The notes under the pieces: model-generated
The model's database searches: none
What the model was told of the DNA's origin: nothing
The model's input: the letters and a program-made list of their open reading frames with translations, nothing else
Shown here: positions 1 to 64,000 of the stretch, piece by piece
Numbering within the stretch: position 1 is the first letter of the stretch
How the letters are laid out: each line of letters opens with the position of its first letter
Source: Dehalococcoidia bacterium
GTDB taxonomy: Bacteria > Chloroflexota > Dehalococcoidia > Bin125
Reading direction: 5' to 3'
Assembly: GCA_965205165.1 (NCBI GenBank)
Contig: OZ242037.1
Span: 339,294 to 403,293, forward strand
DNA length: 64,000 nt
Made by a program: the position numbers and the translations under genes

Positions 1-718
1 AGTGGACCTCGTGTTGGGGGATGCTGCCGTGGTGGGGGTCGTTGATGGGGGGGATGTGCTTGGTGAGGATTTTGCCGGGGCGGGCGTTGATGGGGGCGGA
101 GAACATGGGGCCGTCGATGACGCAGGTGTGGAACTCGCCGTTTTCGCCGAGGGGGTCGACTTGGGGAGGGAGGTCGGCGAGGAGGGCGAGGTCGAAGCGG
201 CGGGCGGCGAAGGTTCGGTCGAGGTGGAGGCCGCTGACGTTGGTGATGATGGCGCGGAGGCCTTGGGCGATCATTTCGCGGGCGAGTTGGGGGGTGGGCA
301 GGTTCCAGAGGGGGAAGACGGGGGTGAAGCCGGTGCCTGCGAGTTGGGCTTCGCGGTAGTGGCGGATGTCTTGGAGGAAGAGGTCGCCGAAGGCGAGGGT
401 GGAGGCGGTTTGATGCCGGGGGAGGGCGCGGATGCGGTCGAGGAAGTCCCGCATGGCGGCTTCGTAGATTTCGTTGGGGCAGGGGTTGGGGATGGGGATT
501 TCGTAGAGGGGGAGGGCGAGGCGTTGGGCTTGGAGTTGGAGCACGCGGCGGGGGGTGGCTTGGATGGCGACGCGGTCGTCGGTGGCGTTGACGGTGGTGA
601 AGATGCCGCGGACGTCCCAGCGGTCGGGTTGGGAGCGGAGGTTGTGGAGGGCCCAGGCGGAGTCCTTGCCGGAGGACCAGGAGACGAGGACGGGGCGGGG
701 CTTGTTGTGGTCGGTCAT
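1..718 (-). CDS. PP-loop ATP-binding protein, Dph6/MJ0570 (DUF71, diphthine-ammonia-ligase-like) family; 3' end runs off the window
   Basis: Not in the supplied ORF track. My reverse-complement translation from ATG at 718 reads MTDHNKPRPVLVSWSSGKDSAWAL...DPLGENGEFHTCVIDGPMF. The SWSSGKDS PP-loop and GENGEFHT motifs are hallmarks of this family. The listed + ORF 2..1561 is antisense to it for its first ~700 nt. Confidence 0.8.
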   Translation of the reverse strand, partial: MTDHNKPRPVLVSWSSGKDSAWALHNLRSQPDRWDVRGIFTTVNATDDRVAIQATPRRVLQLQAQRLALPLYEIPIPNPCPNEIYEAAMRDFLDRIRALPRHQTASTLAFGDLFLQDIRHYREAQLAGTGFTPVFPLWNLPTPQLAREMIAQGLRAIITNVSGLHLDRTFAARRFDLALLADLPPQVDPLGENGEFHTCVIDGPMFSAPINARPGKILTKHIPPINDPHHGSIPQHEVH

Positions 719-793
719 CGGGGGTCTTTCCGATTTAGGAATGTATACGAGTATGCTGCGCGCAACTCTTCGGAACGGGAACGGGATAGACAG

Positions 794-1561
794 ATGAGAC
801 CCAACACGGTGAAGCGGCTGTGGGAGGAAGATGCGCCGGCGTTCGGTGCGTGGCTGGGGACGGCCAGCACGTTCGCGGCGGAGTCGATGGCGCATTCGGG
901 CTGGGACTGGCTGGTGGTGGACGGGGAGCACAGCCCGGTGGATCTGATGACGATGATCCAGATGTTCCAGGCGATTTCGACGACGGAGACGATTCCGATG
1001 GCGCGGGTGCATTGGAATGATCCGGTGGAGATCAAGCGGATCTTGGACGGGGGCGCGTACGGGGTGGTGATTCCGTGGGTGAACAACGTGTCGGAGGCGG
1101 AGCAGGCGGTGTCGGCGTGCCGGTATCCGCCGGCGGGGCTGCGGGGGTTCGGGGCGTACCGCGGGTTCCTCTACGGGGGATCGGACTACGCGGCGCACGC
1201 GAACGAGGAGATCGTGGTGTCGATCCAGATCGAGACGATCGAGGCGGTGGAGCGGATCGATGAGATCCTGTCGGTGCCGGGGGTTGATTCGACGATGATC
1301 GGGCCGGCGGACTTGGCGATGTCGATGGGGATTCCGGTGAAGCCGGACAATCCGCATCCGGATCACGTGGCGGCCTGCGCGCGGGTGCTGGAGTCGGCGC
1401 AGGCGCACGGGGTGGCGCCGGGGATCTTCACGAGCGGGCCGGAGGAGGCGAAGCGGCGGGCGCAGGAGGGCTGGCGGTTCATCGCTTCGGGGTCGGACGG
1501 GCAGTTCATGTCGCAGGGTTCGGCGGCGGGGGTGCGGACGGTGAAGAGCTGGAACGCGTAG
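794..1561 (+). CDS. HpcH/HpaI-family 2-keto-3-deoxy-acid aldolase
   Basis: Real part of ORF 2..1561, starting at ATG 794 (MRPNTVKRLWEED...). Family-like features: WLVVDGEHSP, IQIETIEAVERIDEILSVPGVDSTMIGPADLAMSMG. Confidence 0.8.
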   Translation: MRPNTVKRLWEEDAPAFGAWLGTASTFAAESMAHSGWDWLVVDGEHSPVDLMTMIQMFQAISTTETIPMARVHWNDPVEIKRILDGGAYGVVIPWVNNVSEAEQAVSACRYPPAGLRGFGAYRGFLYGGSDYAAHANEEIVVSIQIETIEAVERIDEILSVPGVDSTMIGPADLAMSMGIPVKPDNPHPDHVAACARVLESAQAHGVAPGIFTSGPEEAKRRAQEGWRFIASGSDGQFMSQGSAAGVRTVKSWNA

Positions 1562-1565
1562 TCCG

Positions 1566-2678
1566 ATGGCTTGGACGGGGCGCGAACCGGCGGACACGCG
1601 GACCCGCTTCACGGCGGAGAGCCTGCGGGGGTTCACGGCGGCGGTGCTGGAGCACTACGGGGTGCCGGCGGCGGACGCGGCGCTGGGGGCGGAGGTGCTG
1701 GTCGACGCGGACTTGGCGGGGGTGGATTCGCACGGGATCGCGCACTTGCCGTGGCACGTCGGGTATGCGCCGGGCTTCGAGCAGGGGGTGGTGAATCCGA
1801 CGCCGGAGGTGAAGGTGCTGCGGGAGTCGGCAGTGTCGGCGGCTTGGGACGGGGACGGGGGGATGGGGGTGATCGTGGGGCGGAAGGCGATGGCGGCGGC
1901 GATCGAGAAGGCGCGGACGGCGGGGATCGGGATGGTGACGGTGGCGAACGGGCGTCATTTCGGCGCGGCGGGGTACTACGCGGAGATGGCGGTGGAGCAC
2001 GATTTGGTGGGGATGGCGATGTGCAATGCGCCGCCGATCGGGCTGGCATCGGGCGGGACGCGGAAGGTGTACGGGACGAATCCGATCGCGATGGCGGCTC
2101 CGATCGAGGAGGGGACGCCGTTCCGGCTGGACGTGGCGACGACGGCGGTGGCGGGGGGGAAGCTGGAGATCGCGGGGCGGCAGGGGAAGCCGCTGCCGGA
2201 GGGCTGGGCGGTGGACGAGGCTGGGGAGCATACGGAGGATCCGTTCATTTTGCGGAAGGGCGGGGCGCTGCTGCCGCTGGGATCGAAGGTTTCGACGTCG
2301 TCGCACAAGGGGTACGGCTTGGGGCTGATGGTGGACATCCTGACGGGGGTGATGTCGGGGGATGGTTCGGGGATGTTCGTGGATCGGGCGAATCGGGGGC
2401 TGGTGCAGGGGCAGTGGTTCGCGGCTTGGCGGATTGACTTGTTCATCGAGCCGGGGGAGTTCCGTGCGGAGCTGCGGAGGCTGGCGGAGGCGTGCCGCGA
2501 GGTGCCGCCGTCGGCGGAGGCGGCGCGGGTGGTGATACCGGGCGATCCGGAGGCGATGGCGCGGGCGGATCGGACGGAGCGGGGCGTACCGTTGGACGAA
2601 GAGACGATCGATCAGTTGATCGAGCTGGGCGAGAAGACCGGCGCGGCGTTCCCCGGGCCGGCGGAATCAGGGGGCTGA
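1566..2678 (+). CDS. Ldh_2 family (malate/L-lactate/sulfolactate-type) NAD(P)H-dependent dehydrogenase
   Basis: 370 aa ORF with GVDSHGI, GTNPIAMAAP and SSHKGYGLGLMVDILTG segments typical of the Ldh_2 family. It starts 5 nt after the aldolase stop. Confidence 0.8.
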   Translation: MAWTGREPADTRTRFTAESLRGFTAAVLEHYGVPAADAALGAEVLVDADLAGVDSHGIAHLPWHVGYAPGFEQGVVNPTPEVKVLRESAVSAAWDGDGGMGVIVGRKAMAAAIEKARTAGIGMVTVANGRHFGAAGYYAEMAVEHDLVGMAMCNAPPIGLASGGTRKVYGTNPIAMAAPIEEGTPFRLDVATTAVAGGKLEIAGRQGKPLPEGWAVDEAGEHTEDPFILRKGGALLPLGSKVSTSSHKGYGLGLMVDILTGVMSGDGSGMFVDRANRGLVQGQWFAAWRIDLFIEPGEFRAELRRLAEACREVPPSAEAARVVIPGDPEAMARADRTERGVPLDEETIDQLIELGEKTGAAFPGPAESGG

Positions 2679-2679
2679 G

Positions 2680-3210
2680 ATGGCTACAGCGGTCGCGGAT
2701 GCGCCGGCGCGGTCGTCGGAGCTGCTGGACGAGGTGTTCACGAACTACGGTCGTGCGGCGGGGATGATGGACCCGAACCGGTTGGAGGCGTGGGAGGAGC
2801 TGGGGCTGACATTTTCGCAGCTGCGGGTGCTGAGTTTGCTGAGCACGACGCGGTTCGCGCTGGCGGGGACGATCGCGGAGGCGCTGAAAGTGCGGCCGTC
2901 GACGGCGACGGGGATCGTGGATCGGCTGGTTCGGCAGGAGCTGGTGGCGCGGCAGCGGGATCGGGAGGATCGGCGCTGCGTGCGGATCTACCTGACGGAG
3001 CACGGGCGGAAGGTGATTTCGGACATTCGGGAGCGGAACGAGGCGCTGCTGGGGCGGCTGTTCCGGCGGTTCACGGCTGACGAGATCGCGACGATCGCGC
3101 GGGCGTTCGAGCTGCTGACGGAGGAGGGGGAGCGGCTGGGGCTGATCTTTCCGTGGCCGCCGGAGGCGAACCCCGAAGACGAATACGACGAAGAGTTCGA
3201 CGACCGATGA
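2680..3210 (+). CDS. MarR-family transcriptional regulator
   Basis: 176 aa with a winged-HTH core: LTFSQLRVLSLL...TIAEALKVRPSTATGIVDRLVRQELVARQRDREDRRCVRIYLTEHG. Directly precedes an MFS efflux gene. Confidence 0.85.
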   Translation: MATAVADAPARSSELLDEVFTNYGRAAGMMDPNRLEAWEELGLTFSQLRVLSLLSTTRFALAGTIAEALKVRPSTATGIVDRLVRQELVARQRDREDRRCVRIYLTEHGRKVISDIRERNEALLGRLFRRFTADEIATIARAFELLTEEGERLGLIFPWPPEANPEDEYDEEFDDR

Positions 3211-5021
3211 GCGGGGGGCCCGGGGCGGGGAGGGGAGCGGGCGGAGCGCCCGCGGGGATGGCGATGCCGCCGGGGATGCTGCTGCCGCAGCGCCGCAAGG
3301 TGCTGATCATGGTGACGGTGATGATGGCGCTGTTCCTGGCGGCGCTGGATCAGACGATTTACGGGGTGGCGGCGCCGCAGGCGATCGGGGACTTGGGGCG
3401 GCTGGATTTGTTCGCGTGGCCGGTGACGACGTACCTGCTGGGGTCGACGGTGCTGGTGCCGATCATCGGGAAGATGTCGGACATCTACGGGCGGAAGCCG
3501 TTCCTGCTGATCGGGATCGTGCTGTTCCTGATCGGTTCGGCGCTGTGCGGGGCGTCGGGTTCGATGTGGGAGTTGATCGGGTTCCGGCTGCTGCAGGGGT
3601 TCGGGGCGGCGTTCATCATGGCGAACGCGTTCACGGTGATGGGGGACTATTTCGCGCCGTCGGAGCGGGCGCGCTGGGCGGGGATCATCGCGGGGACGTT
3701 CGCGACGGCGAGCATCGCGGGGCCGCTGGCGGGCGGGGTGCTGACGGACTACCTGTCGTGGCGGTGGGTGTTCTACGTGAACATTCCGATCGGGGCGGCG
3801 GCGCTGGCGAGCATCTTGATCGTGATGCCGAACCACAAGGGGGCGTCGCGGGATTCGGTTGACTGGAGCGGGGGGGCGCTGCTGCTGGTGGCGGCGACGC
3901 CGCTGCTGCTGGCGCTGTCGATCGGGGGTACGGAGGTCGGCGGTACGGAGGTGGGCTGGGGAGATTCGCCGGTGGTGATTCCGGTGATCGTGTCGGCGGC
4001 GGCGATGGTCTTGTTCTGGGTGCTGGGGCGGCGGAAGGGTGAGGCGGGGATCATGCCGATCCCGATGTTCCAGAACCGGGCGTACCTGCTGTGCACGGTG
4101 GTGATGGTGGTGATCGGGATCGGGTTGATGGGGACGATGTTCACGCTGCCGTTCTTCCTGCAGGGGGCGCAGGGGGTGACGGCGACGAATTCGGGGCTGG
4201 TGACGCTGCCGTCGAGCATCGGGATCGTGGCGGGGTCGATCATCACGGGGCAGGTGATGGCTCGGACGGGGAGGTACAAGCCGATCGCGATCATCGCGGG
4301 GGTGGGGGTGGTGTGCGCGTTGTTCCTGCTGTCGCGGATGACGGTGGACACGGATTTGTGGGCGACGCGGGGGTTCATGTTCATGATGGGGATTTCGATG
4401 GGGTCGCTGATGCCGCTGTACACGCTGGTGCTGCAGAACGCGCTGCCGTTCCAGCTGCTGGGGGCGGGGACGGCGGCGAACCAGTTCTTCCGGCAGATCG
4501 GGGCGGCGGCGGGGGTGGCGGTGTTCGGGACGGTGATCGCGACGAATTTCGCGTCGCGGCTGGGAGAGCAGCTGGGCGCGGGGGCGCCGGCGAACTTGCG
4601 CGAGGATCCGGCGTGGCTGCTGAATCCGGACTCGCTGGAGCGGCTGCGGGGCCAGATGGGTGCGGCCGCGGAGCCGTTGATTACGACGGCGCGGGAGGCG
4701 CTGGCGGGGCCGGTGACGGACACGTTCCTGTATGCGGCGATCATCTTGATCGGGACGGTGATCGTGGGGATTCTGCTGCCTCGGATGAGGTTCCGGACGC
4801 AGGAGGACATGATGGCGGAGGCGCGGGCGCGGATGGCCCCGCCGCCGTCTCCGCCGCCGCCTTCGCTGGCGGATCGGCAGCATGAGCCGATCGAGCGTCC
4901 GCTGTCGCCGCAGCCACGACCGCAGCCGCAGCCGGCGGGGGGTATCGTTGAGATGCGGATGCGCGCCATCGCCCTGTGGGCGAATCAGGCGGCGCCGGGA
5001 GCGGATTGGGCGGGCAGTTGA
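3207..5021 (+). CDS. MFS transporter, DHA2 (EmrB/QacA-like, 14-TMS) drug:H+ antiporter type, with Pro-rich C-terminal tail
   Basis: In-frame ATG at 3207 overlaps the MarR stop (ATGA). Contains LDQTIYGVAAPQAIGDLG, GKMSDIYGRKPFLL and many hydrophobic helices. The track start at 3153 lies inside the MarR gene. Confidence 0.85.
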   Translation: MSGGPGAGRGAGGAPAGMAMPPGMLLPQRRKVLIMVTVMMALFLAALDQTIYGVAAPQAIGDLGRLDLFAWPVTTYLLGSTVLVPIIGKMSDIYGRKPFLLIGIVLFLIGSALCGASGSMWELIGFRLLQGFGAAFIMANAFTVMGDYFAPSERARWAGIIAGTFATASIAGPLAGGVLTDYLSWRWVFYVNIPIGAAALASILIVMPNHKGASRDSVDWSGGALLLVAATPLLLALSIGGTEVGGTEVGWGDSPVVIPVIVSAAAMVLFWVLGRRKGEAGIMPIPMFQNRAYLLCTVVMVVIGIGLMGTMFTLPFFLQGAQGVTATNSGLVTLPSSIGIVAGSIITGQVMARTGRYKPIAIIAGVGVVCALFLLSRMTVDTDLWATRGFMFMMGISMGSLMPLYTLVLQNALPFQLLGAGTAANQFFRQIGAAAGVAVFGTVIATNFASRLGEQLGAGAPANLREDPAWLLNPDSLERLRGQMGAAAEPLITTAREALAGPVTDTFLYAAIILIGTVIVGILLPRMRFRTQEDMMAEARARMAPPPSPPPPSLADRQHEPIERPLSPQPRPQPQPAGGIVEMRMRAIALWANQAAPGADWAGS

Positions 5022-5521
5022 ACGAGCAGCCGTCGGCGCAGCATTTGCCGCCGGAGCAGGCGGCGCCGACCGTCCTGGCGATGGACGGCTGGGGGAATCT
5101 GTCGCACGCGAACGGGGCGTCGCGCAACGGGTACGGGACGGTGAACGGCAACGGCTACCACGGGGTGGCGGAGGCGAGCGTGCAGCCGATTGCGCGGCGC
5201 GCGCCGGAGGCGGCGGGAGCGGGCAACGGGATGCGGCGGCTGATGGTGGCGGGGATTGCCGCGGGGGTGCTGGCGGGAGCGGCGCTGAAGTGGCTGGGGG
5301 GCGGGCGGCGGATTTCGGTGGAGGGGGCGGTTTCGGCGATGCAGCATTTGCCGGAGACGGCGCGGATCGCGGGGCTCAACCAGCGGCCGATCGAGCTGGA
5401 GCCGGCGCAGCGGCTGCCGGTCGACGCCTGGCGGGAGCGTTTGGCGGAGTTCATCGCGCCAGCGCCGCCTCCGCCGCCGGAGCCGCGGCATCGGCGGCTG
5501 CTGAAGAGGTTGATGGGCTGA
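4976..5521 (+). CDS. hypothetical protein with one predicted TM helix (start uncertain)
   Basis: 181 aa ORF. It has a central hydrophobic stretch (LMVAGIAAGVLAGAALKWL), no recognisable family and a low-complexity N-terminal half. Overlaps the MFS 3' end by 46 nt. Confidence 0.35.
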   Translation: MGESGGAGSGLGGQLNEQPSAQHLPPEQAAPTVLAMDGWGNLSHANGASRNGYGTVNGNGYHGVAEASVQPIARRAPEAAGAGNGMRRLMVAGIAAGVLAGAALKWLGGGRRISVEGAVSAMQHLPETARIAGLNQRPIELEPAQRLPVDAWRERLAEFIAPAPPPPPEPRHRRLLKRLMG

Positions 5522-5558
5522 GGTTCGGTTTCGGGTTCGGGACGGAACGCGGGGGCGG

Positions 5559-8500
5559 TTACTCGGTGCCGGCTACGGCGCGGGCTTCCTGTTCGGCGCG
5601 TTCGCGGAGGACGCGGGCGTAGTCGCGGGGGATGACTTTGTGGAATTGGGGGAGGACGATGTTCCAGCGTTCGAGCAGGTCCTTGGCGTGGGGGCTGCCG
5701 GTGCGGTCGGCGTGGGTGTTGATCATTTCTTCGAGCATGTTCTGGTCGTTGGAATCTTCAACGCGCTGGAGGTCGACCATGGCTTTGTTGACGTTGGCCT
5801 CGAAATCGCCGTCGGCGTCCCAGACGTAGGCGAAGCCGCCGCTCATGCCTGCGGCGAAGTTGCGGCCGGTGGGGCCGAGGACGACGACGGTGCCGCCGGT
5901 CATGTATTCGCAGCCGTGGTCGCCGACGCCCTCGACGACGGCGCGGGCGCCGGAGTTGCGGACGGCGAAGCGCTCGCCGGCGCGGCCGGCGACCCAGAGG
6001 CTGCCGCCGGTTGCGCCGTAGAGGACGGTGTTGCCGACGAGGACGGCGTCCTTGCCGAGGTAGCCGGCGCGTTCGGGGGGGGCGACGGCGATCATGCCGC
6101 CGCCCATGCCCTTGCCGACGTAGTCGTTGGCTTCGCCGCGCAGGTAGAGGCGGAGTCCGCGTGCGAGGAACGCGCCGAAGGATTGGCCGGCGGAGCCGTT
6201 GAAGTGGAGTTCGAAGGTGCCGGACTTCATGCCGCGGTCGCCGTGGCGGCGGGCGATGCGGCCGGAGACGCGCGCGCCGACGGTGCGGTGCTTGTTGGTG
6301 ATGGGGTAGGTCTTGGTGAAGTAGCGGCTGGCGTCGATGCGGTCTTCGAGGTCTTCGAGGATCTGGTCGTCGAGGCGGAGGTCGTCGGAGCGGTCGTTGC
6401 GCTCCTGAACGCGCTTGCGTGGGAGTGCGGGGTCGGCCTCGACGGGGGCGAGCAGGCGGGCGAGGTCGACGGTGCGGGCGCGGCGGGCCTGGACGCCGTC
6501 GGGCTCGCGGGGTTCGATTTGGGCGAGGAGGTCGGTGCGGCCGATGATCTCTTCGAGGGTGGAATAGCCGAGCCGGGCGAGGAGTTGGCGGACCTCTTCG
6601 GAGACGTGGAGGAGGAAGTCGACGAGCATTTGGGGCTTGCCGAAGTACTTGGCGCGGAGGTCTTCGCGCTGGGTGGCGACGCCGACGGGGCAGGTGTTGA
6701 GGTGGCACTGGCGGGCCATTTTGCAGCCGAGGGCGACGAGGGCGGAGGTGCCGAAGCCGTAGCCTTCCGCGCCGAGCAGGGCGGCGATGACGACGTCGCG
6801 GCCGGTGTGGAAGCCGCCGTCGGTGCGGAGCATGACGCGGCCGCGGAGGCCGTTGACGACGAGCGCTTCGTGGGCTTCCTTGACGCCGAGTTCCCAGGGA
6901 GCGCCGGCGTACTTGACGGAGGAGAGGGGGGAAGCGCCGGTGCCGCCGTCCGCGCCGGAGATGTGGACGACGTCGGCGTAGGCCTTGGCGACGCCGGCGG
7001 CGATGGTGCCGACGCCCTCGCAGGCGACGAGTTTGACGCAGATGCGCGCGTCGGGGTTGGCGATCTTGAGGTCATAGATCAGCTGGGAGAGGTCTTCGAT
7101 GGAGTAGATGTCGTGGTGGGGGGGAGGGGAGATGAGTTCGACGCCGGGGGTGGAGTGGCGCAGGAGGGCGATGTAGGGGGTGACTTTGTGGCCGGGGAGC
7201 TGGCCGCCCTCGCCGGGCTTGGAGCCTTGGGCGATCTTGATTTCGATTTCGGACGCGCCGTTGAGGTAGGCGGGGGTGACGCCGAAGCGGCCGGAGGCGA
7301 TCTGCTTGATTTTGGAGTTGGCGTCGTGCTTGTCGCCGCCGGGGCGGTATCGGCGGGGGTCTTCGCCGCCTTCGCCGGTGTTGGAGAACGCGCCGATTTC
7401 GTTCATGGCGCGGGCGACGTCCTCGTGGGCTTCGGGGCTGAGCGCGCCGAGCGACATGGCGCCGGTGCTGAAGCGGGCGGTGATGGCGTGGTGGTCTTCG
7501 ACGTCTTCGACGGGGATGGGGGGGCGGTCGGGCTTGAAGTCGACGAGGTCGCGGAGGGCGGTGGGCTGGCGGCCGTTGACCATGTCGGAGTACTTGGCGT
7601 AGGCCTCGGCTTCGTCGTGGTCGGAGCCTTGGACGGCTTTGTGGAGGGAGCGCCAGATGGGGGGTTCGTTGGCGTGGTAGTCGGCGTCGCGGCGGTACTT
7701 GTACCAGCCGCCGGGTTCGAGGTGGTCGGCGGGGAAGGCGTGGGAGTGGCGGGAGAGCGCGTCGGCGCCGATCTCTTCGAAGCCGATGCCGCCGATGCGG
7801 GAGGTGGTGCCGGGGAAGGAGCGTTCGACGACCTCTTCGGAGATGCCGAGTGCTTCGTAGATTTGGCCGCCGTGGTAGGAGGAGACGGTGGCGATGCCCA
7901 TTTTGGACATGATTTTGAGGATGCCGGCGTCGAGCGCGTCGAGGTAGCGGGAGATGGCGTCGTCGGGGCCGAGGGGGTCGAGTTCGCCGTCGGCTTGGAG
8001 CGCGGCGACCATTTGGAGCGCGAGGTAGGGGTGGACGGCGTTGGCGCCGAAGCCGATCAGGCAGGAGACTTGGTGGACGTCGCGGGCGTCGCCGGTGCTG
8101 GCGACGATGGAGGCGTCGAGGCGTCGGCCGTTGCGGATGAGGTGGTGGTGGACGGTGGCGACGGCGAGGAGCATGGGGATGGGGACGCGGTCGGCGTCGA
8201 CGTGCTCGTCGGAGAGGATGAGCAGGGAGTGGCCGTCTTCGATGGCGTTGTCGACGCGGTCGCAGAGAGCGTCGAGGGCGGGTTCGAGGCCGGCGGGGCC
8301 GTCGATGGCTGGGAAGGTGCAGCTGATGTCGGCGGCGGAGAAGCCGGGCACGCGGAAGCCGCGGAGGGAGTCGAGGTCGCGGTCGACGAGGACGGGTGAA
8401 GCGAGGTGGACGACACGGGCGGCTTCGGGGGATTCTTCGAGCAGCGAGGCGCGGCGTCCGAGCCGGATGTCGAGGGCCATGACGTTGCGTTCGCGGATGG

Positions 8501-10136
8501 AGTCGATGGGGGGGTTGGTGACTTGGGCGAATTTCTGCTTGAAGTAGGTGTAGAGGGGGCGGGGCTGGTCCTGGAGGACGGAGAGGGGGGTGTCGTCGCC
8601 CATGGAGCCGACGGGTTCCTTGGCTTGGCGGGCCATGGGCTTGAGGACGTATTCGAGTTCCTCCTTGGAGTAGCCGTGGAGGATTTCGCGTTCGAGGATT
8701 TCGCCTTCGGCGGGTGGGTGGACGGCGGAGGCGAGGCTGACTTTGCCGCGCTGGACGCGGCCCATGCCGTTGCGGACCCATTCGCGGTAGGGGCGCTGGC
8801 GGGAGATGCGGCGCTTGATTTCGGCGTCGTGGAGGAGTTCGTGGCGTTCGGTGTCGACGGCGACCATCTGGCCGGGGCCGAGGCGGCCGGATTCGATGAT
8901 GTCGGCGTGGTCGAGTTGGATCAGGCCGACTTCGGAGGCCATGACGACGAGGCCGTCGCGGGTGACTTGGTATCTGGCGGGGCGGAGGCCGTTGCGGTCC
9001 ATGGCGGCGGCGGCGATGCGGCCGTCGGTGAAGGCGATGGCGGCGGGGCCGTCCCAGGGTTCGGTGAGGCAGGCGTGGTACTCGTAGAAGCCGCGGAGCT
9101 GGGGGTCCATGTCGGAGCGCTGCTCCCAGGCTTCGGGGACGAGCATCATCATGGCGTGGAGGGGGCCGCGGCCGGAGGAGACGAGCAGGTCGAAGACTTC
9201 GTCGAAGGCGAGGGAGTCGGAGCCGCCTTCGGTGACGACGGGGTGGAGTTGGGCGACCTCTTCGCCCCAGAAGGCGGATTCGAGGGAAGCGCCGCGTGCG
9301 TGCATCCAGTTGCGGTTGCCGAGCAGGGTGTTGATTTCGCCGTTGTGGGCGATGAAGCGGAAGGGCTGGGCGATGGGCCAGTTGGGCAGGGTGTTGGTGG
9401 CGTAGCGCTGGTGGAAGAGGGCGAGGGGGGAGACGGTGTCGGGGTTGGTGAGGTCGGGATAGAAGCGGCTGAGCTGGGGGGCGACCATGAGGCCCTTGTA
9501 GACGACGGTTCGGGAGGAGAGGGAGGCGATGTAGGTGCTGCCGGCGGGGTCGCCCGGGGCGGCCTGGGCGAGGGAGCGGTAGTCGGCTTCGGCGAGGCGG
9601 CGGGCGAGGTAGAGGGCGCGGGCGAATTCTTCGGCGGGCGCGCCGGGGCCGCGGCGGAGGACGAGCTGCTCGATGGCGGGGAGGCCGTTGCGGGCCCAGG
9701 GGCCGAGCACGTCGGGCTCGATCGGGACTTCGCGCCAGCCGAGGGCTTCGAGGCCGGCGCGCTGGGCGGCGGCGGAGAGGATGGCGCGGGCGCGCTCGCG
9801 GGCTGGGGGATCGACGGGGAGGAAGACCATGGCGAGGGCGAGTTGGTCGAGGTGCTCGAAGGACTGGCCGAGGCGTTCGAGGTCGGGGCGGAGGGTGGCC
9901 CAGGGGATGGCGATGGTGACGCCGGCGCCGTCGCCGGTCTGCGGGTCGGCGTTGGTGGCGCCGCGGTGGGTGAGGCTGACGACGCCCTCGACGGCTTGGC
10001 GGACGATGTCGTGGGTGGCTGCGCCGTCGATGCGGGCGACGAAGCCGGTGCCGCAGGCGTCGCGGAAGGCGGCGGGGTCGTGCAGTCCGCGGTATCGGGG
10101 GGGACGGGCGCTGTGCGGCATCGCTGTCGCCTTCAA
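5559..10136 (-). CDS. gltB: glutamate synthase large subunit
   Basis: 1525 aa. N-terminal Ntn-amidotransferase Cys (AFRDACGTGFVARIDG), central and FMN-binding domains (GEGGEDP, KIAQGSKPGEGGQLPG, SGADGGTGASP) and the C-terminal GXGXG domain. No gltD is adjacent. Confidence 0.97.
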   Translation of the reverse strand: MKATAMPHSARPPRYRGLHDPAAFRDACGTGFVARIDGAATHDIVRQAVEGVVSLTHRGATNADPQTGDGAGVTIAIPWATLRPDLERLGQSFEHLDQLALAMVFLPVDPPARERARAILSAAAQRAGLEALGWREVPIEPDVLGPWARNGLPAIEQLVLRRGPGAPAEEFARALYLARRLAEADYRSLAQAAPGDPAGSTYIASLSSRTVVYKGLMVAPQLSRFYPDLTNPDTVSPLALFHQRYATNTLPNWPIAQPFRFIAHNGEINTLLGNRNWMHARGASLESAFWGEEVAQLHPVVTEGGSDSLAFDEVFDLLVSSGRGPLHAMMMLVPEAWEQRSDMDPQLRGFYEYHACLTEPWDGPAAIAFTDGRIAAAAMDRNGLRPARYQVTRDGLVVMASEVGLIQLDHADIIESGRLGPGQMVAVDTERHELLHDAEIKRRISRQRPYREWVRNGMGRVQRGKVSLASAVHPPAEGEILEREILHGYSKEELEYVLKPMARQAKEPVGSMGDDTPLSVLQDQPRPLYTYFKQKFAQVTNPPIDSIRERNVMALDIRLGRRASLLEESPEAARVVHLASPVLVDRDLDSLRGFRVPGFSAADISCTFPAIDGPAGLEPALDALCDRVDNAIEDGHSLLILSDEHVDADRVPIPMLLAVATVHHHLIRNGRRLDASIVASTGDARDVHQVSCLIGFGANAVHPYLALQMVAALQADGELDPLGPDDAISRYLDALDAGILKIMSKMGIATVSSYHGGQIYEALGISEEVVERSFPGTTSRIGGIGFEEIGADALSRHSHAFPADHLEPGGWYKYRRDADYHANEPPIWRSLHKAVQGSDHDEAEAYAKYSDMVNGRQPTALRDLVDFKPDRPPIPVEDVEDHHAITARFSTGAMSLGALSPEAHEDVARAMNEIGAFSNTGEGGEDPRRYRPGGDKHDANSKIKQIASGRFGVTPAYLNGASEIEIKIAQGSKPGEGGQLPGHKVTPYIALLRHSTPGVELISPPPHHDIYSIEDLSQLIYDLKIANPDARICVKLVACEGVGTIAAGVAKAYADVVHISGADGGTGASPLSSVKYAGAPWELGVKEAHEALVVNGLRGRVMLRTDGGFHTGRDVVIAALLGAEGYGFGTSALVALGCKMARQCHLNTCPVGVATQREDLRAKYFGKPQMLVDFLLHVSEEVRQLLARLGYSTLEEIIGRTDLLAQIEPREPDGVQARRARTVDLARLLAPVEADPALPRKRVQERNDRSDDLRLDDQILEDLEDRIDASRYFTKTYPITNKHRTVGARVSGRIARRHGDRGMKSGTFELHFNGSAGQSFGAFLARGLRLYLRGEANDYVGKGMGGGMIAVAPPERAGYLGKDAVLVGNTVLYGATGGSLWVAGRAGERFAVRNSGARAVVEGVGDHGCEYMTGGTVVVLGPTGRNFAAGMSGGFAYVWDADGDFEANVNKAMVDLQRVEDSNDQNMLEEMINTHADRTGSPHAKDLLERWNIVLPQFHKVIPRDYARVLRERAEQEARAVAGTE

Positions 10137-10307
10137 GTGCGCGCAGATGGTCGGTGCCGGAACGGGGATGCGGCGCGTGCGCCGATCGCGGTGCGAGCGG
10201 CGATGCGGCGGCCGCCGGCGAATCGCCGCTCGGATTGAGGGCGGAACGGGTATGCGCGGCGCGATCAGGCTACCACTTGGGATGGGTTCGCGCCCAGATG
10301 GGGGCGG

Positions 10308-11630
10308 CTAGAGGATTTCGTCGCGGCGGAGGTCGGCGAGGGCGGCTTCGAAGGCGGCGAGGGTGGCGTCGATTTCGGGGTCGCCGTGGACGCAGGAGAC
10401 GAGCGCGCCGGTGCCCATCAGGTCGACGCCGTGGTTGAGCATGGCGCGGCGGAAGGGCCACATGACGGCGGGGGGCGTTTCGGGCAGCGAGGCGCGGGGG
10501 CCGCCGAGGGGGTCCCAGTCCCAGGTGAAGCCGTCGTCCGGGCGGGGGAGTTCCGCGCCGAGGACGAGGTGGACCATGGAGGCGTCGGTGAAGGCGGCGC
10601 CGGGGACTTCGGCGGTGAGCAGTGCGCGGTTGAAGCCCTGGGTGAGGCGGCGGGCTTGGCCGGCGGCGCGTTCGACGGCATCGGTTTCGCCGACGGCGGC
10701 GAGGGCGGCTGCGCCGGCGGCGGCGCTGAGCGGGTTGGCGTTGAAGGTGCCCGGGTGGAGGACGCGTTGGCCCGCGCCGTTGGGGGCGATCTGGTCGAGC
10801 AGGTCGCGTCGGCCGGCGAGCGCGCCGCCGGGCAGGCCGCCGGCGACGATTTTGGCGAGGGTGGTGAGGTCGGGGCGGATGCCGAGGCGCTCCTGCACGC
10901 CGCCGCGGGAGGCGCGGAAGCCGGTGACGACTTCGTCGAAGATGAGGACGGTGCCGTGTTCGGCGGTGAGGCGGCGGAGTTCGGCGGGGATTTCGGGCGG
11001 CAGCGGAATTGCGCCCCAATGGGGGCCGGTGGGTTCGAGGATGGCGGCGGCGTATTGGCCGGTGGCGAGTTCGCGGGCCATGGCCTCGATGTCGGTCTGG
11101 TCGAGGAAGGTCATCGCCGACTGCATGGCTTGCGAGAGGCCCGCGCCGCCGGTCATGACGCTGTCGTTCCAGCCGTGGAAGTGGCCGTTGAGGCGGAGGA
11201 TTTTTTCGCGGCCGGTGGCGGCGCGGGAGACACGGGCGGCCATCATGGTGGCTTCGGTGCCGGAGGAGGTGAAGCGGACTTTTTCGGCGGAGGGGAGCAG
11301 GCGCTGGATGGCGGCGGCCCACTGGAGTTCGAGGTCGGTGGTGCCGCTGGCGTGGGTGCCGCGCTCGATCTGGCGCTGGACGGCGGCGACGAGGTCGGGG
11401 TGGGCGTGGCCGAAGAGGAGCGCGCCGTGGCCCATCACGTAGTCGATGACTTGGTTGCCGTCGACGTCCCACTTGCGCGGGCCGGCGGCGCGGTCGTAGA
11501 CGATGCCGAAGGGCTCGAAGAGGCGGACGTCGTGGGTGACGCCGCCGGGGAAGACGGAGCGTGCGCGGTCGGCGCGGTCGGCGGAGCCGGGATGGAGCTG
11601 GAGGAAGCGGTCGTCGATGGCGGCGGGCAT
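10308..11630 (-). CDS. class III PLP-dependent aminotransferase, glutamate-1-semialdehyde 2,1-aminomutase-like
   Basis: 440 aa with SGTEATMMAARVSRAATGR, LIFDEVVTGFR and DLTTLAKIVAGGLPGGA (PLP lysine context), which resemble the HemL family. Confidence 0.85.
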   Translation of the reverse strand: MPAAIDDRFLQLHPGSADRADRARSVFPGGVTHDVRLFEPFGIVYDRAAGPRKWDVDGNQVIDYVMGHGALLFGHAHPDLVAAVQRQIERGTHASGTTDLELQWAAAIQRLLPSAEKVRFTSSGTEATMMAARVSRAATGREKILRLNGHFHGWNDSVMTGGAGLSQAMQSAMTFLDQTDIEAMARELATGQYAAAILEPTGPHWGAIPLPPEIPAELRRLTAEHGTVLIFDEVVTGFRASRGGVQERLGIRPDLTTLAKIVAGGLPGGALAGRRDLLDQIAPNGAGQRVLHPGTFNANPLSAAAGAAALAAVGETDAVERAAGQARRLTQGFNRALLTAEVPGAAFTDASMVHLVLGAELPRPDDGFTWDWDPLGGPRASLPETPPAVMWPFRRAMLNHGVDLMGTGALVSCVHGDPEIDATLAAFEAALADLRRDEIL

Positions 11631-11694
11631 GGCGTGACGCTAACCGAACGGGGCGGTTTCCGCTACGGGGAGGGCGCGGCTGTACAGTCGCGGG

Positions 11695-12402
11695 GTGGAA
11701 CTGACGCGGCGGCGCATCTATCTGCTGGGCGGTGCCGTGCTGATCGGCATCGGCGGGCTGATCGGGCTGTATTTCGCGTGGCGGGCGTGGGCGCCGTTCG
11801 ACGTGGACGACGTGGAGCGGTGGATCGAGGATCTGGGGCCGTGGGGGCCGGTGGTCTACATCCTGGGGTTCGGGGTGTCGATGCTGTTCGCGCCGATTCC
11901 GACGGCGCCGCTGCCGGTGGCGGCGGCGGCGGTCTGGGGCGGCGTGCTGGGCTTCGCGTACACGCTGACGGCGGTGGCGATCGGATCGGCGCTGTGTTTT
12001 TGGGTGGCGCGGACGCTGGGGCGGCGGGCGCTGCGGCGGCTGATGACGGAGGCGGCGGTGGAGAAGCTGGACGAGTACGGGCAGCGCTTGGGGGTGAAGG
12101 TGCTGATCGTGGCGCGGCTGGTGCCGCTGGCGGGGGTGGATTACGTCTCGTACGCGGCGGGGTTGACGCAGATGCCGTTCCGGGTCTACATCGTGATTTC
12201 GGTGCTGGGCAGCGCGCCGATCCTGGCGCTGGCCTCGGTGCTGGGCGAGGGCCTGCGGCGGAACCTGATTCTGGCGGCGGCCGCCGCGGTGGTGCTGCTG
12301 CTCGTGTTCGCCGCGCCGGTCGCCTGGCAGCTCTGGCGGCGTCGGCAGCAAGCGGCACTGGAGGCCGTTGAAGCCGGTAGCGTGGGCCCCGATGCCGATT
12401 GA
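11695..12402 (+). CDS. TVP38/TMEM64 (DedA-related, SNARE-associated) family membrane protein
   Basis: 235 aa polytopic membrane ORF (GTG start in the track). Family-like features: FAPIPTAPLPVAAAAVWG and RLVPLAGVDYVSYAAGLTQM. Confidence 0.7.
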   Translation: MELTRRRIYLLGGAVLIGIGGLIGLYFAWRAWAPFDVDDVERWIEDLGPWGPVVYILGFGVSMLFAPIPTAPLPVAAAAVWGGVLGFAYTLTAVAIGSALCFWVARTLGRRALRRLMTEAAVEKLDEYGQRLGVKVLIVARLVPLAGVDYVSYAAGLTQMPFRVYIVISVLGSAPILALASVLGEGLRRNLILAAAAAVVLLLVFAAPVAWQLWRRRQQAALEAVEAGSVGPDAD

Positions 12403-12982
12403 GGACGCCGGAACGCTGCTGCCCCTGCTGTGGGCGCCGCTGACCGTGGTGACGACGGCGCACGGTTCGGAGCACAGGATTGAGCGCGGGGGACAGATCG
12501 CGGTAGGGACGTTCACGGCATCGATCGTGCCCGATCGCCCGCGGGTGCTGGCGGAGATCCAGAAGCGGAACCGCACGCACGGGCTGATCGAGGCGTCGGG
12601 GAGGTTCGCAATCCACCTGCTCGCCCGCGAGCAATGGGAATGGGTGCGGCATTGGGGCTTCCGCTCGCAAGCGGAGGTGGACAAGTTCGAGGGCGTCGCC
12701 TGGCGGGAGGGCCCGGGCGGGCTGCCGATTTTGGACGGAGTCCTCGGCTGGCTAGCCTGTGAGGTAGTAAACGCGATGGACGGCGGAGATATGACGATCT
12801 ATTTGGCGGATGTTTTTGATGCGCAGCGGAATACGGCCGGGCAGCCGATCCGCTGGCACGAGGTGCAGCAGATGCTGCCGGAAGAATGGCGCGAGGAGTA
12901 CGGGCGGAAACTGGCGCACGATGTGCCGGATTCGGCGCGGCGGATGGGGGAGATCTCGAGGGCGCGGGAGCGGGGCGTATAG
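12392..12982 (+). CDS. flavin reductase-like (FMN-binding split-barrel) domain protein
   Basis: The ORF track starts at TTG 12368; I prefer the in-frame ATG at 12392 (MPIEDAGTLL...). LTVVTTAHG...ASGRFAIHLL...FEGV.W....GLPILDGVLGWLACEV is typical of the flavin reductase family. Confidence 0.7.
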   Translation: MPIEDAGTLLPLLWAPLTVVTTAHGSEHRIERGGQIAVGTFTASIVPDRPRVLAEIQKRNRTHGLIEASGRFAIHLLAREQWEWVRHWGFRSQAEVDKFEGVAWREGPGGLPILDGVLGWLACEVVNAMDGGDMTIYLADVFDAQRNTAGQPIRWHEVQQMLPEEWREEYGRKLAHDVPDSARRMGEISRARERGV

Positions 12983-12990
12983 CGAAGGGA

Positions 12991-13374
12991 TCAGTTGGCG
13001 GCGAGGGCGGCGCGGATGAGGGCGCGGGCATCGTGCGTTTCCGGCAGGATATCGAGTGCGGTCTGTTGAATCTGCGCGAGGAGATCTGGTTCGAGAGGTT
13101 CGCGGGTGACGATCCTGCCGTTCTCAATGGCTTCGGCGATGAGCGCTTCCCGTTCTAGTCTCATCCCGCGCCAGTAGATGCAGGTTTCGCGTCGAATCCA
13201 CGGGTGATCGTCCTTTTGCAAGACCAACGGACAATCTTGGTGGGACGCTTGATCGGACCAGTGAGAGGTGAAGTTGGCCAAGGCGAGGCGGCCGTCTTGG
13301 TCTGGCTGGCTCAGGATGATCCAGAGATGGTTCGCTTGGTCGTAACCGAAGAACGTGGCTCCCGGGGATGTCAC
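12991..13374 (-). CDS. 127-aa partner of PanA-like gene, cassette 1; candidate toxin, family not recognised
   Basis: ATG at 13374 overlaps the stop of the upstream DUF4065-like gene (ATGA). Homologous to the ORFs at 13968..14351 and 14977..15357. Shared pattern: PG..F.G.D...HLW..(L/I)S, AN(F/I)T(S/T)HW, C, H.W, (T/S)C(I/L)(Y/F). Confidence 0.7.
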   Translation of the reverse strand: MTSPGATFFGYDQANHLWIILSQPDQDGRLALANFTSHWSDQASHQDCPLVLQKDDHPWIRRETCIYWRGMRLEREALIAEAIENGRIVTREPLEPDLLAQIQQTALDILPETHDARALIRAALAAN

Positions 13375-13940
13375 TGTGCGAGGGCGGCGTGGAGGCTGTA
13401 GACGGCGCAGGCTTTCTCTTCGAAGTCCGCGATCATTTCGGGGGTGAAACCTTCTTCGCGGAGGATGAGGTAGGGGTCGATCTCGACGGTGCCGTCATGC
13501 GGGGCGCTCCACTCGGGCAGTTGGCGGGTGTAGTGGCAGAGCATGGGGAGTTCGCTGCGGCCGTGTTGATCGTAGATGGCATTCAGGTCACGGATCGCCC
13601 AGCCGCTGAGGTAGCCGGTACCGCTGTTTTCCGCACAGGCGAGATAGGGACCGTGGGCAGGGCGGACGTATTGGGCCCAAGTCTCGCTGCCGACGGCCTG
13701 ATCGCCGGCGATCAGGCTGAGGATGTTCCGGAGGGCGGGGCCATTCTCGGTGTTGATGAGATCGTCGCCGGTGATGGTGATCGCGCCGTCGACGAAATTG
13801 CGGCGGTCGGCGAGGTAGAGGAGTTTGACGAGGCGGGTGCCGTGCATCTGCCCGCCGTGGCGGCGGAGGAGGCAGGCGGCGGCTTGAGCGGCTTTGCGCT
13901 CGTCGAAGGCGAAGCGGATGCGACATTCGTGCGAGCTCAT
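13371..13940 (-). CDS. DUF4065/SocA/GepA (Panacea, PanA-type) antitoxin-like protein, cassette 1
   Basis: 189 aa. RLVKLLYLADRRNFVDGAITITGDDLINTENGPALRNILSLI matches the K(L)LYLADR...ITGD...GP.L core of the DUF4065 family as I recall it. Confidence 0.75.
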   Translation of the reverse strand: MSSHECRIRFAFDERKAAQAAACLLRRHGGQMHGTRLVKLLYLADRRNFVDGAITITGDDLINTENGPALRNILSLIAGDQAVGSETWAQYVRPAHGPYLACAENSGTGYLSGWAIRDLNAIYDQHGRSELPMLCHYTRQLPEWSAPHDGTVEIDPYLILREEGFTPEMIADFEEKACAVYSLHAALAQ

Positions 13941-13967
13941 TTGGCAAGGGTAGCGCGGGCTGCGCGT

Positions 13968-14351
13968 TCAGTCGGTGGCGAGGGTGGCGCTGATGATGTT
14001 GCGGAATTTGGCGGGGAGGTCGGGGAGTTGGAGGGCGGTGCGGTGGAGACGGGCCAGGAGCCGGGATGTCGCGGGGGTGTCGGTCGGCAGCGCTCCGCTT
14101 TGGATGCCGTCCGCTATCTCGCTGCGCGGACGGAGGTGGATGCCGTCCCAGAAGATGCATGTCGGCCGGCGTATCCACGGATGATCGCGCTTGGCGAGGA
14201 TGAGCGGGCACGATTGGCGGAGCGTGCTGCCGGCCCAGTGGGATGTGAAGTTGGCGAGCACGAGCTGGTCGTTCTGATCGGGGAGGCTGAGGATCAGCCA
14301 GAGGTGGCCGGCTTCGTCGTATCCGCGGAAGGTGGTGCCCGGATCGGTCAC
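13968..14351 (-). CDS. 127-aa partner of PanA-like gene, cassette 2; candidate toxin
   Basis: GTG at 14351 overlaps the upstream stop (GTGA). Exactly the same length (384 nt) as cassette 1. Sequence: VTDPGTTFRGYDEAGHLWLILSLPDQNDQLVLANFTSHW...CPLILAKRDHPWIRRPTCIFW. The track ORF 13968..14516 over-extends upstream. Confidence 0.7.
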   Translation of the reverse strand: MTDPGTTFRGYDEAGHLWLILSLPDQNDQLVLANFTSHWAGSTLRQSCPLILAKRDHPWIRRPTCIFWDGIHLRPRSEIADGIQSGALPTDTPATSRLLARLHRTALQLPDLPAKFRNIISATLATD

Positions 14352-14917
14352 GCTCGGAGGGCGGCTTCGAGGCTGTAGATGGCATCGGCCCGTTCCTCGA
14401 CGTCGCAGATCATTTCGGGCGTGAAGCCTTCGCCGCGGAGGATGGCGTAGGGGTCGATCTCGGCGGCGGCGCTTTGCGGGGCGCGCCATTCGGGGAGTTG
14501 GCGGGCGTAGAGGCAAAGCTGGGGGAGTTCGCTGTTGCCGTGTTGATCGTAGACGGCGTCGAGGCGCTTGATGGAGGCGCCGTGCAGGTTGCCGTCGTCA
14601 TGGTCGTCGGTGCCGGCGAGGTAGGGGCCGTGAGCGGGCTGGACATGGCAGTTCCAAGCGGCGCGGCCGGGGGCGTCTTCGCCGGCGATGAGGCGGAGGA
14701 TGTTCTTGAGCGCGGGGCCGTCTTCGGCATTGATGAAGTCGTCGCCGGTGATGGGGATGCCGGTTTCGACGAAATTCCGGCGGTCGGCGAGGTAGAGGAG
14801 TTTGACGAGGCGCGCACCGTGCATCTGCCGGCCGTGCCTGTGCAGGAGGCGGCCGGCCGCTTGGGCGGCCTTGACTTCGTCGAACGCGAAGCGGATGCGG
14901 CATTCGTGCGAGCTCAT
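14348..14917 (-). CDS. DUF4065/SocA (PanA-type) antitoxin-like protein, cassette 2
   Basis: ATG at 14917 (MSSHECRIRFAFDEVKAAQAA...), 189 aa and 570 nt, as in cassette 1. Contains RLVKLLYLADRRNFVETGIPITGDDFINAEDGPALKNILRLI. The track ORF 14348..15217 over-extends. Confidence 0.75.
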   Translation of the reverse strand: MSSHECRIRFAFDEVKAAQAAGRLLHRHGRQMHGARLVKLLYLADRRNFVETGIPITGDDFINAEDGPALKNILRLIAGEDAPGRAAWNCHVQPAHGPYLAGTDDHDDGNLHGASIKRLDAVYDQHGNSELPQLCLYARQLPEWRAPQSAAAEIDPYAILRGEGFTPEMICDVEERADAIYSLEAALRA

Positions 14918-14976
14918 CGGGCAAGGGTAGCGCGGGCGGCGGGCTTGCAGGGGGGCTATTGATGCAGGGGGCGGGG

Positions 14977-15357
14977 TCAGGCCGGTTGGAGGGCGGTGCG
15001 GATTGCGGTTTTGGAGGCGGTGTCGGGGTAGGGGGATTCCAGGGCGGCGAGTTGGAGTTTGCGGAGCAGGGCGGGGGATGCGGGGTCGTGTTGTTCTATG
15101 GCGCCGGTGCGGATGTCTTGTTCGATCTTGGCGGTGCTGAAGAAGGCGATGCCTTTGGGGTAGAGGCAGGAGTCGTGCTGGACCCACTCGTGCTCTCGTT
15201 CGCCGACGATGCGGCATGCCTTGTGGTCGGGGTCGTCGGGCCAGTGGGTGGTGATGTTGGCCATCACGATCAGGGCGTCGGGGGTCTGGTGGCTGATGGC
15301 GAACCAGAGGTGCCGGCGGGGGTCTAGGCCGATGAAGGCGTCGCCGGGGTTGATCAC
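14977..15357 (-). CDS. 126-aa partner of PanA-like gene, cassette 3 (diverged); candidate toxin
   Basis: GTG at 15357 overlaps the upstream stop (GTGA). Sequence: VINPGDAFIGLDPRRHLWFAISHQTPDALIVMANITTHW...C...HEWVQHDSCLY. Confidence 0.6.
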   Translation of the reverse strand: MINPGDAFIGLDPRRHLWFAISHQTPDALIVMANITTHWPDDPDHKACRIVGEREHEWVQHDSCLYPKGIAFFSTAKIEQDIRTGAIEQHDPASPALLRKLQLAALESPYPDTASKTAIRTALQPA

Positions 15358-15902
15358 GCGACGTATTTGCGGTGGGCTTGGTGGGCGGTTTCGAGGTCGG
15401 CTTGGATTCGGTCGATGTACCAGTCGGCGTAGCCGGCTGCTTGGAGGATTTCGCGGGGGTTGATGGGGGAGTCTTCGTTGCAGACGCCTCGCCATTCGCT
15501 CAGGGAGCGGAGGCGTTCTTCGAGATCTTGGGGCGGATCGGTGGCGAATCTGTCGTGGATGCGGTCGAGGAAATCGGAAGATGCTTCGGAGAGTTGGCTC
15601 TCGTCGTCGTTGGGGGTGGGGCAGGCCAGGGCGTCGGGGGCGATGTTGACGTGGCGGGGCCAAGCGGAGTTGGGCGCGGAGGCGGAGCCGGAGGCGAGGT
15701 CGCGGATGCGGCGGAGGGCGGGGCCGTCGTTGGTGGAGATGAACTCGTCGCCGGTGATGGTGGCGTGGTGTTCGACGAGGAACCAGCGGTCGGCGAGGTA
15801 GAGGAGCTGGGCGAGTTTGGCGGCGGGCATGGGGGCACCGTGGCGGCGGAGGATGCGGGCGGCGGCTTGGGCGGCGCGAAGTTCGTTGAAGGCGAAATGC
15901 AT
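15354..15902 (-). CDS. DUF4065/SocA (PanA-type) antitoxin-like protein, cassette 3 (diverged)
   Basis: 182 aa with KLAQLLYLADRWFLVEHHATITGDEFISTNDGPALRRIRDL. A GGGAGGG Shine-Dalgarno lies 5 nt upstream of the ATG. Confidence 0.7.
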   Translation of the reverse strand: MHFAFNELRAAQAAARILRRHGAPMPAAKLAQLLYLADRWFLVEHHATITGDEFISTNDGPALRRIRDLASGSASAPNSAWPRHVNIAPDALACPTPNDDESQLSEASSDFLDRIHDRFATDPPQDLEERLRSLSEWRGVCNEDSPINPREILQAAGYADWYIDRIQADLETAHQAHRKYVA

Positions 15903-15962
15903 CCTACCCTCCCGCGGGCGATCGTATCGGAATCGGCCGGCGTGGAGGGGGTGCAGCCGGGG

Positions 15963-16754
15963 TCAGCGGCCTTTCCAGTTGGGGGGGCGCTTTTCGGCGA
16001 AGGCTCGGGGGCCTTCGATGAGGTCTTCGGAGGCGCCCATCAGGCGTTGCTGGTGGAAGGGGTGGACGAGGGCGGCGGGGAGGGGGAGGTCGAGGCCCTT
16101 GTAGGCGGATTCCTTGGTGGCTCGGACGCTGATGGGGGCGCAGAGCATGATCTCTTCGGCCCACTTGCGGGCGGTGGGGAGGAGGTCTTCCTTGGGGACG
16201 ACTTCGTTGACGAGGCCCCAGCGGTGGGCTTCGGCGGCGGGGATGTGGCGGCCGGTGAGCATGTAGCCGAGGGCGATTTTGAGGGGGATGTGGCGGGGCA
16301 GGCGGTGGACGCCGCCAGCGCCGGCCATGAGGCCGCGCTTGGGTTCGGGCAGGCCGAGTTCGGCGTGTTCGGCGGCGATGATGATGTCGCAGGCCATGGC
16401 CATTTCGCAGCCGCCGCCGAGGGCGAAGCCGTTGACGGCGGCGATCATCGGCTTGGGGCAGTCGAAGTCGGCGGTGATGCCGCCGAAGCCGCCGCGGACG
16501 GGGGCGAACTTGGGGGGGCTGGCCTCGCGCGACATTTCGGCGGTGAACTTGAGGTCGTTGCCGGCGGAGAAGGCGCGCTCGCCGGCGCCGGTGAGGATGG
16601 CGACCCAGGCGTCGTCGTCCGCGGAGAAGGTGCTCCAGGCATCGGCGAGTTCGGCGGTGGTGGGCGGATGGATCGAGTTCATCCGCTCGGGGCGGTTGAT
16701 GGTGATGGTGACGATCCGCCCGTCCTGCTCGTAGTTGATGAATTCGTAGTCCAT
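15963..16754 (-). CDS. enoyl-CoA hydratase/isomerase (crotonase) family protein
   Basis: ATG at 16754 is preceded by AAGGAG. Contains MDYEFINYEQDGRIVTITINRPERMNS, GAGERAFSAGNDLK, AAVNGFALGGGCEMAMACDIIIA and a FAEKRPPNWKG tail. Confidence 0.9.
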   Translation of the reverse strand: MDYEFINYEQDGRIVTITINRPERMNSIHPPTTAELADAWSTFSADDDAWVAILTGAGERAFSAGNDLKFTAEMSREASPPKFAPVRGGFGGITADFDCPKPMIAAVNGFALGGGCEMAMACDIIIAAEHAELGLPEPKRGLMAGAGGVHRLPRHIPLKIALGYMLTGRHIPAAEAHRWGLVNEVVPKEDLLPTARKWAEEIMLCAPISVRATKESAYKGLDLPLPAALVHPFHQQRLMGASEDLIEGPRAFAEKRPPNWKGR

Positions 16755-16827
16755 GATCGCTCCTTGGCCGTGGGTGCCGAGCGCCGCGCGGGGCGCTCGG
16801 CGCATTCTAGCGATGGCCTGCGGCGGC

Positions 16828-17649
16828 CTAGTGCTGGACGCAGGTGCCGCCGTCGACGTTCCAGGATTGGCCGGTGATCCACTCGCCCTCGTCGGCGCAG
16901 AGGAAGGCGGTGATGTAGGCGATGTCTTCGCCTTGGCCGGCGCGGCCGATGGGGATGCGGTTGCGGATCATGCCCTGCCAGGTGTCGCCGCGGCCGAGGT
17001 CGTCCATGCGGGCGGTGTCGATGATGCCGGGGCAGACGGCGTTGACGCGGACGCGGTGGCGTCCGACTTCCTGGGCCATGGAGGCGGTGAGCGCTTGCAG
17101 GCCGGCTTTGGAGGCGGCGTAGGCGGCGGTGTTGGGGCCGAGCATTTTGCCGGCGATGGAGGAGATGTTGACGATCGCGCCGCCCTGGCCCTGCTCGACG
17201 ATGCGGCGGCCGAAAACTTGGGACATGTAGAAGGCGCCGGTGAGGTTGACGTCGATCACGGTGCGCCAGAGCTGCGGGTCGAGCTCGACGACGGGGACGC
17301 GGTCGGCTCCGCGGGCGGCGCCGGCGTTGTTGATCAGGAAGTCGACGCGGCCGAATTCGGCGATGGTCTGGTCGAGCAGGGCTTGGACGGCGTCGTAGTC
17401 GGCGACGTCGCTGACTGCCGTGAGGGCGCGGCGGCCTTGGGCGCGGACTTCGTCGGCGACGGATTCGATGTCGCGCCAGCCGGCGGCCTTCTCGTCGTCG
17501 GGGTAGTTTTCGGGGGCGCGGCCGGTGCCGGTGAGGACGATGTCGCAGCCGTGCTTGGCGAGTTCGACGGCGATGGGGCGTCCGATCGAGCGCATTCTGC
17601 CCGCGCCGGTGACGACGGCGACCTTGTCTTGGAGTCCGGTGAGCTGCAT
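16828..17649 (-). CDS. SDR-family oxidoreductase (FabG-like)
   Basis: ATG at 17649 is preceded by GGAGGAGG. Contains VAVVTGAGR.RSIG, NNAG, the YAASKAG catalytic motif and PGIIDT. The track ORF 16828..18267 over-extends. Confidence 0.9.
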   Translation of the reverse strand: MQLTGLQDKVAVVTGAGRMRSIGRPIAVELAKHGCDIVLTGTGRAPENYPDDEKAAGWRDIESVADEVRAQGRRALTAVSDVADYDAVQALLDQTIAEFGRVDFLINNAGAARGADRVPVVELDPQLWRTVIDVNLTGAFYMSQVFGRRIVEQGQGGAIVNISSIAGKMLGPNTAAYAASKAGLQALTASMAQEVGRHRVRVNAVCPGIIDTARMDDLGRGDTWQGMIRNRIPIGRAGQGEDIAYITAFLCADEGEWITGQSWNVDGGTCVQH

Positions 17650-17702
17650 GGGGCCTCCTCCGCGTATCCGAGGCGTGTTCGGGGCGGCGAGGCTAGCAGC
17701 GG

Positions 17703-18095
17703 CTACTCGTCTTCTTCTTCCTCTGCGGCGTCGATTTCGGCGGGGGCTTCGTCGTCGCGGTAGAAGTCTTCGGATTCGGCGAGTGTTTTGATGCCGTCGA
17801 CGATGGTTTCGAGGTGGCGCTGGTCGGAGGCTCGGCGCATGCGGGAGATGAGGGAGCCGACCATGCCCTTGACTTCGAGCGAGGCGAGCAGGCGGGAGCG
17901 CGCGCCGAGCGGCTGGATTTGGAAGTCGTAGACGGCGCCGGTGAGGAAGGTGGACCAGCCGACGGAGTAGCGGCGGCCTTCGTCGTCGTGGAGGACTTTG
18001 AACGCGCCGTTCTCGACGGCGTCGGAGAGCTTGATCGCAACGGCGTCGTAGACGTCGATGGCCTGCGCGGAGATCTCGGCGGTGACCTGGGTCAT
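17703..18095 (-). CDS. hypothetical 130-aa protein with strongly acidic C-terminal tail
   Basis: ATG at 18095 overlaps the stop of the upstream GIY-YIG gene (ATGA). Sequence: MTQVTAEISAQAIDVYDAV...DFYRDDEAPAEIDAAEEEEDE. No family recognised. Confidence 0.6.
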   Translation of the reverse strand: MTQVTAEISAQAIDVYDAVAIKLSDAVENGAFKVLHDDEGRRYSVGWSTFLTGAVYDFQIQPLGARSRLLASLEVKGMVGSLISRMRRASDQRHLETIVDGIKTLAESEDFYRDDEAPAEIDAAEEEEDE

Positions 18096-19012
18096 TCGAG
18101 GGCGTTGAGCCAGTCTTTGAGCGTGGTGCCGTCCGAGGCGATCCAGTCCGACCGCGTGGTGGGCGCGGAGCCGGAAAAGACAGTCCCCGCTTCTGACTGG
18201 CTGCCCGCGATCCAATCCTCCACAAGCCGAAGGGCATCGCCGTCTTCAACGAGCCGGCCACTCTCAATCAGAGCGCTTCGCGACGAGGCGTAGTACTCCT
18301 CAGCAAACCGCGTCCGTGGATTGCGGCGGGCTCGCGAATCTTTGAGCACGCGGAAACCGCCCGAGCTCTCGTAGACGGCACGGGCATGCGCGTCGCCTTT
18401 CCGGTATTCAAACACCGGAGACGGGCGGCCAGCCTTGTCGACGGCAGTCGATTTCGGAGGGCTGCCACCTGTCGCCGGGCCATCTCCGGAGGACGGCGTG
18501 TCAACGCTTGGCTTCGCCTGTAGGAACTCAAAGAAACCGAGCATCTCGAACGCGAGGAGCGCATCCTCCAGAAAGTCATCCGCGCCTGCGGCACCCGCTG
18601 GCGGAAGCTGGTGCTTGGTGGGATCAGATTGTTGAATCCGGCAACGGCTGGACTGTTCAGCGATTTCGACCAGCGACGCCTCAAGCCACCCCGCCTGCCC
18701 GGCATGGAGACTTCCGTCTGAAGAAGTGAAGATGACGGCCTCGGTCCACCAGTCGATCTTGCGGCGGTGCTCTCCCAGCCGGTTGGCGAGATCCTCGCTT
18801 TTCCCAATGTAGATGCGCGTCGACGGCCCGCTGGCCGCAGGCTCGACCCCGCGCAGCACGTAGACGCCGGGGTGCGGAAGATCGGGAAGCGCGTCACGCG
18901 CATCGAGGGATTCCCGCAGCAGTGCGACCGCTTGGGTCTTGCGGTTGATGCGCCCGGCCAAGCGGACATGATGCGGAAGAAGGCTGGACTCAAAATGGAT
19001 GTCGTTAGGCAT
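18092..19012 (-). CDS. GIY-YIG nuclease domain + C-terminal DUF4357-like domain protein (paralog 1)
   Basis: 306 aa from ATG 19012. GIY-YIG-like GVYVLRG...IYIGKSEDLANRLGEH. The C-terminal GGFRVLKDSRA...EDWIAGSQSEAGTVFSGSAPTTRSDW aligns by eye with the DUF4357 core (D..F.S.S.AA....G.......W). Codon usage is visibly less GC3-rich than in neighbouring genes. Confidence 0.75.
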   Translation of the reverse strand: MPNDIHFESSLLPHHVRLAGRINRKTQAVALLRESLDARDALPDLPHPGVYVLRGVEPAASGPSTRIYIGKSEDLANRLGEHRRKIDWWTEAVIFTSSDGSLHAGQAGWLEASLVEIAEQSSRCRIQQSDPTKHQLPPAGAAGADDFLEDALLAFEMLGFFEFLQAKPSVDTPSSGDGPATGGSPPKSTAVDKAGRPSPVFEYRKGDAHARAVYESSGGFRVLKDSRARRNPRTRFAEEYYASSRSALIESGRLVEDGDALRLVEDWIAGSQSEAGTVFSGSAPTTRSDWIASDGTTLKDWLNALE

Positions 19013-19594
19013 TGGCGGAAGGTAGCCGCCAGAAGGCGTTTGGTCAATGCGCCCAATCGCGACGTTTTCCGGTGGGAAGCACTGCATCCCTCCGCTGCGC
19101 CTGACAGTCGGGACCGGAGACCATGCTCGAATCAGCGGCGGAGGCGCTGTGGACAATGCACGGGTGTGCGTCAAGGACGCCCTTTCGCACTCGATTCGGT
19201 CGCCCTGCGCGAAGCATCAGGGGTCGTCAAAAGCGCGGCCGTCCGTTCGCCCCTCCGGGTCCGATTGCTGAGCTTGGAGCAGACGGCGAAGAGCGTCGTG
19301 CAGCAGGTCTGCCACGATCAGCACAACCCCGCAGATGGTAGCGGAGCCGGCGAGGATCGCGGACACGATCGTGTCCACCGGGCGTTCCAGGCATGCCCGC
19401 CTGGAACGTCGATCTGGTGCCAGTTCGTCAAGGTCGCGGCGATGAGGACCAGCGACGCGAGCGCAAAGGCGACTGCGATGGTGAGCATCTCAAGCCCTCT
19501 CAGTCCGTGTGCCGGGAATGCGGCTTCGGGGCTCTTCAAGATAGCGGGTTCGCGCATTGCGGAACGAGAGGAGGCGATGGCGTGCGCACGGCGG

Positions 19595-20521
19595 TCACCC
19601 GCTGTCGAGGATCGCGCCCAAGGTGCGCCCATCCGACTTCCACGCGGTTAGCCCGCTGGACGAGTTCCCTAGAATGACGCCAGCCGCTTCGGTTGGCGAA
19701 CGGAATTCATGATCTTCCGTGAACACGAAACATTCTCCGCTCTCGCTCTTCTGCAGAATGCCGTCATCAATGATCTGTTGGCGCGTGTTCCGGTAGCCCT
19801 CGAACTCCTTGCGCTTCATCCACGAAGGCGCGGGCTCGAGCACCGCTTGCGATCCCTCCTTCACGACCCAGGATCCGTCTTCCACACGCATGGCAGCCTG
19901 AACAGACTTCCCAGACAACTCGACATCCTGTACATCTAGGCTCTTGAGGCCGCTTTCGTTTGATGAGCGGCGCCCAAGCTCTGTCCTTTCGAATTCCCTG
20001 ACCCCCAGAGCACGTAGGCAAATCAGCGCATTCTCAATGTAGGTCTCGGCCGAGGCCACATCGGCTTGCGAGAGCCGTGAGCTTGAAGGATCGTAAGATT
20101 CCGGACGCTCATTTTCGAGCACGCAACTGCGTGCTTCATAGGCCAGTTGGACCAATTTCCTCTCCAGGTACTGGACATGCCCCTTGTTCAGGTTCGCGTC
20201 TTTGCTGGTGCAGCAGAACGCCTCGGTCCAAAACCGCTTGTCGGCGGAGGGCCGCGAGTGGGCCTTGACGCGGTTCCCAACTTCGTCGCTCTCGCCGATG
20301 TAGAGCTTGATCAAATCCTCACTGTCGTCGTCCAGCCCTCGCAGGACATACACTCCCGGTCCTTCCAGAGCGCTCAACCCTAGGCCCAAGGCCTCCTCAA
20401 GATCGCCTCGACGGAGCGCGATCACGCAGCCGCTCCAGTTGTCCTTCTCAACCACGCGAATGCCGATCGGATCACCGGAGGGCACGAATGTGTGGAGGGA
20501 GAAGGCGCTGCCGTGGTGCAT
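19595..20521 (-). CDS. GIY-YIG nuclease domain + C-terminal DUF4357 domain protein (paralog 2)
   Basis: 308 aa from ATG 20521. Contains GVYVLRG...LYIGESDEVGNRVKAH and a C-terminal GSWVVKEGSQA...EDHEFRSPTEAAGVILGNSSSGLTAWK. Only this last part of the 686-aa track ORF looks genuine. Confidence 0.75.
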   Translation of the reverse strand: MHHGSAFSLHTFVPSGDPIGIRVVEKDNWSGCVIALRRGDLEEALGLGLSALEGPGVYVLRGLDDDSEDLIKLYIGESDEVGNRVKAHSRPSADKRFWTEAFCCTSKDANLNKGHVQYLERKLVQLAYEARSCVLENERPESYDPSSSRLSQADVASAETYIENALICLRALGVREFERTELGRRSSNESGLKSLDVQDVELSGKSVQAAMRVEDGSWVVKEGSQAVLEPAPSWMKRKEFEGYRNTRQQIIDDGILQKSESGECFVFTEDHEFRSPTEAAGVILGNSSSGLTAWKSDGRTLGAILDSG

Positions 20522-20560
20522 TGCCGGAAGGTAGCACGGACGGCGTGCGATGATGGGGGG

Positions 20561-21592
20561 ATGGAGAGCGTGCCTGAGTTGACGGGGGAGGAGCGGGTCG
20601 CGTACCAGGCGGGGCTGGAGGTGCGGGCGTTGGTGGAGGGGCGGGGTGAGGGGTGGGTTTTGAGGTGTGCGGAGGTGGCGTTGACGGCGGGGCATGGGTT
20701 TGTGCGGGGGGAGGCGCGGATTGGGTTGCAGGTTGCGCCGGCGGGGGAGGCTGTTTCGGCGCTGTTGCCGGCGTTGTTGTCGGAGAATCGGCGGATGCGG
20801 AGGCGGGCGATGACGTTGTTGCCGCGGTTGGAGCCCGAGGCTGTGGTTGCGGGGTTGGCGGGGGTGCTGCCGGGGGCTTCGGTGGGGGCGCGGCGGGCGG
20901 CTTGCGTGGCGTTGGCGGCGGTGGGGAGAGCGGGGTTGCCGTTGTTGGAGGAGTTGGCGGGGGATTCTGATGAGGCGGTGCGGCGGCGGGCGGGGCGGGC
21001 GGTCGAGGCGGTGCTGGCGAGGGGGGATTCGGGGGAGCCGGGGGCTGATGGTGATCGGTCGCGGTCTTCGGTGCGGCCGTTCGGGTTGTTGCCGCCGGAG
21101 GGGGGGATGCGGGAGCGGGAGCGGTCGTTCGCGGTGGCGGCGTTCAATTTTTCGTACGGGGTGAATTTGGGGACGTTGATCCGGTCGGCGGAGGCGGCGG
21201 GTGCGGAGGCGGTATGGATCGTTGGGCGGGATTTCTACTATCGGCCTTCGACGAAGGGGGCGGACTGGTGGATTCCGGTGGAGGTGGTGGCGACGCCGGC
21301 GGAGTGCTTGGAGCGGGCGCGGGCGGAGGGGTTCGGCGTGGTGGCATTGCAGCAGGGGGAGCGGACGGCGGATGCTTGGAGCGCGGAGTGGCCGGAGCGG
21401 CCGTTGATCGTGGTCGGGAACGAGGGGGACGGGCTGCCGGCGGAGTTCGCGGCGGCGGCGGAGTTGCGGATCGAGCTGCCGGTTTGGGGGGAGATCGATA
21501 GTTTGAACGCATCGGTGGCGGCATCGGTGGCGATGTACGCATTCCGGGCATGGCAGGCGCGGACTGGCCGGGCAGGGCAGGCGCAGGTGTAA
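20561..21592 (+). CDS. HEAT-repeat N-terminal domain fused to SpoU/TrmH-type RNA 2'-O-methyltransferase domain
   Basis: ATG at 20561. The N-terminal half is Ala/Leu/Arg-rich with HEAT-like repeats (LLSENRRMRRRAMTLL, DSDEAVRRRAGRAV). The C-terminal half carries NLGTLIRSAEAAGAEAVWIVG, IVVGNEGDGLP and IELPVWGEIDSLNASVAASVAMY (SPOUT motifs). Confidence 0.7.
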   Translation: MESVPELTGEERVAYQAGLEVRALVEGRGEGWVLRCAEVALTAGHGFVRGEARIGLQVAPAGEAVSALLPALLSENRRMRRRAMTLLPRLEPEAVVAGLAGVLPGASVGARRAACVALAAVGRAGLPLLEELAGDSDEAVRRRAGRAVEAVLARGDSGEPGADGDRSRSSVRPFGLLPPEGGMRERERSFAVAAFNFSYGVNLGTLIRSAEAAGAEAVWIVGRDFYYRPSTKGADWWIPVEVVATPAECLERARAEGFGVVALQQGERTADAWSAEWPERPLIVVGNEGDGLPAEFAAAAELRIELPVWGEIDSLNASVAASVAMYAFRAWQARTGRAGQAQV

Positions 21593-21705
21593 GAGATCGG
21601 TATGCGGTTTGATCGCGTTGGGGGAATTCGGGGCGCGGCGGGGGCGTGGGGGCATAGGCTTTCGGTTGCGCGGTGATGGAGGCCGCGCGCGGAGGAGGTT
21701 TCACG

Positions 21706-22860
21706 ATGAAGACGTTCTGGGTTTCGCTGGCGGCGTCGGCTGTGGTGTCGGCGGTGACGGCGGTGGCGGTGTTGCTGGCTGTTGGCGGGGGCGGTGATTC
21801 GCCGTCGGTGCCGGCGGCGACGGCGTCGGCGGCCGAGGTGGTGGAGCTGGCGGGGGCGCGCGAGGGCGGCGGGGGCGCGGACGGCGCCGCGGCGGCCGGG
21901 TCTGCGCCGACGGGCGATGCGGGCGGGGATGCCGCGGCGGCGGCTGAAGCGGCGCCGTTTTCGGCGGCGGCGGTGTTCGACGCGGTCGCGCCTTCGGTGG
22001 TCGCGATCGGGACGGATTTCGGGGCGGGGTCGGGGTTCTTCGTCGATGACGAGGGATACATCGTGACGAATCTGCACGTGGTGGAGAACAGCGGGCGGAT
22101 CGTGATTTGGACGAATGCGGGGGAGCGGGCGGTGGCGTCGCTGGAGGGATCTGATTGGGGGAACGATCTGGCGGTGCTGAAGGTGGATCCGGAGGGGCTG
22201 ACGTTCGAGCCGGCGGCGCTGGGTGACGGCACGGCGCTGGACGAGGGGCAGGAGGTGGCGGCGATCGGGGCGCCGAGCGGGCGGACGCTGTCGCTGAGCA
22301 CGGGGGTGGTTTCGGGGCTGGACCGGCAATGGACGCGGGAGGGGCGGATGTCGCAGCAGTTGATCCAGTCGGACGCGGCGATCAATCCGGGCAGTTCGGG
22401 CGGGGTGCTGGCGAACGGGGCGGGCGAGGTGATCGGGGTGACGTCGCTGATCAACAGCCCGGTGGGGGGGTTCACGGGGATCGGGTACTCGGTGTCGGTG
22501 GAGACGCTGAAGCGGGTGCTGGAGCGGATGATCGCCGGCGAGGAGATTTCGCATCCTCGGCTGGGCGTGACGCTGACCTCGGAGGACGGCGAGCTGCGGG
22601 TGGCGTCGGTGACGGAGGGCGATGCGGCGGAGGCGGCGGGGGTCGAGGCGGACGACGTGATCGTGTCGCTGGGCGGCGAGGCGGCGGCCGATTTCATGGG
22701 ACTGGTGGCGGCGCTGGAGTCGCTGCGGAGCGGGGATGAGGCGACGATCGTGGTGGAGCGCGACGGAGAGCGGCTCTCGCTGGAGATCGAGCTGCGCGCG
22801 TGGGAACGCGAGCGGGAGCAGGAGCGGAGGACGGTGCCGCGGTTCTTCACCTTCCCCTAA
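21706..22860 (+). CDS. HtrA/DegP-family trypsin-like serine protease with PDZ domain
   Basis: ATG at 21706 lies 7 nt after GGAGGAGG. It has an N-terminal TM/signal helix, the triad contexts VTNLHVV, NDLAVLK and GSSGGVL, and a C-terminal PDZ-like GDVIVSLGGE. Confidence 0.9.
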   Translation: MKTFWVSLAASAVVSAVTAVAVLLAVGGGGDSPSVPAATASAAEVVELAGAREGGGGADGAAAAGSAPTGDAGGDAAAAAEAAPFSAAAVFDAVAPSVVAIGTDFGAGSGFFVDDEGYIVTNLHVVENSGRIVIWTNAGERAVASLEGSDWGNDLAVLKVDPEGLTFEPAALGDGTALDEGQEVAAIGAPSGRTLSLSTGVVSGLDRQWTREGRMSQQLIQSDAAINPGSSGGVLANGAGEVIGVTSLINSPVGGFTGIGYSVSVETLKRVLERMIAGEEISHPRLGVTLTSEDGELRVASVTEGDAAEAAGVEADDVIVSLGGEAAADFMGLVAALESLRSGDEATIVVERDGERLSLEIELRAWEREREQERRTVPRFFTFP

Positions 22861-22875
22861 GGGGGAAGGCGCGGG

Positions 22876-23586
22876 CTAGCGGTAGGTGTCGGCGAACTTG
22901 GAGGGGTCGCGCATCACCTCCATGAGGCCTTCGCGGGTGAAGCCGTCGGACTTGGCGTAGTTGATGATGACGCGCTCGCGGTCTTCGACGGCTTGCGCGG
23001 CGGCGGCGACATCGGGGGCGATGTCGCGCGGGATGTCGGTGACGCCGTGCTTGTCGGCGTGGAGCAGGTCGCCGGGGCTGACGGTGAGTCCGCCGACGGT
23101 GACGGGCTGGCCGATTTCGACGATGTGGACGTAGGCGTGGGAGACGAGGATCTCCTTGGAGAAGAACTGGAAGCCGAGTTCCTCGACTTCGTCGAGGTCG
23201 CGGACGCCGCCGTCGGTGATCAGGCCGATTGCGCCGAGGGCGTTGTGGATGTTGCCGTTGACCTCGCCCCAGAAGGAGCCGATGGGGGGCTGGTCGAGGT
23301 CTTGGATGACGATGATGCGGGGTTCGGGGATGGACTGGATGTGGGCCCACCAATCGGGCGCGGCCTTGGTTTCGGGGTCGTCGGCGGGGGGGACGGAGGC
23401 GCGGATCTTGCAGGTGGCGGCGTAGCCGACGATGGGGTCCATGGCGGGGAAGCGGCAGAGGATGTCGGGGGTCATGAAGCCGATGGCGCGGCTGCGGACA
23501 TCGAAGGTTTCGATGGCGTTGGCGATGGCGGGGGAGGGCCAAGCGCGGAGTTCGTCGAGCTGCTGTGCGGTGAGGGAGGCGGGCAT
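22876..23586 (-). CDS. RraA-family protein (RraA / 4-hydroxy-4-methyl-2-oxoglutarate aldolase-like)
   Basis: 236 aa with a core typical of the RraA/HMG-aldolase fold family: SFWGEVNGNIHNALGAIGLITDGGVRDLDEV...GDLLHADKHGV. Confidence 0.75.
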   Translation of the reverse strand: MPASLTAQQLDELRAWPSPAIANAIETFDVRSRAIGFMTPDILCRFPAMDPIVGYAATCKIRASVPPADDPETKAAPDWWAHIQSIPEPRIIVIQDLDQPPIGSFWGEVNGNIHNALGAIGLITDGGVRDLDEVEELGFQFFSKEILVSHAYVHIVEIGQPVTVGGLTVSPGDLLHADKHGVTDIPRDIAPDVAAAAQAVEDRERVIINYAKSDGFTREGLMEVMRDPSKFADTYR

Positions 23587-23613
23587 GTGCGGTTCCTTTC
23601 GGTGCTGCGCGGG

Positions 23614-24354
23614 CTAGGGGAGGAGCGGGTATTCCTTCTTGAGGGCGTCGATGTCGAGGATGGTAAGGCGCTGGCGGCTGATTTCGATGATGCCGTCGCG
23701 GCGCCAGACTTGGAGCTGCTTGTTGACGGCGACGCGGCTCGCGCCGATCATGTCGGCGAGGTCCTGCTGGCTGACGCGGATGCCGAGTTCGCGGCCGGCG
23801 TCGGCGTCTCGGCCGTGCTCTTCGGCGATGAGCAGGATGCGGCGGGCGAGGCGTCCGGGGACTTCGAGCAGGTAGGCGTCCTGGATCGATTCGTTGGTTT
23901 TGCGGAGGCGTTCGACGAGGACGTCGATGACGGCGCGCTGTGCTTCGGGGTAGTGGTCGAGGACGCGCTCGAAGTCGGCGCGTTCGAGGCGGAGGAGTTC
24001 GGAGTCCTGGATGGCGCGGGCGGAGGCGGAGCGGGCGCTGCCGTTGGGGCGTCCGGGGATGTCTCGTTCGAGCAGGGCCATTTCGCCGAACATGTCGCCT
24101 TCGCGGAGGACGGCGAGGACGACGTCGCGTTCGGAGGGGAGGTAGATGCGGACGGCGCCGGAGGTGATGATGAACATGGCGTTGCCGGGGTCGCCGCGGT
24201 GGAAGACGTCGCTGCCGGAGCGGTACCTGCGGGGCTTGAGGTGCTCGGCGAGGTCGTGGAGCATGGCGGGCTTGGCGCCCTGGAAGAAGGGGACCTGCTG
24301 GAGGCGCTCTTCGGCGGAGACGGGGCGTTCGACGGCGCGGTTGGATTTGGTCAT
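23614..24354 (-). CDS. Crp/Fnr-family transcriptional regulator
   Basis: 246 aa with a cNMP-binding domain (FGEMALL...RSASARA) and a C-terminal HTH (SQQDLADMIGASRVAVNKQLQVW). Confidence 0.9.
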   Translation of the reverse strand: MTKSNRAVERPVSAEERLQQVPFFQGAKPAMLHDLAEHLKPRRYRSGSDVFHRGDPGNAMFIITSGAVRIYLPSERDVVLAVLREGDMFGEMALLERDIPGRPNGSARSASARAIQDSELLRLERADFERVLDHYPEAQRAVIDVLVERLRKTNESIQDAYLLEVPGRLARRILLIAEEHGRDADAGRELGIRVSQQDLADMIGASRVAVNKQLQVWRRDGIIEISRQRLTILDIDALKKEYPLLP

Positions 24355-24358
24355 CGAG

Positions 24359-24559
24359 TCAGCGCCCCGCTCCGATCGCCCGTAGGATGTCGGCGCAGTC
24401 TAGGCGGTGATCGCCGAGCGGTCGCGTTCGGGGCTGCGGGAGCGCCGGGCGTGGCGCCGGCTCGGGCTCAATTTCGAGTTCGCGGGTGATGAATTGGCGG
24501 ACGAAGTACGCGGCGAAGCAGGTGCTGACGGCGGCGAGGACGGCGATGAAGATCAGCAT
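24359..24559 (-). CDS. small (66 aa) membrane protein upstream of the Crp/Fnr gene
   Basis: ATG at 24559 is preceded by AAGGAG. It has an N-terminal TM helix (MLIFIAVLAAVSTCFAAYFV). The stop lies 4 nt before the Crp/Fnr start codon. It is the only plausible part of the 613-aa track ORF 24359..26200. Confidence 0.5.
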   Translation of the reverse strand: MLIFIAVLAAVSTCFAAYFVRQFITRELEIEPEPAPRPALPQPRTRPLGDHRLDCADILRAIGAGR

Positions 24560-24649
24560 GGGGCGCTCCTTGGGGAAGTTGCGGACATTCGTTCTTCTAG
24601 TCAATATAGAACTGGAGTGCGCATATGGCAACTCGGCGGGCGCGACCAG

Positions 24650-25099
24650 ATGAGCGCGGCGGTGCTGGAGGAGGCGCGGCTGCCGCTGGAGCGGGCGGCG
24701 CTGCTGCTGGCGGTGGGGGACGGGCTGTGCGAGATCGGGCGGCTGCGGACGGGGGAGCGGGCGGGGCAGTTCTCGATCTTCAATTTCCTGATCCGCTGCG
24801 CGGCCGAGGAGGATGGGGAGGATCCGCCGCATGTGCTGCTGATGCGGGCGGGGATCATCCGGCGGCACGCCTGGTGGATGCGGTACCGGCTGCCGCGGGG
24901 GGATGCGCCGCTGCGCTTGGAGCTGCCCGGGACGCTGGACAAGGGCTGGGATTGGGCGCCGGCGGTGGAGGAGATCGCGGAGCGGCTGCGGCGGTCGGAG
25001 GTTTGGGAAGAGGCGGTGGGGGCGTCGGTGGATTCGCGGATATCGCGGTTCGCGCAGGAGCTGCGCGAGGCGGAGGTGCGGCGGGTCGAGCGGGATTAG
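24650..25099 (+). CDS. hypothetical protein (149 aa)
   Basis: In-frame ATG at 24650 within track ORF 24407..25099. The composition looks protein-like (FSIFNFLIRCAAEEDGEDPPHVLLMRAGIIRRHAWWMRY). No family recognised. Divergent from the small-TM/Crp operon. Confidence 0.45.
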   Translation: MSAAVLEEARLPLERAALLLAVGDGLCEIGRLRTGERAGQFSIFNFLIRCAAEEDGEDPPHVLLMRAGIIRRHAWWMRYRLPRGDAPLRLELPGTLDKGWDWAPAVEEIAERLRRSEVWEEAVGASVDSRISRFAQELREAEVRRVERD

Positions 25100-26385
25100 A
25101 CGGGTGAGGGGAGCGGGGGCATTTCGGAGGCGACGGGGATGCCGGTCGGCCGGGTCGCGGTGACGCCGGCGTCGGCGAGGGCTTGTTGTTCGGATTCGGG
25201 CAGGCCGAGCAGACCGCCGAGGATTTCGGCGTTGTGCTGGCCGAAATCGGGTGCGGGGGAGAGGACGCAGGGGCCGGCGCCGCTGGAGCGCCAGAGCCAG
25301 CCGTGGACCATCCAGATGCCGACTTCGGGATGTCGGAGGGGCTCGTAGAAGCCGCGGGCCTTGAACTGGGGGTCCTGGTTGACGAGTTCGAGGCATTTCC
25401 AGACGGGGGAGGAGGGGATGCGTGCCTGACGGAGGCGCTCGAAGATGTCCTCCTTGCGGTGCTGGCGGGTCCATTGGGAGAGCTGGTCGTCGAGCGAGTC
25501 GCGGTGTTCCCAGCGGTAGATCTGATCGGAGTAGGCCTCGTCTTCGGCCCATTGGGGGGAGCCCATGATGAGTTTGAGGGCGTCCCATTCGGCGTCGGTG
25601 CGGACGCAGATGGCGATCCAATCGTCGTCGCCGGCGCAGGGGTAGAGGTTGTGGGGCGACATCCAGTCGTGGCGGTTGCCCTGATGCTGGGGGAGGCGCT
25701 GGTTCATGGACCAGTCCATGAAGAATTCGCCGAGCATGGTGGTCATGACTTCGCGCTGGGCGAGGTCGATGTACTGGCCGCGTCCGGTGCGGTGGCGGTG
25801 GATGAGGGCGGTGGCGACGGCTGCGGCGGCGGCGGTGCCGGCGATGGGGTCGCCGTAGGAGATGCCGCTCTTGTAGGGGATGCCGTCGTCGCCGTAGCCC
25901 GAGGTGGAGGTGAGGCCGGAGAGCATTTCGATGATCGGGCCGTAGCCGACGGCGTTGCGTTCGGGGCCGGTTTTGCCGAAGCCGGCCATGCCGACGACGA
26001 TGATGTCGTCGCGCTGGGAGCGGAGCCAGTCGTAGGAGAGGCCGAGGTTGTCCATCACGTCGGTTCGGTAGTTTTCGATCACGACGTCGCAGTGGGGGAG
26101 GAGTTTGGCGAAGACGGCTTTGCCTTGTTCGGAGGCGAGGTCGAGGGTGAGTGATTTCTTGTTGCGGGAGTACTCGTGGAAGTAGAAGTTGGTGTTCCAC
26201 CAGTGCTCGCCGGGCGCCATGGGCGGGGGGAGCAGGGTGCGGATGTTGTCCCAGGCGGCGGGGGATTCGATCTTGATCACTTCCGCGCCTTGGTCGGCCA
26301 GGATTTTGGTCGCGTAGGGGCCGGCCCAGATCATGGTGAGGTCGGCGATGCGGATTCCTTGCAGGGGTCGTCCGGGTTCGGGCAT
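25096..26385 (-). CDS. family III CoA-transferase (CaiB/BaiF type)
   Basis: 429 aa with GIRIADLTMIWAGPYATKILADQGAEVIKIESP, a typical family III N-terminal motif. Confidence 0.9.
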   Translation of the reverse strand: MPEPGRPLQGIRIADLTMIWAGPYATKILADQGAEVIKIESPAAWDNIRTLLPPPMAPGEHWWNTNFYFHEYSRNKKSLTLDLASEQGKAVFAKLLPHCDVVIENYRTDVMDNLGLSYDWLRSQRDDIIVVGMAGFGKTGPERNAVGYGPIIEMLSGLTSTSGYGDDGIPYKSGISYGDPIAGTAAAAAVATALIHRHRTGRGQYIDLAQREVMTTMLGEFFMDWSMNQRLPQHQGNRHDWMSPHNLYPCAGDDDWIAICVRTDAEWDALKLIMGSPQWAEDEAYSDQIYRWEHRDSLDDQLSQWTRQHRKEDIFERLRQARIPSSPVWKCLELVNQDPQFKARGFYEPLRHPEVGIWMVHGWLWRSSGAGPCVLSPAPDFGQHNAEILGGLLGLPESEQQALADAGVTATRPTGIPVASEMPPLPSPV

Positions 26386-26394
26386 GTTGGATTC

Positions 26395-27600
26395 CTAGAC
26401 GGCGTTGAGTTCGCGCAGGCGGACGATGTCTTCGGGGTCGTAGCCGAGTTCGGCGAGGATCTCGGGCAGGTGCTGGCCGAGTTTGGGGGCGGGGGCGTCG
26501 GACCAGCCGTAGTCATCTGCGGCCCAGAGGCGGCCGGGGTAGGTGAGGGTTCCGGCTCCGGTATCGGCGGTGGTGAAGTAGCCGCGGCCGTGCATGTGCC
26601 GGTTTTCGGCGAGGTCTTGGATGGAGGCGACGTAGCCGAAGGGGACGCGGTGCTGGATGCCGAGTTGGAGCAGTTCTTCGGGGGTGCGCTGGGCGAACCA
26701 GGCGTAGAGGATGGCCGCGATCTCGTCGTTATGTTCGGCGCGGGCGGCGGGGTCTTCGATGATGTTCATGGCGCGGAGGGAGTCGTCGTCGACGGCATCG
26801 AGCAGGCCGGGCAGGTTGCGGGGGAGGGCGCAGACGCCGCCGTAGCCGTCGGCGGTGGGGTAGACGCCCCAGGTGGCGGAGATGAAGTTGCCGCTGCGCT
26901 GGTGCTCGACGCCGAGTTGGGCGGCGCGGGTCATGAAGGCTTCGGCCATGCCGGCGTAGGTTTCGACGATGGCGAGGTCGATGTGGGCGCCCTGGCCGTG
27001 GACGATCGCGGCGTAGGCGGCGGCGGAGATGGCGGCGAAGGCGTTGAGGCCGGCTTGGTAGGAGGGCTGGGAGCCGCCGTTCTTGAGCGGGGGGCGGTCG
27101 GAGTCGCCGGTGAGCCAGGCCTGCCCGCAGGCGGCGAACATGGTGAGTTCGGTGGCGGGCAGTTCGGCGTTGGGCCCGGTTTGGCCGAAGGGGGTGATCG
27201 AGGCCATGACCAGCTGCGGGCGGTCGCGGGAGAGCGCTTCGTAGCCGAGGCCGAGTTCGTCGAGGCGGCCGGGGGTGGAGGATTCGATGATGATGTCGGC
27301 GGTCGCGGCCAGCTCGGCGAAGATGGCGCGGCCGTCGCTGGTTTCGAGGTTGAGGGTGAGGCCGCGCTTCGCCCCGTTGAGGTAGAGGAAGAGTCCGCTG
27401 GTTTCGTCGTCGGGCACGTCGCCGGGCCAGGGGCCGAAGGCGCGGGAGGCGTCGCCGGTCGGGGGCTCGACCTTGATCACGTCCGCGCCGAGGGCGGCGA
27501 GCCAGCGTCCGGCGAAGGGGCCGGCGATGCCTTCGGCGAGTTCGATCACGCGGATGCCGTCGTAGGGCCGCGCTGCGTCTGGCTGGGCGGGGTCTGTCAC
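26395..27600 (-). CDS. family III CoA-transferase
   Basis: 401 aa with GIRVIELAEGIAGPFAGRWLAALGADVIKVEPP. Confidence 0.9.
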   Translation of the reverse strand: MTDPAQPDAARPYDGIRVIELAEGIAGPFAGRWLAALGADVIKVEPPTGDASRAFGPWPGDVPDDETSGLFLYLNGAKRGLTLNLETSDGRAIFAELAATADIIIESSTPGRLDELGLGYEALSRDRPQLVMASITPFGQTGPNAELPATELTMFAACGQAWLTGDSDRPPLKNGGSQPSYQAGLNAFAAISAAAYAAIVHGQGAHIDLAIVETYAGMAEAFMTRAAQLGVEHQRSGNFISATWGVYPTADGYGGVCALPRNLPGLLDAVDDDSLRAMNIIEDPAARAEHNDEIAAILYAWFAQRTPEELLQLGIQHRVPFGYVASIQDLAENRHMHGRGYFTTADTGAGTLTYPGRLWAADDYGWSDAPAPKLGQHLPEILAELGYDPEDIVRLRELNAV

Positions 27601-27643
27601 GGGGGAGAGTTTAGAGGAGGATCGGCCCTAGACTGCGGGGTGC

Positions 27644-28888
27644 ATGACGACGGCGAGCGCGGCAACGGGCGTGACGGCGGTCGAGCGGGGCGAACCGCTG
27701 CTGGCGGGCGCGCGCGTGGTCGAGCTGGCGTCGGAGATCGCGGGGCCGTTCGCGGCGAAGCTGCTGGGCGATGCGGGTGCCGAGGTGATCAAGGTGGAGC
27801 CGCCGGGCGGGGATCCGGCGCGGGGCTGGGCGCCGTTCGCCGCGGAGCGGCCGGATCGGGAGGCGGGGATCGCGTGGCTGAACTACAACACGTCGAAGCG
27901 GAGCGTGGTGCTGGACGTGTTCAGCGCCGCGGGGCGGCGGCTGATGCTGGGGCTGCTGGAAGAGGCGGACGTGCTGGTGACCGATTTCCCCGCCGGCGAG
28001 CTGTCGGCGGCGGGGCTGGAACCGCCGCTGCTGGAGGAGCTGTTCCCGCGGCTGGTGATCGCGTCGCTGACGCCTTGGGGCTTGGAGGGGGAAGAGGCGG
28101 ACGCGCCGTCGTGCGCGCTGACGCGGGCGCATGCGTCGGGGGCGGCGGCGGGGGTGCGGCGGAACTTGGGGTCGGACGGGGGCGCGCCGGTGATGGCGGG
28201 CGGGCGGGTGCATGAAGCGGATGCCGGCTTCGCGCTGGCGCTGGCGGTGTGGTCGGCGCTGGTCGCGCGGGAGCGGGGGACGGGCGGGCAGGTCGTGGAG
28301 GTGGCGAGCGCGGAGGCGATGATGACGATCGACCGGGTGGACATTTCGATCGCGGCGAACGACGGAGGGCCGCCGATGGCGATGCGTTCGGGGCGCGGGG
28401 CGTTCGGCGGGATGATGGAATGCGCGGACGGGCACGTGATCGCGGTGACGCCGAATCCGCACCAGTGGCGCGGGCTGCTGCGGGCGATGGGGGATCCGGA
28501 GTGGGCGTTCGACGAATCGGGCGGGCTGCGCGACCGGATGAAGCTGGCGGAGCAGGCGGGCGACCGGATCGCGGAGTGGGCGAAGGCGCGCAGCCGTGAC
28601 GACGCGTACCGGGCGCTGCAAGCGGAGAGCGCGCCGGCCGGGCCGGTGCTGCGGCCGGCGGAGGTGATGGAATCGGAGCAGGAGCGGATGCGGGAGTACT
28701 TCGAGCCGCTGGCGCATCCGGTCGCGGGCGAGGGGCTGTACGCGCAGCTGCCGGCCGATTGGACGGGTGCGCGGCGGGCGGCGCGGAGTCCGGCGCCGGC
28801 GCTGGGCGAGGCGACGGTCGAGGTGCTGGGCGGGCGCTTGGGCGCGTGGAACGCGGCGCAGGCGCGGCGGGCGGGGGTGATCGGATGA
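27644..28888 (+). CDS. family III CoA-transferase
   Basis: 414 aa with GARVVELASEIAGPFAAKLLGDAGAEVIKVEPPGGDP. Divergent from the previous gene across 43 nt. Confidence 0.9.
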   Translation: MTTASAATGVTAVERGEPLLAGARVVELASEIAGPFAAKLLGDAGAEVIKVEPPGGDPARGWAPFAAERPDREAGIAWLNYNTSKRSVVLDVFSAAGRRLMLGLLEEADVLVTDFPAGELSAAGLEPPLLEELFPRLVIASLTPWGLEGEEADAPSCALTRAHASGAAAGVRRNLGSDGGAPVMAGGRVHEADAGFALALAVWSALVARERGTGGQVVEVASAEAMMTIDRVDISIAANDGGPPMAMRSGRGAFGGMMECADGHVIAVTPNPHQWRGLLRAMGDPEWAFDESGGLRDRMKLAEQAGDRIAEWAKARSRDDAYRALQAESAPAGPVLRPAEVMESEQERMREYFEPLAHPVAGEGLYAQLPADWTGARRAARSPAPALGEATVEVLGGRLGAWNAAQARRAGVIG

Positions 28889-30171
28889 GCGCCAACGGGA
28901 TGCAGGCGGCGCTGCAGCCGCGGGCGCACCGCGGGCCGCTGGCCGGGTACCGGATCATCGACTTCACCTGGGCTTGGGCGGGGCCGTACGGGGCGATGCT
29001 GCTGGCGCTGCTGGGGGCGGAGACGATCAAGGTCGAATCGGCGACGCGGATCGACCATTCGCGGCAGCGCTCGCTGGCGATGGGCTCGTTCAGCGGCGGG
29101 CTGAACCAAGCGCCGATGTTCAACGAGCTGAACCTGAACAAGATGTCGATCCAGCTGAACCTGAAGACGGAGGGGGCGAAGCGGGTGATCCGGGATCTGG
29201 CGGCGGCGAGCGACGGGGCGATCGACAACTTCCGGCCGGGCACGCTGGACAAGCTCGGGCTGGGTTATGACGAGCTGCGGGAGGTGAATCCGGAGATCGT
29301 GATGACGTCGGCGTCGGCGCTGGGCGCGGCGGGGCCGGAGCGGAACTACACGGGCTACGCGCCGACCTTCGCGGCGCTGGCGGGGCTGGCCTGGCTGTCG
29401 GGCGAGCCGGAAGAGCCGCCGCTGATGATGGGCGGCTCGATCGACCTGCGGGCGGGCACGGCGGCGGCGCTGGCGATGATCGCGGGGCTGCACTACCGCG
29501 AGCGGACGGGGCGGGGGCAGTTCGTGGACGCATCGTCGCGGGAGGCGATCGCGGTGCACATCGGGGAGGAGTTCCTGCGCTGCTCGCTGCTGGGGGAGGA
29601 CGGGGATCGGCTGGGCAACGGGCACCGGGCCTGGGCGCCGCACGGGGTGTTCCGCTGCGCGTCGATGCACCCGCCGAACGGGACGGCGGAAGCGAACGGG
29701 GGCGCGTGGCTGGCGCTGGCCTGCCGCGACGATCGGGAGTGGGACGGGCTGTGCGAGACGGCGGGGCTGGATCATCTGCGGGCGGACGCGCGGTTCGCGA
29801 CGGGGCTGCGGCGCTTTCAGCACCGCGAGGAGCTGCACCGGGCGGTGGAGGCGTGGACGTCGGAGCAGGCGGCGAGCAGCGCGGCGGAGGCGTTGAACGC
29901 GGCGGGGGTGCCGGCGAGCCCGTCGCTGTGGGGGCGGGATATCCACGAGTCGCGGCGGTTCCGCTCGCGCGGCAGCGGGGTGGCGATTTCGCCGCCGGAG
30001 ATCGCGGAGCGGACGGTGCTGGGCCCGCCGTGGCGGTTTTCGGAGACGCCGGCGGAGATCATTTCGCCGTCGCCGCGGCTCGGGGAGGACACGCGCTTCG
30101 TGCTGTCGCGCGTACTTGGCTACGATGAGGGCAGGATTTCGGAATTGGAAGCGGAAGGCGCGCTGGAGTAG
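28885..30171 (+). CDS. family III CoA-transferase
   Basis: ATG at 28885 overlaps the upstream stop (ATGA). Contains GYRIIDFTWAWAGPYGAMLLALLGAETIKVES. Confidence 0.9.
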   Translation: MSANGMQAALQPRAHRGPLAGYRIIDFTWAWAGPYGAMLLALLGAETIKVESATRIDHSRQRSLAMGSFSGGLNQAPMFNELNLNKMSIQLNLKTEGAKRVIRDLAAASDGAIDNFRPGTLDKLGLGYDELREVNPEIVMTSASALGAAGPERNYTGYAPTFAALAGLAWLSGEPEEPPLMMGGSIDLRAGTAAALAMIAGLHYRERTGRGQFVDASSREAIAVHIGEEFLRCSLLGEDGDRLGNGHRAWAPHGVFRCASMHPPNGTAEANGGAWLALACRDDREWDGLCETAGLDHLRADARFATGLRRFQHREELHRAVEAWTSEQAASSAAEALNAAGVPASPSLWGRDIHESRRFRSRGSGVAISPPEIAERTVLGPPWRFSETPAEIISPSPRLGEDTRFVLSRVLGYDEGRISELEAEGALE

Positions 30172-30203
30172 CGCGGGAGAGCAGGCAGGAAGCGGAGGCA
30201 GGC

Positions 30204-31172
30204 ATGCGGCATCTCGACCAACTGATCAGGGCGCTGCCGCGGATGGCGCTGCTCGCGGCCGCGCTGGTAGCGGTCGCGGCGGTCTGGGGCACGGGGGCCG
30301 ATACGGCGCAGGCCGAGGGCGATGACGGCGATTTGGTCCTGCTGCCGACGGTGCAGGTCGCCAGCGAGGGATATCTCACATTCGAGGATGAGGGCGGGCG
30401 CTACTGGGCGCGGCTGCGGGCGGACGAGGCCGTGATCACGTTCTACGAAACGGACTCGTCGCAGCCGATCTGGACGGCGGCGGTTCCGTTCGACGCCGGC
30501 GCGCTGGCCGGCGACCCTGCGAATGGTTCGAGTACGGGGATCAGGCTGCGGGCGATCGCGGCGAACCTGACGGACGACGCGAAGGTGTTCCACGATGCGG
30601 ATACGCGCACGTACGAGTACGTGCGGCCCTTGGAGCTGGTTCCCCCAAGCGTTCGGCTGGCGATGAGCGGAGCCACCGTCATGGTGGATGCGGCGGCGCC
30701 GGCCGGCAGGGTGATCTACGCCAGGTTCAAGGCCGACCTGGGGGACGAGTACGTCGCGACGGTGCGCGGGGCGGAAGTGGAAGTCCGGTTCTATCCGCAG
30801 GGCGGCAGCCGGCATGAGTGGTCTGCGACCGTGCAATTGAACGAGCCGGTGGAGAGCATCGATCCGACGCTCGCGGCGACGCTGATCGAGGCCATTCGCT
30901 CGATCACGCTTGCCGACTTCCAACCGCCGACGGGGTCCGGGGACGCCCGCCCGGGCGGCGGTGCGAGCGGGGCGGCGGTTCCGGCACCCGAGGCGGAGCA
31001 GTCGCGCATTCCGCAGCAGGCGGCGCCGGATGAGGGGGGGACGGGGGTGAACAACTTCGACCGGGAGGAGTGGTACGAGTTCTCGATCCTGCTTGCGCCG
31101 TTCCTGGTGCTGGTGACGTTCATCCTGATCCTGATGTTCATGTGGGATCGGCATTCGGGCGAGGAGGGCTGA
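30204..31172 (+). CDS. hypothetical secreted protein with C-terminal TM anchor
   Basis: 322 aa with an N-terminal signal-like MALLAAALVAVAAVWGTGADTAQA and a C-terminal helix FSILLAPFLVLVTFILILMFMW. No family recognised. Confidence 0.6.
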   Translation: MRHLDQLIRALPRMALLAAALVAVAAVWGTGADTAQAEGDDGDLVLLPTVQVASEGYLTFEDEGGRYWARLRADEAVITFYETDSSQPIWTAAVPFDAGALAGDPANGSSTGIRLRAIAANLTDDAKVFHDADTRTYEYVRPLELVPPSVRLAMSGATVMVDAAAPAGRVIYARFKADLGDEYVATVRGAEVEVRFYPQGGSRHEWSATVQLNEPVESIDPTLAATLIEAIRSITLADFQPPTGSGDARPGGGASGAAVPAPEAEQSRIPQQAAPDEGGTGVNNFDREEWYEFSILLAPFLVLVTFILILMFMWDRHSGEEG

Positions 31173-31175
31173 GCC

Positions 31176-31655
31176 GTGGCCGAGCCGCTGGCGGAGGAAC
31201 TGGTCGCGCTGCTGGTCGAGCGCGGGCTGAAGCTGGCGACGGCGGAGACGGACACGGGCGGCCTGATGGGGCACTGGATTACGGATGTGCCCGGTTGCTC
31301 GAAGGCGTGGATCGGCGGGGTCGCGCCGTACACGGGGCGGACGAAGACGGACCTGATCGGCGTCGACGTCGAGGTGCTGCGCGAGCACGGGTCGGTCAGC
31401 GAGGAGTGCGCGGTGGCGATGGCGCGGGGGGCGCGGGACGCCTTGGGGGCGGACATCGGCGTGGCGGAGACGGGGATCACGGGGCCGACCGGGGGGAGCG
31501 ATGAGCGCCCGGTCGGGACGGTCTGGATCGCCTGCGTCGGGCCGGGCGAGCGCGTCGCGGCGGAACGGCAGGTTTGGAGCGAGGATCGGGCCGGGAACAA
31601 GGTGCTGACGGCTCGGCGGGCGCTCGAGCTGGTGCGCGAAGCGGCGGCGGGCTGA
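31176..31655 (+). CDS. CinA C-terminal domain / nicotinamide-nucleotide amidohydrolase (PncC-like)
   Basis: 159 aa (GTG start) with LATAETDTGGL, GGVAPYT, EHGSVSEECAVAMARGA and GVAETGITGPTGG, as in the CinA family. Confidence 0.85.
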   Translation: MAEPLAEELVALLVERGLKLATAETDTGGLMGHWITDVPGCSKAWIGGVAPYTGRTKTDLIGVDVEVLREHGSVSEECAVAMARGARDALGADIGVAETGITGPTGGSDERPVGTVWIACVGPGERVAAERQVWSEDRAGNKVLTARRALELVREAAAG

Positions 31656-31662
31656 CGCTGAG

Positions 31663-33129
31663 ATGAGCAGGCCGAGCCCGATCGTCCGCGACTTGATCGA
31701 CGCCATCGGCGAAGAGGCGGTGGTTTGGCAGCCGGAGGATCTGCTGGTCTACGAGTACGACGCGACGATCGACCGCGGCAATCCGGACGCGATCGCGCTG
31801 CCCGCGAACACGGCCGACGTCGTGGCGCTGCTGAAGATCGCGAACAAGTACGGCGTGCCGGTGACGCCGCGGGGGGCGGGGACGGGGCTGAGCGGCGGGG
31901 CGCTGGCGGCGCGGGGGGGCGTCGTGATCGGGATGAACCGGATGCGGCGCATCCTCGATCTGGACCCGGAGAATCGGACGGCGCTGGTGCAGCCGGGCGT
32001 GGTGAACCTGGACTTGGGGGCGGAGGCGAACCGGCACGGGCTGGCCTATGCGCCGGATCCGAGCAGCCAGCGGGCCTGCACGATCGGCGGCAACGTGGCG
32101 GAGAACGCGGGCGGGCCGCACACGCTGGCCTGGGGCACGACGACGAACCACGTGCTGGCGCTGGAGCTGGTCACGCCGGACGGCGAGGTGCAGTGGATCG
32201 GGGATCCGCGTGGCGGGGTGGGGCGCGACCAGCCGGGCTACGACTTGGTCGGCTGCGTGGTGGGATCGGAGGGGACGGTGGGGATCGTGACGCAGGTGCT
32301 GGTGCGGCTGGTGCCGATGCCGACGGCGGTGCGGACGATGCTGGCGATCTACGACTCGGTGCGGCAGGCCTCGTCGGCGGTGTCGGCCGTGGTCGCGTCG
32401 GGCGTGGTGCCGGCGGCGCTGGAGATGATCGACAAGATGACGATCGCCGCGGTCGAGCCGGTGCTGGGCACCGGCTTCCCGCTGGACGCGGAGGCGGTGC
32501 TGCTGGTCGAGGTCGAGGGGCCGCCGTCGCAGGTGGAGTCGGAGGGGCGCGCGGTGGAGTCGATCCTGCGGCGGTTCGAGCCGCGGGAGGTGCGTTCGGC
32601 GACGGATCCGGAGGAGCGCGAGGCGCTCTGGGCGGGGCGCAAGGGGGCGATCGGGGCGCTGGGGCAGATCATGCCGAACTACTACCTGCTGGACGGGGTG
32701 GTGCCGCGGACGAAGCTGCCGGACGTGCTGGACACGGTCTACGACGTGGCGGAGCGCTACGGGCTACCGGTGGCGAACATGTTCCACGCGGGGGACGGGA
32801 ACCTGCATCCCTGCCTGCTGTTCGACGAGCGCGAACCGGGCGCGACGGAGCGGGTGCTGGACGCGGGCGGGGAGATCATGCGGGCGTGCGTGGACGCGGG
32901 CGGGGCGATCACGGGGGAGCACGGCGTGGGCTTGGAGAAGCGGGACTACCTGCCGTGGATCTTCACGGAGGACGACATCGAATCGATGCAGGCGCTGCGG
33001 GGCGCGTTCGGGCCGACGGAGAATTTCAATCCGTGCAAGATCTTCCCGGCCGGGCACGGCTGCGGCGAGGCGGCGAGCGGGCACGCGCAGCAGACGATCG
33101 CGCGGTTCGGCGACAAAGCGTACGTGTAG
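31663..33129 (+). CDS. glcD: glycolate oxidase subunit GlcD (FAD-linked oxidase)
   Basis: 488 aa with an FAD_binding_4 N-terminal domain (VTPRGAGTGLSGGA) and a C-terminal GGAITGEHGVGLEKRDYL...NFNPCKIFP. Confidence 0.9.
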   Translation: MSRPSPIVRDLIDAIGEEAVVWQPEDLLVYEYDATIDRGNPDAIALPANTADVVALLKIANKYGVPVTPRGAGTGLSGGALAARGGVVIGMNRMRRILDLDPENRTALVQPGVVNLDLGAEANRHGLAYAPDPSSQRACTIGGNVAENAGGPHTLAWGTTTNHVLALELVTPDGEVQWIGDPRGGVGRDQPGYDLVGCVVGSEGTVGIVTQVLVRLVPMPTAVRTMLAIYDSVRQASSAVSAVVASGVVPAALEMIDKMTIAAVEPVLGTGFPLDAEAVLLVEVEGPPSQVESEGRAVESILRRFEPREVRSATDPEEREALWAGRKGAIGALGQIMPNYYLLDGVVPRTKLPDVLDTVYDVAERYGLPVANMFHAGDGNLHPCLLFDEREPGATERVLDAGGEIMRACVDAGGAITGEHGVGLEKRDYLPWIFTEDDIESMQALRGAFGPTENFNPCKIFPAGHGCGEAASGHAQQTIARFGDKAYV

Positions 33130-33143
33130 GGCCGCGTCGGACG

Positions 33144-34388
33144 GTGGCGGACGAGCGGTACGGGATCGACGGGAACGCGCCGGCCGAGGCGGTCGTCGCG
33201 GAATCGCCGGAGCAGGTTTCGGAGCTGCTGCGGACGGCGACGGCGGAGGGCCGGGCCGTGTCGCCGATCGGCGGGCGGACGATGATCGGGCTGGGGATGC
33301 CGCCGGAGCGGTACGACGTCGCGCTCGACTTGGGCGGGATGTCGGACTTGGTCGACTACGAGCCGGACGATTTCACGGTGACGGCGCAGGCGGGGATGCC
33401 GCTGGCGCGCTTGCAGCAGGCGCTGGCGCAGCACGGGCAGTTCGTGCCGCTGGACGCGCCGGAGTTCGAGCGGGCGACGCTGGGCGGGATCGTCGCGGTC
33501 GGGCGCGGCGGGCTGCGGCGGGCGGCGCTGGGCTCGCCGCGGGACTGGCTGATCGGGCTGCGGGTGGCGCGCGCGGACGGGACGCAGATCCGCGGCGGCG
33601 GGCGGGTGGTGAAGAACGTGAGCGGGTACGACCTGCCGAAGCTGTACTGCGGCTCGCTGGGCACGCTGGGCGTGATCGTGGAGGTCTCGTTCAAGCTGCG
33701 CCCGCTGCCGAGCGCCGACCGGGTAGCGGTATTGGCGGCCGACTCGTTCGAGGCAGCGCTGGCGGCGGCAGCGGCGGTCTCGCGGAGCGTGGACGGGCTG
33801 AACGGCGTGGTCGCGGTCTCGGCGGGGGCGGCGGCGTTCGCCTCGGAGCGCGGCGCGGACGGGCCCGCCTCGGCCGCCCTGCTGCTGCGCGCATCGGGCT
33901 TGGAAGCATCGGTCGACGAGACGGTCGCCCGTGCGGTATCGGCCTCCGGGCTGGCAGCCACGCCGATGGACGCGGCGAGCGCCGTGGAAACTTGGCAGGC
34001 GATCGCGGATGCGGAGTTGTCGACCGCGGAGGGGGACTGCCGCTTGCGGCTGGGCGTGCGCCCCGCGTCTCTCGCAGAGGCGGAAGCCGCGCTCGCCGAA
34101 AGCCTGCCGCGGGCGAGGCCGCTGCTCGCAGCCGCCGATTCGGGCCTGCTGCTGCTTGACCTGCCCGAGGCCGATAAAGCGGATACCGCATCGGAGATCG
34201 TGGACCTGCGCGACGCCGTAGCGCATCTCGGCGCGCACGTAACGGTCGAGGAAGCATCGCCGGCGCTGAAAGCCGAGATCGACATCTGGGGCGACCCCGG
34301 CCCCGGCATCCGCCTGATGCGCAACGTCAAAGAAGCCTTCGACCCGAACCGAACGCTCAACCCCGGCCGCTACGTCGGCGGGATTTAA
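33144..34388 (+). CDS. glcE: glycolate oxidase FAD-binding subunit GlcE
   Basis: Genuine 3' part of the run-on ORF 31725..34388. The likely GTG start is at 33144 (VADERYGIDGN...). Contains VSPIGGRTMIGLG, VKNVSGYDLPKLYCGSLGTLGVIVEVSFKLRP and a FDPNRTLNPGRY tail. The start is uncertain by a few codons. Confidence 0.8.
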   Translation: MADERYGIDGNAPAEAVVAESPEQVSELLRTATAEGRAVSPIGGRTMIGLGMPPERYDVALDLGGMSDLVDYEPDDFTVTAQAGMPLARLQQALAQHGQFVPLDAPEFERATLGGIVAVGRGGLRRAALGSPRDWLIGLRVARADGTQIRGGGRVVKNVSGYDLPKLYCGSLGTLGVIVEVSFKLRPLPSADRVAVLAADSFEAALAAAAAVSRSVDGLNGVVAVSAGAAAFASERGADGPASAALLLRASGLEASVDETVARAVSASGLAATPMDAASAVETWQAIADAELSTAEGDCRLRLGVRPASLAEAEAALAESLPRARPLLAAADSGLLLLDLPEADKADTASEIVDLRDAVAHLGAHVTVEEASPALKAEIDIWGDPGPGIRLMRNVKEAFDPNRTLNPGRYVGGI

Positions 34389-34430
34389 GCGGCCCGCACT
34401 TCAGTAGGATCACGAACGCCGGAGGTTCCC

Positions 34431-35108
34431 ATGAGCACGACCGAGGATGCGCAACGGCTGGCCGAACTGACCGAACAGATCGCTGAACACGAGCGGACTG
34501 TCCGGCAGCTCAAAGCAGAGAAAGATGCATTGCTCAACCAGCTCCACCCGGCGTTCAACGACGATCTCTACTCGGAGATCGATTTCGGCGACGGCAAGTT
34601 GGTGCGTACATCCCGCTTGGGCGTGGTTACGTACCGCGGCGGCACGCCGGAGCGGGCTGAGCAGATTCAGGCGTTTCAAGCGTGCGCGGAGACCTCGCAT
34701 CTCATAGAGGCTTACCTGCCGTGGTGGACGTTGCGATCTTGGATCGAGTCGACCGTCGGCGACGATGTCGCATCCGAGTGCTTCCGGTACTCCGACGAGG
34801 AACTTGGGCAAGCCGTCGAACAAGCGATGCCGCCGGAGCTGGTTGGCGTAGTCGAGCCGAGGCGCAAAGCGTCGGTGAAAGTGGTGCGCGCAGGCGGGCG
34901 GACCCGGAATACGAAGCGGCGGCTCTACAGCGAACAGAGCGGGCGCTGCGCGGAGTGCAAGCGCGAGATCCCATTCGACCTGCTGGAGCAGGACCACCGC
35001 TACCCGAAATCGCGCGGCGGCCCGAACACGGAGGCGAACACGCAGCTCCTGTGCGGCACCTGCAACAAGCGCAAGGGAGATCGGCTGCCGGAGGAGATCG
35101 AAGATTAG
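34431..35108 (+). CDS. HNH endonuclease domain protein with coiled-coil N-terminal region
   Basis: 225 aa. GGAGG lies upstream of the ATG. The C-terminal CAECKREIPFDLLEQDHRYPKSRGGPNTEANTQLLCGTCNKRKGD is an HNH motif. Third-codon positions are visibly more A/T than in glcE. Confidence 0.85.
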   Translation: MSTTEDAQRLAELTEQIAEHERTVRQLKAEKDALLNQLHPAFNDDLYSEIDFGDGKLVRTSRLGVVTYRGGTPERAEQIQAFQACAETSHLIEAYLPWWTLRSWIESTVGDDVASECFRYSDEELGQAVEQAMPPELVGVVEPRRKASVKVVRAGGRTRNTKRRLYSEQSGRCAECKREIPFDLLEQDHRYPKSRGGPNTEANTQLLCGTCNKRKGDRLPEEIED

Positions 35109-37102
35109 TCGGCGCTGAGCCAGGTGCGCTCGAGTTGCTTGGCTTGTTGGACTGGATCGTGGGCGAAGGCGGTGATGACTAGGTTGTGGACGTGGGGGCG
35201 GCGCATGTGGAGGCCGTAGCGGTTGATCAGGTGGACGGTTTCCATCAGCTCGGCTCGGCGCAGGCGGAGCGCTTCCAGGACTTGCGATCGTTCGGCTGGA
35301 TCGATGGTGCGACGCTGCCGCTGCCAGAGTTCGGCGACGAGCGGGTCTTCCGTGTCTTGGCGATGCTGCACGTCGGGCGCTACATACGTCGTCGGGTCGC
35401 AGGTGACGGGGTACAAAGCGGACGCATCGGAGAGCGCGAGGTTCGCGTCGGGGACGGCCAAAAACTCGTTGCCGCTCTCGGAGTTGAAGTGAAGCTCGTA
35501 TTGGTCAAGATCAGTCGCGGCCGTCAGCGGAGCGGCGCGGATGATGCCGGCGGAGGATGTGCTCAACGCATCGGCGAGGTATCCGATGCGCGTGAACGCG
35601 CCGGGGGTGCGGAGGCCGCGGCCGAGGGAGCCGGGGAGCAGTGACAGCCGGAGCGGATGCTGGGGCGAGTAGCCGGCGGCGGCGAGCAGATCCTGCACCT
35701 CTTGGGGCTGGTGCCGGTAGGACGGCCCGAGCGCTTCCCGCGGCCATGGCCATTCGCGGAAGCCGCCGGCCTCGTCTTCCACGAGCGTCCAGTTCATGCC
35801 GCAGTCGGGGGCGGCGAGGCCGTCCTCCCATTGCCCTGCGAGCAGCTTGCGGTCGACGGCCATCGAAACGGCGCGGCGGACTCGCGGGTCGGAGATCGGC
35901 TGCTTGACGCTGCGGGGAAACTCAAGCGCCCAACCTCGACCAGGGATGGGCACCGCGACTTGGGCGACTGCGCCGGGGATGTTTTCGAGCGAAGCGACGA
36001 CCTCGCCCGGGTGGCTCAGGGCGGCAGCATCGAAGATGCCTCCCAGCCATTGATCCCAAGCATCCACGGGCACGGCGCACTCGCGGCTGCTGCCATCCTC
36101 CACGCGCAGTCCGCCGCGGACGCCGCCCACGTGCGGGAGCGGACGCCCGGCCGCGTCCCGCTTGAAGTAGTCGGGCGACCGGGCGAAACGCCAGGGGTTG
36201 CGCGGGCCGCTCCACTCCGCGACACGGAAGGGCCCGGTGCCGGGCGGGCCGGCAAAGGGATCGGAGGGATCCCAACCGGGCGGCGTGATGAGGTGATCGG
36301 CCGCGGTCATGGACGGCAGCAGAGAGGCGTCGGGTTCGGACAGCGAGAAGGTCAGGGTGCGGGCATCGTCGTCCGCCGCGATGCCCGCGACGGCCCGATA
36401 AGCAGCGGATTGACGCTGGCCGCGCCCGCGGTAGGCCTCGTGTACGGCGGCCGCGTCGGTCGCCGTCAGCGGCCCGCCCGGGCCGCCATCCCGCTCGGGC
36501 CAGCGGAGGCCGTCGCGGAGCGTGAAGACGATCGTCGCGGCATCAGGCGCTTCCCAATGCTCGGCGAGATCGCCCTCGACGACGGCGCGATGCGCATCGA
36601 TGCCGTCGCCTGCGGAGAGGACGATGAGCTGGCCGTGCAGCAGCGGCAGCAGCGCCGCCGGGGCGAGCGCGGCCGTCTGCGCCCACGCGGTCTCCGCACC
36701 GGCGTTCAGCGCGATGTCCCGCTCGCGGGGCGCGACGGCCCGTTGCTGCGGCAAGGTTCGCCAGTGGTAGCGCTCGCGCCAAACCTCGGGATCGGCAAGG
36801 ACGCGGTCGGCCGTGTCGGTGGCGCCGCCAACCTGAAAAGATGGGCGCGTACACCAGTTCGTGACGACCATCCCCGGAGTTCGTCGTGCGGGCAGCGGGG
36901 CAATCGGCTCAACGGCGTCGGCGTCGGCTTGCCGGTCTTGCTGCTGGCGGCGCGGCGCTGGCGAATGTGCTTCATCGGAAGCGCGTTGCTCCGGGCTGTT
37001 GTACGTCTCGGGCGAGGCGCAGCCGACGAGGGCGATTCCGGCAACGCCAACGCCGGCACGGACGGCGCGCCGGATCAGCTCACGGCGGGAGTGGGCTGGC
37101 AT
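35105..37102 (-). CDS. ABC-transporter solute-binding protein, family 5 (peptide/nickel type), Tat-lipoprotein signal
   Basis: ATG at 37102 gives MPAHSRRELIRRAVRAGVGVAGIALVGCAS, a twin-arginine motif plus a lipobox. The body is typical of SBP_bac_5 in length and composition. The track start at 37177 is an alternative. Confidence 0.75.
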   Translation of the reverse strand: MPAHSRRELIRRAVRAGVGVAGIALVGCASPETYNSPEQRASDEAHSPAPRRQQQDRQADADAVEPIAPLPARRTPGMVVTNWCTRPSFQVGGATDTADRVLADPEVWRERYHWRTLPQQRAVAPRERDIALNAGAETAWAQTAALAPAALLPLLHGQLIVLSAGDGIDAHRAVVEGDLAEHWEAPDAATIVFTLRDGLRWPERDGGPGGPLTATDAAAVHEAYRGRGQRQSAAYRAVAGIAADDDARTLTFSLSEPDASLLPSMTAADHLITPPGWDPSDPFAGPPGTGPFRVAEWSGPRNPWRFARSPDYFKRDAAGRPLPHVGGVRGGLRVEDGSSRECAVPVDAWDQWLGGIFDAAALSHPGEVVASLENIPGAVAQVAVPIPGRGWALEFPRSVKQPISDPRVRRAVSMAVDRKLLAGQWEDGLAAPDCGMNWTLVEDEAGGFREWPWPREALGPSYRHQPQEVQDLLAAAGYSPQHPLRLSLLPGSLGRGLRTPGAFTRIGYLADALSTSSAGIIRAAPLTAATDLDQYELHFNSESGNEFLAVPDANLALSDASALYPVTCDPTTYVAPDVQHRQDTEDPLVAELWQRQRRTIDPAERSQVLEALRLRRAELMETVHLINRYGLHMRRPHVHNLVITAFAHDPVQQAKQLERTWLSAD

Positions 37103-37250
37103 GGGAACCGCACCGCCTCGTCCTGAATGCCCGTCCGATCCGGGCTGAAGGTAATCGTTGGCCGCGGCGGTCGACAACGGCGAACGCCTGCCGTTGCAGC
37201 CGCGAAATCCGGCGGAGCGACCGCGGGGGCGGGGCGCGTAGACTCGCGCC

Positions 37251-38591
37251 GTGAGCCATGCACCGCCCGTGATCGGGGAATCGCTGTTCGTTTCGGGGGA
37301 TCGCCCGGATGAGGGCGAGCTGGGGCTGTGCGTGCATTGCGGGTTCTGCTTGAACGCTTGCCCGACCTACCTGGATTTGGGGGTGGAGCCGGATTCGCCG
37401 CGGGGGCGGATCGCGCTGATGCGGGCGCTGGACACGGGGCGGATCGACTGGACGGAGCGGGTGCAGCAGCACTTCGACCAGTGCTTGCAGTGCCGCGCCT
37501 GCGAGACGGCCTGCCCGTCGAAGGTGCCGTACGGGCGGCTGATGGAGGCGACGCGGGCGGAGGCGTTTTCGCAGCGGCGCTGGCCGCGGCGGCAGCGGCT
37601 GATCTGGCGGCTGGTGATGCGGGGCCTGTTTCCCTCGCCGCGGCGTCTGCGCTTGGCGTTCCGGCTCTTGCAGGCGCATCAGCGGACGGGGATGCAGGCG
37701 CTGCTGCGGCGGAGCGGGGCGCTGCGGCTGCTGCCGCGCAGGCTGCGCGAGGTCGAGGCGATGGCGCCGGACGTGCGGGGACCGTTCTTCGGCAACCGCG
37801 AGGCGTCCGCGGTTCCGGCCGCGGAGCCGGCGCGCGGCTCGGCGGCGCTGGTGACCGGCTGCATCATGCCGCTGGCGTTCCCCGAAACGCATCGGGCGAC
37901 GGTGCGGGTGTTCGCGCGGAACGGGGTGCGGATGTCGGCGCCGGAGGCGCAGGTCTGCTGCGGGGCGCTGCACGCGCACGGCGGGGATGTCGAGCAGGCG
38001 CGGGCGCTGGCGCGGAAGAACATCGCGGCGTTCATGCCGGAGGGGGAAAAACCGCCGGACGCGATCCTGATCAACGCGGCCGGCTGCGGGTCGCACCTGA
38101 AGGAGTACGGGCATCTACTGCGGGACGATGCGGAGTGGGCCGAGCGGGCGGCGGCGTTCGCGGAGCGGGTGCGGGACGTACACGAGTACTTGGTCGGGAT
38201 CGGCTTCGAGCCGCCGACGGGGCGGATCGAGCGGTCGGTCACCTATCAGGATTCTTGCCACCTCTCGCATGCGCAGGGGGTGCGCAAGCCGCCGCGCGAG
38301 ATTCTGCGGGCGATTCCCGGGCTGACGCTGCGGGAGATGCGGACGCCGGATCGCTGCTGCGGCAGCGCGGGGCTGTATTCGGCGGTGCAGCCGGAGATTT
38401 CGAAGCGGGTGCTGGCGGAGAAGATGGAGGACGTGCTGGGCACCGGCGCGGAGCAGGTCTGCACGGCCAATCCGGGCTGCATGATGCAGCTGGACCAGGG
38501 GCTGGCGCGGTTCGATGCGGAGGGCGTGATGCTGCCCCGCAGCGCCCACGCGATCGAGCTGCTGGACGAGGCCTACCGCCGGAACGGGTAG
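37251..38591 (+). CDS. glcF: glycolate oxidase iron-sulfur subunit GlcF
   Basis: 446 aa with two ferredoxin-type Cys clusters (CVHCGFCLNACP, CLQCRACETACP) and two CCG domains (CCGSAG, NPGCMMQL). Confidence 0.9.
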   Translation: MSHAPPVIGESLFVSGDRPDEGELGLCVHCGFCLNACPTYLDLGVEPDSPRGRIALMRALDTGRIDWTERVQQHFDQCLQCRACETACPSKVPYGRLMEATRAEAFSQRRWPRRQRLIWRLVMRGLFPSPRRLRLAFRLLQAHQRTGMQALLRRSGALRLLPRRLREVEAMAPDVRGPFFGNREASAVPAAEPARGSAALVTGCIMPLAFPETHRATVRVFARNGVRMSAPEAQVCCGALHAHGGDVEQARALARKNIAAFMPEGEKPPDAILINAAGCGSHLKEYGHLLRDDAEWAERAAAFAERVRDVHEYLVGIGFEPPTGRIERSVTYQDSCHLSHAQGVRKPPREILRAIPGLTLREMRTPDRCCGSAGLYSAVQPEISKRVLAEKMEDVLGTGAEQVCTANPGCMMQLDQGLARFDAEGVMLPRSAHAIELLDEAYRRNG

Positions 38592-38629
38592 CCTGCGCGG
38601 GCGAAGCGCAGCGAGCCTAGGAGGGCGGC

Positions 38630-39469
38630 ATGGGACAGTTCCACAAGGTGCGGGTCGGCGACGTCGAGCTCATCTCGGTGCAGGATTCGTGGACGGCGGT
38701 GCCGCCGACGGGCTTCTTCAACAAGACCCAGGAGAGCGATTGGGAGCAGTACGCCGAGCTGCTCGACGAGGACGGCAACATCGTCCTCAACTTCGGCTGC
38801 TGGGTGATCGCCAGCCAGGGCAAGACGATCCTGGTGGACACGGGGATGGGCCCGCGCCCGATGATGCTGCCGCTGAAGGAGCCGGCCGCGCTGCCGGAGG
38901 TGCTGGCCGAGGCCGGCGCGCCGGCGTCGGAGATCGACGTGGTCGCCTTCACCCACCTGCATTTCGACCACACCGGCTGGAACGCGCCCGACGTCGACGG
39001 CAGCCCCAAGCCGCTGTTCGCCAACGCGCGGCACGTGATCCAGCAGGCCGAATGGGACTACTGGACGAGCACCGACGAGCTGCGCGAGGGCGCCCAATAC
39101 GGCAACGCCCTGGCCCCCGTGCTCGACGCCGGCCTGATCGATTTCGTCGAGGGCGAGCACCCCCTGACCGACGAGGTCGTCACCTTCCCCACCCCCGGCC
39201 ACACCCCCGGCCACGTCAGCTTCGTCGTCCAAAGCGGCAACGAGCGGGTCTACGTGATCGGCGACGCCGCCCACCACATGGTGCAGCTCTCCGAAACCGA
39301 CTGGTGCCCCGGCGCCGACGTGGATTTCGTCGAAAGCACGAAGAGCCGCCACATGCTCTTCGACCGCATCGAATCCGAGAACGCGCAGATAGCGAGCGGC
39401 CACTTCAAGTACCCCGGCCTCGGCCGCGCCGCAAGGCGCAACGGCACCCGCGTCTACGAGCCGGCCTAG
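38630..39469 (+). CDS. MBL-fold metallo-hydrolase (lactonase-like)
   Basis: 279 aa with FTHLHFDHTGW, a metallo-beta-lactamase HxHxDH motif, and a downstream GHTPGH. Confidence 0.85.
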   Translation: MGQFHKVRVGDVELISVQDSWTAVPPTGFFNKTQESDWEQYAELLDEDGNIVLNFGCWVIASQGKTILVDTGMGPRPMMLPLKEPAALPEVLAEAGAPASEIDVVAFTHLHFDHTGWNAPDVDGSPKPLFANARHVIQQAEWDYWTSTDELREGAQYGNALAPVLDAGLIDFVEGEHPLTDEVVTFPTPGHTPGHVSFVVQSGNERVYVIGDAAHHMVQLSETDWCPGADVDFVESTKSRHMLFDRIESENAQIASGHFKYPGLGRAARRNGTRVYEPA

Positions 39470-39506
39470 CCGGTGTGCATACAGCACCGGGGTATCTCGC
39501 TACCTT

Positions 39507-39527
39507 GGCGTTTGCAACAGAAACGCC
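39507..39527. terminator. hairpin between the convergent MBL hydrolase and NYN genes
   Basis: GGCGTTT-gcaacag-AAACGCC is a 7-bp stem in the 80-nt convergent intergenic region. It could act in both directions. Confidence 0.35.
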
Positions 39528-39549
39528 CCCTTCCTAACCGGCATGGCGC

Positions 39550-40518
39550 TCAGGCGGTGAGGGCGGGGATGTGGGCGGCTATGTCCACGTAGCGGTCGGC
39601 TACTTGGCGGAGGTCGCTGCTGGTGGATTGGCCGAAGGCCATGACTTCCACGCGGACGCCTCGGGAGCCTACGATTTCGACTAGGCGGCGGAAGTCGCCG
39701 TCGCCGGAGACGAGGACGATGACGTCGATGCGGTCGGCCATTGTCAATACGTCGATGGCGAGTTCTACGTCGAAGTTGGCTTTGACGCTGCCGCCGGTGA
39801 AGCGCTTGAGGGGCTTGGTGGCGATGCGGTAGCCGTGTTCGATGAAGGGGACGACGAAGCGTTCGTTTTCGGTGCGGGCCTGGGGGTCGTCGGAGATGGG
39901 GGCGTAGGCGATGGCGCGGACGAGGGTGCGCCCGCGTGCGAGGAAGTCGGCGACTTTGCCCCAGTCGAGGCGGACGCCGGAGGCTTCGGCGGCGTAGAGG
40001 ATGTTGGGGACGTCGACGAAGATGGCGAGGCGGGGGAGGACTTCGACCTGGGCCTTGGCGGCGGCATCGCCGGTGTTGCCGGCGAGCAGGGCTTCGGTGA
40101 GGCGGGCCTGCGATTCGGCGAGCTTGGCGATGGCCTGCTGCTGTTCGCCGAGGATCGCGGCCTGGCGGTCGAGCACCTCGAGCAGCGCCGCTTGGTCGAC
40201 GGGGGCCGCCGGGTCTTCGGCGGCGCGGCGTCCCGGCCCGCGCCGGGGCTTGGCCTCGGGCTTGGGCTCGTCCCGGCCGGCGGAGGTCGCGGGGTCTTCG
40301 GCGGCGCGGCGGCCGAACGCGCGCTTGGGCTTGGCTTCGTCCCGGCCGCGAGAGCGGCGCGGGGGAGCGTCGTCGGGCAGCTTGGGCGGCGCGGGCGTCT
40401 CGGCCTGGGGCTTGCGCCCGCGACTTGGGGCGGGCGGGCGGCGGCGGGATTGCGGGCGCGCGGCGGGCGCGGGATCGGGGGCGTCGTCGGCGCTGCCGCG
40501 CCGCAGGAATCGGCTCAT
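39550..40518 (-). CDS. NYN (LabA/DUF88, PIN-like) domain protein with Arg/Pro-rich disordered N-terminal region
   Basis: ATG at 40518. The C-terminal half (LAIFVDVPNILYAA...DVELAIDVLTMADRIDVIVLVSGDGDFRRLVE...GVRVEVMAF) is typical of NYN. The N-terminal ~130 aa is low complexity with a duplicated GRRAAEDPA segment. Confidence 0.8.
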   Translation of the reverse strand: MSRFLRRGSADDAPDPAPAARPQSRRRPPAPSRGRKPQAETPAPPKLPDDAPPRRSRGRDEAKPKRAFGRRAAEDPATSAGRDEPKPEAKPRRGPGRRAAEDPAAPVDQAALLEVLDRQAAILGEQQQAIAKLAESQARLTEALLAGNTGDAAAKAQVEVLPRLAIFVDVPNILYAAEASGVRLDWGKVADFLARGRTLVRAIAYAPISDDPQARTENERFVVPFIEHGYRIATKPLKRFTGGSVKANFDVELAIDVLTMADRIDVIVLVSGDGDFRRLVEIVGSRGVRVEVMAFGQSTSSDLRQVADRYVDIAAHIPALTA

Positions 40519-40535
40519 GGGGTTCTTCCTTCTGG

Positions 40536-41690
40536 TCAGATGATGGAGCGCGGGCGGTCTTGGCCGCCCTGGGGCGCGCCAGCGGCGGGTGAGGCCTGGG
40601 GGCCGGGGGCCGCCGGCGCGGCGGTGAGCGGGATCGTCGGCGCTTGCAACAGCGCGCCGGCGGCGGCCTTGACGGCGACCTTGGCCGCGAGCGAGGCGAA
40701 GGCCAGCGCGACGGGGTGATCGGGTTCGGCTTCGACGATGGGACGCCCGTTGTCGCCGCCGGCGCGGACTTCGGCGGCGAGAGGGACTTCCTCGAGGAAG
40801 TCGATCTCGAGGTCGTCGGCGGCCGCGGCCGCGCCGCCGTGGCCGAAGATCTCGTGCCGGTCGCCGGTGCCCGGGGCGATGAAGTAGGACATGTTCTCGA
40901 CGATGCCGAAGACGGGGACGTCGAGCTTCTCGAACATGGCGACGGCCTTGGAGGCGTCTTCGAGCGCGACCTGCTGGGGGGTGGAGACGATCACCGCGCC
41001 GGCGAGGGGGGCGTCCTGGGCGAGGGACATGGAGGCGTCGCTGGTGCCGGGCGGGAGGTCGACGAGCATGTAGTCGATCTCGCCCCATTGGACGTCGTGG
41101 AGCAGCTGGCGGATGGCGGAGCCGATCATGGGCCCGCGCCAGACGACGGGCGCACCGGCCGGGAGCAGGAAGCCGAGCGAGATCAGCTTGACGCCGAAGC
41201 GCTCGACCGGGTGCAGTCCCTGCTCGCTCTGCTGCTGGAAGCCGGCGGGCAGGCCGAACATCGTGGGCAGGTTGGGGCCGGTCGCGTCGGCGTCGATCAG
41301 GCCGACGCTCGCGCCGGAGGCGGCGAGGGCGACGGCGAGGTTGGAGGAGACGGTGGACTTGCCGACGCCGCCCTTGTTGGAGGCGACGGCGATGATCGCC
41401 TTGACGCCGGGGATGGCGGCCTGCTGGCCGGCGCCCTCCCAAGCGGGGACGTTGACGGCGTACTCGAAGGCGAGGCTGGACGCGCCGAGCGGCTCGAGGG
41501 CCTCGGCGATGCGCCGCTCGAGCTCCTCGCGCTCGGAGTAGCCGTGGACGGGCAGGGTGATTTCGAGGGCGGCGGAGTCGCCGTCGACGCGCGCGCCGCC
41601 GTACATGCGGAGCGAGACGAGGTCGCGCTGGAGCAGGGGATCGCGGACGGAGCGCAGGGCGGTCTGGATCGACTTGGGGTCGAGGGTCAT
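40536..41690 (-). CDS. Mrp/NBP35/ApbC-family Fe-S cluster carrier ATPase with N-terminal DUF59 (MIP18) domain
   Basis: Preferred ATG at 41690 (MTLDPKSIQTALRSVRDPLLQRDLVSL), which gives the DUF59 domain. The P-loop is IAVASNKGGVGKSTVSSNLA. The track start at 41792 is an alternative. Confidence 0.85.
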   Translation of the reverse strand: MTLDPKSIQTALRSVRDPLLQRDLVSLRMYGGARVDGDSAALEITLPVHGYSEREELERRIAEALEPLGASSLAFEYAVNVPAWEGAGQQAAIPGVKAIIAVASNKGGVGKSTVSSNLAVALAASGASVGLIDADATGPNLPTMFGLPAGFQQQSEQGLHPVERFGVKLISLGFLLPAGAPVVWRGPMIGSAIRQLLHDVQWGEIDYMLVDLPPGTSDASMSLAQDAPLAGAVIVSTPQQVALEDASKAVAMFEKLDVPVFGIVENMSYFIAPGTGDRHEIFGHGGAAAAADDLEIDFLEEVPLAAEVRAGGDNGRPIVEAEPDHPVALAFASLAAKVAVKAAAGALLQAPTIPLTAAPAAPGPQASPAAGAPQGGQDRPRSII

Positions 41691-42029
41691 GGGAGATTCC
41701 GAGGAGTCGGGCCGGGATCGCTGACGGAATCGCCTCCAGACCATCGCTTCACTCCGTGAGCCTACCTTAGTGGCTGGCGGCGGATGCGCCACCTGATCGG
41801 GCGCGGAACGGGGGAACGGGGGCGCGGAAGTTGCGGGATTCGGGGGAATTGGGGCGACAAGAGGCGCGTTATCGGCCCGTTACGTGTCGTGCTTTACAGA
41901 GGGCGCGGAAACACGGCGTTTACGTGTTGCCCTTGCAGGGCGCAACTGCATAGTGTTGGCGGAACGAGAACGACGAGGCCGCGCCCGGCCCGGAAGGGGT
42001 ACGGGGCGCGGAGTTCTCAGGAGGATCCG

Positions 42030-42278
42030 ATGGCCACGAAGACTGCCAGCCGCCGCCGCAAGCGGACCGTCGCGCCCGCCGAGGGGAAGCAGCACATCCA
42101 CCACTGGATGATCGCGCCGCCGAACGGGCCGGTGTCGATCGGGGAGTGCTCGTGCGGAGAGACGCGGGAGTTCCGCAACTCGACGGACGACTCGATCTGG
42201 GACCGGAGCGAGGGCCGCTCGCGCTGGAACGACATGGGCGTGTCGCGCCGGCGCAAGACCGAGGGCGAGAGCAACTAG
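42030..42278 (+). CDS. small basic hypothetical protein (82 aa)
   Basis: ATG at 42030 follows CAGGAGGAT. Sequence: MATKTASRRRKRTVAPAEGKQHIHHWMIAPPNGPVSIGECSCGETREF... A hairpin follows it. Confidence 0.55.
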   Translation: MATKTASRRRKRTVAPAEGKQHIHHWMIAPPNGPVSIGECSCGETREFRNSTDDSIWDRSEGRSRWNDMGVSRRRKTEGESN

Positions 42279-42309
42279 CCCTCTTCCAGCCAGCCGCCGA
42301 ACCAGCAGG

Positions 42310-42336
42310 ACCGGCGCCGCCCGTGGCGGTGCCGGT
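42310..42336 (+). terminator. GC-rich hairpin downstream of the 82-aa ORF
   Basis: ACCGGCGCCGCC-cgt-GGCGGTGCCGGT forms a 12-bp stem with one G-U pair. It lies 32 nt after the stop and is followed only by CTTCG, so the U tract is weak. Confidence 0.4.
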
Positions 42337-42498
42337 CTTCGCGTGCCCTGCGGGGCCGCGCTCTCCCCTCGTGCGCCTCTGGCTTGAGAAGGTCGGAAAC
42401 CAGGCGAAACCGCCGTAAACTTTGGATAAGTCCCGGGCTTCAAGGTTGGACAGATCGCTGGTGCAAGCGGAAAATGGCGTAAACCGAGATAAACTCTC

Positions 42499-42504
42499 TA
42501 TAAT
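42499..42504 (+). promoter_or_regulatory. perfect TATAAT -10 hexamer 6 nt upstream of the GTG start of the AAA ATPase gene (possible leaderless transcript)
   Basis: Sequence ctcTATAATaggctcGTG sits within the AT-richest stretch of the area (42420..42510). No Shine-Dalgarno sequence fits between the hexamer and the start codon. I found no convincing -35. Confidence 0.35.
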
Positions 42505-42510
42505 AGGCTC

Positions 42511-43689
42511 GTGAATCCAGTTGATAATCCATACACGCCGGGTGCGGGGAAACCACCGCGGGAGTTGGCGGGGCGCCGCGAGGTGCTGGAGGCGGTGAGG
42601 ATCGAGCTGGCCCGGCAGGCGGCGGGAGGCGCGAGCAAAAGCACGCTGCTGGTGGGCTTGCGGGGCGTGGGGAAAACGGTGCTGCTGAACCGAATTCGGG
42701 AAACGGCGGCAGCGGAGGGGATCGTCGCGGTGCAGGTGGAGGCGGAGGAGGGCCGGACGCTGCCGGCGATGCTCGCACCGCAGTTGCGCAGCGCACTCAT
42801 CCAGCTCTCCCGGATTGAGGCGGCGCGGGCGTTGGCGCAATCGGCGCTGCGCGTGCTGCGCGGTTTCGCCGCGACTTGGACGGTTTCGGTCGGTGGCGTC
42901 GAGATCCAGCACATCGCACCCGAACCGGGCGTTGCGGACAGCGGCGATCTCGAACAGGACCTGCGAGATCTGTTCGATGCGGCCGGGCGAGCGGCGCAAT
43001 CGGCAGGGACGGCGGTGGCGATCTTCATCGATGAGATGCAGGGCGTGTCGAAGCGCGAGCTGGGGCCGCTGATCGGGACGATGCACCAAGCATCGCAGCG
43101 GGCACTGCCGATCAACCTGGTGGGGGCGGGGCTGCCGCAGATCCGGCGCAACGTGGGGGATGCCAGGTCGTACGCGGAGCGGATGTTCAACATCCCGGAG
43201 ATCGGGCCGCTCGCGCAGACGGATGCGGAAGGCGCGTTGTGCAAGCCGGCAGCGGCGCTGGGAGTGGAGTTCGAACCGGACGCGGTGGCTCGCGTCGTCG
43301 AGCGGTCGCAGGGGTATCCGTACTTCCTCCAAGAGTGGGGCAAGCACATCTGGGAAGTGGCGGAGCGTTCGCCGATCTCAACGGCGGATGTCGAGCATGC
43401 AGCAGCAGGCGTCGTCAAGGAGTTGGACCGCAGCTTCTTTCTGTCGCGGCTGGATCGGATCACGCCGGTGCAGCGGATGTACCTGCGGGCGATGGCGGAG
43501 CTGGGGCCCGGGCCGCACCGATCCGGCGACGTCGCCGAACGGCTCGGCCGCAGCGTGACCTCGGTCAGCCCGATTCGGGCGCAACTGATCTCGAAGGGGA
43601 TGATCTGGAGTCCGGCGCACGGCGGGACGGCGTTCACCGTGCCGCTGTTCGACGAGTACCTGATGCGGTCGGGCCCGGAGCTCGAGTGA
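42511..43689 (+). CDS. AAA-type ATP-binding protein (Arch_ATPase/AAA_16-like) with probable C-terminal winged-helix
   Basis: 392 aa (GTG start). N-terminal NPYTPGAGKPPRELAGRREVLE followed by the Walker A LLVGLRGVGKTVLL, and a Walker B-like AIFIDEMQ. Confidence 0.75.
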   Translation: MNPVDNPYTPGAGKPPRELAGRREVLEAVRIELARQAAGGASKSTLLVGLRGVGKTVLLNRIRETAAAEGIVAVQVEAEEGRTLPAMLAPQLRSALIQLSRIEAARALAQSALRVLRGFAATWTVSVGGVEIQHIAPEPGVADSGDLEQDLRDLFDAAGRAAQSAGTAVAIFIDEMQGVSKRELGPLIGTMHQASQRALPINLVGAGLPQIRRNVGDARSYAERMFNIPEIGPLAQTDAEGALCKPAAALGVEFEPDAVARVVERSQGYPYFLQEWGKHIWEVAERSPISTADVEHAAAGVVKELDRSFFLSRLDRITPVQRMYLRAMAELGPGPHRSGDVAERLGRSVTSVSPIRAQLISKGMIWSPAHGGTAFTVPLFDEYLMRSGPELE

Positions 43690-43717
43690 TCCCGGCGCGG
43701 CGCTACCCTGCATCCCG

Positions 43718-44695
43718 ATGACCACGGCGCTCGCATCCAACCTCCATGCCCGCCCGACCGGGCCCGACCTCTCGGTCGACGCGGCGCCGGGGGCGAAGCG
43801 GGACTTGGTGCTGCGCAATCCCGTGATGACCGCATCGGGGACGGGCGGGAACGGGCGCGAGCTGGCGCGGCTCTTCGACGTCTCGCGGCTGGGCGCGCTG
43901 GTCTCGAAGGGGCTGACCCTGCGGCCCAAGCGCGGGAACCCGCGACCGCGGATCGCGGAGACGCCGGCCGGGATGCTCAACACGATCGGGTTCCAGAACG
44001 TCGGCCTGCGCAAGCTGCTGCGCGATGTCGCGCCGGTCTGGGAGGCTTGGGACGTTCCCATCATCGTGAACATCATGGGCGACACGCCGGACGAGTTCGC
44101 GGTGCTGGCGGAAGCGCTGGACGGCGCGCCGGGCGTCGCCGCGCTGGAGGTCAACGTCTCCTGCCCGAACTTGGATTCGGGCGGGATCGAGTTCGGGCGC
44201 GACCCCGTGCAGGCGGCGCGGGTGACGGAGGCCGTGGCCACCGCGACGACCCTGCCCGTGATCGTGAAGCTGACGCCCGACGTGACGGACATCCGCGTCG
44301 TGGCGCGGGCGGTCGAGGCGGCCGGCGCGCACGCGGTCTGCGTGGCCAACTCGTTCGTGGGCATGTCGATCGATGTGCGGCGGCGCGCCCCGCGGACGGC
44401 GCGGCCGGTCGCGGGGCTGACCGGGCCGGCGATCAAGCCGCTGGCGCTGCGGCTGGTCTGGCAGGCGGCGCAGGCGGTGGAGATACCGGTGATCGGCTGC
44501 GGCGGAATTTCGACCGGGCGCGACGCCGTGGAGTTCCTGCTGGCCGGCGCGACGGCGGTGCAAGTGGGGACGGCCTCGTTCCGTGACCCGTTCGCGCCGG
44601 TCCGCGTCGTCGAGGAGATCGCGGATTATTGTCGGGAAGAAGGCGTCGCGCAGGTCGCGGACCTGATCGGCGCCCTGCGCATCGACGGGGTGTAG
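43718..44695 (+). CDS. pyrD: dihydroorotate dehydrogenase, class 1 catalytic subunit
   Basis: 325 aa with NPVMTASGT, GMLNTIGFQN, LEVNVSCPN, VKLTPD, NSF, GLTGPAIKP and GCGGIS, all typical of class 1 PyrD. Confidence 0.92.
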   Translation: MTTALASNLHARPTGPDLSVDAAPGAKRDLVLRNPVMTASGTGGNGRELARLFDVSRLGALVSKGLTLRPKRGNPRPRIAETPAGMLNTIGFQNVGLRKLLRDVAPVWEAWDVPIIVNIMGDTPDEFAVLAEALDGAPGVAALEVNVSCPNLDSGGIEFGRDPVQAARVTEAVATATTLPVIVKLTPDVTDIRVVARAVEAAGAHAVCVANSFVGMSIDVRRRAPRTARPVAGLTGPAIKPLALRLVWQAAQAVEIPVIGCGGISTGRDAVEFLLAGATAVQVGTASFRDPFAPVRVVEEIADYCREEGVAQVADLIGALRIDGV

Positions 44696-44762
44696 CTCAG
44701 TCTGGCAGAGCACGCGGTTTGGGGCCGCGAGGCCGGCGGTTCGAATCCGCCCACCCCGACCA
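44686..44762 (+). tRNA. tRNA-Pro(UGG): tRNA-Pro, anticodon UGG, CCA encoded
   Basis: Hand-folded cloverleaf:
- acceptor stem CGGGGTG/CACCCCG
- D arm GCTC-AGTCTGGCA-GAGC
- anticodon arm CGCGG-TTTGGGG-CCGCG (TGG at positions 34-36, G37)
- variable loop AGGCC
- T arm GGCGG-TTCGAAT-CCGCC
- discriminator A followed by CCA
The first 10 nt overlap the pyrD 3' end. Confidence 0.9.
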
Positions 44763-44835
44763 CCCTTTCCATCCACGCAGGCAATACCAACGCTCCCCCG
44801 CCCTTTTGCCGCTGACCTGCTTCCGCAGGCCCCTT

Positions 44836-47800
44836 CTAGCGGGCGATGAAGAGGAGGTCTTGTGGGTGGAGGGGGAAGTTTTGGGAGCCTGGGATGGGGT
44901 TGCCTTGCGGGTCGGCGGCGTAGAGGATCCAGCGGCGGCCGTTCCAGAGGTGGAGGGCTTGGGCGCCGGGGAGTTCGTCGAAGAGGTCGGCGGCGGTGGC
45001 GGTGGTTGCATCGGCGGGGGCTGCCCAGACGGTGAGGCCGCTGGTGGTGGCGGGGTCGGCGGGGCGGCCGGCGCCGTCGGCTAGGTGGGCGGCGGGGGAG
45101 GTCGGGTCTGAGGGCGGGGTCGGTTGGCCGGGGAGGGGTGCGTTGCGGGCGTCGATCGGTTCGACGGCGGAGGCGGTGGTGCGGGAGCCGTCTTGGGCGT
45201 CGAAGGAGATGATGGCGATGGCTTGGGAGGCGGTGACGAAGGTGGCGGTGGCGGCGCCGTCCTTGGTGGCCAGGGTGGCGCTCTGCTCGGTGGTGGAGTC
45301 GCTGGGCGGGTTGGCGAGCTGGAGGGGGGAGGGGCCGTCGGCGGCGGTGGCGCGGACGCGGATGGTGGTGCCGTCGGCCACGGGGTTGCCGTCGGCGTCG
45401 GAGGCGCCGACGCGGATGTCGAGCGTGCGGCCGAGCAGGGGCGGGCCGGCGGGGACGGGGTCGAGCGCGGCGGCGGGGCCGGCGACGCCGAAGGGGGCGG
45501 TCAGCGGGCGCAGGCCGGGCGGGGCGACCTCGAGGCGGTAGCGGCCGGAGGCGAGCGGGGCGGTGGCGGCGGCGACGGCGGTGATGCGGTACTTGCACTT
45601 GCTGGCGCCGGTTTGGCAGAGGCGCTCGATCGTCAGGAAGTTCTGCGAGACCGGGCTGCCGGCGGCGTCGAGCACGCGGGCCGTGGCGGAGGGCAGGGCG
45701 GCGGCGTTGCCGGAGGAGTCGCGGGCTTCGATTTCGAGTTCGATCACGTCGCGGTCGTCGTCGGGGGTGGCGCGGTGGTGGAGCAGGGGCAGGCCGGCGC
45801 CGGCGCGCAGGGCGGAGGCGGCGCCGGCGAAGGTCAGGTCGAGCGCGTCGGTGTAGAGCGACTGCGCGCCGCCGGTGGCGGTGACGGCGAGCGAGATGCG
45901 GGCGGAGCCCTCGCCGGCCGGCGGGGTGAAGGTGATCGGCAGCGCGGCGGGCAGTGCCGGGTTCGCGGCCACTGCCGCGGCGAAGCCGGTGCCGGTGCCG
46001 GCGTTGATCGTGCAGCTGCGGGCCGAGCCGGGGCAGAGCGAGCCGGAGAGCGAGCCGCGGGTGGCGGTGAGGGTGATCGAGGCGATCGCGGCGGCATCGG
46101 CCGCGGCGCCGCCGGCGGCGGTGATGCGGACTTCGAGGTTTGCCGTGCCGCCGCGCGGGACGGGGCCGCTCGCGCCGGCGGCGCGGGCCAGCGCGACGGC
46201 GGCGACGGGCGCGGGCTCGCCCACGTCGATTTCGGCGGTGCGGAAGAGCGGGCCGCTGGCCAGGCGGAAGGCGGCGGCGGTGTCGGCGTAGCGGTCGGTC
46301 GGCTGCGTCGCGGCGCCGGTGAAGAGGTGGAAGCGGCGCTGGCGGGTCGGGATCAGGCTGGCCGTGATGCGGACATCCTCGGCGGCGGAGGCGTCGATGG
46401 CGATGCTGGGGCGGTTGCCTTCGGCGTCGGTGATCCAGCAGGCGATGTCGCGCTCGCCGGCCGTGGAGGAACCCTGCTCAGAGGCCAAGCCGCAGCGCAT
46501 GCGGCTCCAGGCGCCGCCCAGCATCAGGCGCTTCGAGCCGTCGCCCGCGCCCTCGACGCGCCAGGTCGCGGGGCCGGTGATGGCGAGGTAGGAATCGGCG
46601 ATCAGCCAGGCCGCGGCGGCCGACGGCGGGTCGCCGCCGGACAGGCGCGAGAGGCCGCCGGCGCAGGCGTCGAGCAGCTTGCCGTTTTCGTCCAGTTCGA
46701 GGAAGGAGGGGTCGGGGCGGGCGCAGCCCCAGCCGGAGCCGACCGCGTCGACGGCGACGGTGAAGCCGGCCGCGACCTCGGCCGTGGCGCCGGCGGCGAT
46801 CACCCCGTCCGCATCGGTCGGCGGGTAGGCCGAGCCGACCGGGGCCGAGACGGCGGGATGCGCGATGGCGAGCTGGCCGACCGCGGCGGCCTCCTCGCCG
46901 GCGAAGCGGGCGCGGACCGTGATCGTGGTCGGGCCGGAGACGCCGAGGGGCAGCGCGTACTCGGCGCGCAGGTTGCCGATCGGGTCGGAGGCGGTCGCGG
47001 AGCCGGCGCCGGCGAGCAGCTGGGCGCGGCTGAGCGAGAGCGTGCAGCCGCTCGATGAGGCGGCGCAGGCCTGGCCGTTGTAGGAGAGCGTGCCTTGGCT
47101 GATCGTCAGCTCGACCGCCTTGGCTTCGGCCAGTTCGGCGAACGTTGCGCTCTTGACCCGGCTGGGCAGGGCCGAGCGCGGGGCGGGGGCGGCGGTCGCG
47201 CGCGAGTCGGCGCGGCCGATCGCGAACAGCGCGGCCGGCGCGGCGGCGGCGTAGGCACTGCCGGGGTCGCTCCAGTCGAGGTAGACGCCAGCGGCGCGCT
47301 TGCCCGGGCCGGCGAGGTGGGCGAACGCCAGCGTCTGCTCGATCATCTCGGGCGGGCTCGCGCCGGCGATCTCGTAGCTCAGCGTCACCGTGCCGGTCGC
47401 GCCGGATGCGGCGGACGGGACGTAGGCCAGCTCGAGCGGGCGGATCGGCTCGTTCGCTTCGGATGCGCCTTGGAAGGCTTGCAGGGCGGCGCTGGTGATC
47501 GTGCAGGTGGAGGCGTCGCTCTGCACGGCCGGCTGGTAAACGGGGTGCTCCGCGGCGGTCCGCGGGCAGAGGGCTTGGTGGATGATCTCGCCCGCGCTCG
47601 CCGTGATCGTGAGCGTGGTGATCTCGTTGTACTGGACCAGCTCGTCGCCGTTCGCCGTCGGCGGATTGGCGGGGTGCGCCTCGAGGCCGCGCATCAGCGT
47701 CGCCGCGAACCCGATCGGAGTGCCCCGCTGCGCGGACGGGGCGGTGCAGGCGGTGAGCGCGGCGTCGCCGCTGCCGGACTCGGCGAGCGTGCAAACGCGC

Positions 47801-50800
47801 AGGCCGGCGGCGGCGTCCGCGTCGGCGATCAGCGGCAGGGCGAAGGCGCGCTTGGCCGGGGAGACCATGCGCAGCTCGTAGACCGCGGTGCGGGCGCCGC
47901 CGGCGGCCGACTCCAATGCGATCCGCTGGACCGGGCCGGTGCCCTCGGACTGCTCGTTGACGGGCTGGGCCGAGGTCGGCCCCATTCGGCCGGTATGCGC
48001 GAGCTCGATCCGGATTGTGGCGGCGGCCGAGTACTCGGCCGGCACCGAGGCGGCGAACTCGAGGCCGCCGGGCGTCCGCGCGCCGCGCTGGCGCGCTTGC
48101 CATTCGGCGCGGGTGATCTCGCAGGACGCGGCGACCGGGCAGAGGCCGCGCAGCGGGGTGCCGTTGCGGGCGGTCAGCTCGGCGCCCGCGATCAGGTCGC
48201 CGGCCGCGTCCTGCACCCGGATCGTGACCGTCTCGAAGTCCGCGAAGGACGGGCGCAGCGCGGCCGTCGGCGCGATGTATGCCTGCCGGCGCGCGTTGTA
48301 CAGCTCCAAGGCCAAGGGGGTCGGGCGGCCGCGCGGTTCGTACTCCCAAACCGTGGACGAGAGGCTGCCGGTGCGGGGCCTGCCGTCCGCGCCGACCGGG
48401 GCCAGCAGCGGGTAGGCCCAGGGCGCGTAGATGCTGAACTCGCGGACCTTGGTCATCGAGTCGGAGCGGTTCACCGTGAGCTTCAGGCGCACCGAGTTGG
48501 TCGAGCCTTGCGGGATCGAGACCGCGAACTTGAGCGGATCGACCTCATCGTTGTCGTCCGGGCTCGCCTCGGAGTCGTAGGCCTTCAGCGCGGCCAAGGT
48601 GATCGTGCAGACGTTCGACGGCTCGGCCTCCGTGCAGGGCGCGAACTTCGCGGCGGAGTCCGCGGCCGTGATCAGGCCGCCGGACGGGGCCGCCGTGCCG
48701 CTTGCGCCGTCGAGCAGTTCGATCTTCACGGCGGTCGCGCCCGAGGCCTGGTCGAACTCCCAGTACTGCGCCGTGTTCGTGCTCGTGACCGCCTCGTGCG
48801 CGGTCTTCGCGGCGTTGTAGACGTGCGCCCAGATTCGCGTGCGAGCCCCCGCCTGCGCCCACTGCTGGTCCGCCGCCGGCGCGGCGCCGGCCGCGTCCGC
48901 GACCATCGCGAACGGCTCGGCGCGGGTGCCGCCGTCGAAGGGCAGCGCGAAGGTCTTGGTGCGCTGGGCCAGGGTGCCGCTGCCGGTGCGGACGACGGTG
49001 ACCACCAGGTTGGCGTTGCCGAAGTTGGGCGTCATGTGGTTGGCGGGCACGCTGAAGTTGAACTCCAGCGGCAGCGCGCGGTAGTGGCTGCCGGCCCGCG
49101 GCGGGCCGGCCGCGAGGAAGTTCGCCGACGTGATCGTGCAGACGTTGCCGACCGCGGCCTCCGTGCAGGCCGAAGCTCCGTCGTTCTTCAGCACCTTGAC
49201 CTGGGCCCCGGTGATCGCTGAGCCGGAGCTGAGGCTGTTCGCCATGGGCCGGGTCTTGACCTCGATCTTGACCTCGCTGATCGTCGAGTAGGACACCCGG
49301 TTCGTGCTCGTCGTGTAGGTGTTGAGCGCGGTCGCGCTGTCGTAGACCAACAGCTGCACCGGCGTGTCCTGGCCGCCCGGCCGGTAGCGCCGGAAGCGGT
49401 GCGCCTGCGCGTCCTCGCTCATCAGCACGTTGCCGGTCTCGGCCGTCCCGTCGATGCCGATCGGCCGCGCGAACGGCTGCGCGTTCGAGGCCGCCGCGGC
49501 GCCGCGCTTGTAGACGGCGTCGTCGGTGCGGATGCCGTTGTTGTGGCGCGTGAGCTGGAGCAGGAGGGTCACGTCCTCGCTGCTGGTGAAGGCGGTCTTG
49601 ATCGCGAAGGCGAACTCGAACTCGAGGCTGCGGCGCGCGTCGGCCGCGCCCGTGATCCCCATCAGCGTCTTCAGCGTCGCGCGGCTCAGGGTGCAGGTGC
49701 CGCCCGCGTAGGAGTTCTCCGAGCAGCCCAGCGCCGTCCCGTCCGGCTTGGTGAACACGATCTGCGACGCGTTCAGCCCGGTCGAGGTCTGCGGCCCGGT
49801 CGGGTAGTTCGCGCTCAGGATCAGCGCCGAGCTCGAGTGCAGCGAGGCGAACGTGGCCAGCTCCGTCGCCGCCCGGGCATCCCAGCTGGCGGTGGAGGAG
49901 GACTCGTAGAGGCGCACCGCGACCCGCTGGCGCTCGGCCGCCAAGCCGTAGTAGTGCTCGTTGTCCGTGCGGTCGCCGTCATCGTCGTCGTCCTGCTCCG
50001 CCGTCCCGCCTGACAGCCGCGGGTCGAGGGCCAGCCCGGCGTGGTCCGAGCGCGTGCCCACCGGCGCCTCGTACTTCAGCGCGAAGGTGCGGTCGCGCTC
50101 GCCCGCGTTCTCCACCCGCACGTGCAGGTAGACCGCCGCGGCGCGCGTCAGCGGCACCGTGAAGTAGACCTCCAGCTCGTCCGCCGCGCCGGCGGTGGCG
50201 GGCCAGCTGGCGACCGGGATCGTGCAGACGTTGCCGGCGGTCGAGCCTTCGGTGCAGCCGGTCAGCGCGGTGCTGCCGGCCGCGTTCGAAGCGAGCACGG
50301 CGCCGGTCAGCGCCGTCCCGGCCGCGTCCGAGGCGAGCGTGAGCTTGACCGAGTCGAAGGCCGTGGTGGCCGCCCCGATGCCGGAGCTGGCCGAGGTGTG
50401 GATGCTGATCCGCGCCCGGTCCGCGCCGCCCGTCGCGCTGAACTCGCCCCCGGCCGGCAGCAGCACCCCGCTGACCAGGTGGCGCGGCGTCGCGCCCGGG
50501 TGCGCCGAGACGGAGAGCGGCTCGTCCCAGCGCAGCGAGACCGCGCGGTCTTCCTTGCCCGACTTGTTGGCCGAGAGGTGGATGTAGACCGCGCCGGCGT
50601 GCGCGTCCGGGATCGTGAAGTAGATCGAGTCGAGCGCGTTGGTGCCGGTGCAGCTGTTGGCGCACATGATCGCGGTGCCGCTGCTGTTGGTGAAGGTCGC
50701 GTTGCTCAGCAGCGTGTTGCCGGCCGCATCGGAGGTGATCTTGATCGCGTAGCCGTCGAAGGCGGCGCCGACAGCGTTCGCGTGCGAGCCGTCGTACGAG

Positions 50801-53225
50801 GTGCGGGCCTGGTTGCGCAGGAAGACCGCGGCGTAGTTCAGGCCGGCCTCGGGCTGCCAGCGGCGCGTGTTCGCTGACAGCGTGCCGCTCTCGAAGGTCG
50901 ACGAGGTCGGCTGCGGGACGAGCAGCGGCCAGGCGGCGACGTATGGGGGCTGGTAGGGGATCGCGAAGGTCTGCGCGTGGCCGGCCGCGTTGCCCACGGT
51001 CACGTGCAGGTAGGCGCTGGTCAGGCGCGAATCGGGCACCGTGAACCAGATGTCCAGCGCGTCCGCGGTGCCGCCCGTGGCGGGCCAGTTGTTGATCACG
51101 CAGGTCGCGCCGGAGGCGGCGCACTGCGGGAGGCGCGCGCCCGATGAGTTGACGATCGCCGCGCCGCTCACCTCGGTGCCGCCGTCGGAGCCGGTCGCGA
51201 TCCGGATCGTGACCCGGTTGAAGTCCGCGCTCGAGGCGTTGGCCGCGCCCGATGTGTAGGTGTTCGAGTGCCAGGCGTCGCGCAGGTAGACCGTCGCCTT
51301 GTTGCGCGCCGCCTGGGAGGCGAAGTTTTCGGTGCGCGAGGTGAGCGTGCCGCCCTCGTGCGCGTCGGTGGTCGGGTGGCGCGGGACGGCGATGGGGTAG
51401 ACCGGCAGCGGCGGGCCGTATTGGAGCGCGGTGGCGCGGACCGACTTGCCGTTGGTCGCGGGGGTGGCGCTGACCACCACGTAGGCGGGGGTCGAGACGG
51501 TGTTGGGCACCGAGAAGTAGAAGCTCAGCCCGCCGGTCGCGGGCCAGTTGGCGACCGCGATCGTGCAGGCGTTGCCCACGGAGGCGCAGCCGGTCACGGC
51601 GGTGGTGCCGCCCGCGTCGGAGGAGATCTCGGCGCCGGCGAGGGCGGTGCCCTGGGCATCGGAGGAGATCGTGATCGTGACGTTGGTCACGACCGAGCTC
51701 GCCGCGTTCGCGTCGGCGGCGTTGTACTCGTCATCGTGCCAGGCATCGCGCAGGTAGACGGTGACCTCTTGCGCGACGCCGCCGGGCGAGAAGTTGCGGC
51801 TGCCGGCGGCGAGGTTCGTGCCGTCGGCGGTGCCGGAGGGGACGACCAGCGCGTAGGCGACCACGGGGCTGTCGTAGCGGACGGAGAAGACCTGATCTTC
51901 CTTGCCGCTCTCCTGCACCGTCGCGACCAGCCAGACCGCGCCGTGCTGGCTGGGCACGGTGAAATGGACGTTCTGCACCAGCGTGCGCAGCGGCGAGCCC
52001 GTGGCCGCCTGCGGCCAGCTGGCGCTGGGGATCGTGCAGACGGGGCCCTGCGAGGTCTCGCTGCAGTCGGAGAGCACGCTGCTGCCGCCGGTCGAGCCGG
52101 TGAAGACCGGCCCGCTGGCCGAGGTCGAGCCGTCCTCCGCGGTAGCCAGGCGCAGGATCACGCGGTCGAAGGCAGAGCGCTCGACCAAGGTCGCGCCCGA
52201 CGAGTACGTGTTCGAGTGGCGGGCGAAGCGCAGGTAGACCTCGGCCGAGTTCACCGCGCCGGCCGCGGCCCAGTCGCGGGTCGCGGTCTTCACGTCGCCG
52301 GTCTCGCGGGTGCCGCCCGGGGCGGGCACGACCAGCGGCCAGACGCGCAGGTAAGGGTCGTACTTGAGCGAGAACTCGCGGTCGCGCTCGCCCGCGTTCT
52401 CTACCCGCACGTGCAGGTAGACCGCGCCGTCCTGCGTCGCCGGCAGGCGGAAGTAGAGGTCCAGATCGTCCGCGTTGCCGCCCGTCGCCGGCCAGCTCGA
52501 AGCGGGGATCGTGCAGGTGTTGCCCGCCGTCGCGCCCTCCGTGCAGCCGGTCAGCGCGGTCGGGCTGCTCGCCGCTCCGTCCGAACTGAGCACCGCGTTG
52601 GCCAGCGCCGTGCTGCCGTCCGCGTTCGAGGCGACCGTGATGATCACGCGGTCGAAGTCGGCGATGGCTGCGCCCGCGCTGGAGCCGGACGCGGCGCGGA
52701 CGCTGATCCGCGCCCGGTCCGCGTTGCCGTCGCGGTCGTACTCGCCGGCCGACGCGATCACCGTCCCGCCCGAATCCTGCGGCCGCGCCAGCGGATGCGC
52801 CGAGACCGTCGCCGGCGCGTCCCACTTCAGCGAAACCGCGCGGTCCAGCTTGTCCGCCTTGTTCACGGAGAGATGCACGTAGACCGCGCCGGTGTGCGCG
52901 TCGGGGATCGTGAAGTAGCGCGTGTCGAGCGCGTTGGTGCCGGTGCAGCTGTTGGCGCAGGTCTCCGCGGTGCCGGAGGAGTTGGTGAAGGTGGCGTTGC
53001 TCAGCAGCGTGTTGCCGGCCGCGTCGGAGGTGATCTTGATCGCGTAGCCGTCGAAGGCCGCGCCGAGCGCATTCGCGTGCGCGCCGTCGTACGTGGTCCG
53101 CAGCTGATCGCGCAGGAAGACCGCGATCTGGTTCAGCCCGCCCTCCGGCAGCCAGCGCCGCGTGTTGGACGAGATCGTGCCGCTCTCGAAGGTGCTGGAC
53201 GTCGGCTGCGGCACGATCAGCGGCA
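44836..53225 (-). CDS. giant repetitive secreted/cell-surface protein, C-terminal ~2,796 codons (continuation of ORF 53217..60434 after a 1-nt frame shift)
   Basis: The sense-looking part of track ORF 44836..55251 begins at ...PLIVPQPTSSTFESG. That continues the module series of the upstream ORF. It contains ~150-aa modules with a C-x(4-8)-C-(T/V)-I...(N/S)WP motif. Next come degenerate modules and an acidic linker (EQDDDDDGD). Two invasin/Big_1-like segments follow (IEARDSSGNAA..., VGASDADGNPVADGTTIRVRA...TKDGAATATFVTAS), then an unassigned ~65-aa C-terminus. Confidence 0.85.
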
Positions 53226-56200
53226 GGCGCGGATGTAGGGCGACTGGTACTTCACCGCGTAGGTCTGCACCTCGTTCTGCGCGTTGCGCACCGTCACGTG
53301 CACGTAGGCGTCTTCCTGGTACGCCGCGGGCAGGCTGAACCACATGTCCAGCGCGTCCGCCTTGCCGGCCGTCGACGGCCAGCTGCTGATCACGCAGGTC
53401 GCGCCCGTTGCCGCGCATTGCGTCAGGCGGCCGCCCGATGCGTTGCTGATCAGCGCACCGCTGACCGCGGTCATCCCGTCCGAGCCGGTCGCGATCCGGA
53501 TCGTGACGCTGTTGAACTCGCTGGAATCCGCGTTGGTCGCGCCCGATGCGTACATGTGCGAGTGCCACGACTCGCGCAGGAACACCGTCGCCTTCTGGCG
53601 CGCGGCGCTCGCCGCGTAGGCGCCCGTGCGGGCGGAGAGGTCGCCCGTCTCCAGCACGTCGCTGGAGTTGCGCGGCACGACCAGCGGGAAGACCGGCAGC
53701 GGCGGGTCGTACTTCAGCGCGAAGATCCGGTTCAGCTTGCCCGTCGCCGACGGATCCGCCTCCACCACCACGTAGACCGGGCCCGAGGTCGTGCCCGGCA
53801 CCGAGAAGTACAGGTCCAGCCCGCCCGTCGCCGGCCAGTTCGCCGACGTCACCGTGCAGGTGTGGCTGGCCGAGGTCTCCGTGCAGGCGCTCACCGCCGT
53901 CGGCGTCGCGTCCCCGTCCGAGGAGATCACCGCGTTCGGGACCGGGGTCGCGCCCGCAGCGTCGCTGGTGATCTTGATCGTGACGTCGGTGATGTCCGCG
54001 GCCGCGGCGTCGGTGGCGTCGGCGTCGTAGACGCCGCCGTGCGGGCCGTCGCGCAGCCGCACGTTGACCTGCTGCGAGCCGCCCACCGCCGCGAAGGCGC
54101 GCACCGCCGCGCCCAAGTTGGTCCCGTCCGACGTGCCCGACGGCACCACCAGCGGGTAGACCGAATAGGGCGCGTCGTACTTGACCGACCAGACCCGATC
54201 CTCGTTGCCCGACTTCTTGACCGTCACCACCAGCCAGATCGGCCCCTGGTCCTGGCCCGGCACCGCGAAGTAGACGTCCAGATCCTCGGTCAGGGGCGGA
54301 GTGTCGCTGTTCTGCGGCCACGCCGAGGACGGGATCGTGCAGACCGGGCCTTGCGTCGATTCGCTGCAGATCTCCAGCATCTGCCCCGCGTCGCCCGAAC
54401 GGGCGAAGACCGGGCCGCTGGCCGAGGTCGCCCCGTCCTCCTCCGTCGCCAGCCGCAGCGTGACCGAATCGAAGTCCGAGCGGGCGACGTTGGTATGCGC
54501 GGCGGTGTAGGTGTCGGAGTGCGCCGCATCGCGCAACTCGACCTCCGCGTGGTTGACCATCCCCGCCGAAAGCCAGTTCCGGCTCTGGTCCTTGAGGTTG
54601 CCCGTCTCGCGGATGAGGCCGTCGAACGGCACCGCCAGCGGCCAGACCCGCAGGAACGAGTCGTACTTCAGCGTCGCCGTGTGGTCGCGCTTGCCCGCCG
54701 TCGCGATGATGTAGACGTGGATGTAGGCGTCGCCGGTGTGGCTGTCCGGCACCGTCACGTAGAAGTCGAGGTCGTCGGCCCGCCCGTCGGTGTCCGGCCA
54801 GACGCCCGCGCCGATCACGCAGACGTTGCCCACCGCCCTCGAAGCGCAGTTCGGGATCACCCCCGTGCCCGCCGGGTTCGAGGAGAGCCTCGCACCCGCA
54901 ATCGCCGTGCCCGACGTGTCCGATGCAACCGTGAGCGTGACCAGCAGGAACTCGGAGGTGAGCGCCTTCAAGTTCGAGCTCGGGCCCGATCGGAGCCTGA
55001 ACCGGACGCGGTCGGCCGCGCCATCGCTGTACTCGCCGCCCGTCCGGACCCCGGCGATGCTGCCGTCGGCATTGAGCGCCAGGAAGGACGGGTAGGACGC
55101 GCTGTGCGGCGGCGGGTCGTACTTCAGCGTGTAGGTCGTGCCCGTCTTGCCCGACTTGGCCGCGCTGTAGTGGACGTAGGCCGCCGCCGTGTGCGCATCC
55201 GGAATCTTGAAGTAGGCCGTCGCGTCGGCCGACGGCGTGTTGTTGGTGCACTCATTGAGGCAGGCGAGCGCCTGGCCCGTGGAGTCCGTGAAGGCCGCGC
55301 CCGCCAGCAGCGTCTGGCCCGCCGCGTCCGAGGTGATCCGCAGCGTCGTGCTGTCGAAATCCGCCACCGCCGCGTTGGCGTGCGCCGCGACGTACTGACT
55401 TCGCGGCCGGTCGCGCAGGAAGATGCGCGCCGTGTTCATGCCGGTCAAGTTGCCCTGCGTCGTCGAGATGGCGGCCAGCGCGAACCAGTACCGGCTCTGG
55501 TCGGCCAGCACGCCGGTCTCCAGGCCCGTCGCCGGCTGCGGCACGATCAGCGGATACGCCTCCACGTACGGCGTCGGGTACTTCAGCGCGAACCGCTGCC
55601 GGTCACCGTCCGCGTTGCGCACCGTCACCACCAGGTAGGCGTCCGTCCGGTGCGAAGTCGGCACCGCGACGTAGAGCCCGAACTCGCCCGATGTCCCGCC
55701 CGACTGCGGCCAGTTGGCCGAAGTCACCACGCAGGTGTGCCCCGCCGCCGCGCACTGCGTCAGCCGCGCCCCGCTCGAATTGCTGATCGCCGCCCCCGCA
55801 ATCCCCGTCCCCCCGTCCGCGCTGGTCGCCAGCCGGATCGTGACCTGGCTGAAATTCGCCACCGGCTCGTTGGCCGCGCCCGACGTGTAGGTGTTGGAGT
55901 GCCAGGCGTCGCGCAGGAAGACCGAAACCTGCCGCCGGCTCCCGTCCGTGGGATAGCTGCCCGTGCGCAGGCTCAGGTCGCCCGACTCGTAGGTCGTCGA
56001 CGTCGGCCGCGGCACCGCCAGCGGGTAGATCGGCAGCGGCGGCAGGTACTCCAGCGAGACCACCCGCTGGCTCTTCCCGGTCGCCGTCACCGTGACCACC
56101 ACGTAGACGTTGCCCGTCGTCGCGTTGGGCACCGAGAAATAGAAGTCCCGCCCGCCGCTGGCCGGCCAGTTCGCCGACGTGATCGTGCAGTCGCCACCCG

Positions 56201-56980
56201 TGCCCGTGCAGCCCGTCAGCGCCGTGTTCCCGGCCGCGTCCGAGGAGATCTTCGACCCCGTGATCTCGTTCGCCCCCGCCGCGTCGCTGGCGATGATGAT
56301 CTTCACGTTGGTCACCGCCGAACGCGCCACGTCGACGTCGCCCGAGTCGTACGTGTCATCGTGCCAGTCCTGCCGCAGGTGCACCGTCGCCTGCTGCGTC
56401 CTGCCCGCGCTGAGGTAGTTGCGCGCGCCCGCCGCCAGGTCCGTCCCCTCCGCGGTGCCCGCCGGCACCACCAGCGGATAGGCCGCGTAGTGCGGGTCGT
56501 AGCGGATCGAGCGCACCCGGTCGCCCTCGCCCGACTTCTTCACCCGCACCACCAGCCAGACCGGGCCCGAATGCCGGTCCGGCACCGTGAAGTAGACGTC
56601 CTGCAGCAGCGTCCGCAGCGGCGTCCCGCTGTCCTGCGGCCAGTTCGCGCTCGTGATGTTGCAGACCGGCCCCTGCGCGGTCTCCGTGCACGCGCCCAGC
56701 ACGCTGCTGCCCCCGCTCGAACCCGTGAAGACCGGCCCGCTCGCCGATACCTTCCCGTCCTCCTCCGTCGCCAGCCGCAGCTCCACGCTGTCGAAGTCGC
56801 CGCGCTGCACGTTCACCCCGCCGGAGGCGTAGGTGTTGCTGGTCTCCGCGTTGCGCAGGTACACCTCGACCTCGTTGACCGCCCCGCCCGCCTGCCAGTT
56901 GCGCGCGTTGGTCTTGACGTTGCCCGTCTCCCGCGTCCCGCCCGGATCCGGCACCGGCAGCGGCCAGATGCGCAGGTACG
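50060..56980 (-). repeat. three tandem copies of a ~2.3-kb, five-module coding super-repeat inside the giant gene (coordinates approximate)
   Basis: The landmark peptide (Y/F)LR(I/V)WPL.VP recurs at 56949..56978, 54627..54656 and 52323..52352. The landmark PL(I/L)VPQP(T/A) recurs at about 55540, 53200 and 50920. Module order A-B-C-D-E is the same in each copy. Some stretches are about 90 percent identical at DNA level by eye (e.g. 53010..53090 vs 50710..50790). Confidence 0.8.
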
Positions 56981-59900
56981 ACTTGTACCTCAGCGCAAAG
57001 TTGCGGCCCAGAATCTGGCGCCCGGCGGCTTGCCTGAAGGCGTTGACGTACAAGTAGACGTCGCCGGTGGTGGCGGCCGGCACGCTGAACCAGATGTCGA
57101 GCTCTTCGGTCCGCGCCGGGCTGGCGCCGTCCTGCGGCCAGTTGGCCGCGAGGATGTTGCAGAGGTTGCCGGGCGTGGCGCCTTGGGTGCAGCCGGAGAC
57201 GGCCGTGTTGCCGCTGGCCGCCCCGTAGATCACCCCGCCGCTGAGACCGGGGTAGGTGACGGCGCCGAAGCTCTCGCTCCTGGTCGACACCGATATATTG
57301 ATCCGGGTGAACTCGCTCCGCTGCGCGTTGATGTCGGCCTCATCCCATTCATTCCCGTGCCAGAGATCGCGCAGGGCGATCCGCACCCGCTGCCGCTCCG
57401 CCCCCGAGCGGTAGGCGCGGATGTTCGTGCTGATGTCCCCGCTCTCCGGCACGCCGCCGGGCGCGGGCGCGACCAGCGGATGCACGTCGATGTAGCGCGG
57501 CTCGTATTCGAACGAGAACGTGCGCGAGGCCTTGCCCGACTGCATCGCCGTGGCCACCAGGTAGTACGACCCCGTCACGGTGATCGGCACCGTCACGCTC
57601 AGGTTCACCTCCGTCGTCGTGCCGCTGCTCTCCGGCCAGTTCGCCGACGTGATCGTGCAGGTCGGCCCCGCCGACGCCTCGCTGCAGATCGAGGTCCCGC
57701 CCACGGTCGTGGCGCCGGTCAACTCCAGGCCCGCGAACTCGTGGTCGCCGGACGGGTCCGTCGACAGCCGGATCCTGACCGAGTCGAACGCGCTGCTGGC
57801 CGCGTTGGCCGCGGTCGGAACGTAGATGTTGTTGTGCGCGGCCGCGCGCAGGAAGAGCTTGGTCCTGGTGGCTAAGCCGTCGCCGTTCCATTGCAGGCTG
57901 ATCGCGGAAATGTCCTGATTGTTGTATCCGCTGTAGATCCCGCCGTCGTTGCGCGTGGCCGGCACCAGCAGCGGCACCGCCCCGATCTGCGCGTCGCTGT
58001 ACGACAGCGCGAAGCGCCGCATCGCCTCGCCCGACTTGCGCGCCGTCAGCACCACGTAGGTGTCCCCCGAATGGCCCGACGGCACCGAGAAATACAAGTC
58101 CAGCGCCGTCGTCGTCCCGCTCGAAGCCGGCCAGTCCGCCGCCGTGATCGTGCACGTGTTCGGCGTCCCCGTGCAGCCCGCGATCGCCGTGTTCCCCCCC
58201 GCATCCGACGACAGCTCCGCCCCCGTGATCAGCGACGCCCCGGCCGTGTCCGAGGCCACCGCGATCGTGACCGAATCGAACTGCGCCGACGCCGTGTTCG
58301 CCGCGCTCGCCGTATAGGCGCCCCCGTGCGCCGCCGCCCGCAAATTGACCTGCACCTGCTGCGTCCCGCCCGACCCCGCGAACGTCCGCGAACGCGCCGT
58401 CACCAGCGTCCCGTCCGACGTCCCCGACGGCATCGCCAGCGGATGCGCGTCCACCGTGTCCGCGTACGCCAGCGCGAACGTGCTGCTGCGCCTGCTCGGC
58501 TGCGAGGTCGTCACGTGCAGGTAGGCCGGCCCGCTGTGCGAGGCCGGCACCGAAAACCACAAATCCAGCCGATCCGCCGTCGTCGTGCCCGGCCAGTTCG
58601 CCCGCGTGATCGCGCAGCCCGCGCTCGGCTCGACCCCGCAGCCCGTCAGCGGCGTGGTCCCCGCCGAATCCGACGAAATCTTCGCCCCAGAAATCGTGTC
58701 CGCCCCCGCCGCGTCGCTCGTGATCCTGATCACCGCCCGTTGGATGTCCGTCTTGGCCGCGTTCGCGTGCGTCGAGACGTAGGCGTCCCCGTGCCCCCCC
58801 GCGCGGATGAACACCGCCGCCTGCTGCGCCGCACCGCCCTCCGCGTAGGCAACCAGCCCCCGCACCGTCCCCGCCGCCACCGTCCCCCCAGGCGCCCGCG
58901 CCGCCAGCGGGTAGCCCGCCGCCAGCGGCGCCTCGTACTTCAGCGCGTACGTCCGCGGCTGGTACCCGTCCTTCTCCGCCTTCACCGTCAGATAAGCCGG
59001 CCCCCTGTGCGAATCCGGCACGCTGATGTACAGCGCCAGATTAATGGTTTCTTGGCTGTTGCCTGCCACCGGCCAAGAGTCGCTGTTCACCGTGCAGGTA
59101 TGGCCCACGCTGCAGGCCGTGAGCGGCGGAGACGTCTGGGCCGCGTCGCTCGAGAGCTTCGCCCCCGCTATCGGGTTCTCCCCGGCCGCGTCGCTGCTGA
59201 TCCTGACCCGCACCCGGCTGAGGTCGCTGCGCTCCGCCCGCCCGGCGAAGAAGTTGTAGATGGTCCTCGCCTCATCGTAGAGCAGGGCATCGCCCCGCAG
59301 CACGCCCGCGTTCGGCTTCCAGCGGAACGTCATGCTGGAAGGATCGCCGGAAACGAAGGCATTGCTGTCGTCCCGCGGCACGAAGAACGGATGCGCCGGC
59401 ACGTCGGGCGACCAGTGCAGCTCGGAACCGCGCCCGCGCCGGGGCGGGTTCCCCGTCTTGACGGTGCTCACGGAGACGTAGACCGGCCCGCTGTAGTTGA
59501 AGGTACCGCCAAACGCTTCGATCCAAACATTGAGCTTGCCCGTGACGGGGTCCGCACCCGACCCGGCCGGCCAACTGGAGCTGGGTATGCTGCAGGTGTC
59601 GCCCGCCTGGCTCTCGGAGCAAACGCTCAGCCTCCCTCCGTTCGCATCCGTGATCCGCGCGCCGCCGATCTCCTCGCTGTCCTCGTTCAGTATCTGGATC
59701 GTCGCCCGGTCGAACACGCTCCGCCTCACGTTGGCGTGCGAGAGGTTGAAGCGGCCGTCGTGCGCGACGTTGCGCAGCCAGATGGCCACGCGCTGCCGCG
59801 CCCCGGTCCACGGGGCCAGCGGCTCCGCCGTGCTGCTCACGGTAATGACGCCCGCATCACTCTCCGGCAGCATCAGTGCCCAGAGAGCGATGGCCCCCGC

Positions 59901-60434
59901 CTCGCCGAAACTGAAGGAGAACCGATCCCAGACGACGGTGTCCTCGCCCGCTTCATTGTAGCGCACTTCCATGTAGAGATAAACGGATCCGCTATGGTTG
60001 CCCGGGATGCTGAATGAGAGCTCGGCGTTGTCCATTCGATTGCGATTTGTGGGCCAATCGCCGTCGAGCGCCTTGGTGCGGATGTTGTGCGTGCCGCTGG
60101 TGCGGCGGCCCGAGAAGCTGCTCGGCAGCGTGATGTGCGCGCCGCTGATCAGCGATCCGCCGCCGCCGGTCGCGGTCCGCAGCGAGATGCGCCAGTCCCC
60201 CCCGTAAGAAGCCCCTTCGTCGGTCGTCAGCGCGGTGCCGGGCGTACAGGCGGTGTCGTGCCATCTTGCAAAGCGCACGGTGATCGTCTTCGCTTCCGTT
60301 TTCGAGTATCCGCCGGCGGCGAGCTCGGTAGAGCCCCGCGTGTCGCAGATGCCGGCGCCCCCGATCGAGGCGGACCAGCGGCCCGTATAGGTCAAATCCG
60401 ACTGCGCCTCAACCAGCCCCGGCGCAAGCGCCAA
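53217..60434 (-). CDS. giant repetitive secreted/cell-surface protein, N-terminal/central 2,405 codons
   Basis: 2405-aa ORF (TTG start as called in the track). It holds about 16 consecutive ~150-aa modules ending in ...AY(L/V)xV....R.FALKY..P. It ends at a TGA that interrupts a module exactly where paralogous modules read A-W/Y-P-L-(I/L)-V-P-Q-P. Confidence 0.85.
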   Translation of the reverse strand: MALAPGLVEAQSDLTYTGRWSASIGGAGICDTRGSTELAAGGYSKTEAKTITVRFARWHDTACTPGTALTTDEGASYGGDWRISLRTATGGGGSLISGAHITLPSSFSGRRTSGTHNIRTKALDGDWPTNRNRMDNAELSFSIPGNHSGSVYLYMEVRYNEAGEDTVVWDRFSFSFGEAGAIALWALMLPESDAGVITVSSTAEPLAPWTGARQRVAIWLRNVAHDGRFNLSHANVRRSVFDRATIQILNEDSEEIGGARITDANGGRLSVCSESQAGDTCSIPSSSWPAGSGADPVTGKLNVWIEAFGGTFNYSGPVYVSVSTVKTGNPPRRGRGSELHWSPDVPAHPFFVPRDDSNAFVSGDPSSMTFRWKPNAGVLRGDALLYDEARTIYNFFAGRAERSDLSRVRVRISSDAAGENPIAGAKLSSDAAQTSPPLTACSVGHTCTVNSDSWPVAGNSQETINLALYISVPDSHRGPAYLTVKAEKDGYQPRTYALKYEAPLAAGYPLAARAPGGTVAAGTVRGLVAYAEGGAAQQAAVFIRAGGHGDAYVSTHANAAKTDIQRAVIRITSDAAGADTISGAKISSDSAGTTPLTGCGVEPSAGCAITRANWPGTTTADRLDLWFSVPASHSGPAYLHVTTSQPSRRSSTFALAYADTVDAHPLAMPSGTSDGTLVTARSRTFAGSGGTQQVQVNLRAAAHGGAYTASAANTASAQFDSVTIAVASDTAGASLITGAELSSDAGGNTAIAGCTGTPNTCTITAADWPASSGTTTALDLYFSVPSGHSGDTYVVLTARKSGEAMRRFALSYSDAQIGAVPLLVPATRNDGGIYSGYNNQDISAISLQWNGDGLATRTKLFLRAAAHNNIYVPTAANAASSAFDSVRIRLSTDPSGDHEFAGLELTGATTVGGTSICSEASAGPTCTITSANWPESSGTTTEVNLSVTVPITVTGSYYLVATAMQSGKASRTFSFEYEPRYIDVHPLVAPAPGGVPESGDISTNIRAYRSGAERQRVRIALRDLWHGNEWDEADINAQRSEFTRINISVSTRSESFGAVTYPGLSGGVIYGAASGNTAVSGCTQGATPGNLCNILAANWPQDGASPARTEELDIWFSVPAATTGDVYLYVNAFRQAAGRQILGRNFALRYKSYLRIWPLPVPDPGGTRETGNVKTNARNWQAGGAVNEVEVYLRNAETSNTYASGGVNVQRGDFDSVELRLATEEDGKVSASGPVFTGSSGGSSVLGACTETAQGPVCNITSANWPQDSGTPLRTLLQDVYFTVPDRHSGPVWLVVRVKKSGEGDRVRSIRYDPHYAAYPLVVPAGTAEGTDLAAGARNYLSAGRTQQATVHLRQDWHDDTYDSGDVDVARSAVTNVKIIIASDAAGANEITGSKISSDAAGNTALTGCTGTGGDCTITSANWPASGGRDFYFSVPNATTGNVYVVVTVTATGKSQRVVSLEYLPPLPIYPLAVPRPTSTTYESGDLSLRTGSYPTDGSRRQVSVFLRDAWHSNTYTSGAANEPVANFSQVTIRLATSADGGTGIAGAAISNSSGARLTQCAAAGHTCVVTSANWPQSGGTSGEFGLYVAVPTSHRTDAYLVVTVRNADGDRQRFALKYPTPYVEAYPLIVPQPATGLETGVLADQSRYWFALAAISTTQGNLTGMNTARIFLRDRPRSQYVAAHANAAVADFDSTTLRITSDAAGQTLLAGAAFTDSTGQALACLNECTNNTPSADATAYFKIPDAHTAAAYVHYSAAKSGKTGTTYTLKYDPPPHSASYPSFLALNADGSIAGVRTGGEYSDGAADRVRFRLRSGPSSNLKALTSEFLLVTLTVASDTSGTAIAGARLSSNPAGTGVIPNCASRAVGNVCVIGAGVWPDTDGRADDLDFYVTVPDSHTGDAYIHVYIIATAGKRDHTATLKYDSFLRVWPLAVPFDGLIRETGNLKDQSRNWLSAGMVNHAEVELRDAAHSDTYTAAHTNVARSDFDSVTLRLATEEDGATSASGPVFARSGDAGQMLEICSESTQGPVCTIPSSAWPQNSDTPPLTEDLDVYFAVPGQDQGPIWLVVTVKKSGNEDRVWSVKYDAPYSVYPLVVPSGTSDGTNLGAAVRAFAAVGGSQQVNVRLRDGPHGGVYDADATDAAAADITDVTIKITSDAAGATPVPNAVISSDGDATPTAVSACTETSASHTCTVTSANWPATGGLDLYFSVPGTTSGPVYVVVEADPSATGKLNRIFALKYDPPLPVFPLVVPRNSSDVLETGDLSARTGAYAASAARQKATVFLRESWHSHMYASGATNADSSEFNSVTIRIATGSDGMTAVSGALISNASGGRLTQCAATGATCVISSWPSTAGKADALDMWFSLPAAYQEDAYVHVTVRNAQNEVQTYAVKYQSPYIRACR

Positions 60435-60499
60435 CCACCCCCCGCCAGCAGCACCGCCGCCAAGCCCCCCAGCAGCCCCCGCCCCCAGACCCGCCTCAT
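60392..60499 (-). CDS. signal-peptide-like short ORF; probable true 5' end of the giant gene, displaced by a 1-nt frame shift
   Basis: ATG at 60499 lies 7 nt downstream of GGAGG. It encodes MRRVWGRGLLGGLAAVLLAGGGW..., with a basic n-region and a hydrophobic h-region. The giant ORF frame continues ...WLALAPGLVEA/QS, an AxA-type cleavage context. The two frames meet in a G6 run (60438..60443). Confidence 0.6.
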   Translation of the reverse strand: MRRVWGRGLLGGLAAVLLAGGGWRLRRGWLRRSRI

Positions 60500-60531
60500 C
60501 TCACCCCCTCCCCTCACCACAGCAAACACTA

Positions 60532-60556
60532 CCCCCCCCCCCCCCGTCTCTCTCTC
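60532..60556 (-). repeat. homopolymer C14 (G14 on the coding strand) immediately followed by (TC)5 ((GA)5 on the coding strand)
   Basis: Read directly: a, then 14 C (60532..60545), g, then tctctctctc (60547..60556). It lies 33-58 nt upstream of the ATG at 60499 of the giant gene. Confidence 0.95.
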
Positions 60557-60596
60557 CCACCCAACCCAAAGCACGAAACCAGCCGCCCCAGCCCCT

Positions 60597-61307
60597 TCAT
60601 CCGAGCACCCCCGTCGCCATCAGGCCGATCAAAACGCCGAACAGCCCGATCATCAACGTAGCCAGCCTCAACTCCGACCGCGCAACCGCCCCCTTCAACT
60701 CCGCCCGCAACGCCTTCTCCAACCCATCGATCTTCGTCTTGAGCCCCTCGATCTCCCCCTTGAGCCCGACAATCTCGCCTTTGAGCTCCCCCTTGACCCC
60801 ATCAATCCGCCCCCCAAGATCGCCCTTGACACCATCAATCTGCCCGCCAAGCTCGCCCTTGAGTCCCTCGACCTCGCCCTTGACACCATCAATCCGCCCC
60901 CCAAGATCGCCCTTGACACCATCAATCCGCCCGCCAAGCTCGCCCTTGAGTCCCTCGACCTCGCCCCTGACCTCCGTAAGCTCGCCCTTGACCTCCGTTT
61001 CGAGCCCGTTGATCCGATCCCAGAGCTGGGTGAAGCGGCGCTCGAACATCGTCGTCAGGTCGCTCGCCGTCCCGCGGATCGTCGACATCAGCGAGTTGAA
61101 CTGCCCTTCGGTCTTCCCCACATGCCCGTTCAGCCGCTCGGCCAGCACCTGATCCGAAGTCTTGACCTGCTCCCCCGTCCTCGCGATCGCCTCCGCCACC
61201 GCGTCGTCCCGCGCCTCCCCGACCAGCGCCAGCACCGCGTCCGCCAAGCCCTCGTCGCACCCCTGCGCGAGAAGCCGCTTCCGATACTCGCCCGTCTCCA
61301 CAGCCAT
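60597..61307 (-). CDS. tail-anchored coiled-coil protein with 11-residue repeats (DUF1640/CCDC90-like by resemblance), paralog 1
   Basis: 236 aa: MAVETGEYRKRLLAQGCDEGLADAVLAL..., then repeats GRIDGVKGDLG/GEVEGLKGELG, then a C-terminal TM helix LATLMIGLFGVLIGLMATGVLG. Confidence 0.75.
   Translation of the reverse strand: MAVETGEYRKRLLAQGCDEGLADAVLALVGEARDDAVAEAIARTGEQVKTSDQVLAERLNGHVGKTEGQFNSLMSTIRGTASDLTTMFERRFTQLWDRINGLETEVKGELTEVRGEVEGLKGELGGRIDGVKGDLGGRIDGVKGEVEGLKGELGGQIDGVKGDLGGRIDGVKGELKGEIVGLKGEIEGLKTKIDGLEKALRAELKGAVARSELRLATLMIGLFGVLIGLMATGVLG
60792..60965 (-). repeat. 87-bp tandem duplication (33+33+21 nt sub-units) inside coiled-coil paralog 1
   Basis: 60792..60878 and 60879..60965 differ at 2 positions by eye. 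The sub-unit is cttgac(a/c)ccatcaatc(c/t)gccc... It encodes GELGG(R/Q)IDGVKGDLGGRIDGVKGE(V/L). Confidence 0.85.
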
Positions 61308-61310
61308 GCC
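61022..61310 (-). repeat. 289-bp direct repeat, copy 1 (5' half of coiled-coil paralog 1)
   Basis: Aligned by hand to 61676..61964 at a constant offset of 654 nt. I count 4 mismatches in 289 nt. Confidence 0.9.
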
Positions 61311-61328
61311 GGCAATCCTACCAGCCCG

Positions 61329-61961
61329 CTACCCGAACACGCCAGCCGCCGCCAGCCCCGTCAGAACGCCGGCCACCCCGATGATCAGCATCCCCAGCCC
61401 GAATGCCGCCCGATGGATCGCCGCCAGTATCTGCGCCTGCCTCGCCTCATTCTCCGCCTTCTGAGCCTTGAGCTCCCCCCGCAACTCCGCGAGCTCCCCC
61501 CGCAACTCCGCGAGCTCGTCCTTGACCGCATCAATCCGCCCGCCGAGCTCGTCCTTGACCGCATCAATCCGCCCATTGAGCTCGTCTTTGACACCTTCAA
61601 TCCGCCCGCCAAGCTCGTCCTTGACCTCCGCGATCTCGCCTTTGACGTCCACTTCAAGCTTGCTGATCCGCTCCGAGAGCTGGGTGAAGCGGCGCTCGAA
61701 CATCGTCGTCAGGTCGCTCGCCGTCCCGCGGATCGTCGACATCAGCGAGTTGAACTGCCCCTCGGTCTTCCCCACATGCCCGTTCAGCCGCTCGCCCAGC
61801 ACCTGATCCGAAGTCTTGACCTGCTCCCCCGTCCTCGCGATCGCCTCCGCCACCGCGTCGTCCCGCGCCTCCCCGACCAGCGCCAGCACCGCGTCCGCCA
61901 AACCCTCGTCGCACCCCTGCGCGAGAAGCCGTTTCCGATACTCGCCCGTCTCCACAGCCAT
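61329..61961 (-). CDS. tail-anchored coiled-coil protein, paralog 2
   Basis: ATG at 61961 chosen by homology to paralog 1 (an ATG at 61970 is also possible). The N-terminal ~96 aa are nearly identical to paralog 1. Different repeats follow (GRIEGVKDELN, ELAELRGELAELRGEL), then a C-terminal TM helix FGLGMLIIGVAGVLTGLAAAGVFG. The track ORF 61329..63134 over-extends. Confidence 0.75.
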   Translation of the reverse strand: MAVETGEYRKRLLAQGCDEGLADAVLALVGEARDDAVAEAIARTGEQVKTSDQVLGERLNGHVGKTEGQFNSLMSTIRGTASDLTTMFERRFTQLSERISKLEVDVKGEIAEVKDELGGRIEGVKDELNGRIDAVKDELGGRIDAVKDELAELRGELAELRGELKAQKAENEARQAQILAAIHRAAFGLGMLIIGVAGVLTGLAAAGVFG

Positions 61962-61964
61962 GCC
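61676..61964 (-). repeat. 289-bp direct repeat, copy 2 (5' half of coiled-coil paralog 2)
   Basis: See copy 1. The similarity ends abruptly where the 11-residue repeat region starts. Confidence 0.9.
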
Positions 61965-61987
61965 CGTCATCTTAGCACTTGGCGGGG

Positions 61988-64000
61988 CTAGATGCGGTTG
62001 CGGAGGCTGAGCGGTTCGTCGCGGATGACCTCTTGGGCTTCCAACTCCGCGACCTCTTCGGCGGGCAGGTGCAGGAGCTGCTGCAGGATCTCGCCGTTGT
62101 GCTCGCCGAACATCGGCGGCGGCAGGCGGTAGGTGACCGGAGTATCGGAGAGGCGGACGGGGCAGCCGGGGTAGGGCATCGGCCCGACCGCCTCCGAGTC
62201 GTGCCGCGCCCAGAAATCGCGGGCCTGGAGATGGTCGTTCTCCCACAGATCGCGCGAATCCGCGACCGGGGCGGCGATGATCCCGGCCGCTTGCAGCCGG
62301 ACGGCCGCGTCCCAAGGCGTGGTCGAGCGCGTCCAGCGGCCGATCGCCGCGTCGATCTCGTCGTGCCGCGTCTCCCGCTCGGCGAGCTCCCACGCGGCCC
62401 ACCCATCGGGCAGGCCGAGCAGCTCGCAGAGCGCCCGCCACTCGCCCTCGGCGGCAATCGAGACGGCGAGCCAGCGGTCGTCGCCCGCGCAGCGGTAGAC
62501 CCCTTGCGGCGCGAGGCCGGGCTGCCGGTTGCCCCGCCGCGGCGGCGGCCCGCCCTGCAGCTGCGCCGTGAGCAGGACGTCGCCCACGAACAACCCCATC
62601 GATTCGATCATCGCGCACTCGACCTGCTGCTGCCCGCCCCCGGCCGCGCGGTGCCAGAGCGCGGTGAGCGTGCCCGCCACCGCGCTCATCCCCGAAACGG
62701 GATCCGGCCAGGCCACGCCGGAGCGGTAGGGCCCGCTGTCCGCGTAGCCCGTCATCGCCGTCATCCCCGTCGCCGCCTCGATCACCGGCCCCAGCGCCAC
62801 CCGGTTCGCCCCCGGCCCGAACGCGCCGTAGCCGGGCATCGACGTGTGGACGACGTCCGGATTGAGCTGCGCGTAGGCCGCCGGGCCGAGGTTCCACTGC
62901 GGGAAGACCCGCGGGCTGAAGTTCTCCAAGATCACGTCCGACTGCGAGATCAGCCGGCGGAAGACCCGCTGCCCGCGCGGATCGGCGAGGTCGAGCACGA
63001 GGCTGCGCTTGTTGCGCGCCAGCTTGTTGAACCCGCCCGTGCGGTTCCAGTGCCGCTCGCCGACCACATTTTCGGGGTAGAGGTGCGTGAGCTCGGCGAT
63101 GCCCGGCGGCGCCTCCTTGGGCCCGCGGTTCCAAGGCGATTCGATGTGGATCGTGTCCGCGCCCAAATCGGCCAGCAACCGCCCCGCGATGGGCCCGGCC
63201 CAGACCCGGGTGAGATCGATCACCCGGATGCCGCTCAGCGGCCCGTCCGCAAGCTCCTCGCCCGTCCCCTTCGGCTCATGCGGCGGCCGGGCGCAGAACG
63301 CATCCAGCCCCGCATCGTCCAACGGAACCGGCGGCCGCGGATTGCCCGCCCCGTCGCCGATCCGGAAGCTGCCGCGGGGGATCGCCTCATCGCCCCGCTC
63401 GGCATCGAGCGGAACCAGGAACTCCCGCGCATGCAGATGCGGATCGGCGAGGTACTGGTGCGTGTCCCAGACCGGCCCCATCGGCGAGAAGGTCGCCTCG
63501 CCCAGCTCGCAAAGCTCCTCGACGGTCTGCGACATCAGCCACGGCCGGATCGCCTCGTTGAACTCCTTCTTCCGCGCCCCGCGGTCGACATCGGTGGCGA
63601 AACGCGGATCCTCGAGGATGTGCCCGAGCCCCGCCGCCTCGAGGAACGGAACGAGCTTCGCCCCGCCCGCGTGGCAGAGGAAGACGTAGCCGTCCTTGCA
63701 CTCGTAGACCCCGGCCGGGTGCCAGACGCCTGGCTGCGCGTTGCCCTCGCGCCTGAGGATGTGCCCGCCGTGGCTCCACATCGAGGTCGTGTGCTGGTGC
63801 ATGGCGACCATGCACTCCATGTGCGCGATCTCGACCGTCTGCCCGCGCCCCGTGCGCTCCCGCGCCAGCAGCGCCGCCATCGCCCCGATGTAGCCGTACA
63901 TCCCGCCCGAACATTCCGTATGCCGCCCCAGCCGCCGGATCGGCTCGCGATCCGGCTCCCCGTTGAGGTACATGTGCCCGCCCAGCGCATCATCGGTGAA
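61988..64000 (-). CDS. double-domain family III CoA-transferase (two fused CaiB/BaiF-like units); 5' end outside the window
   Basis: The reading frame is open to the window edge. An internal second N-terminal motif (GIRVIDLTRVWAGPIAGRLLADLGADTIHIESP) follows a complete first C-terminal half, which indicates a tandem fusion. Confidence 0.85.
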   Translation of the reverse strand, partial: FTDDALGGHMYLNGEPDREPIRRLGRHTECSGGMYGYIGAMAALLARERTGRGQTVEIAHMECMVAMHQHTTSMWSHGGHILRREGNAQPGVWHPAGVYECKDGYVFLCHAGGAKLVPFLEAAGLGHILEDPRFATDVDRGARKKEFNEAIRPWLMSQTVEELCELGEATFSPMGPVWDTHQYLADPHLHAREFLVPLDAERGDEAIPRGSFRIGDGAGNPRPPVPLDDAGLDAFCARPPHEPKGTGEELADGPLSGIRVIDLTRVWAGPIAGRLLADLGADTIHIESPWNRGPKEAPPGIAELTHLYPENVVGERHWNRTGGFNKLARNKRSLVLDLADPRGQRVFRRLISQSDVILENFSPRVFPQWNLGPAAYAQLNPDVVHTSMPGYGAFGPGANRVALGPVIEAATGMTAMTGYADSGPYRSGVAWPDPVSGMSAVAGTLTALWHRAAGGGQQQVECAMIESMGLFVGDVLLTAQLQGGPPPRRGNRQPGLAPQGVYRCAGDDRWLAVSIAAEGEWRALCELLGLPDGWAAWELAERETRHDEIDAAIGRWTRSTTPWDAAVRLQAAGIIAAPVADSRDLWENDHLQARDFWARHDSEAVGPMPYPGCPVRLSDTPVTYRLPPPMFGEHNGEILQQLLHLPAEEVAELEAQEVIRDEPLSLRNRI

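Follow-up and report, generated by a model that had tools for sequence, protein, structure and literature searches.

Three consecutive gene pairs on the minus strand of a Dehalococcoidia contig are probably autonomous type II Panacea toxin-antitoxin (PanAT) modules whose toxins belong to the MazF-like cluster T6, and the pairs appear to be old paralogs residing in a shuffled hotspot. The stretch of DNA that was analyzed (hereafter the window) is 64 kb long, and all six genes were confirmed within it at exact coordinates (Table 1).

Table 1. Genes and leaders of the three cassettes, listed in the direction of reading.
Feature	Positions	Strand	Length	Remarks
Leader before A3	15903..15962	-		Downstream of the enoyl-CoA hydratase stop; TACGAT at 15926..15921, then GGGAGGG at 15913..15907
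panA A3, cassette 3 (type alpha)	15354..15902	-	182 aa	PF13274 41.0 bits, E 4e-10, residues 30-137; phrog_1281 E 1e-11
panT T3, cassette 3 (type alpha)	14977..15357	-	126 aa	Family HMM E 1e-38; phrog_19071 E 2e-8; H16, T36, H57 and S64 conserved
Leader/spacer before A2	14918..14976	-	59 nt	Same 18-mer GCCCGCGCTACCCTTGCC as before A1; TACCCT at 14929..14924, 6 nt before ATG
panA A2, cassette 2 (type beta)	14348..14917	-	189 aa	PF13274 39.3 bits; 68% identity to A1
panT T2, cassette 2 (type beta)	13968..14351	-	127 aa	Family HMM E 2e-35; 50% identity to T1
Leader/spacer before A1	13941..13967	-	27 nt	GCCCGCGCTACCCTTGCC; TACCCT at 13952..13947, 6 nt before ATG; no Shine-Dalgarno sequence
panA A1, cassette 1 (type gamma)	13371..13940	-	189 aa	PF13274 25.8 bits, residues 37-91 only; 68% identity to A2
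panT T1, cassette 1 (type gamma)	12991..13374	-	127 aa	Modeled sequence: AF2 pLDDT 96.2, pTM 0.89

The pairs have the canonical antitoxin-first geometry of type II modules, as the original prediction had proposed, with the stop of each upstream gene overlapping the start of its partner by 4 nt; that prediction had allowed for ATGA or GTGA overlaps, and GTGA was found in all three cassettes and ATGA in none, T1, T2 and T3 each starting with GTG. A spacer of 59 nt lies between T3 and A2 and one of 27 nt between T2 and A1, the same values as predicted, and the cassettes repeat at intervals of 977 nt and 1006 nt. Homology among the small proteins, claimed previously from the sequence, is borne out by pairwise identities of 50% (T1/T2) and 33% (T1/T3), alongside 68% (A1/A2) and 34% (A1/A3) for the upstream proteins, and the motifs on which it was based are visible in the alignments (LLYLADR, ITGD and GPAL upstream; HLW, AN.T.HW, C, H.W and.C.. 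downstream). A1 and A2 are about 87% identical at the nucleotide level over their first 240 nt. An HMM scan of all open reading frames of at least 40 aa in the window found no further copies of either family. Comparison of the window with orthologous cassettes in other contigs gave dN/dS values of 0.1-0.6 for both genes, which are therefore real, selected coding sequences; none of the six window genes is disrupted, and purifying selection acts on each of them.

The predicted DUF4065 identity of the upstream proteins held up in profile searches against PF13274 (SocA_Panacea; gathering score 25.7 bits, scores in Table 1). The match of A1 is borderline and partial; its homology is secure because it is 68% identical to A2. 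Residues G67-P68-A69, read from the alignment, are invariant in A1-A3 and correspond to the GPV motif with G and P kept and V changed to A; a conserved GPV motif in strand β2 is a feature of PanA proteins (Kurata et al. 2022, PNAS 119:e2102212119). Sequence comparison thus supports the assignment of the upstream proteins as Panacea/DUF4065 antitoxins (PanA). The predicted antitoxins are standalone Panacea-domain proteins with no additional DNA-binding or neutralizing domain. In the literature, standalone Panacea domains neutralize toxins directly, and the PanAs tested so far protect against cognate toxins only. By analogy, the Panacea domain of each PanA would bind the toxin of the same cassette and block it directly, and the variable portion of PanA, in its middle and at its C-terminus, probably determines specificity.

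Searches of Pfam, NCBIfam and PADLOC returned no match for T1-T3, and the original prediction had taken the toxin for an undescribed PanT family. That claim is not supported. An exhaustive HMM search gathered the small proteins into a family of 1155 clusters at 50% identity, all of about 120-140 aa. The family HMM matches WP_126621608.1 from Acetobacter orientalis with 84.8 bits (E 2e-22 at Z=1e6), and hhalign against the proteobacterial clade that holds this protein and WP_012553438.1 gives a probability of 99.84% (E 2e-30), with identities to proteobacterial members of only about 22-30%. Both accessions stand as 'pT6 T6' rows with 'noNTD' PanA partners in Dataset S1 (Kurata et al. 2022). Judged by homology, T1-T3 are PanT cluster T6, described and tested in 2022, and only a Pfam/NCBIfam model is absent. 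Cluster T6, annotated as 'EndoA/PemK/MazF-family RNAses', includes the validated Pseudomonas moraviensis pair PanA WP_083354365.1/PanT WP_083201923.1, and it is via this published cluster label that the window proteins are tied to the P. moraviensis toxin; the latter is toxic, is neutralized by its PanA, is MazF-like by HHpred, and blocks 35S-Met incorporation specifically (Kurata et al. 2022). In the same study, 8 of the 25 PanTs tested were non-toxic in E. coli. One family member, from Endozoicomonas, carries the UniRef name 'PemK-like protein'.

A survey of genomic neighborhoods likewise upheld the predicted linkage of the two families, with a Panacea gene directly upstream of the small-protein gene in 20 of 20 loci examined, spanning three to four phyla, including Chloroflexota, Planctomycetota and Pseudomonadota, and both plasmids and chromosomes. 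At three of the loci (L005-L007) family members adjoin PIN and MazE modules, and on a Phaeobacter plasmid a family member adjoins an 'abortive infection family protein'.

Structural comparison of the small proteins, suggested as a check on the original prediction, returned MazF/PemK proteins as the best fold matches at E-values that are marginal. The best PDB match of the T1 model is E. coli MazF (5cqy_B, Foldseek probability 0.99, TM 0.53/0.63, E 0.03), followed by S. aureus and M. tuberculosis MazF chains, and the best 7 matches in BFVD are all endoribonuclease/PemK-like (probability 0.89-1.0, E 6e-3 to 7e-2); all Foldseek E-values exceed 0.001 and TM-scores are about 0.5-0.6. MazF was not among the fold matches retrieved with an earlier, shallower model of the toxin. 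At the profile level, PF02452 (PemK_toxin) gave no match for T1-T3 and only weak matches (E 0.04, below the cut-off) for 2 of 84 family members, and hhalign against a small MazF/Kid/EndoA/ChpBK alignment gave probabilities of 0.1-0.2%. The profile result speaks against membership in the canonical PF02452 PemK/MazF family. The T1 model, with its marginal E-values, is consistent with a very divergent MazF-like RNase fold for the T6-type toxin here, which would be a small SH3-like barrel as in MazF, PemK and Kid, with two added C-terminal helices.

Across 403 family members, H16 (99%), H57 (98%), S/T64 (99%) and T/S/C36 (91%) are conserved. Matched by strand topology, not by superposition, the position of E. 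coli MazF R29 is occupied by His16, at the start of strand β2 of the T1 model, and that of T52 by Thr/Ser/Cys36, at the end of β3. His16, His57, Ser/Thr64 and Thr/Ser36 are candidate catalytic residues in this model. T1-T3 would have RNase chemistry, and the toxin is most likely a sequence-specific endoribonuclease that would shut down translation.

The pairs had been described as a triplication; recent in situ triplication is not supported by sequence comparison, as the cassettes are old, distinct types that recur in other orders in relatives. In related Dehalococcoidia-like genomes, the slot between enoyl-CoA hydratase (ECH) and flavin reductase holds arrays of 2-3 cassettes, which between them represent at least five co-varying antitoxin/toxin types in differing order: alpha-beta-gamma in the window, beta-alpha-gamma in L001, alpha-gamma in L013, delta-alpha-beta in L015, delta-alpha in L017 and epsilon-delta-alpha in L008. 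Antitoxin and toxin types co-vary strictly across these arrays, and the loci share a flanking ECH protein with 96-100% identity. Genes neighboring the arrays encode ECH, SDR, DUF4357, flavin reductase, VTT and aminotransferase proteins. An integron-type cassette array was considered and is not supported: no integrase is found among the neighbors, and the spacers are conserved leaders of 21-59 nt without long inverted repeats. In L001 the alpha panA has a chimeric 5' end, with a leader and N-terminus of beta/gamma type, and reshuffling probably occurs through recombination in two conserved stretches, the leader and the 5' end of panA. In several arrays the toxin gene has been lost and the antitoxin gene left intact, namely in L001 (alpha toxin pseudogene), L012 (about 1.9 kb of other DNA in place of the gamma toxin) and L013/L014 (truncated gamma toxin). 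Repeated, independent loss of the toxin gene alone, in three contigs, is an indirect indication of toxin-like behavior.

The 18-nt leader reported previously, GCCCGCGCTACCCTTGCC, indeed occurs exactly twice in the window, just before the ATG of A1 and of A2, and its 15-nt core has these two exact matches only. Leaders related to that of A3, GATACCATCG and GCTACCATCC, stand before cassettes of types alpha and delta in L008, L013, L015 and L017, and every panA is preceded by a conserved TAnnnT-containing leader at any array position, including the first after ECH. No promoter-like site was found by a sigma-70 scan. For the six-gene transcript considered in the original prediction the signs are mixed: no terminator-like site was found on the coding strand of the array, but each cassette has a leader element of its own. 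We speculate that the hexamer may be a -10-like element giving leaderless mRNA, and the conserved leader may point to one promoter per cassette.

Several other readings of these data were weighed. Instead of cleaving RNA, the small proteins might act on a different kind of target, poisoning DNA gyrase for instance, as CcdB does: the SH3-like barrel is common to MazF and CcdB, the MazF catalytic Arg is replaced by His here, profile-level similarity to MazF is absent, and CcdB also figures, at about 98%, in the HHpred list of the related cluster T5 (Kurata et al. 2022). We consider this very improbable, given that MazF/PemK ranks best in both structure libraries while CcdB is absent from the best 50 matches, that inhibition by the validated T6 member is specific to protein synthesis, and that two invariant His with Ser/Thr fit acid-base RNA cleavage. 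It is also unlikely, if less so, that the six genes form one operon of cross-regulating or cross-neutralizing paralogs in which some copies are decaying and are kept as spare antitoxins. The short spacers without a terminator-like site, the similarity of A1 and A2, especially at their 5' ends, and the orphan antitoxins of L012 and L001 would fit such an arrangement; the separate TAnnnT leader of every panA, the strict co-variation of antitoxin and toxin types, the cognate-only neutralization by tested PanAs and the intact, purifying-selected state of all six window genes speak against it.

A further proposal refines the toxin-antitoxin reading rather than replacing it, namely that the array is an anti-phage (abortive-infection) battery in which each PanA senses a different phage cue and releases a MazF-like effector, with reshuffling driven by an arms race. 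Ernits et al. can be cited in its favor, genomes with 96% identity in the flanking ECH differ in array make-up, family members lie in the TA- or defense-like surroundings of L005-L007 and the Phaeobacter plasmid, and the matches to phrog_19071 and phrog_1281 indicate that both families are phage-borne. However, PADLOC gave no matches of note, and tblastn with T3 retrieved nothing from 50,697 phage genomes. The flanks in the window consist of metabolic genes, neither a phage nor a trigger is known, and with dN/dS below 1 there is no sign of positive selection on the genes as a whole; we regard this proposal as rather unlikely. More speculative, and in our view improbable to about the same degree as the single operon, is a picture in which a Dehalococcoidia-like lineage keeps an integrase-free, shuffled PanA-PanT library of at least five insulated types, each with its own leader and possibly leaderless mRNA, exchanged via the leader and the panA 5' end and functioning, for instance in defense against phages, as a battery of diversified sensor-effector pairs.

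Read as autonomous PanAT modules, the cassettes resemble published T6 pairs in having a standalone Panacea gene that precedes the gene of a small hypothetical protein, either overlapping it (-4/-1) or separated from it by a short gap, and a homologous toxin with a predicted MazF/PemK-like fold and no Pfam or CDD match. They differ in host, the window being from Chloroflexota and the accessible part of Dataset S1 containing no Chloroflexi T6 row, and in comprising three tandem cassettes in a variable array rather than a single pair; the published pipeline excluded neighborhoods suggesting operons of more than 3 genes (Kurata et al. 2022). With MazEF/PemIK/Kid-Kis (PF02452) they share the predicted SH3-like barrel, a matching strand order, an antitoxin-first bicistron and the expected translation shut-off, whereas the window toxins lack profile similarity, have an invariant His at the Arg29 position and two extra C-terminal helices, and are paired with a Panacea domain, not MazE/AbrB or Kis. 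SocAB of Caulobacter crescentus has the DUF4065/Panacea antitoxin domain, which gave PF13274 its name, but a toxin, SocB, of cluster T10; SocB blocks the β sliding clamp, and SocA is a ClpXP adaptor. Tandem paralogous type II modules, such as insulated ParDE paralogs (PMC7669267) and VapBC clusters, also place same-family modules side by side, and the co-variation of antitoxin and toxin here suggests similarly insulated cognate pairs. Unlike those clusters, the window array occupies one conserved slot, with order shuffling and a common leader, and no integrase or attC-like machinery is evident.

The only new aspect of the locus is that related genomes keep a shuffled cassette array at a fixed chromosomal site, and current understanding is not overturned by it. 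The data add Chloroflexota and Planctomycetota to the range of the validated PanAT type T6; the T6-type family comprises more than 1000 clusters at 50% identity and lacks a Pfam/NCBIfam model, and it is therefore missed by genome annotation. On a small scale, the variable array cleanly illustrates the dynamics of a toxin-antitoxin hotspot, with shuffling, chimeric antitoxins and toxin-first decay, and Panacea cognate specificity against one toxin fold could be studied in a naturally occurring set, the three paralog pairs together with the five cassette types of relatives.

The region comprises three minus-strand gene pairs (cassettes 1 to 3), each consisting of a PanA antitoxin gene (A1 to A3) and a small partner gene (T1 to T3), and the six ORFs lie at exactly the coordinates and on the strand assigned in the original prediction. 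The stop codon of each A gene overlaps the start of its T gene by 4 nt in all three pairs, as had been proposed; the junction, given earlier as ATGA or GTGA, is GTGA in every case, so that T1, T2 and T3 all start with GTG. Also as proposed, spacers of 59 and 27 nt separate the cassettes, and the 18-mer GCCCGCGCTACCCTTGCC lies immediately 5' of the ATG of both A1 and A2; an exact search for its 15-nt core found no copy in the window besides these two leaders. The cassettes repeat with a period of 977 nt and 1006 nt. Pairwise identities are 50% (T1/T2) and 33% (T1/T3) for the partners and 68% (A1/A2) and 34% (A1/A3) for the antitoxins, and an HMM scan of all ORFs of ≥40 aa detected no other member of the A or T family in the window.

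Coordinates of cassette genes and other features, in the window and in related loci.
Feature	Sequence	Coordinates	Strand	Length
A1 (cassette 1, type gamma)	window	13371..13940	-	189 aa
T1 (cassette 1)	window	12991..13374	-	127 aa
A2 (cassette 2, type beta)	window	14348..14917	-	189 aa
T2 (cassette 2)	window	13968..14351	-	127 aa
A3 (cassette 3, type alpha)	window	15354..15902	-	182 aa
T3 (cassette 3)	window	14977..15357	-	126 aa
Low-skew patch	window	18000-20000		
DUF4357-domain protein gene	window	18092..19174	-	
DUF4357-domain protein gene	window	19595..21655	-	
tRNA gene	window	44686-44759		
Two giant ORFs	window	44836-60434	-	3471 aa, 2405 aa
Internal direct repeats	window	50069-52395, 52358-54698, 55728-56995		~2.3 kb
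Chimeric alpha panA, then alpha toxin pseudogene	L001	10415-11322		
Tandem duplication at array 3' end	L008	7290-7381		
Small TA island	L005-L007	2400-5900		
T6-family ORF	L020	1932-2312		

Assignment of the upstream proteins to DUF4065 was borne out by the PF13274 (SocA_Panacea) profile, against which A1, A2 and A3 score 25.8, 39.3 and 41.0 bits, above the gathering score of 25.7. In the alignment, G-P-A is invariant in A1-A3 where the Panacea GPV motif falls, a motif that is functionally important in Panacea (Kurata et al. 2022, PNAS 119:e2102212119). A1-A3 lack N-terminal HTH, PAD1 or zinc-binding domains and correspond to the 'noNTD' standalone PanA class. The middle segment of PanA is variable and is a candidate specificity determinant.

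No Pfam, NCBIfam or PADLOC model matches the partner proteins T1-T3 (with all six proteins as queries, the latter two yielded no meaningful match), and their sole family match is phrog_19071, of unknown function. The T profile gave chance matches only against PDB sequences, and T3 had no tblastn match in phage genomes. Exhaustively searching 1.84 billion representatives with the family HMM, we recovered 1155 clusters at E ≤ 1e-3, of which 136 reach E ≤ 1e-10. Their members are single-domain proteins of ~120-140 aa throughout, called 'hypothetical protein' where named in the sources, and the taxa represented include Pirellulales, Gemmataceae, Isosphaeraceae and Dehalococcoidia/Chloroflexota MAGs. 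Diverse alignments of the family contain no conserved stretch of 7-10 residues, and a close alignment retrieved only 4 GTDB loci.

The original prediction held that the toxin may be an undescribed PanT family; this did not survive comparison with published clusters. Searching plasmids by tblastn with a family member as query, we found T homologs adjoining Panacea genes in Endozoicomonas, Acetobacter orientalis and Phaeobacter inhibens. The A. orientalis homolog, BBC81763.1, is WP_126621608.1 and shares a 90%-identity cluster with WP_012553438.1 of Gluconacetobacter diazotrophicus. Among the rows of Dataset S1 of Kurata et al. (2022), of which at least 57, from several phyla, belong to cluster T6, both accessions appear as 'pT6 T6' with the order A then T, a reciprocity score of 5 and 5, and 'noNTD' PanA partners. 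The T-family HMM scores WP_126621608.1 at 84.8 bits over nearly its full length, and profile-profile comparison with a proteobacterial alignment (24 sequences) gave 99.84% probability (E 2e-30). At the sequence level, these results argue strongly that the T family is homologous to T6 and thus that the toxin family is already described, with an experimentally validated member. That member, the Pseudomonas moraviensis PanT WP_083201923.1, was placed in the same cluster, matched 'EndoA/PemK/MazF-family RNAses' in HHpred and proved in experiments to be part of a genuine TA (Kurata et al. 2022); it specifically inhibits 35S-methionine incorporation. Its predicted kinship to T1-T3 rests on the published cluster label, and it was not among the best 120 matches listed in our homolog search. 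Cluster T1 (Nitrolancea, Acetobacter syzygii) was also considered as the match and was dropped when accession look-up led to T6.

A first AF2 model, built from a 17-sequence alignment, gave five models with pLDDT of 57-88, indicating that the alignment was too shallow, and no MazF was among its Foldseek matches. An 84-sequence alignment yielded a T model with pLDDT 96.2 and pTM 0.89 (all five models ≥95.6). In the PDB, Foldseek placed E. coli MazF first (5cqy_B, prob 0.99, TM 0.53/0.63, 3.6 Å rmsd), followed by S. aureus MazF and many M. tuberculosis MazF-mt1 chains; in BFVD the best 7 matches were all 'Endoribonuclease', 'PemK-like' or 'PemK/MazF family toxin' (prob 0.89-1.0). E-values were all between 6e-3 and 0.1. 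The Endozoicomonas homolog is a 'PemK-like protein' in UniRef. By hhalign, the T family gave no signal against a hand-typed MazF/Kid/EndoA/ChpBK alignment verified against the PDB. Membership of PF02452 was rejected on this lack of sequence-profile similarity to canonical MazF, and the T proteins are therefore fold-level relatives of PemK/MazF rather than members by sequence. Conserved over 403 family members are His16 (99%), Leu17 (96%), His57 (98%), Ser/Thr64 (99%) and Thr/Ser/Cys36 (91%). Based on strand order and topology, not superposition, His16 at the start of β2 would correspond to the MazF catalytic Arg29 (HLWIILS versus RPAVVLS) and Thr36 at the end of β3 to Thr52 (LALANFTS versus CLCVPCTT). 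This equivalence suggests a putative His/His(/Ser-Thr) acid-base RNase site.

The T homologs proved to be consistently linked to DUF4065 genes elsewhere, with a Panacea gene directly upstream of every one placed in context (L001-L020). Planctomycetota contigs (L002-L007) carry single A-T pairs, Dehalococcoidia/Chloroflexota MAGs (L008-L011) further pairs, and the related arrays (L001, L012-L017) and proteobacterial plasmids (L018-L020) the same arrangement. In the Gemmataceae metagenome contigs L005-L007, the PanA/T6-like pair neighbours AF2212-like/PIN and MazE-like/PIN pairs, and together they make up a small TA island. On the P. inhibens plasmid pP54_a (L020), the T6-family ORF, unannotated in the PLSDB table, lies 3' of an annotated Panacea gene, and an 'abortive infection family protein' gene is directly downstream on the opposite strand. 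In three related contigs the toxin is lost and the antitoxin intact: the alpha toxin of L001 is frameshifted and internally deleted; in L012, a contig 97.5% identical in DNA to the window, the gamma toxin gives way 20 nt into the gene to ~1.9 kb of other DNA; and the gamma toxin of L013/L014 is truncated C-terminally. Toxin-first decay is the pattern expected if T is the harmful partner. For orthologous cassettes, dN/dS is 0.1-0.6 for both A and T, indicating purifying selection on both.

The array is flanked upstream by enoyl-CoA hydratase and SDR genes and downstream by a convergent flavin reductase, a VTT-domain protein, an aminotransferase and glutamate synthase. Metagenome contigs and the Dehalococcoidia MAG L008 share these flanks, and the enoyl-CoA hydratase is 96-100% identical among array loci. 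Clustering of A and T proteins at 65% identity resolved five types of cassette, whose A and T partners co-vary strictly: alpha (A10/T9), beta (A8/T6, here a 65%-identity cluster label), gamma (A8/T5), delta (A9/T8) and epsilon (A11/T7). The order is alpha-beta-gamma in the window and in L012 (gamma antitoxin only), beta-alpha(pseudogene)-gamma in L001, alpha-gamma in L013, delta-alpha-beta in L015, delta-alpha in L017 and epsilon-delta-alpha in L008. Given these differing orders, the array, called triplicated in the original prediction, is not a recent triplication; the window holds one state of a variable hotspot.

Three places show recombination between cassettes. In L001, the alpha antitoxin is a chimera whose leader and N-terminus (MMRSDECGIRFAFDERRAAQAAA) are of the beta/gamma type over the first ~23 codons, after which the alpha body follows; in L008 and L017, the delta and alpha antitoxins are preceded by the same leader and first codons; and in the window A1/A2 is a mosaic, in which nucleotide identity is ~87% up to nt 240, drops to 50-65% from 240 to 360 and is 87% from 360 to 480 (dS 0.45 for A1/A2 versus 1.0 for T1/T2). 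In L008 the alpha toxin gene has its last ~45 nt, stop included (GCCGCCTTCAAATCCGCCATCCGCGCCACCCTCGCGGTCAACTGA), duplicated in tandem, which may be a recombination footprint.

A related leader precedes every panA at every array position, with a TAnnnT hexamer (TACCCT, TACCAT, TACGAT, TATCCT or TATCGT) placed 6-35 nt ahead of the start codon. In the alpha, delta and epsilon types a purine-rich stretch lies 3' of the hexamer; beta and gamma leaders lack a Shine-Dalgarno sequence, and 6 nt separate the end of their hexamer from the ATG, an arrangement that would be compatible with a -10 element from which a leaderless mRNA is transcribed. A sigma-70 scan of the array coding strand found no promoter, and no terminator was found there.

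We conclude that the region encodes three type II PanAT modules, each of them autonomous. The probable mechanism is direct binding and blocking of the cognate MazF-fold toxin by each PanA, since standalone Panacea antitoxins neutralise in this way, and the PanAs tested protect against cognate toxins only (Kurata et al. 2022). Freed toxin would most likely cut RNA and so stop translation, given that the validated T6 member inhibits translation. [quoted passage not shown] The closest known system is PanAT cluster T6, to which the window proteins belong by homology, architecture and predicted fold; SocB belongs to a different cluster, T10, and no integron machinery is evident at the array. What is new is the Chloroflexota host lineage with many Planctomycetota relatives, the size of a T family still without a model, and the tandem, shuffled array, which the pipeline of Kurata et al. 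(2022) would filter out because it dropped neighbourhoods suggesting operons longer than three genes.

Elsewhere in the window, GC skew is very strong at 1-34 kb (+0.2 to +0.38 on the + strand) and cannot simply be linked to transcription, because it continues whichever strand the genes occupy, as at 11.7-13 kb, where the VTT and flavin-reductase genes are on the + strand. The skew declines to ~0 around 52-54 kb and has reversed to -0.3 by 60-62 kb; the cumulative skew peaks at ~53 kb; an inverted duplication as cause of this reversal (two ORFs are both 1525 aa) was ruled out by self-BLAST. Within the strongly skewed region, a patch of lower GC (0.58-0.65) and near-zero skew overlaps DUF4357-domain protein genes and may be acquired DNA. 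The only Rfam match in the window at gathering thresholds is a single tRNA gene. Two giant minus-strand ORFs contain internal direct repeats of 71-74% identity, which suggests a very large repetitive protein on a putative coding strand.

Follow-up and report, generated by a model that had tools for sequence, protein, structure and literature searches.

Does the minus-strand segment at 44836..60499 of the window (the whole 64,000-nucleotide stretch of DNA analysed here, from a 70%-GC, uncultured Chloroflexota bacterium of the class Dehalococcoidia) hold one giant gene or the remains of one, and what might its product do? As sequenced in the window, the gene is in three pieces: a short ORF that begins at ATG 60499 and contains the signal peptide, and two large ORFs at 53217..60434(-) and 44836..55251(-). 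The earlier note proposed that these are a single continuous gene lacking two nucleotides, and our analysis bears this out. Adding one base at each of two sites joins the three ORFs in one frame of 5,221 codons, which runs from ATG 60499 to the stop at 44836-44838 and encodes a 5,221-residue protein with no internal stops. The first site is a G6 run within the signal peptide (60438..60443(-)), where in-frame reading needs G7 and the orthologous locus L001 has G7. The second, at 53224 (53223..53225(-)), is a Trp codon, in the W-P-L-I-V-P with which a module begins, that is reduced from TGG to TG (‘GCC TG- CCG CTG’ here, ‘GCT TGG CCG CTG’ in L001). Programmed frameshifting was rejected as an explanation: the first site (G GGG GGU) formally permits a −1 slip, the second has no slippery sequence, and the relatives are in frame.

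Both frameshifts are one-base contractions of G runs, which we attribute to errors in long-read assembly or to a recent switch to an OFF state rather than to long-term decay. It has to be asked whether this copy is instead a pseudogene with genuine frameshifts, whose product is no longer made and whose interest lies only in the family. Two frame-breaking single-nucleotide deletions in 15.7 kb would fit such a gene, as would the rest of the coding sequence in the window (~45 kb), which has no obvious frameshift as judged by inspection. We nevertheless regard a pseudogene as doubtful, because there are just two lesions, both of the kind typical of long-read homopolymer error; because GC3 is 0.88–0.93 throughout all 5,221 codons, with no in-frame stop or other decay; and because related metagenome contigs at 1–5x coverage carry many comparable frame breaks. 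The relatives, in which the earlier note had envisaged possible decay, have intact ORFs of 4,390–4,963 aa. Long-read assemblies are liable to split or lose giant genes of this type through G-run frameshift errors. The tRNA gene that had been remarked on next to the locus is a tRNA-Pro at 44686-44762; it adjoins the giant gene and is the sole match of an Rfam scan. As an island integration site it was rejected, since its 3′ end is not repeated on the far side, and the adjacency appears incidental. Consensus scans for sigma-70 promoters and intrinsic terminators around both gene ends gave no match. As to the source lineage, the named matches to PyrD, at about 64–73% identity, are all Dehalococcoidia or Chloroflexi MAGs, and the nearest matches (74–93%) are metagenomic proteins; Tepidiforma is not supported as the source, as it is not among the named matches.

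The protein begins with a putative Sec-type signal peptide (MRRVWGRGLLGGLAAVLLAGGWLALAPGLVEA, with predicted cleavage before QS; 60405..60499(-)), assigned by inspection and by comparison with homologues. It is the sole strongly hydrophobic 19-mer in the giant protein, and its h-region, L(L/A)GGW(L/F/I)ALAPAP, is kept across the family. An N-terminal variant domain that partly resembles the modules and has its Cys pair 32 residues apart (aa 33–206, 59883..60404(-)) precedes 21 canonical Ig-like modules of ~150 aa, each with a Cys pair (aa 207–3483, 50053..59882(-)). These 21 match an HMM built from 15 of the modules with E = 1e-22 to 4e-66; the same HMM also detects the partial N-terminal copy and ~6 degenerate copies, to about aa 4360. 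The modules of ~145–155 aa that had been recognized from shared motifs are apparent in the module alignments, and the proposed five-module unit emerges clearly from the identity matrix, in which modules i and i+5 are 40–81% identical whereas other pairs are about 30–38% identical. Three such super-repeats occupy 54645-56966, 52342-54644 and 50053-52341 (together 50053..56966(-)).

Beyond the canonical array, aa 3484–4400 (47302..50052(-)) comprise an acidic linker (EQDDDDDGD) and degenerate modules with one Cys pair in each, in agreement with the earlier description of the C-terminal third; the two segments of that third that had been likened to Big_1 domains have no Pfam match even at E<=1. 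Further Cys-pair domains form a C-terminal region (aa 4401–5110, 45172..47301(-)) that shares 91–92% identity with relatives and in which purifying selection is strongest. A Pro/Thr/Ala-rich linker read from the sequence (aa 5111–5154, 45040..45171(-)) connects this region to a terminal 67-aa domain (44839..45039(-)). The two-cysteine loop ascribed to each module extends over the full length of the protein: its 66 cysteines make up 33 successive pairs that reach the C-terminus, mostly spaced as C-x3-9-C. In our segmentation there is one pair per ~150-aa segment, with two in the ~200-aa segment at aa 4561–4760. The protein is acidic (474 D+E versus 374 K+R) and rich in Thr, Ser and Ala.

An AlphaFold2 model of one module (aa 1341–1491, pLDDT 95.9) predicts an eight-strand Ig-like β-sandwich, with Cys91 and Cys98 on opposite arms of a β-hairpin (strand 91–92, turn 93–96, strand 97–101). 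Neither the N- and C-terminal thirds of the protein nor a two-module unit had a Pfam or NCBIfam match that passed threshold, and hmmscan at E<=1 returned just Ig_VWA7 (16 bits, cut-off 27) and CarboxypepD_reg (11 bits). The bacterial families of Ig-like repeats already in Pfam (Big_1-13, Cadherin, VCBS, FG-GAP, DUF11, CARDB and others) produced no above-threshold match, and a PDB sequence-profile search with the module alignment gave nothing below E = 0.16, a chance match to a disintegrin. A Foldseek search of the module model against PDB and BFVD had no match at E<=1e-3, and the structural neighbors are generic (reeler domain, DUF4466, pilin and adhesin Ig domains; TM about 0.5). The best superpositions, on the reeler domain of F-spondin (3coo/2zou) and on DUF4466 (4ei0), have TM scores of 0.48–0.54 over about 150–165 columns with Foldseek E-values of 1.7e-3 or worse, 8–10% identity and rmsd of 4–8 Å; as there is no sequence-level relationship, this likeness is at the level of fold class only. 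Membership of the reeler family in particular is not indicated by a best Foldseek E of 1.7e-3, TM of 0.50–0.54 and 8–9% identity, with no Pfam match. The module family is therefore undescribed by sequence, yet its modelled fold is not new. The suggestion that the module is unlike any described repeat thus holds for sequence families, no well-described one having been matched, and gives way where the predicted fold is concerned.

The terminal 67-aa domain (..LWNGRRW..Y...PGSxNF..) is a hallmark of the family, common to its large members and to those of 1,400–1,900 aa. It is predicted by AlphaFold2 with a pLDDT of 91, and found no Pfam match, no fold match in PDB by Foldseek (best E = 0.8) and only a chance match to aspartate decarboxylase (E = 0.14) in a PDB sequence-profile search. 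It is no more than a candidate anchor. Motif and hydropathy scans of the giant protein detected no LPXTG, RTX (GGxGxD) or PEP-CTERM motif and no terminal TM helix, consistent with the lack of a C-terminal anchor motif noted earlier, and Pfam and NCBIfam searches found neither a recognizable adhesive (ligand-binding) domain anywhere in the giant protein nor an SLH domain or known S-layer family. As no adhesive or anchor domain is recognized, it is a guess which end is anchored, and a role as an adhesin is a guess as well.

The protein had been called adhesin-like or S-layer-like. The first of these fits the architecture and may describe the function; the second draws no support from any SLH or known S-layer domain. 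A structural envelope component (S-layer, sheath or matrix scaffold) that builds or spaces the cell covering in a lineage with a poorly known envelope, with the upstream G tract described below serving as an ordinary leader or promoter element, is an alternative to an adhesin, since the predicted product is secreted, acidic, Thr/Ser/Ala-rich and devoid of a recognizable binding domain, and its conserved C-terminal module could serve self-assembly or attachment. We consider it improbable, given the unmatched S-layer families, a 30-domain linear array that suggests a fibre rather than a lattice, and the occurrence of five divergent copies per genome with near-neutral dN/dS in the distal modules, which we would not expect of a lattice former.

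An exhaustive profile search found the family in 16 proteins at E<=1e-3 among 1.84 billion (1.84e9) representatives. A scan of GTDB genomes with the C-terminal alignment located it in one, a Dehalococcoidia MAG with five loci that share 88–96% nucleotide identity, and two scans of JGI metagenomes, with the coiled-coil N-terminus of the partner protein described below and with the terminal domain, yielded no relatives. A word-index protein search with the five-module unit returned three fragments only and missed the intact homologues, probably a composition effect. The family is thus small and multi-copy, with five copies in one relative (where they take up about 2% of the genome) and tandem pairs in others. 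Intact homologues include P0004 (4,963 aa), P0005 (4,390 aa) and a 4,955-aa neighbor of P0019 on a 247x contig. The comparison with relatives that the earlier note had recommended showed that module number varies from 17 to 24 in homologues of >3,800 aa (n = 3). Relatives P0009, P0011, P0019, P0026 and P0028 have no Pfam match above the gathering score, and the most distant match, P0018 (profile E = 2.1e-9), carries a K319L-like PKD domain.

Selection along the protein is graded. Measured against L001 and L002, dN/dS is 0.21–0.44 at aa 3817–5221, 0.60 at aa 1306–2539, 0.83 at aa 3048–3725 and 0.93 at aa 141–1305. A GC3 near 0.9 inflates these values, as may intermodule gene conversion, so that the gradient could reflect relaxed constraint and not diversifying selection. 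dS is alike across the regions compared (0.12–0.29).

The region just upstream of the gene contains a feature that recurs in the family. On the gene strand, 33 nt before the ATG, lies a G14 tract (60532..60545(-)), the window's longest homopolymer and its only one of at least 9 nt. Equivalent tracts of G16–G21 occur in L001–L004, L010 and L014–L016, so that all nine core family loci whose 5′ end was covered have a run of 14–21 G. The nine tracts are the only homopolymers of at least 10 nt in the 16 related loci, and every one of them is on the coding strand, 1–60 nt 5′ of a family gene start. Three distant family members are without a G tract. One locus reads G19 at 1x (L001) but G17 at 2.6x (L014), and because the lengths come from low-coverage long-read contigs, such differences are no proof of hypermutability. 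Position relative to the start codon also differs. L016 has no start codon after the tract, and its only candidate, an ATG-N12 preceding the tract, misses the frame by one base. L004 and L002, at the tract lengths read there, have an ATG or GTG ahead of the tract in the correct frame. No single mechanism therefore fits all loci.

The tract looks like an on/off expression switch. Long homopolymers in other bacteria, where they form contingency loci, are expected to be unstable during replication. A search of the literature for homopolymer phase variation in Chloroflexi retrieved nothing matching by title or abstract. The poly-G could also regulate without mutating, by reiterative transcription, as a G-quadruplex in DNA or RNA, or as a G run that serves as the Shine–Dalgarno sequence. 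A conserved block upstream (TTCGTGCTTTGG at 60566-60577, within 60546..60577(-)), with the family pattern TTCG(T/C)GCTT(T/C)GG, is followed by a spacer and by a GA-rich, GAnnAT-like box (60546-56(-)) that abuts the tract. Block and box appear promoter-like by eye, and since they end 1–3 nt before the Gs, the start site would fall inside the tract. If transcription does start there, the 5′ poly-G leaders could be sensitive to nucleotide pools; that homopolymeric start sites can give rise to reiterative initiation is established (PMC8812562, PMC7039003). L002, L004 and L010, moreover, have no other Shine–Dalgarno sequence between the tract and the start codon. We would give such non-mutating regulation perhaps one chance in a few, bearing in mind that the promoter was assigned by eye and is unmatched in the sigma-70 consensus scan, that L016 needs its tract translated, and that runs of this length are expected to be unstable in other bacteria.

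Two coiled-coil genes are found directly upstream on the same strand. The nearer (60597..61307(-)) encodes a 236-aa coiled-coil repeat protein whose N-terminal motif is EYRxxLLAQGC(D/E)EGLADAV and whose C-terminus has a predicted TM anchor; the second (61329..61961(-)) is a tandem paralogue of 210 aa, 66% identical to the first. Of the eight distinct family loci whose 5′ end was covered, five have a coiled-coil gene just upstream and at least two lack it. It is missing upstream of P0019 in L010, and tblastn found none in L003 or L016. The partner family has six relatives among 5.8e9 proteins, and the EYR..LLAQGC(D/E)EGLADAV motif is specific to it. CCDC90-like/DUF1640 and XhlA-type proteins have the same layout, with a single TM helix at the C-terminus after the coiled coil, and all Pfam matches to them are below gathering scores. 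The partner gene, the conserved poly-G tract and the conserved C-terminal domain are points beyond those raised in the earlier note.

Taken as a whole, the locus seems to us somewhat better explained than not as encoding a surface fibre of the kind seen in fibrillar adhesins, one that is phase-variable and evolves fast. In the mechanism that we propose, Sec export and signal-peptide cleavage would release a string of about 30 Ig-like β-sandwich domains, each probably stapled by one short-range disulfide across its β-hairpin. The conserved C-terminal third, including the 67-aa domain, would hold the fibre at the cell envelope, and the N-terminal modules, whose sequence changes quickly, would project outward. 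A hypermutable tract of G14–G21, just 5′ of the gene start or, at some loci, inside it, would probably switch or tune expression, an arrangement that would amount to a contingency locus.

A more ambitious extension of this surface-fibre reading, which we put forward tentatively, is that several paralogous 13–15-kb fibre genes in a free-living Dehalococcoidia constitute a true contingency system. Poly-G slippage would turn each of them on or off, through a tract in the promoter or an intragenic poly-Gly, with a dedicated coiled-coil partner for some copies and rapid diversification of the distal modules. If so, surface variation of the type used by pathogens would be present here, where phages or predators, and not immunity, would perhaps exert the pressure. 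Should the poly-G be a slippage switch, the locus would be an uncommon instance of surface variation through a contingency locus in a non-pathogenic bacterium from the environment, whose phylum has a poorly understood cell envelope, and tract length in long-read metagenomes would offer a simple read-out of phase variation in uncultured organisms. Independently of the switch, the Cys-pair Ig-like module, the 67-aa C-terminal domain and the coiled-coil partner are three sequence families that neither Pfam nor NCBIfam contains. All are confined to a narrow lineage of uncultured Chloroflexota, and two of the three were modelled by AlphaFold2 with high confidence.

Among known systems, the closest in plan are the fibrillar adhesins, a class reportedly defined by Monzon and Bateman, and other giant repetitive surface proteins with Ig-like stalks (Bap/SasG-type, SiiE and LapA/MpIBP). 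The giant protein shares with them an export signal (here assigned by inspection), a long linear array of tandem β-sandwich domains forming a putative stalk (21 strong and about seven weak modules), a length of several thousand residues and a repeat number that differs between relatives. It differs in that its stalk domain belongs to no described family and has a short-range Cys pair in every copy; in that it has no recognized adhesive head, LPXTG, RTX/T1SS, SLH, CWB or other known anchor; and in that its host is a free-living, uncultured bacterium of the Dehalococcoidia class, for which a literature search found no described giant adhesin. RTX/T1SS giant adhesins have GGxGxD nonapeptide repeats, a C-terminal T1SS signal and no Sec signal, whereas here GGxGxD is lacking and a Sec-type signal is predicted. 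The G tract invites comparison with the contingency loci of Neisseria, Haemophilus and Campylobacter, which have poly-G/C genes, and of Mycoplasma, in which the vlp genes combine promoter poly-A with repetitive surface proteins. In both settings, a long homopolymer lies in the promoter, leader or 5′ coding region of an actual or putative surface-protein gene that belongs to a multi-copy family of repetitive, fast-evolving proteins. The family described here is distinguished by a tract placement that varies by locus and by a host that is not a host-associated pathogen, and its tracts, at 14–21 nt, are longer than those of most known contingency loci.

The giant gene (minus strand, 60499..44836) is a single continuous coding sequence once two missing bases are added, as the earlier note had proposed. 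The window has a G+C content of 70%, and long spurious ORFs are common there; codon-position G+C indicates that the minus-strand ORFs 53217..60500 (GC3 0.93) and 44836..55251 (GC3 0.88) are coding, and their translations form an unbroken run of similar ~150-aa units. The ORF frames join at two points. Site 1 (60438-60443, minus strand) is a G6 run within the signal peptide for which the orthologous contig L001 has G7; in the window 'CTG GCG GGG GGT GGT TGG' needs to be read as 'CTG GCG GGG GGN TGG TTG', which yields ...LLAGGWLALAPGLVEAQS. At site 2 (53224, minus strand), one G is lost from the Trp codon of the module start W-P-L-I-V-P, the window reading 'GCC TG- CCG CTG ATC GTG CCG' where L001 has 'GCT TGG CCG CTG ATC GTG CCG'. 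With both bases put back, the gene is 15,666 nt long and encodes 5,221 aa without an internal stop.

These breaks could mark the window copy as a genuine pseudogene, but its relatives are intact and its lesions are limited to two 1-base contractions of G runs, the rest of the 5,221 codons being undamaged. Comparable frame breaks abound in related long-read contigs of 1-5x coverage, and we consider assembly error more likely than a genuine OFF state. Site 1 also contains a formal -1 slippery heptamer (G GGG GGU, 60438-60443), at which a slip would produce exactly the correct signal peptide. Since site 2 lacks a slippery sequence and the relatives are in frame, this is in our view coincidental.

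A profile built from 15 modules detects 21 modules between aa 207 and 3483 (E = 1e-22 to 4e-66), in addition to a partial N-terminal copy and about six degenerate copies reaching ~aa 4360. The 66 cysteines form 33 consecutive pairs, mostly spaced C-x3-9-C, with one pair per ~150-aa segment, except for aa 4561-4760 (~200 aa), which contain two; the pairs continue into the last domain. Modules five apart are 40-81% identical, versus ~30-38% for other pairs, confirming that the five-module unit proposed earlier is present as three super-repeats.

No part of the protein scores above threshold in Pfam or NCBIfam, and the same is true of the relatives P0009, P0011, P0019, P0026 and P0028; P0018, the most distant match, carries a K319L-like PKD domain. 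A profile search of PDB sequences with the module returned chance matches only, which agrees with the earlier view that the module is apparently undescribed. The 'Big_1-like' segments reported with it were not reproduced. An AlphaFold2 model based on a 32-module alignment is an eight-stranded β-sandwich (pLDDT 95.9, pTM 0.90). One arm of a tight hairpin in this model (strand 91–92, turn 93–96, strand 97–101) carries the invariant Cys91 and the other its partner Cys98, the geometry that would be expected of a stapling disulfide. In Foldseek, nothing in the PDB or among viral models reaches E<=1e-3. The module superposes best, at TM 0.48-0.54 and 8-10% identity, on the reeler domain of F-spondin, a DUF4466 protein and Ig-like pilin or adhesin domains. 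The empty sequence searches, together with a β-sandwich model that has only weak structural neighbours, indicate that the module is an undescribed sequence family within a common fold class and not a new fold.

The final 67 aa (LWNG(R/K)(R/E)W..Y...PGSxxF) are common to large and small family members and have a confidently predicted fold (pLDDT 91); they match no PDB structure or Pfam family. Relative to orthologous contigs, dN/dS is 0.21-0.44 for aa 3817-5221, 0.60 for aa 1306-2539, 0.83 for aa 3048-3725 and 0.93 for aa 141-1305, with dS alike in all regions compared (0.12-0.29). The C-terminal third is conserved and the N-terminal array fast-changing.

Only 16 of 1.84 billion representative proteins matched the profile at E<=1e-3 in an exhaustive search. 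Among these, P0004 (4,963 aa, 24 modules; ~91% identity with the window protein across the C-terminal 841 aa) and P0005 (4,390 aa, 19 modules) are intact and lie on megabase-scale contigs; others are shorter, at 1,400-1,900 aa and 3-7 modules. JGI metagenomes yielded no relatives when scanned with the terminal domain or with the N-terminus of the coiled-coil partner described below, and among genomes sampled one per GTDB species the sole carrier is the Dehalococcoidia MAG CBDESM01 (2.6 Mb). Its five loci share 88-96% nucleotide identity, and in one pair the likeness runs ~7 kb past the gene. Tandem arrangements occur in L001, where a coiled-coil gene lies between the 3' end of one giant gene and the next giant gene, and in L010 (contig coverage 247x), where a 4,955-aa member directly precedes the 1,430-aa P0019. 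Such multi-copy loci and tandem pairs provide a substrate for gene conversion.

Best matches to the window PyrD are metagenomic, and its relatives with an organism name come from Dehalococcoidia or Chloroflexi MAGs (~64-73% identity). The giant gene is surrounded by chromosomal housekeeping and CoA-transferase genes. Family III (CaiB-type) CoA-transferase paralogues lie at 25096-30171 and 61988-64000, and also near giant genes in L004, L011 and L014; their abundance is probably a lineage trait and not a functional link. A tRNA-Pro(TGG) gene (44686-44762, plus strand) overlaps the pyrD 3' end by ~10 nt. It converges with the giant gene, whose stop codon is 74 nt away, and the far side of the giant gene showed no direct repeat derived from the tRNA. 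Strand asymmetry in the window is extreme: plus-strand GC3 skew is +0.5 to +0.76 at 5-30 kb in either gene orientation, drops toward the giant gene, changes sign inside it (~53000-57500) and reaches -0.4 at 60.6-62 kb, which looks like a replication-terminus-type switch. Three neighbouring minus-strand genes with SocA/Panacea (antitoxin-like) domains (13371-13940, 14348-15217 and 15354-15902) adjoin a stretch at ~18-20 kb with 63% GC, zero skew and a DUF4357-like ORF, and this region may be a foreign or defence-related insert.

Immediately upstream of the giant gene are two tandem paralogues of a partner gene (60597-61307 and 61329-61961, minus strand; 66% identical). The encoded coiled-coil repeat protein has a conserved motif at its N-terminus and a TM helix at its C-terminus, with sub-threshold Pfam matches only and six relatives among 5.8 billion proteins. 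The partner gene occupies the same position in L001/L014, L002, L004 and L015; L003, L010 and L016 yielded none.

The longest homopolymer in the window, and its only one of at least 9 nt, is a G14 tract on the gene strand (60532-60545), 33 nt 5' of the ATG. Among the related loci, all those that reach the 5' end of a core family gene carry a single G16-G21 tract in the corresponding position (L001:6028, L002:1763, L003:564, L004:9980, L010:6079, L014:7948, L015:7927 and L016:9810), and these are the only homopolymers of at least 10 nt within the 16 related loci. A conserved TTCG(T/C)GCTT(T/C)GG block and a GAnnAT-like box, ending 1-3 nt before the Gs, lie 5' of the tract. The tract is missing from three distant family members, among which L011 retains the upstream block but has just G5.

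The position of the tract relative to the start codon varies. In the window and L001 it is followed by an SD-like sequence and ATG, and 1-11 nt separate it from the start codon in L002, L004 and L010, with no other SD. L016 has no start codon 3' of the tract; its sole candidate, ATG-TGC-ACT-GAG-ATC, lies 5' and, at G17, misses the frame by one base. A pre-tract ATG or GTG in L004 and L002 is in frame at the observed tract length. A non-mutational role could also be envisaged for the tract, as an SD, a G-quadruplex or a site of reiterative transcription, which takes place at homopolymeric start sites (PMC8812562, PMC7039003). Under the switching model that we propose, G-tract slippage would make expression switchable: some copies would be affected at promoter or leader level, others by way of the reading frame, where the tract would encode poly-Gly.

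The protein combines a Sec-type signal with a linear array of ~30 Ig-like domains that each contain a Cys pair, and has no TM, LPXTG, RTX or SLH elements. Most likely it is exported and forms a long extracellular fibre, which the conserved C-terminal part would attach to the envelope while the distal modules are exposed and diversifying; a less likely alternative is a structural role in the envelope or matrix. The observation of the earlier note is confirmed and its interpretation is borne out in part: a giant repetitive surface protein is an expected kind of object, here built from an undescribed domain family. Further interest comes from the conserved poly-G tract, the frequent coiled-coil partner gene and the multi-copy, fast-evolving nature of the family in an uncultured Dehalococcoidia lineage. 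The giant protein resembles fibrillar adhesins but does not qualify for any named family, having neither a recognized adhesive domain nor a known anchor. The G tract resembles those of contingency loci, and we propose that changes in its length could switch the gene.
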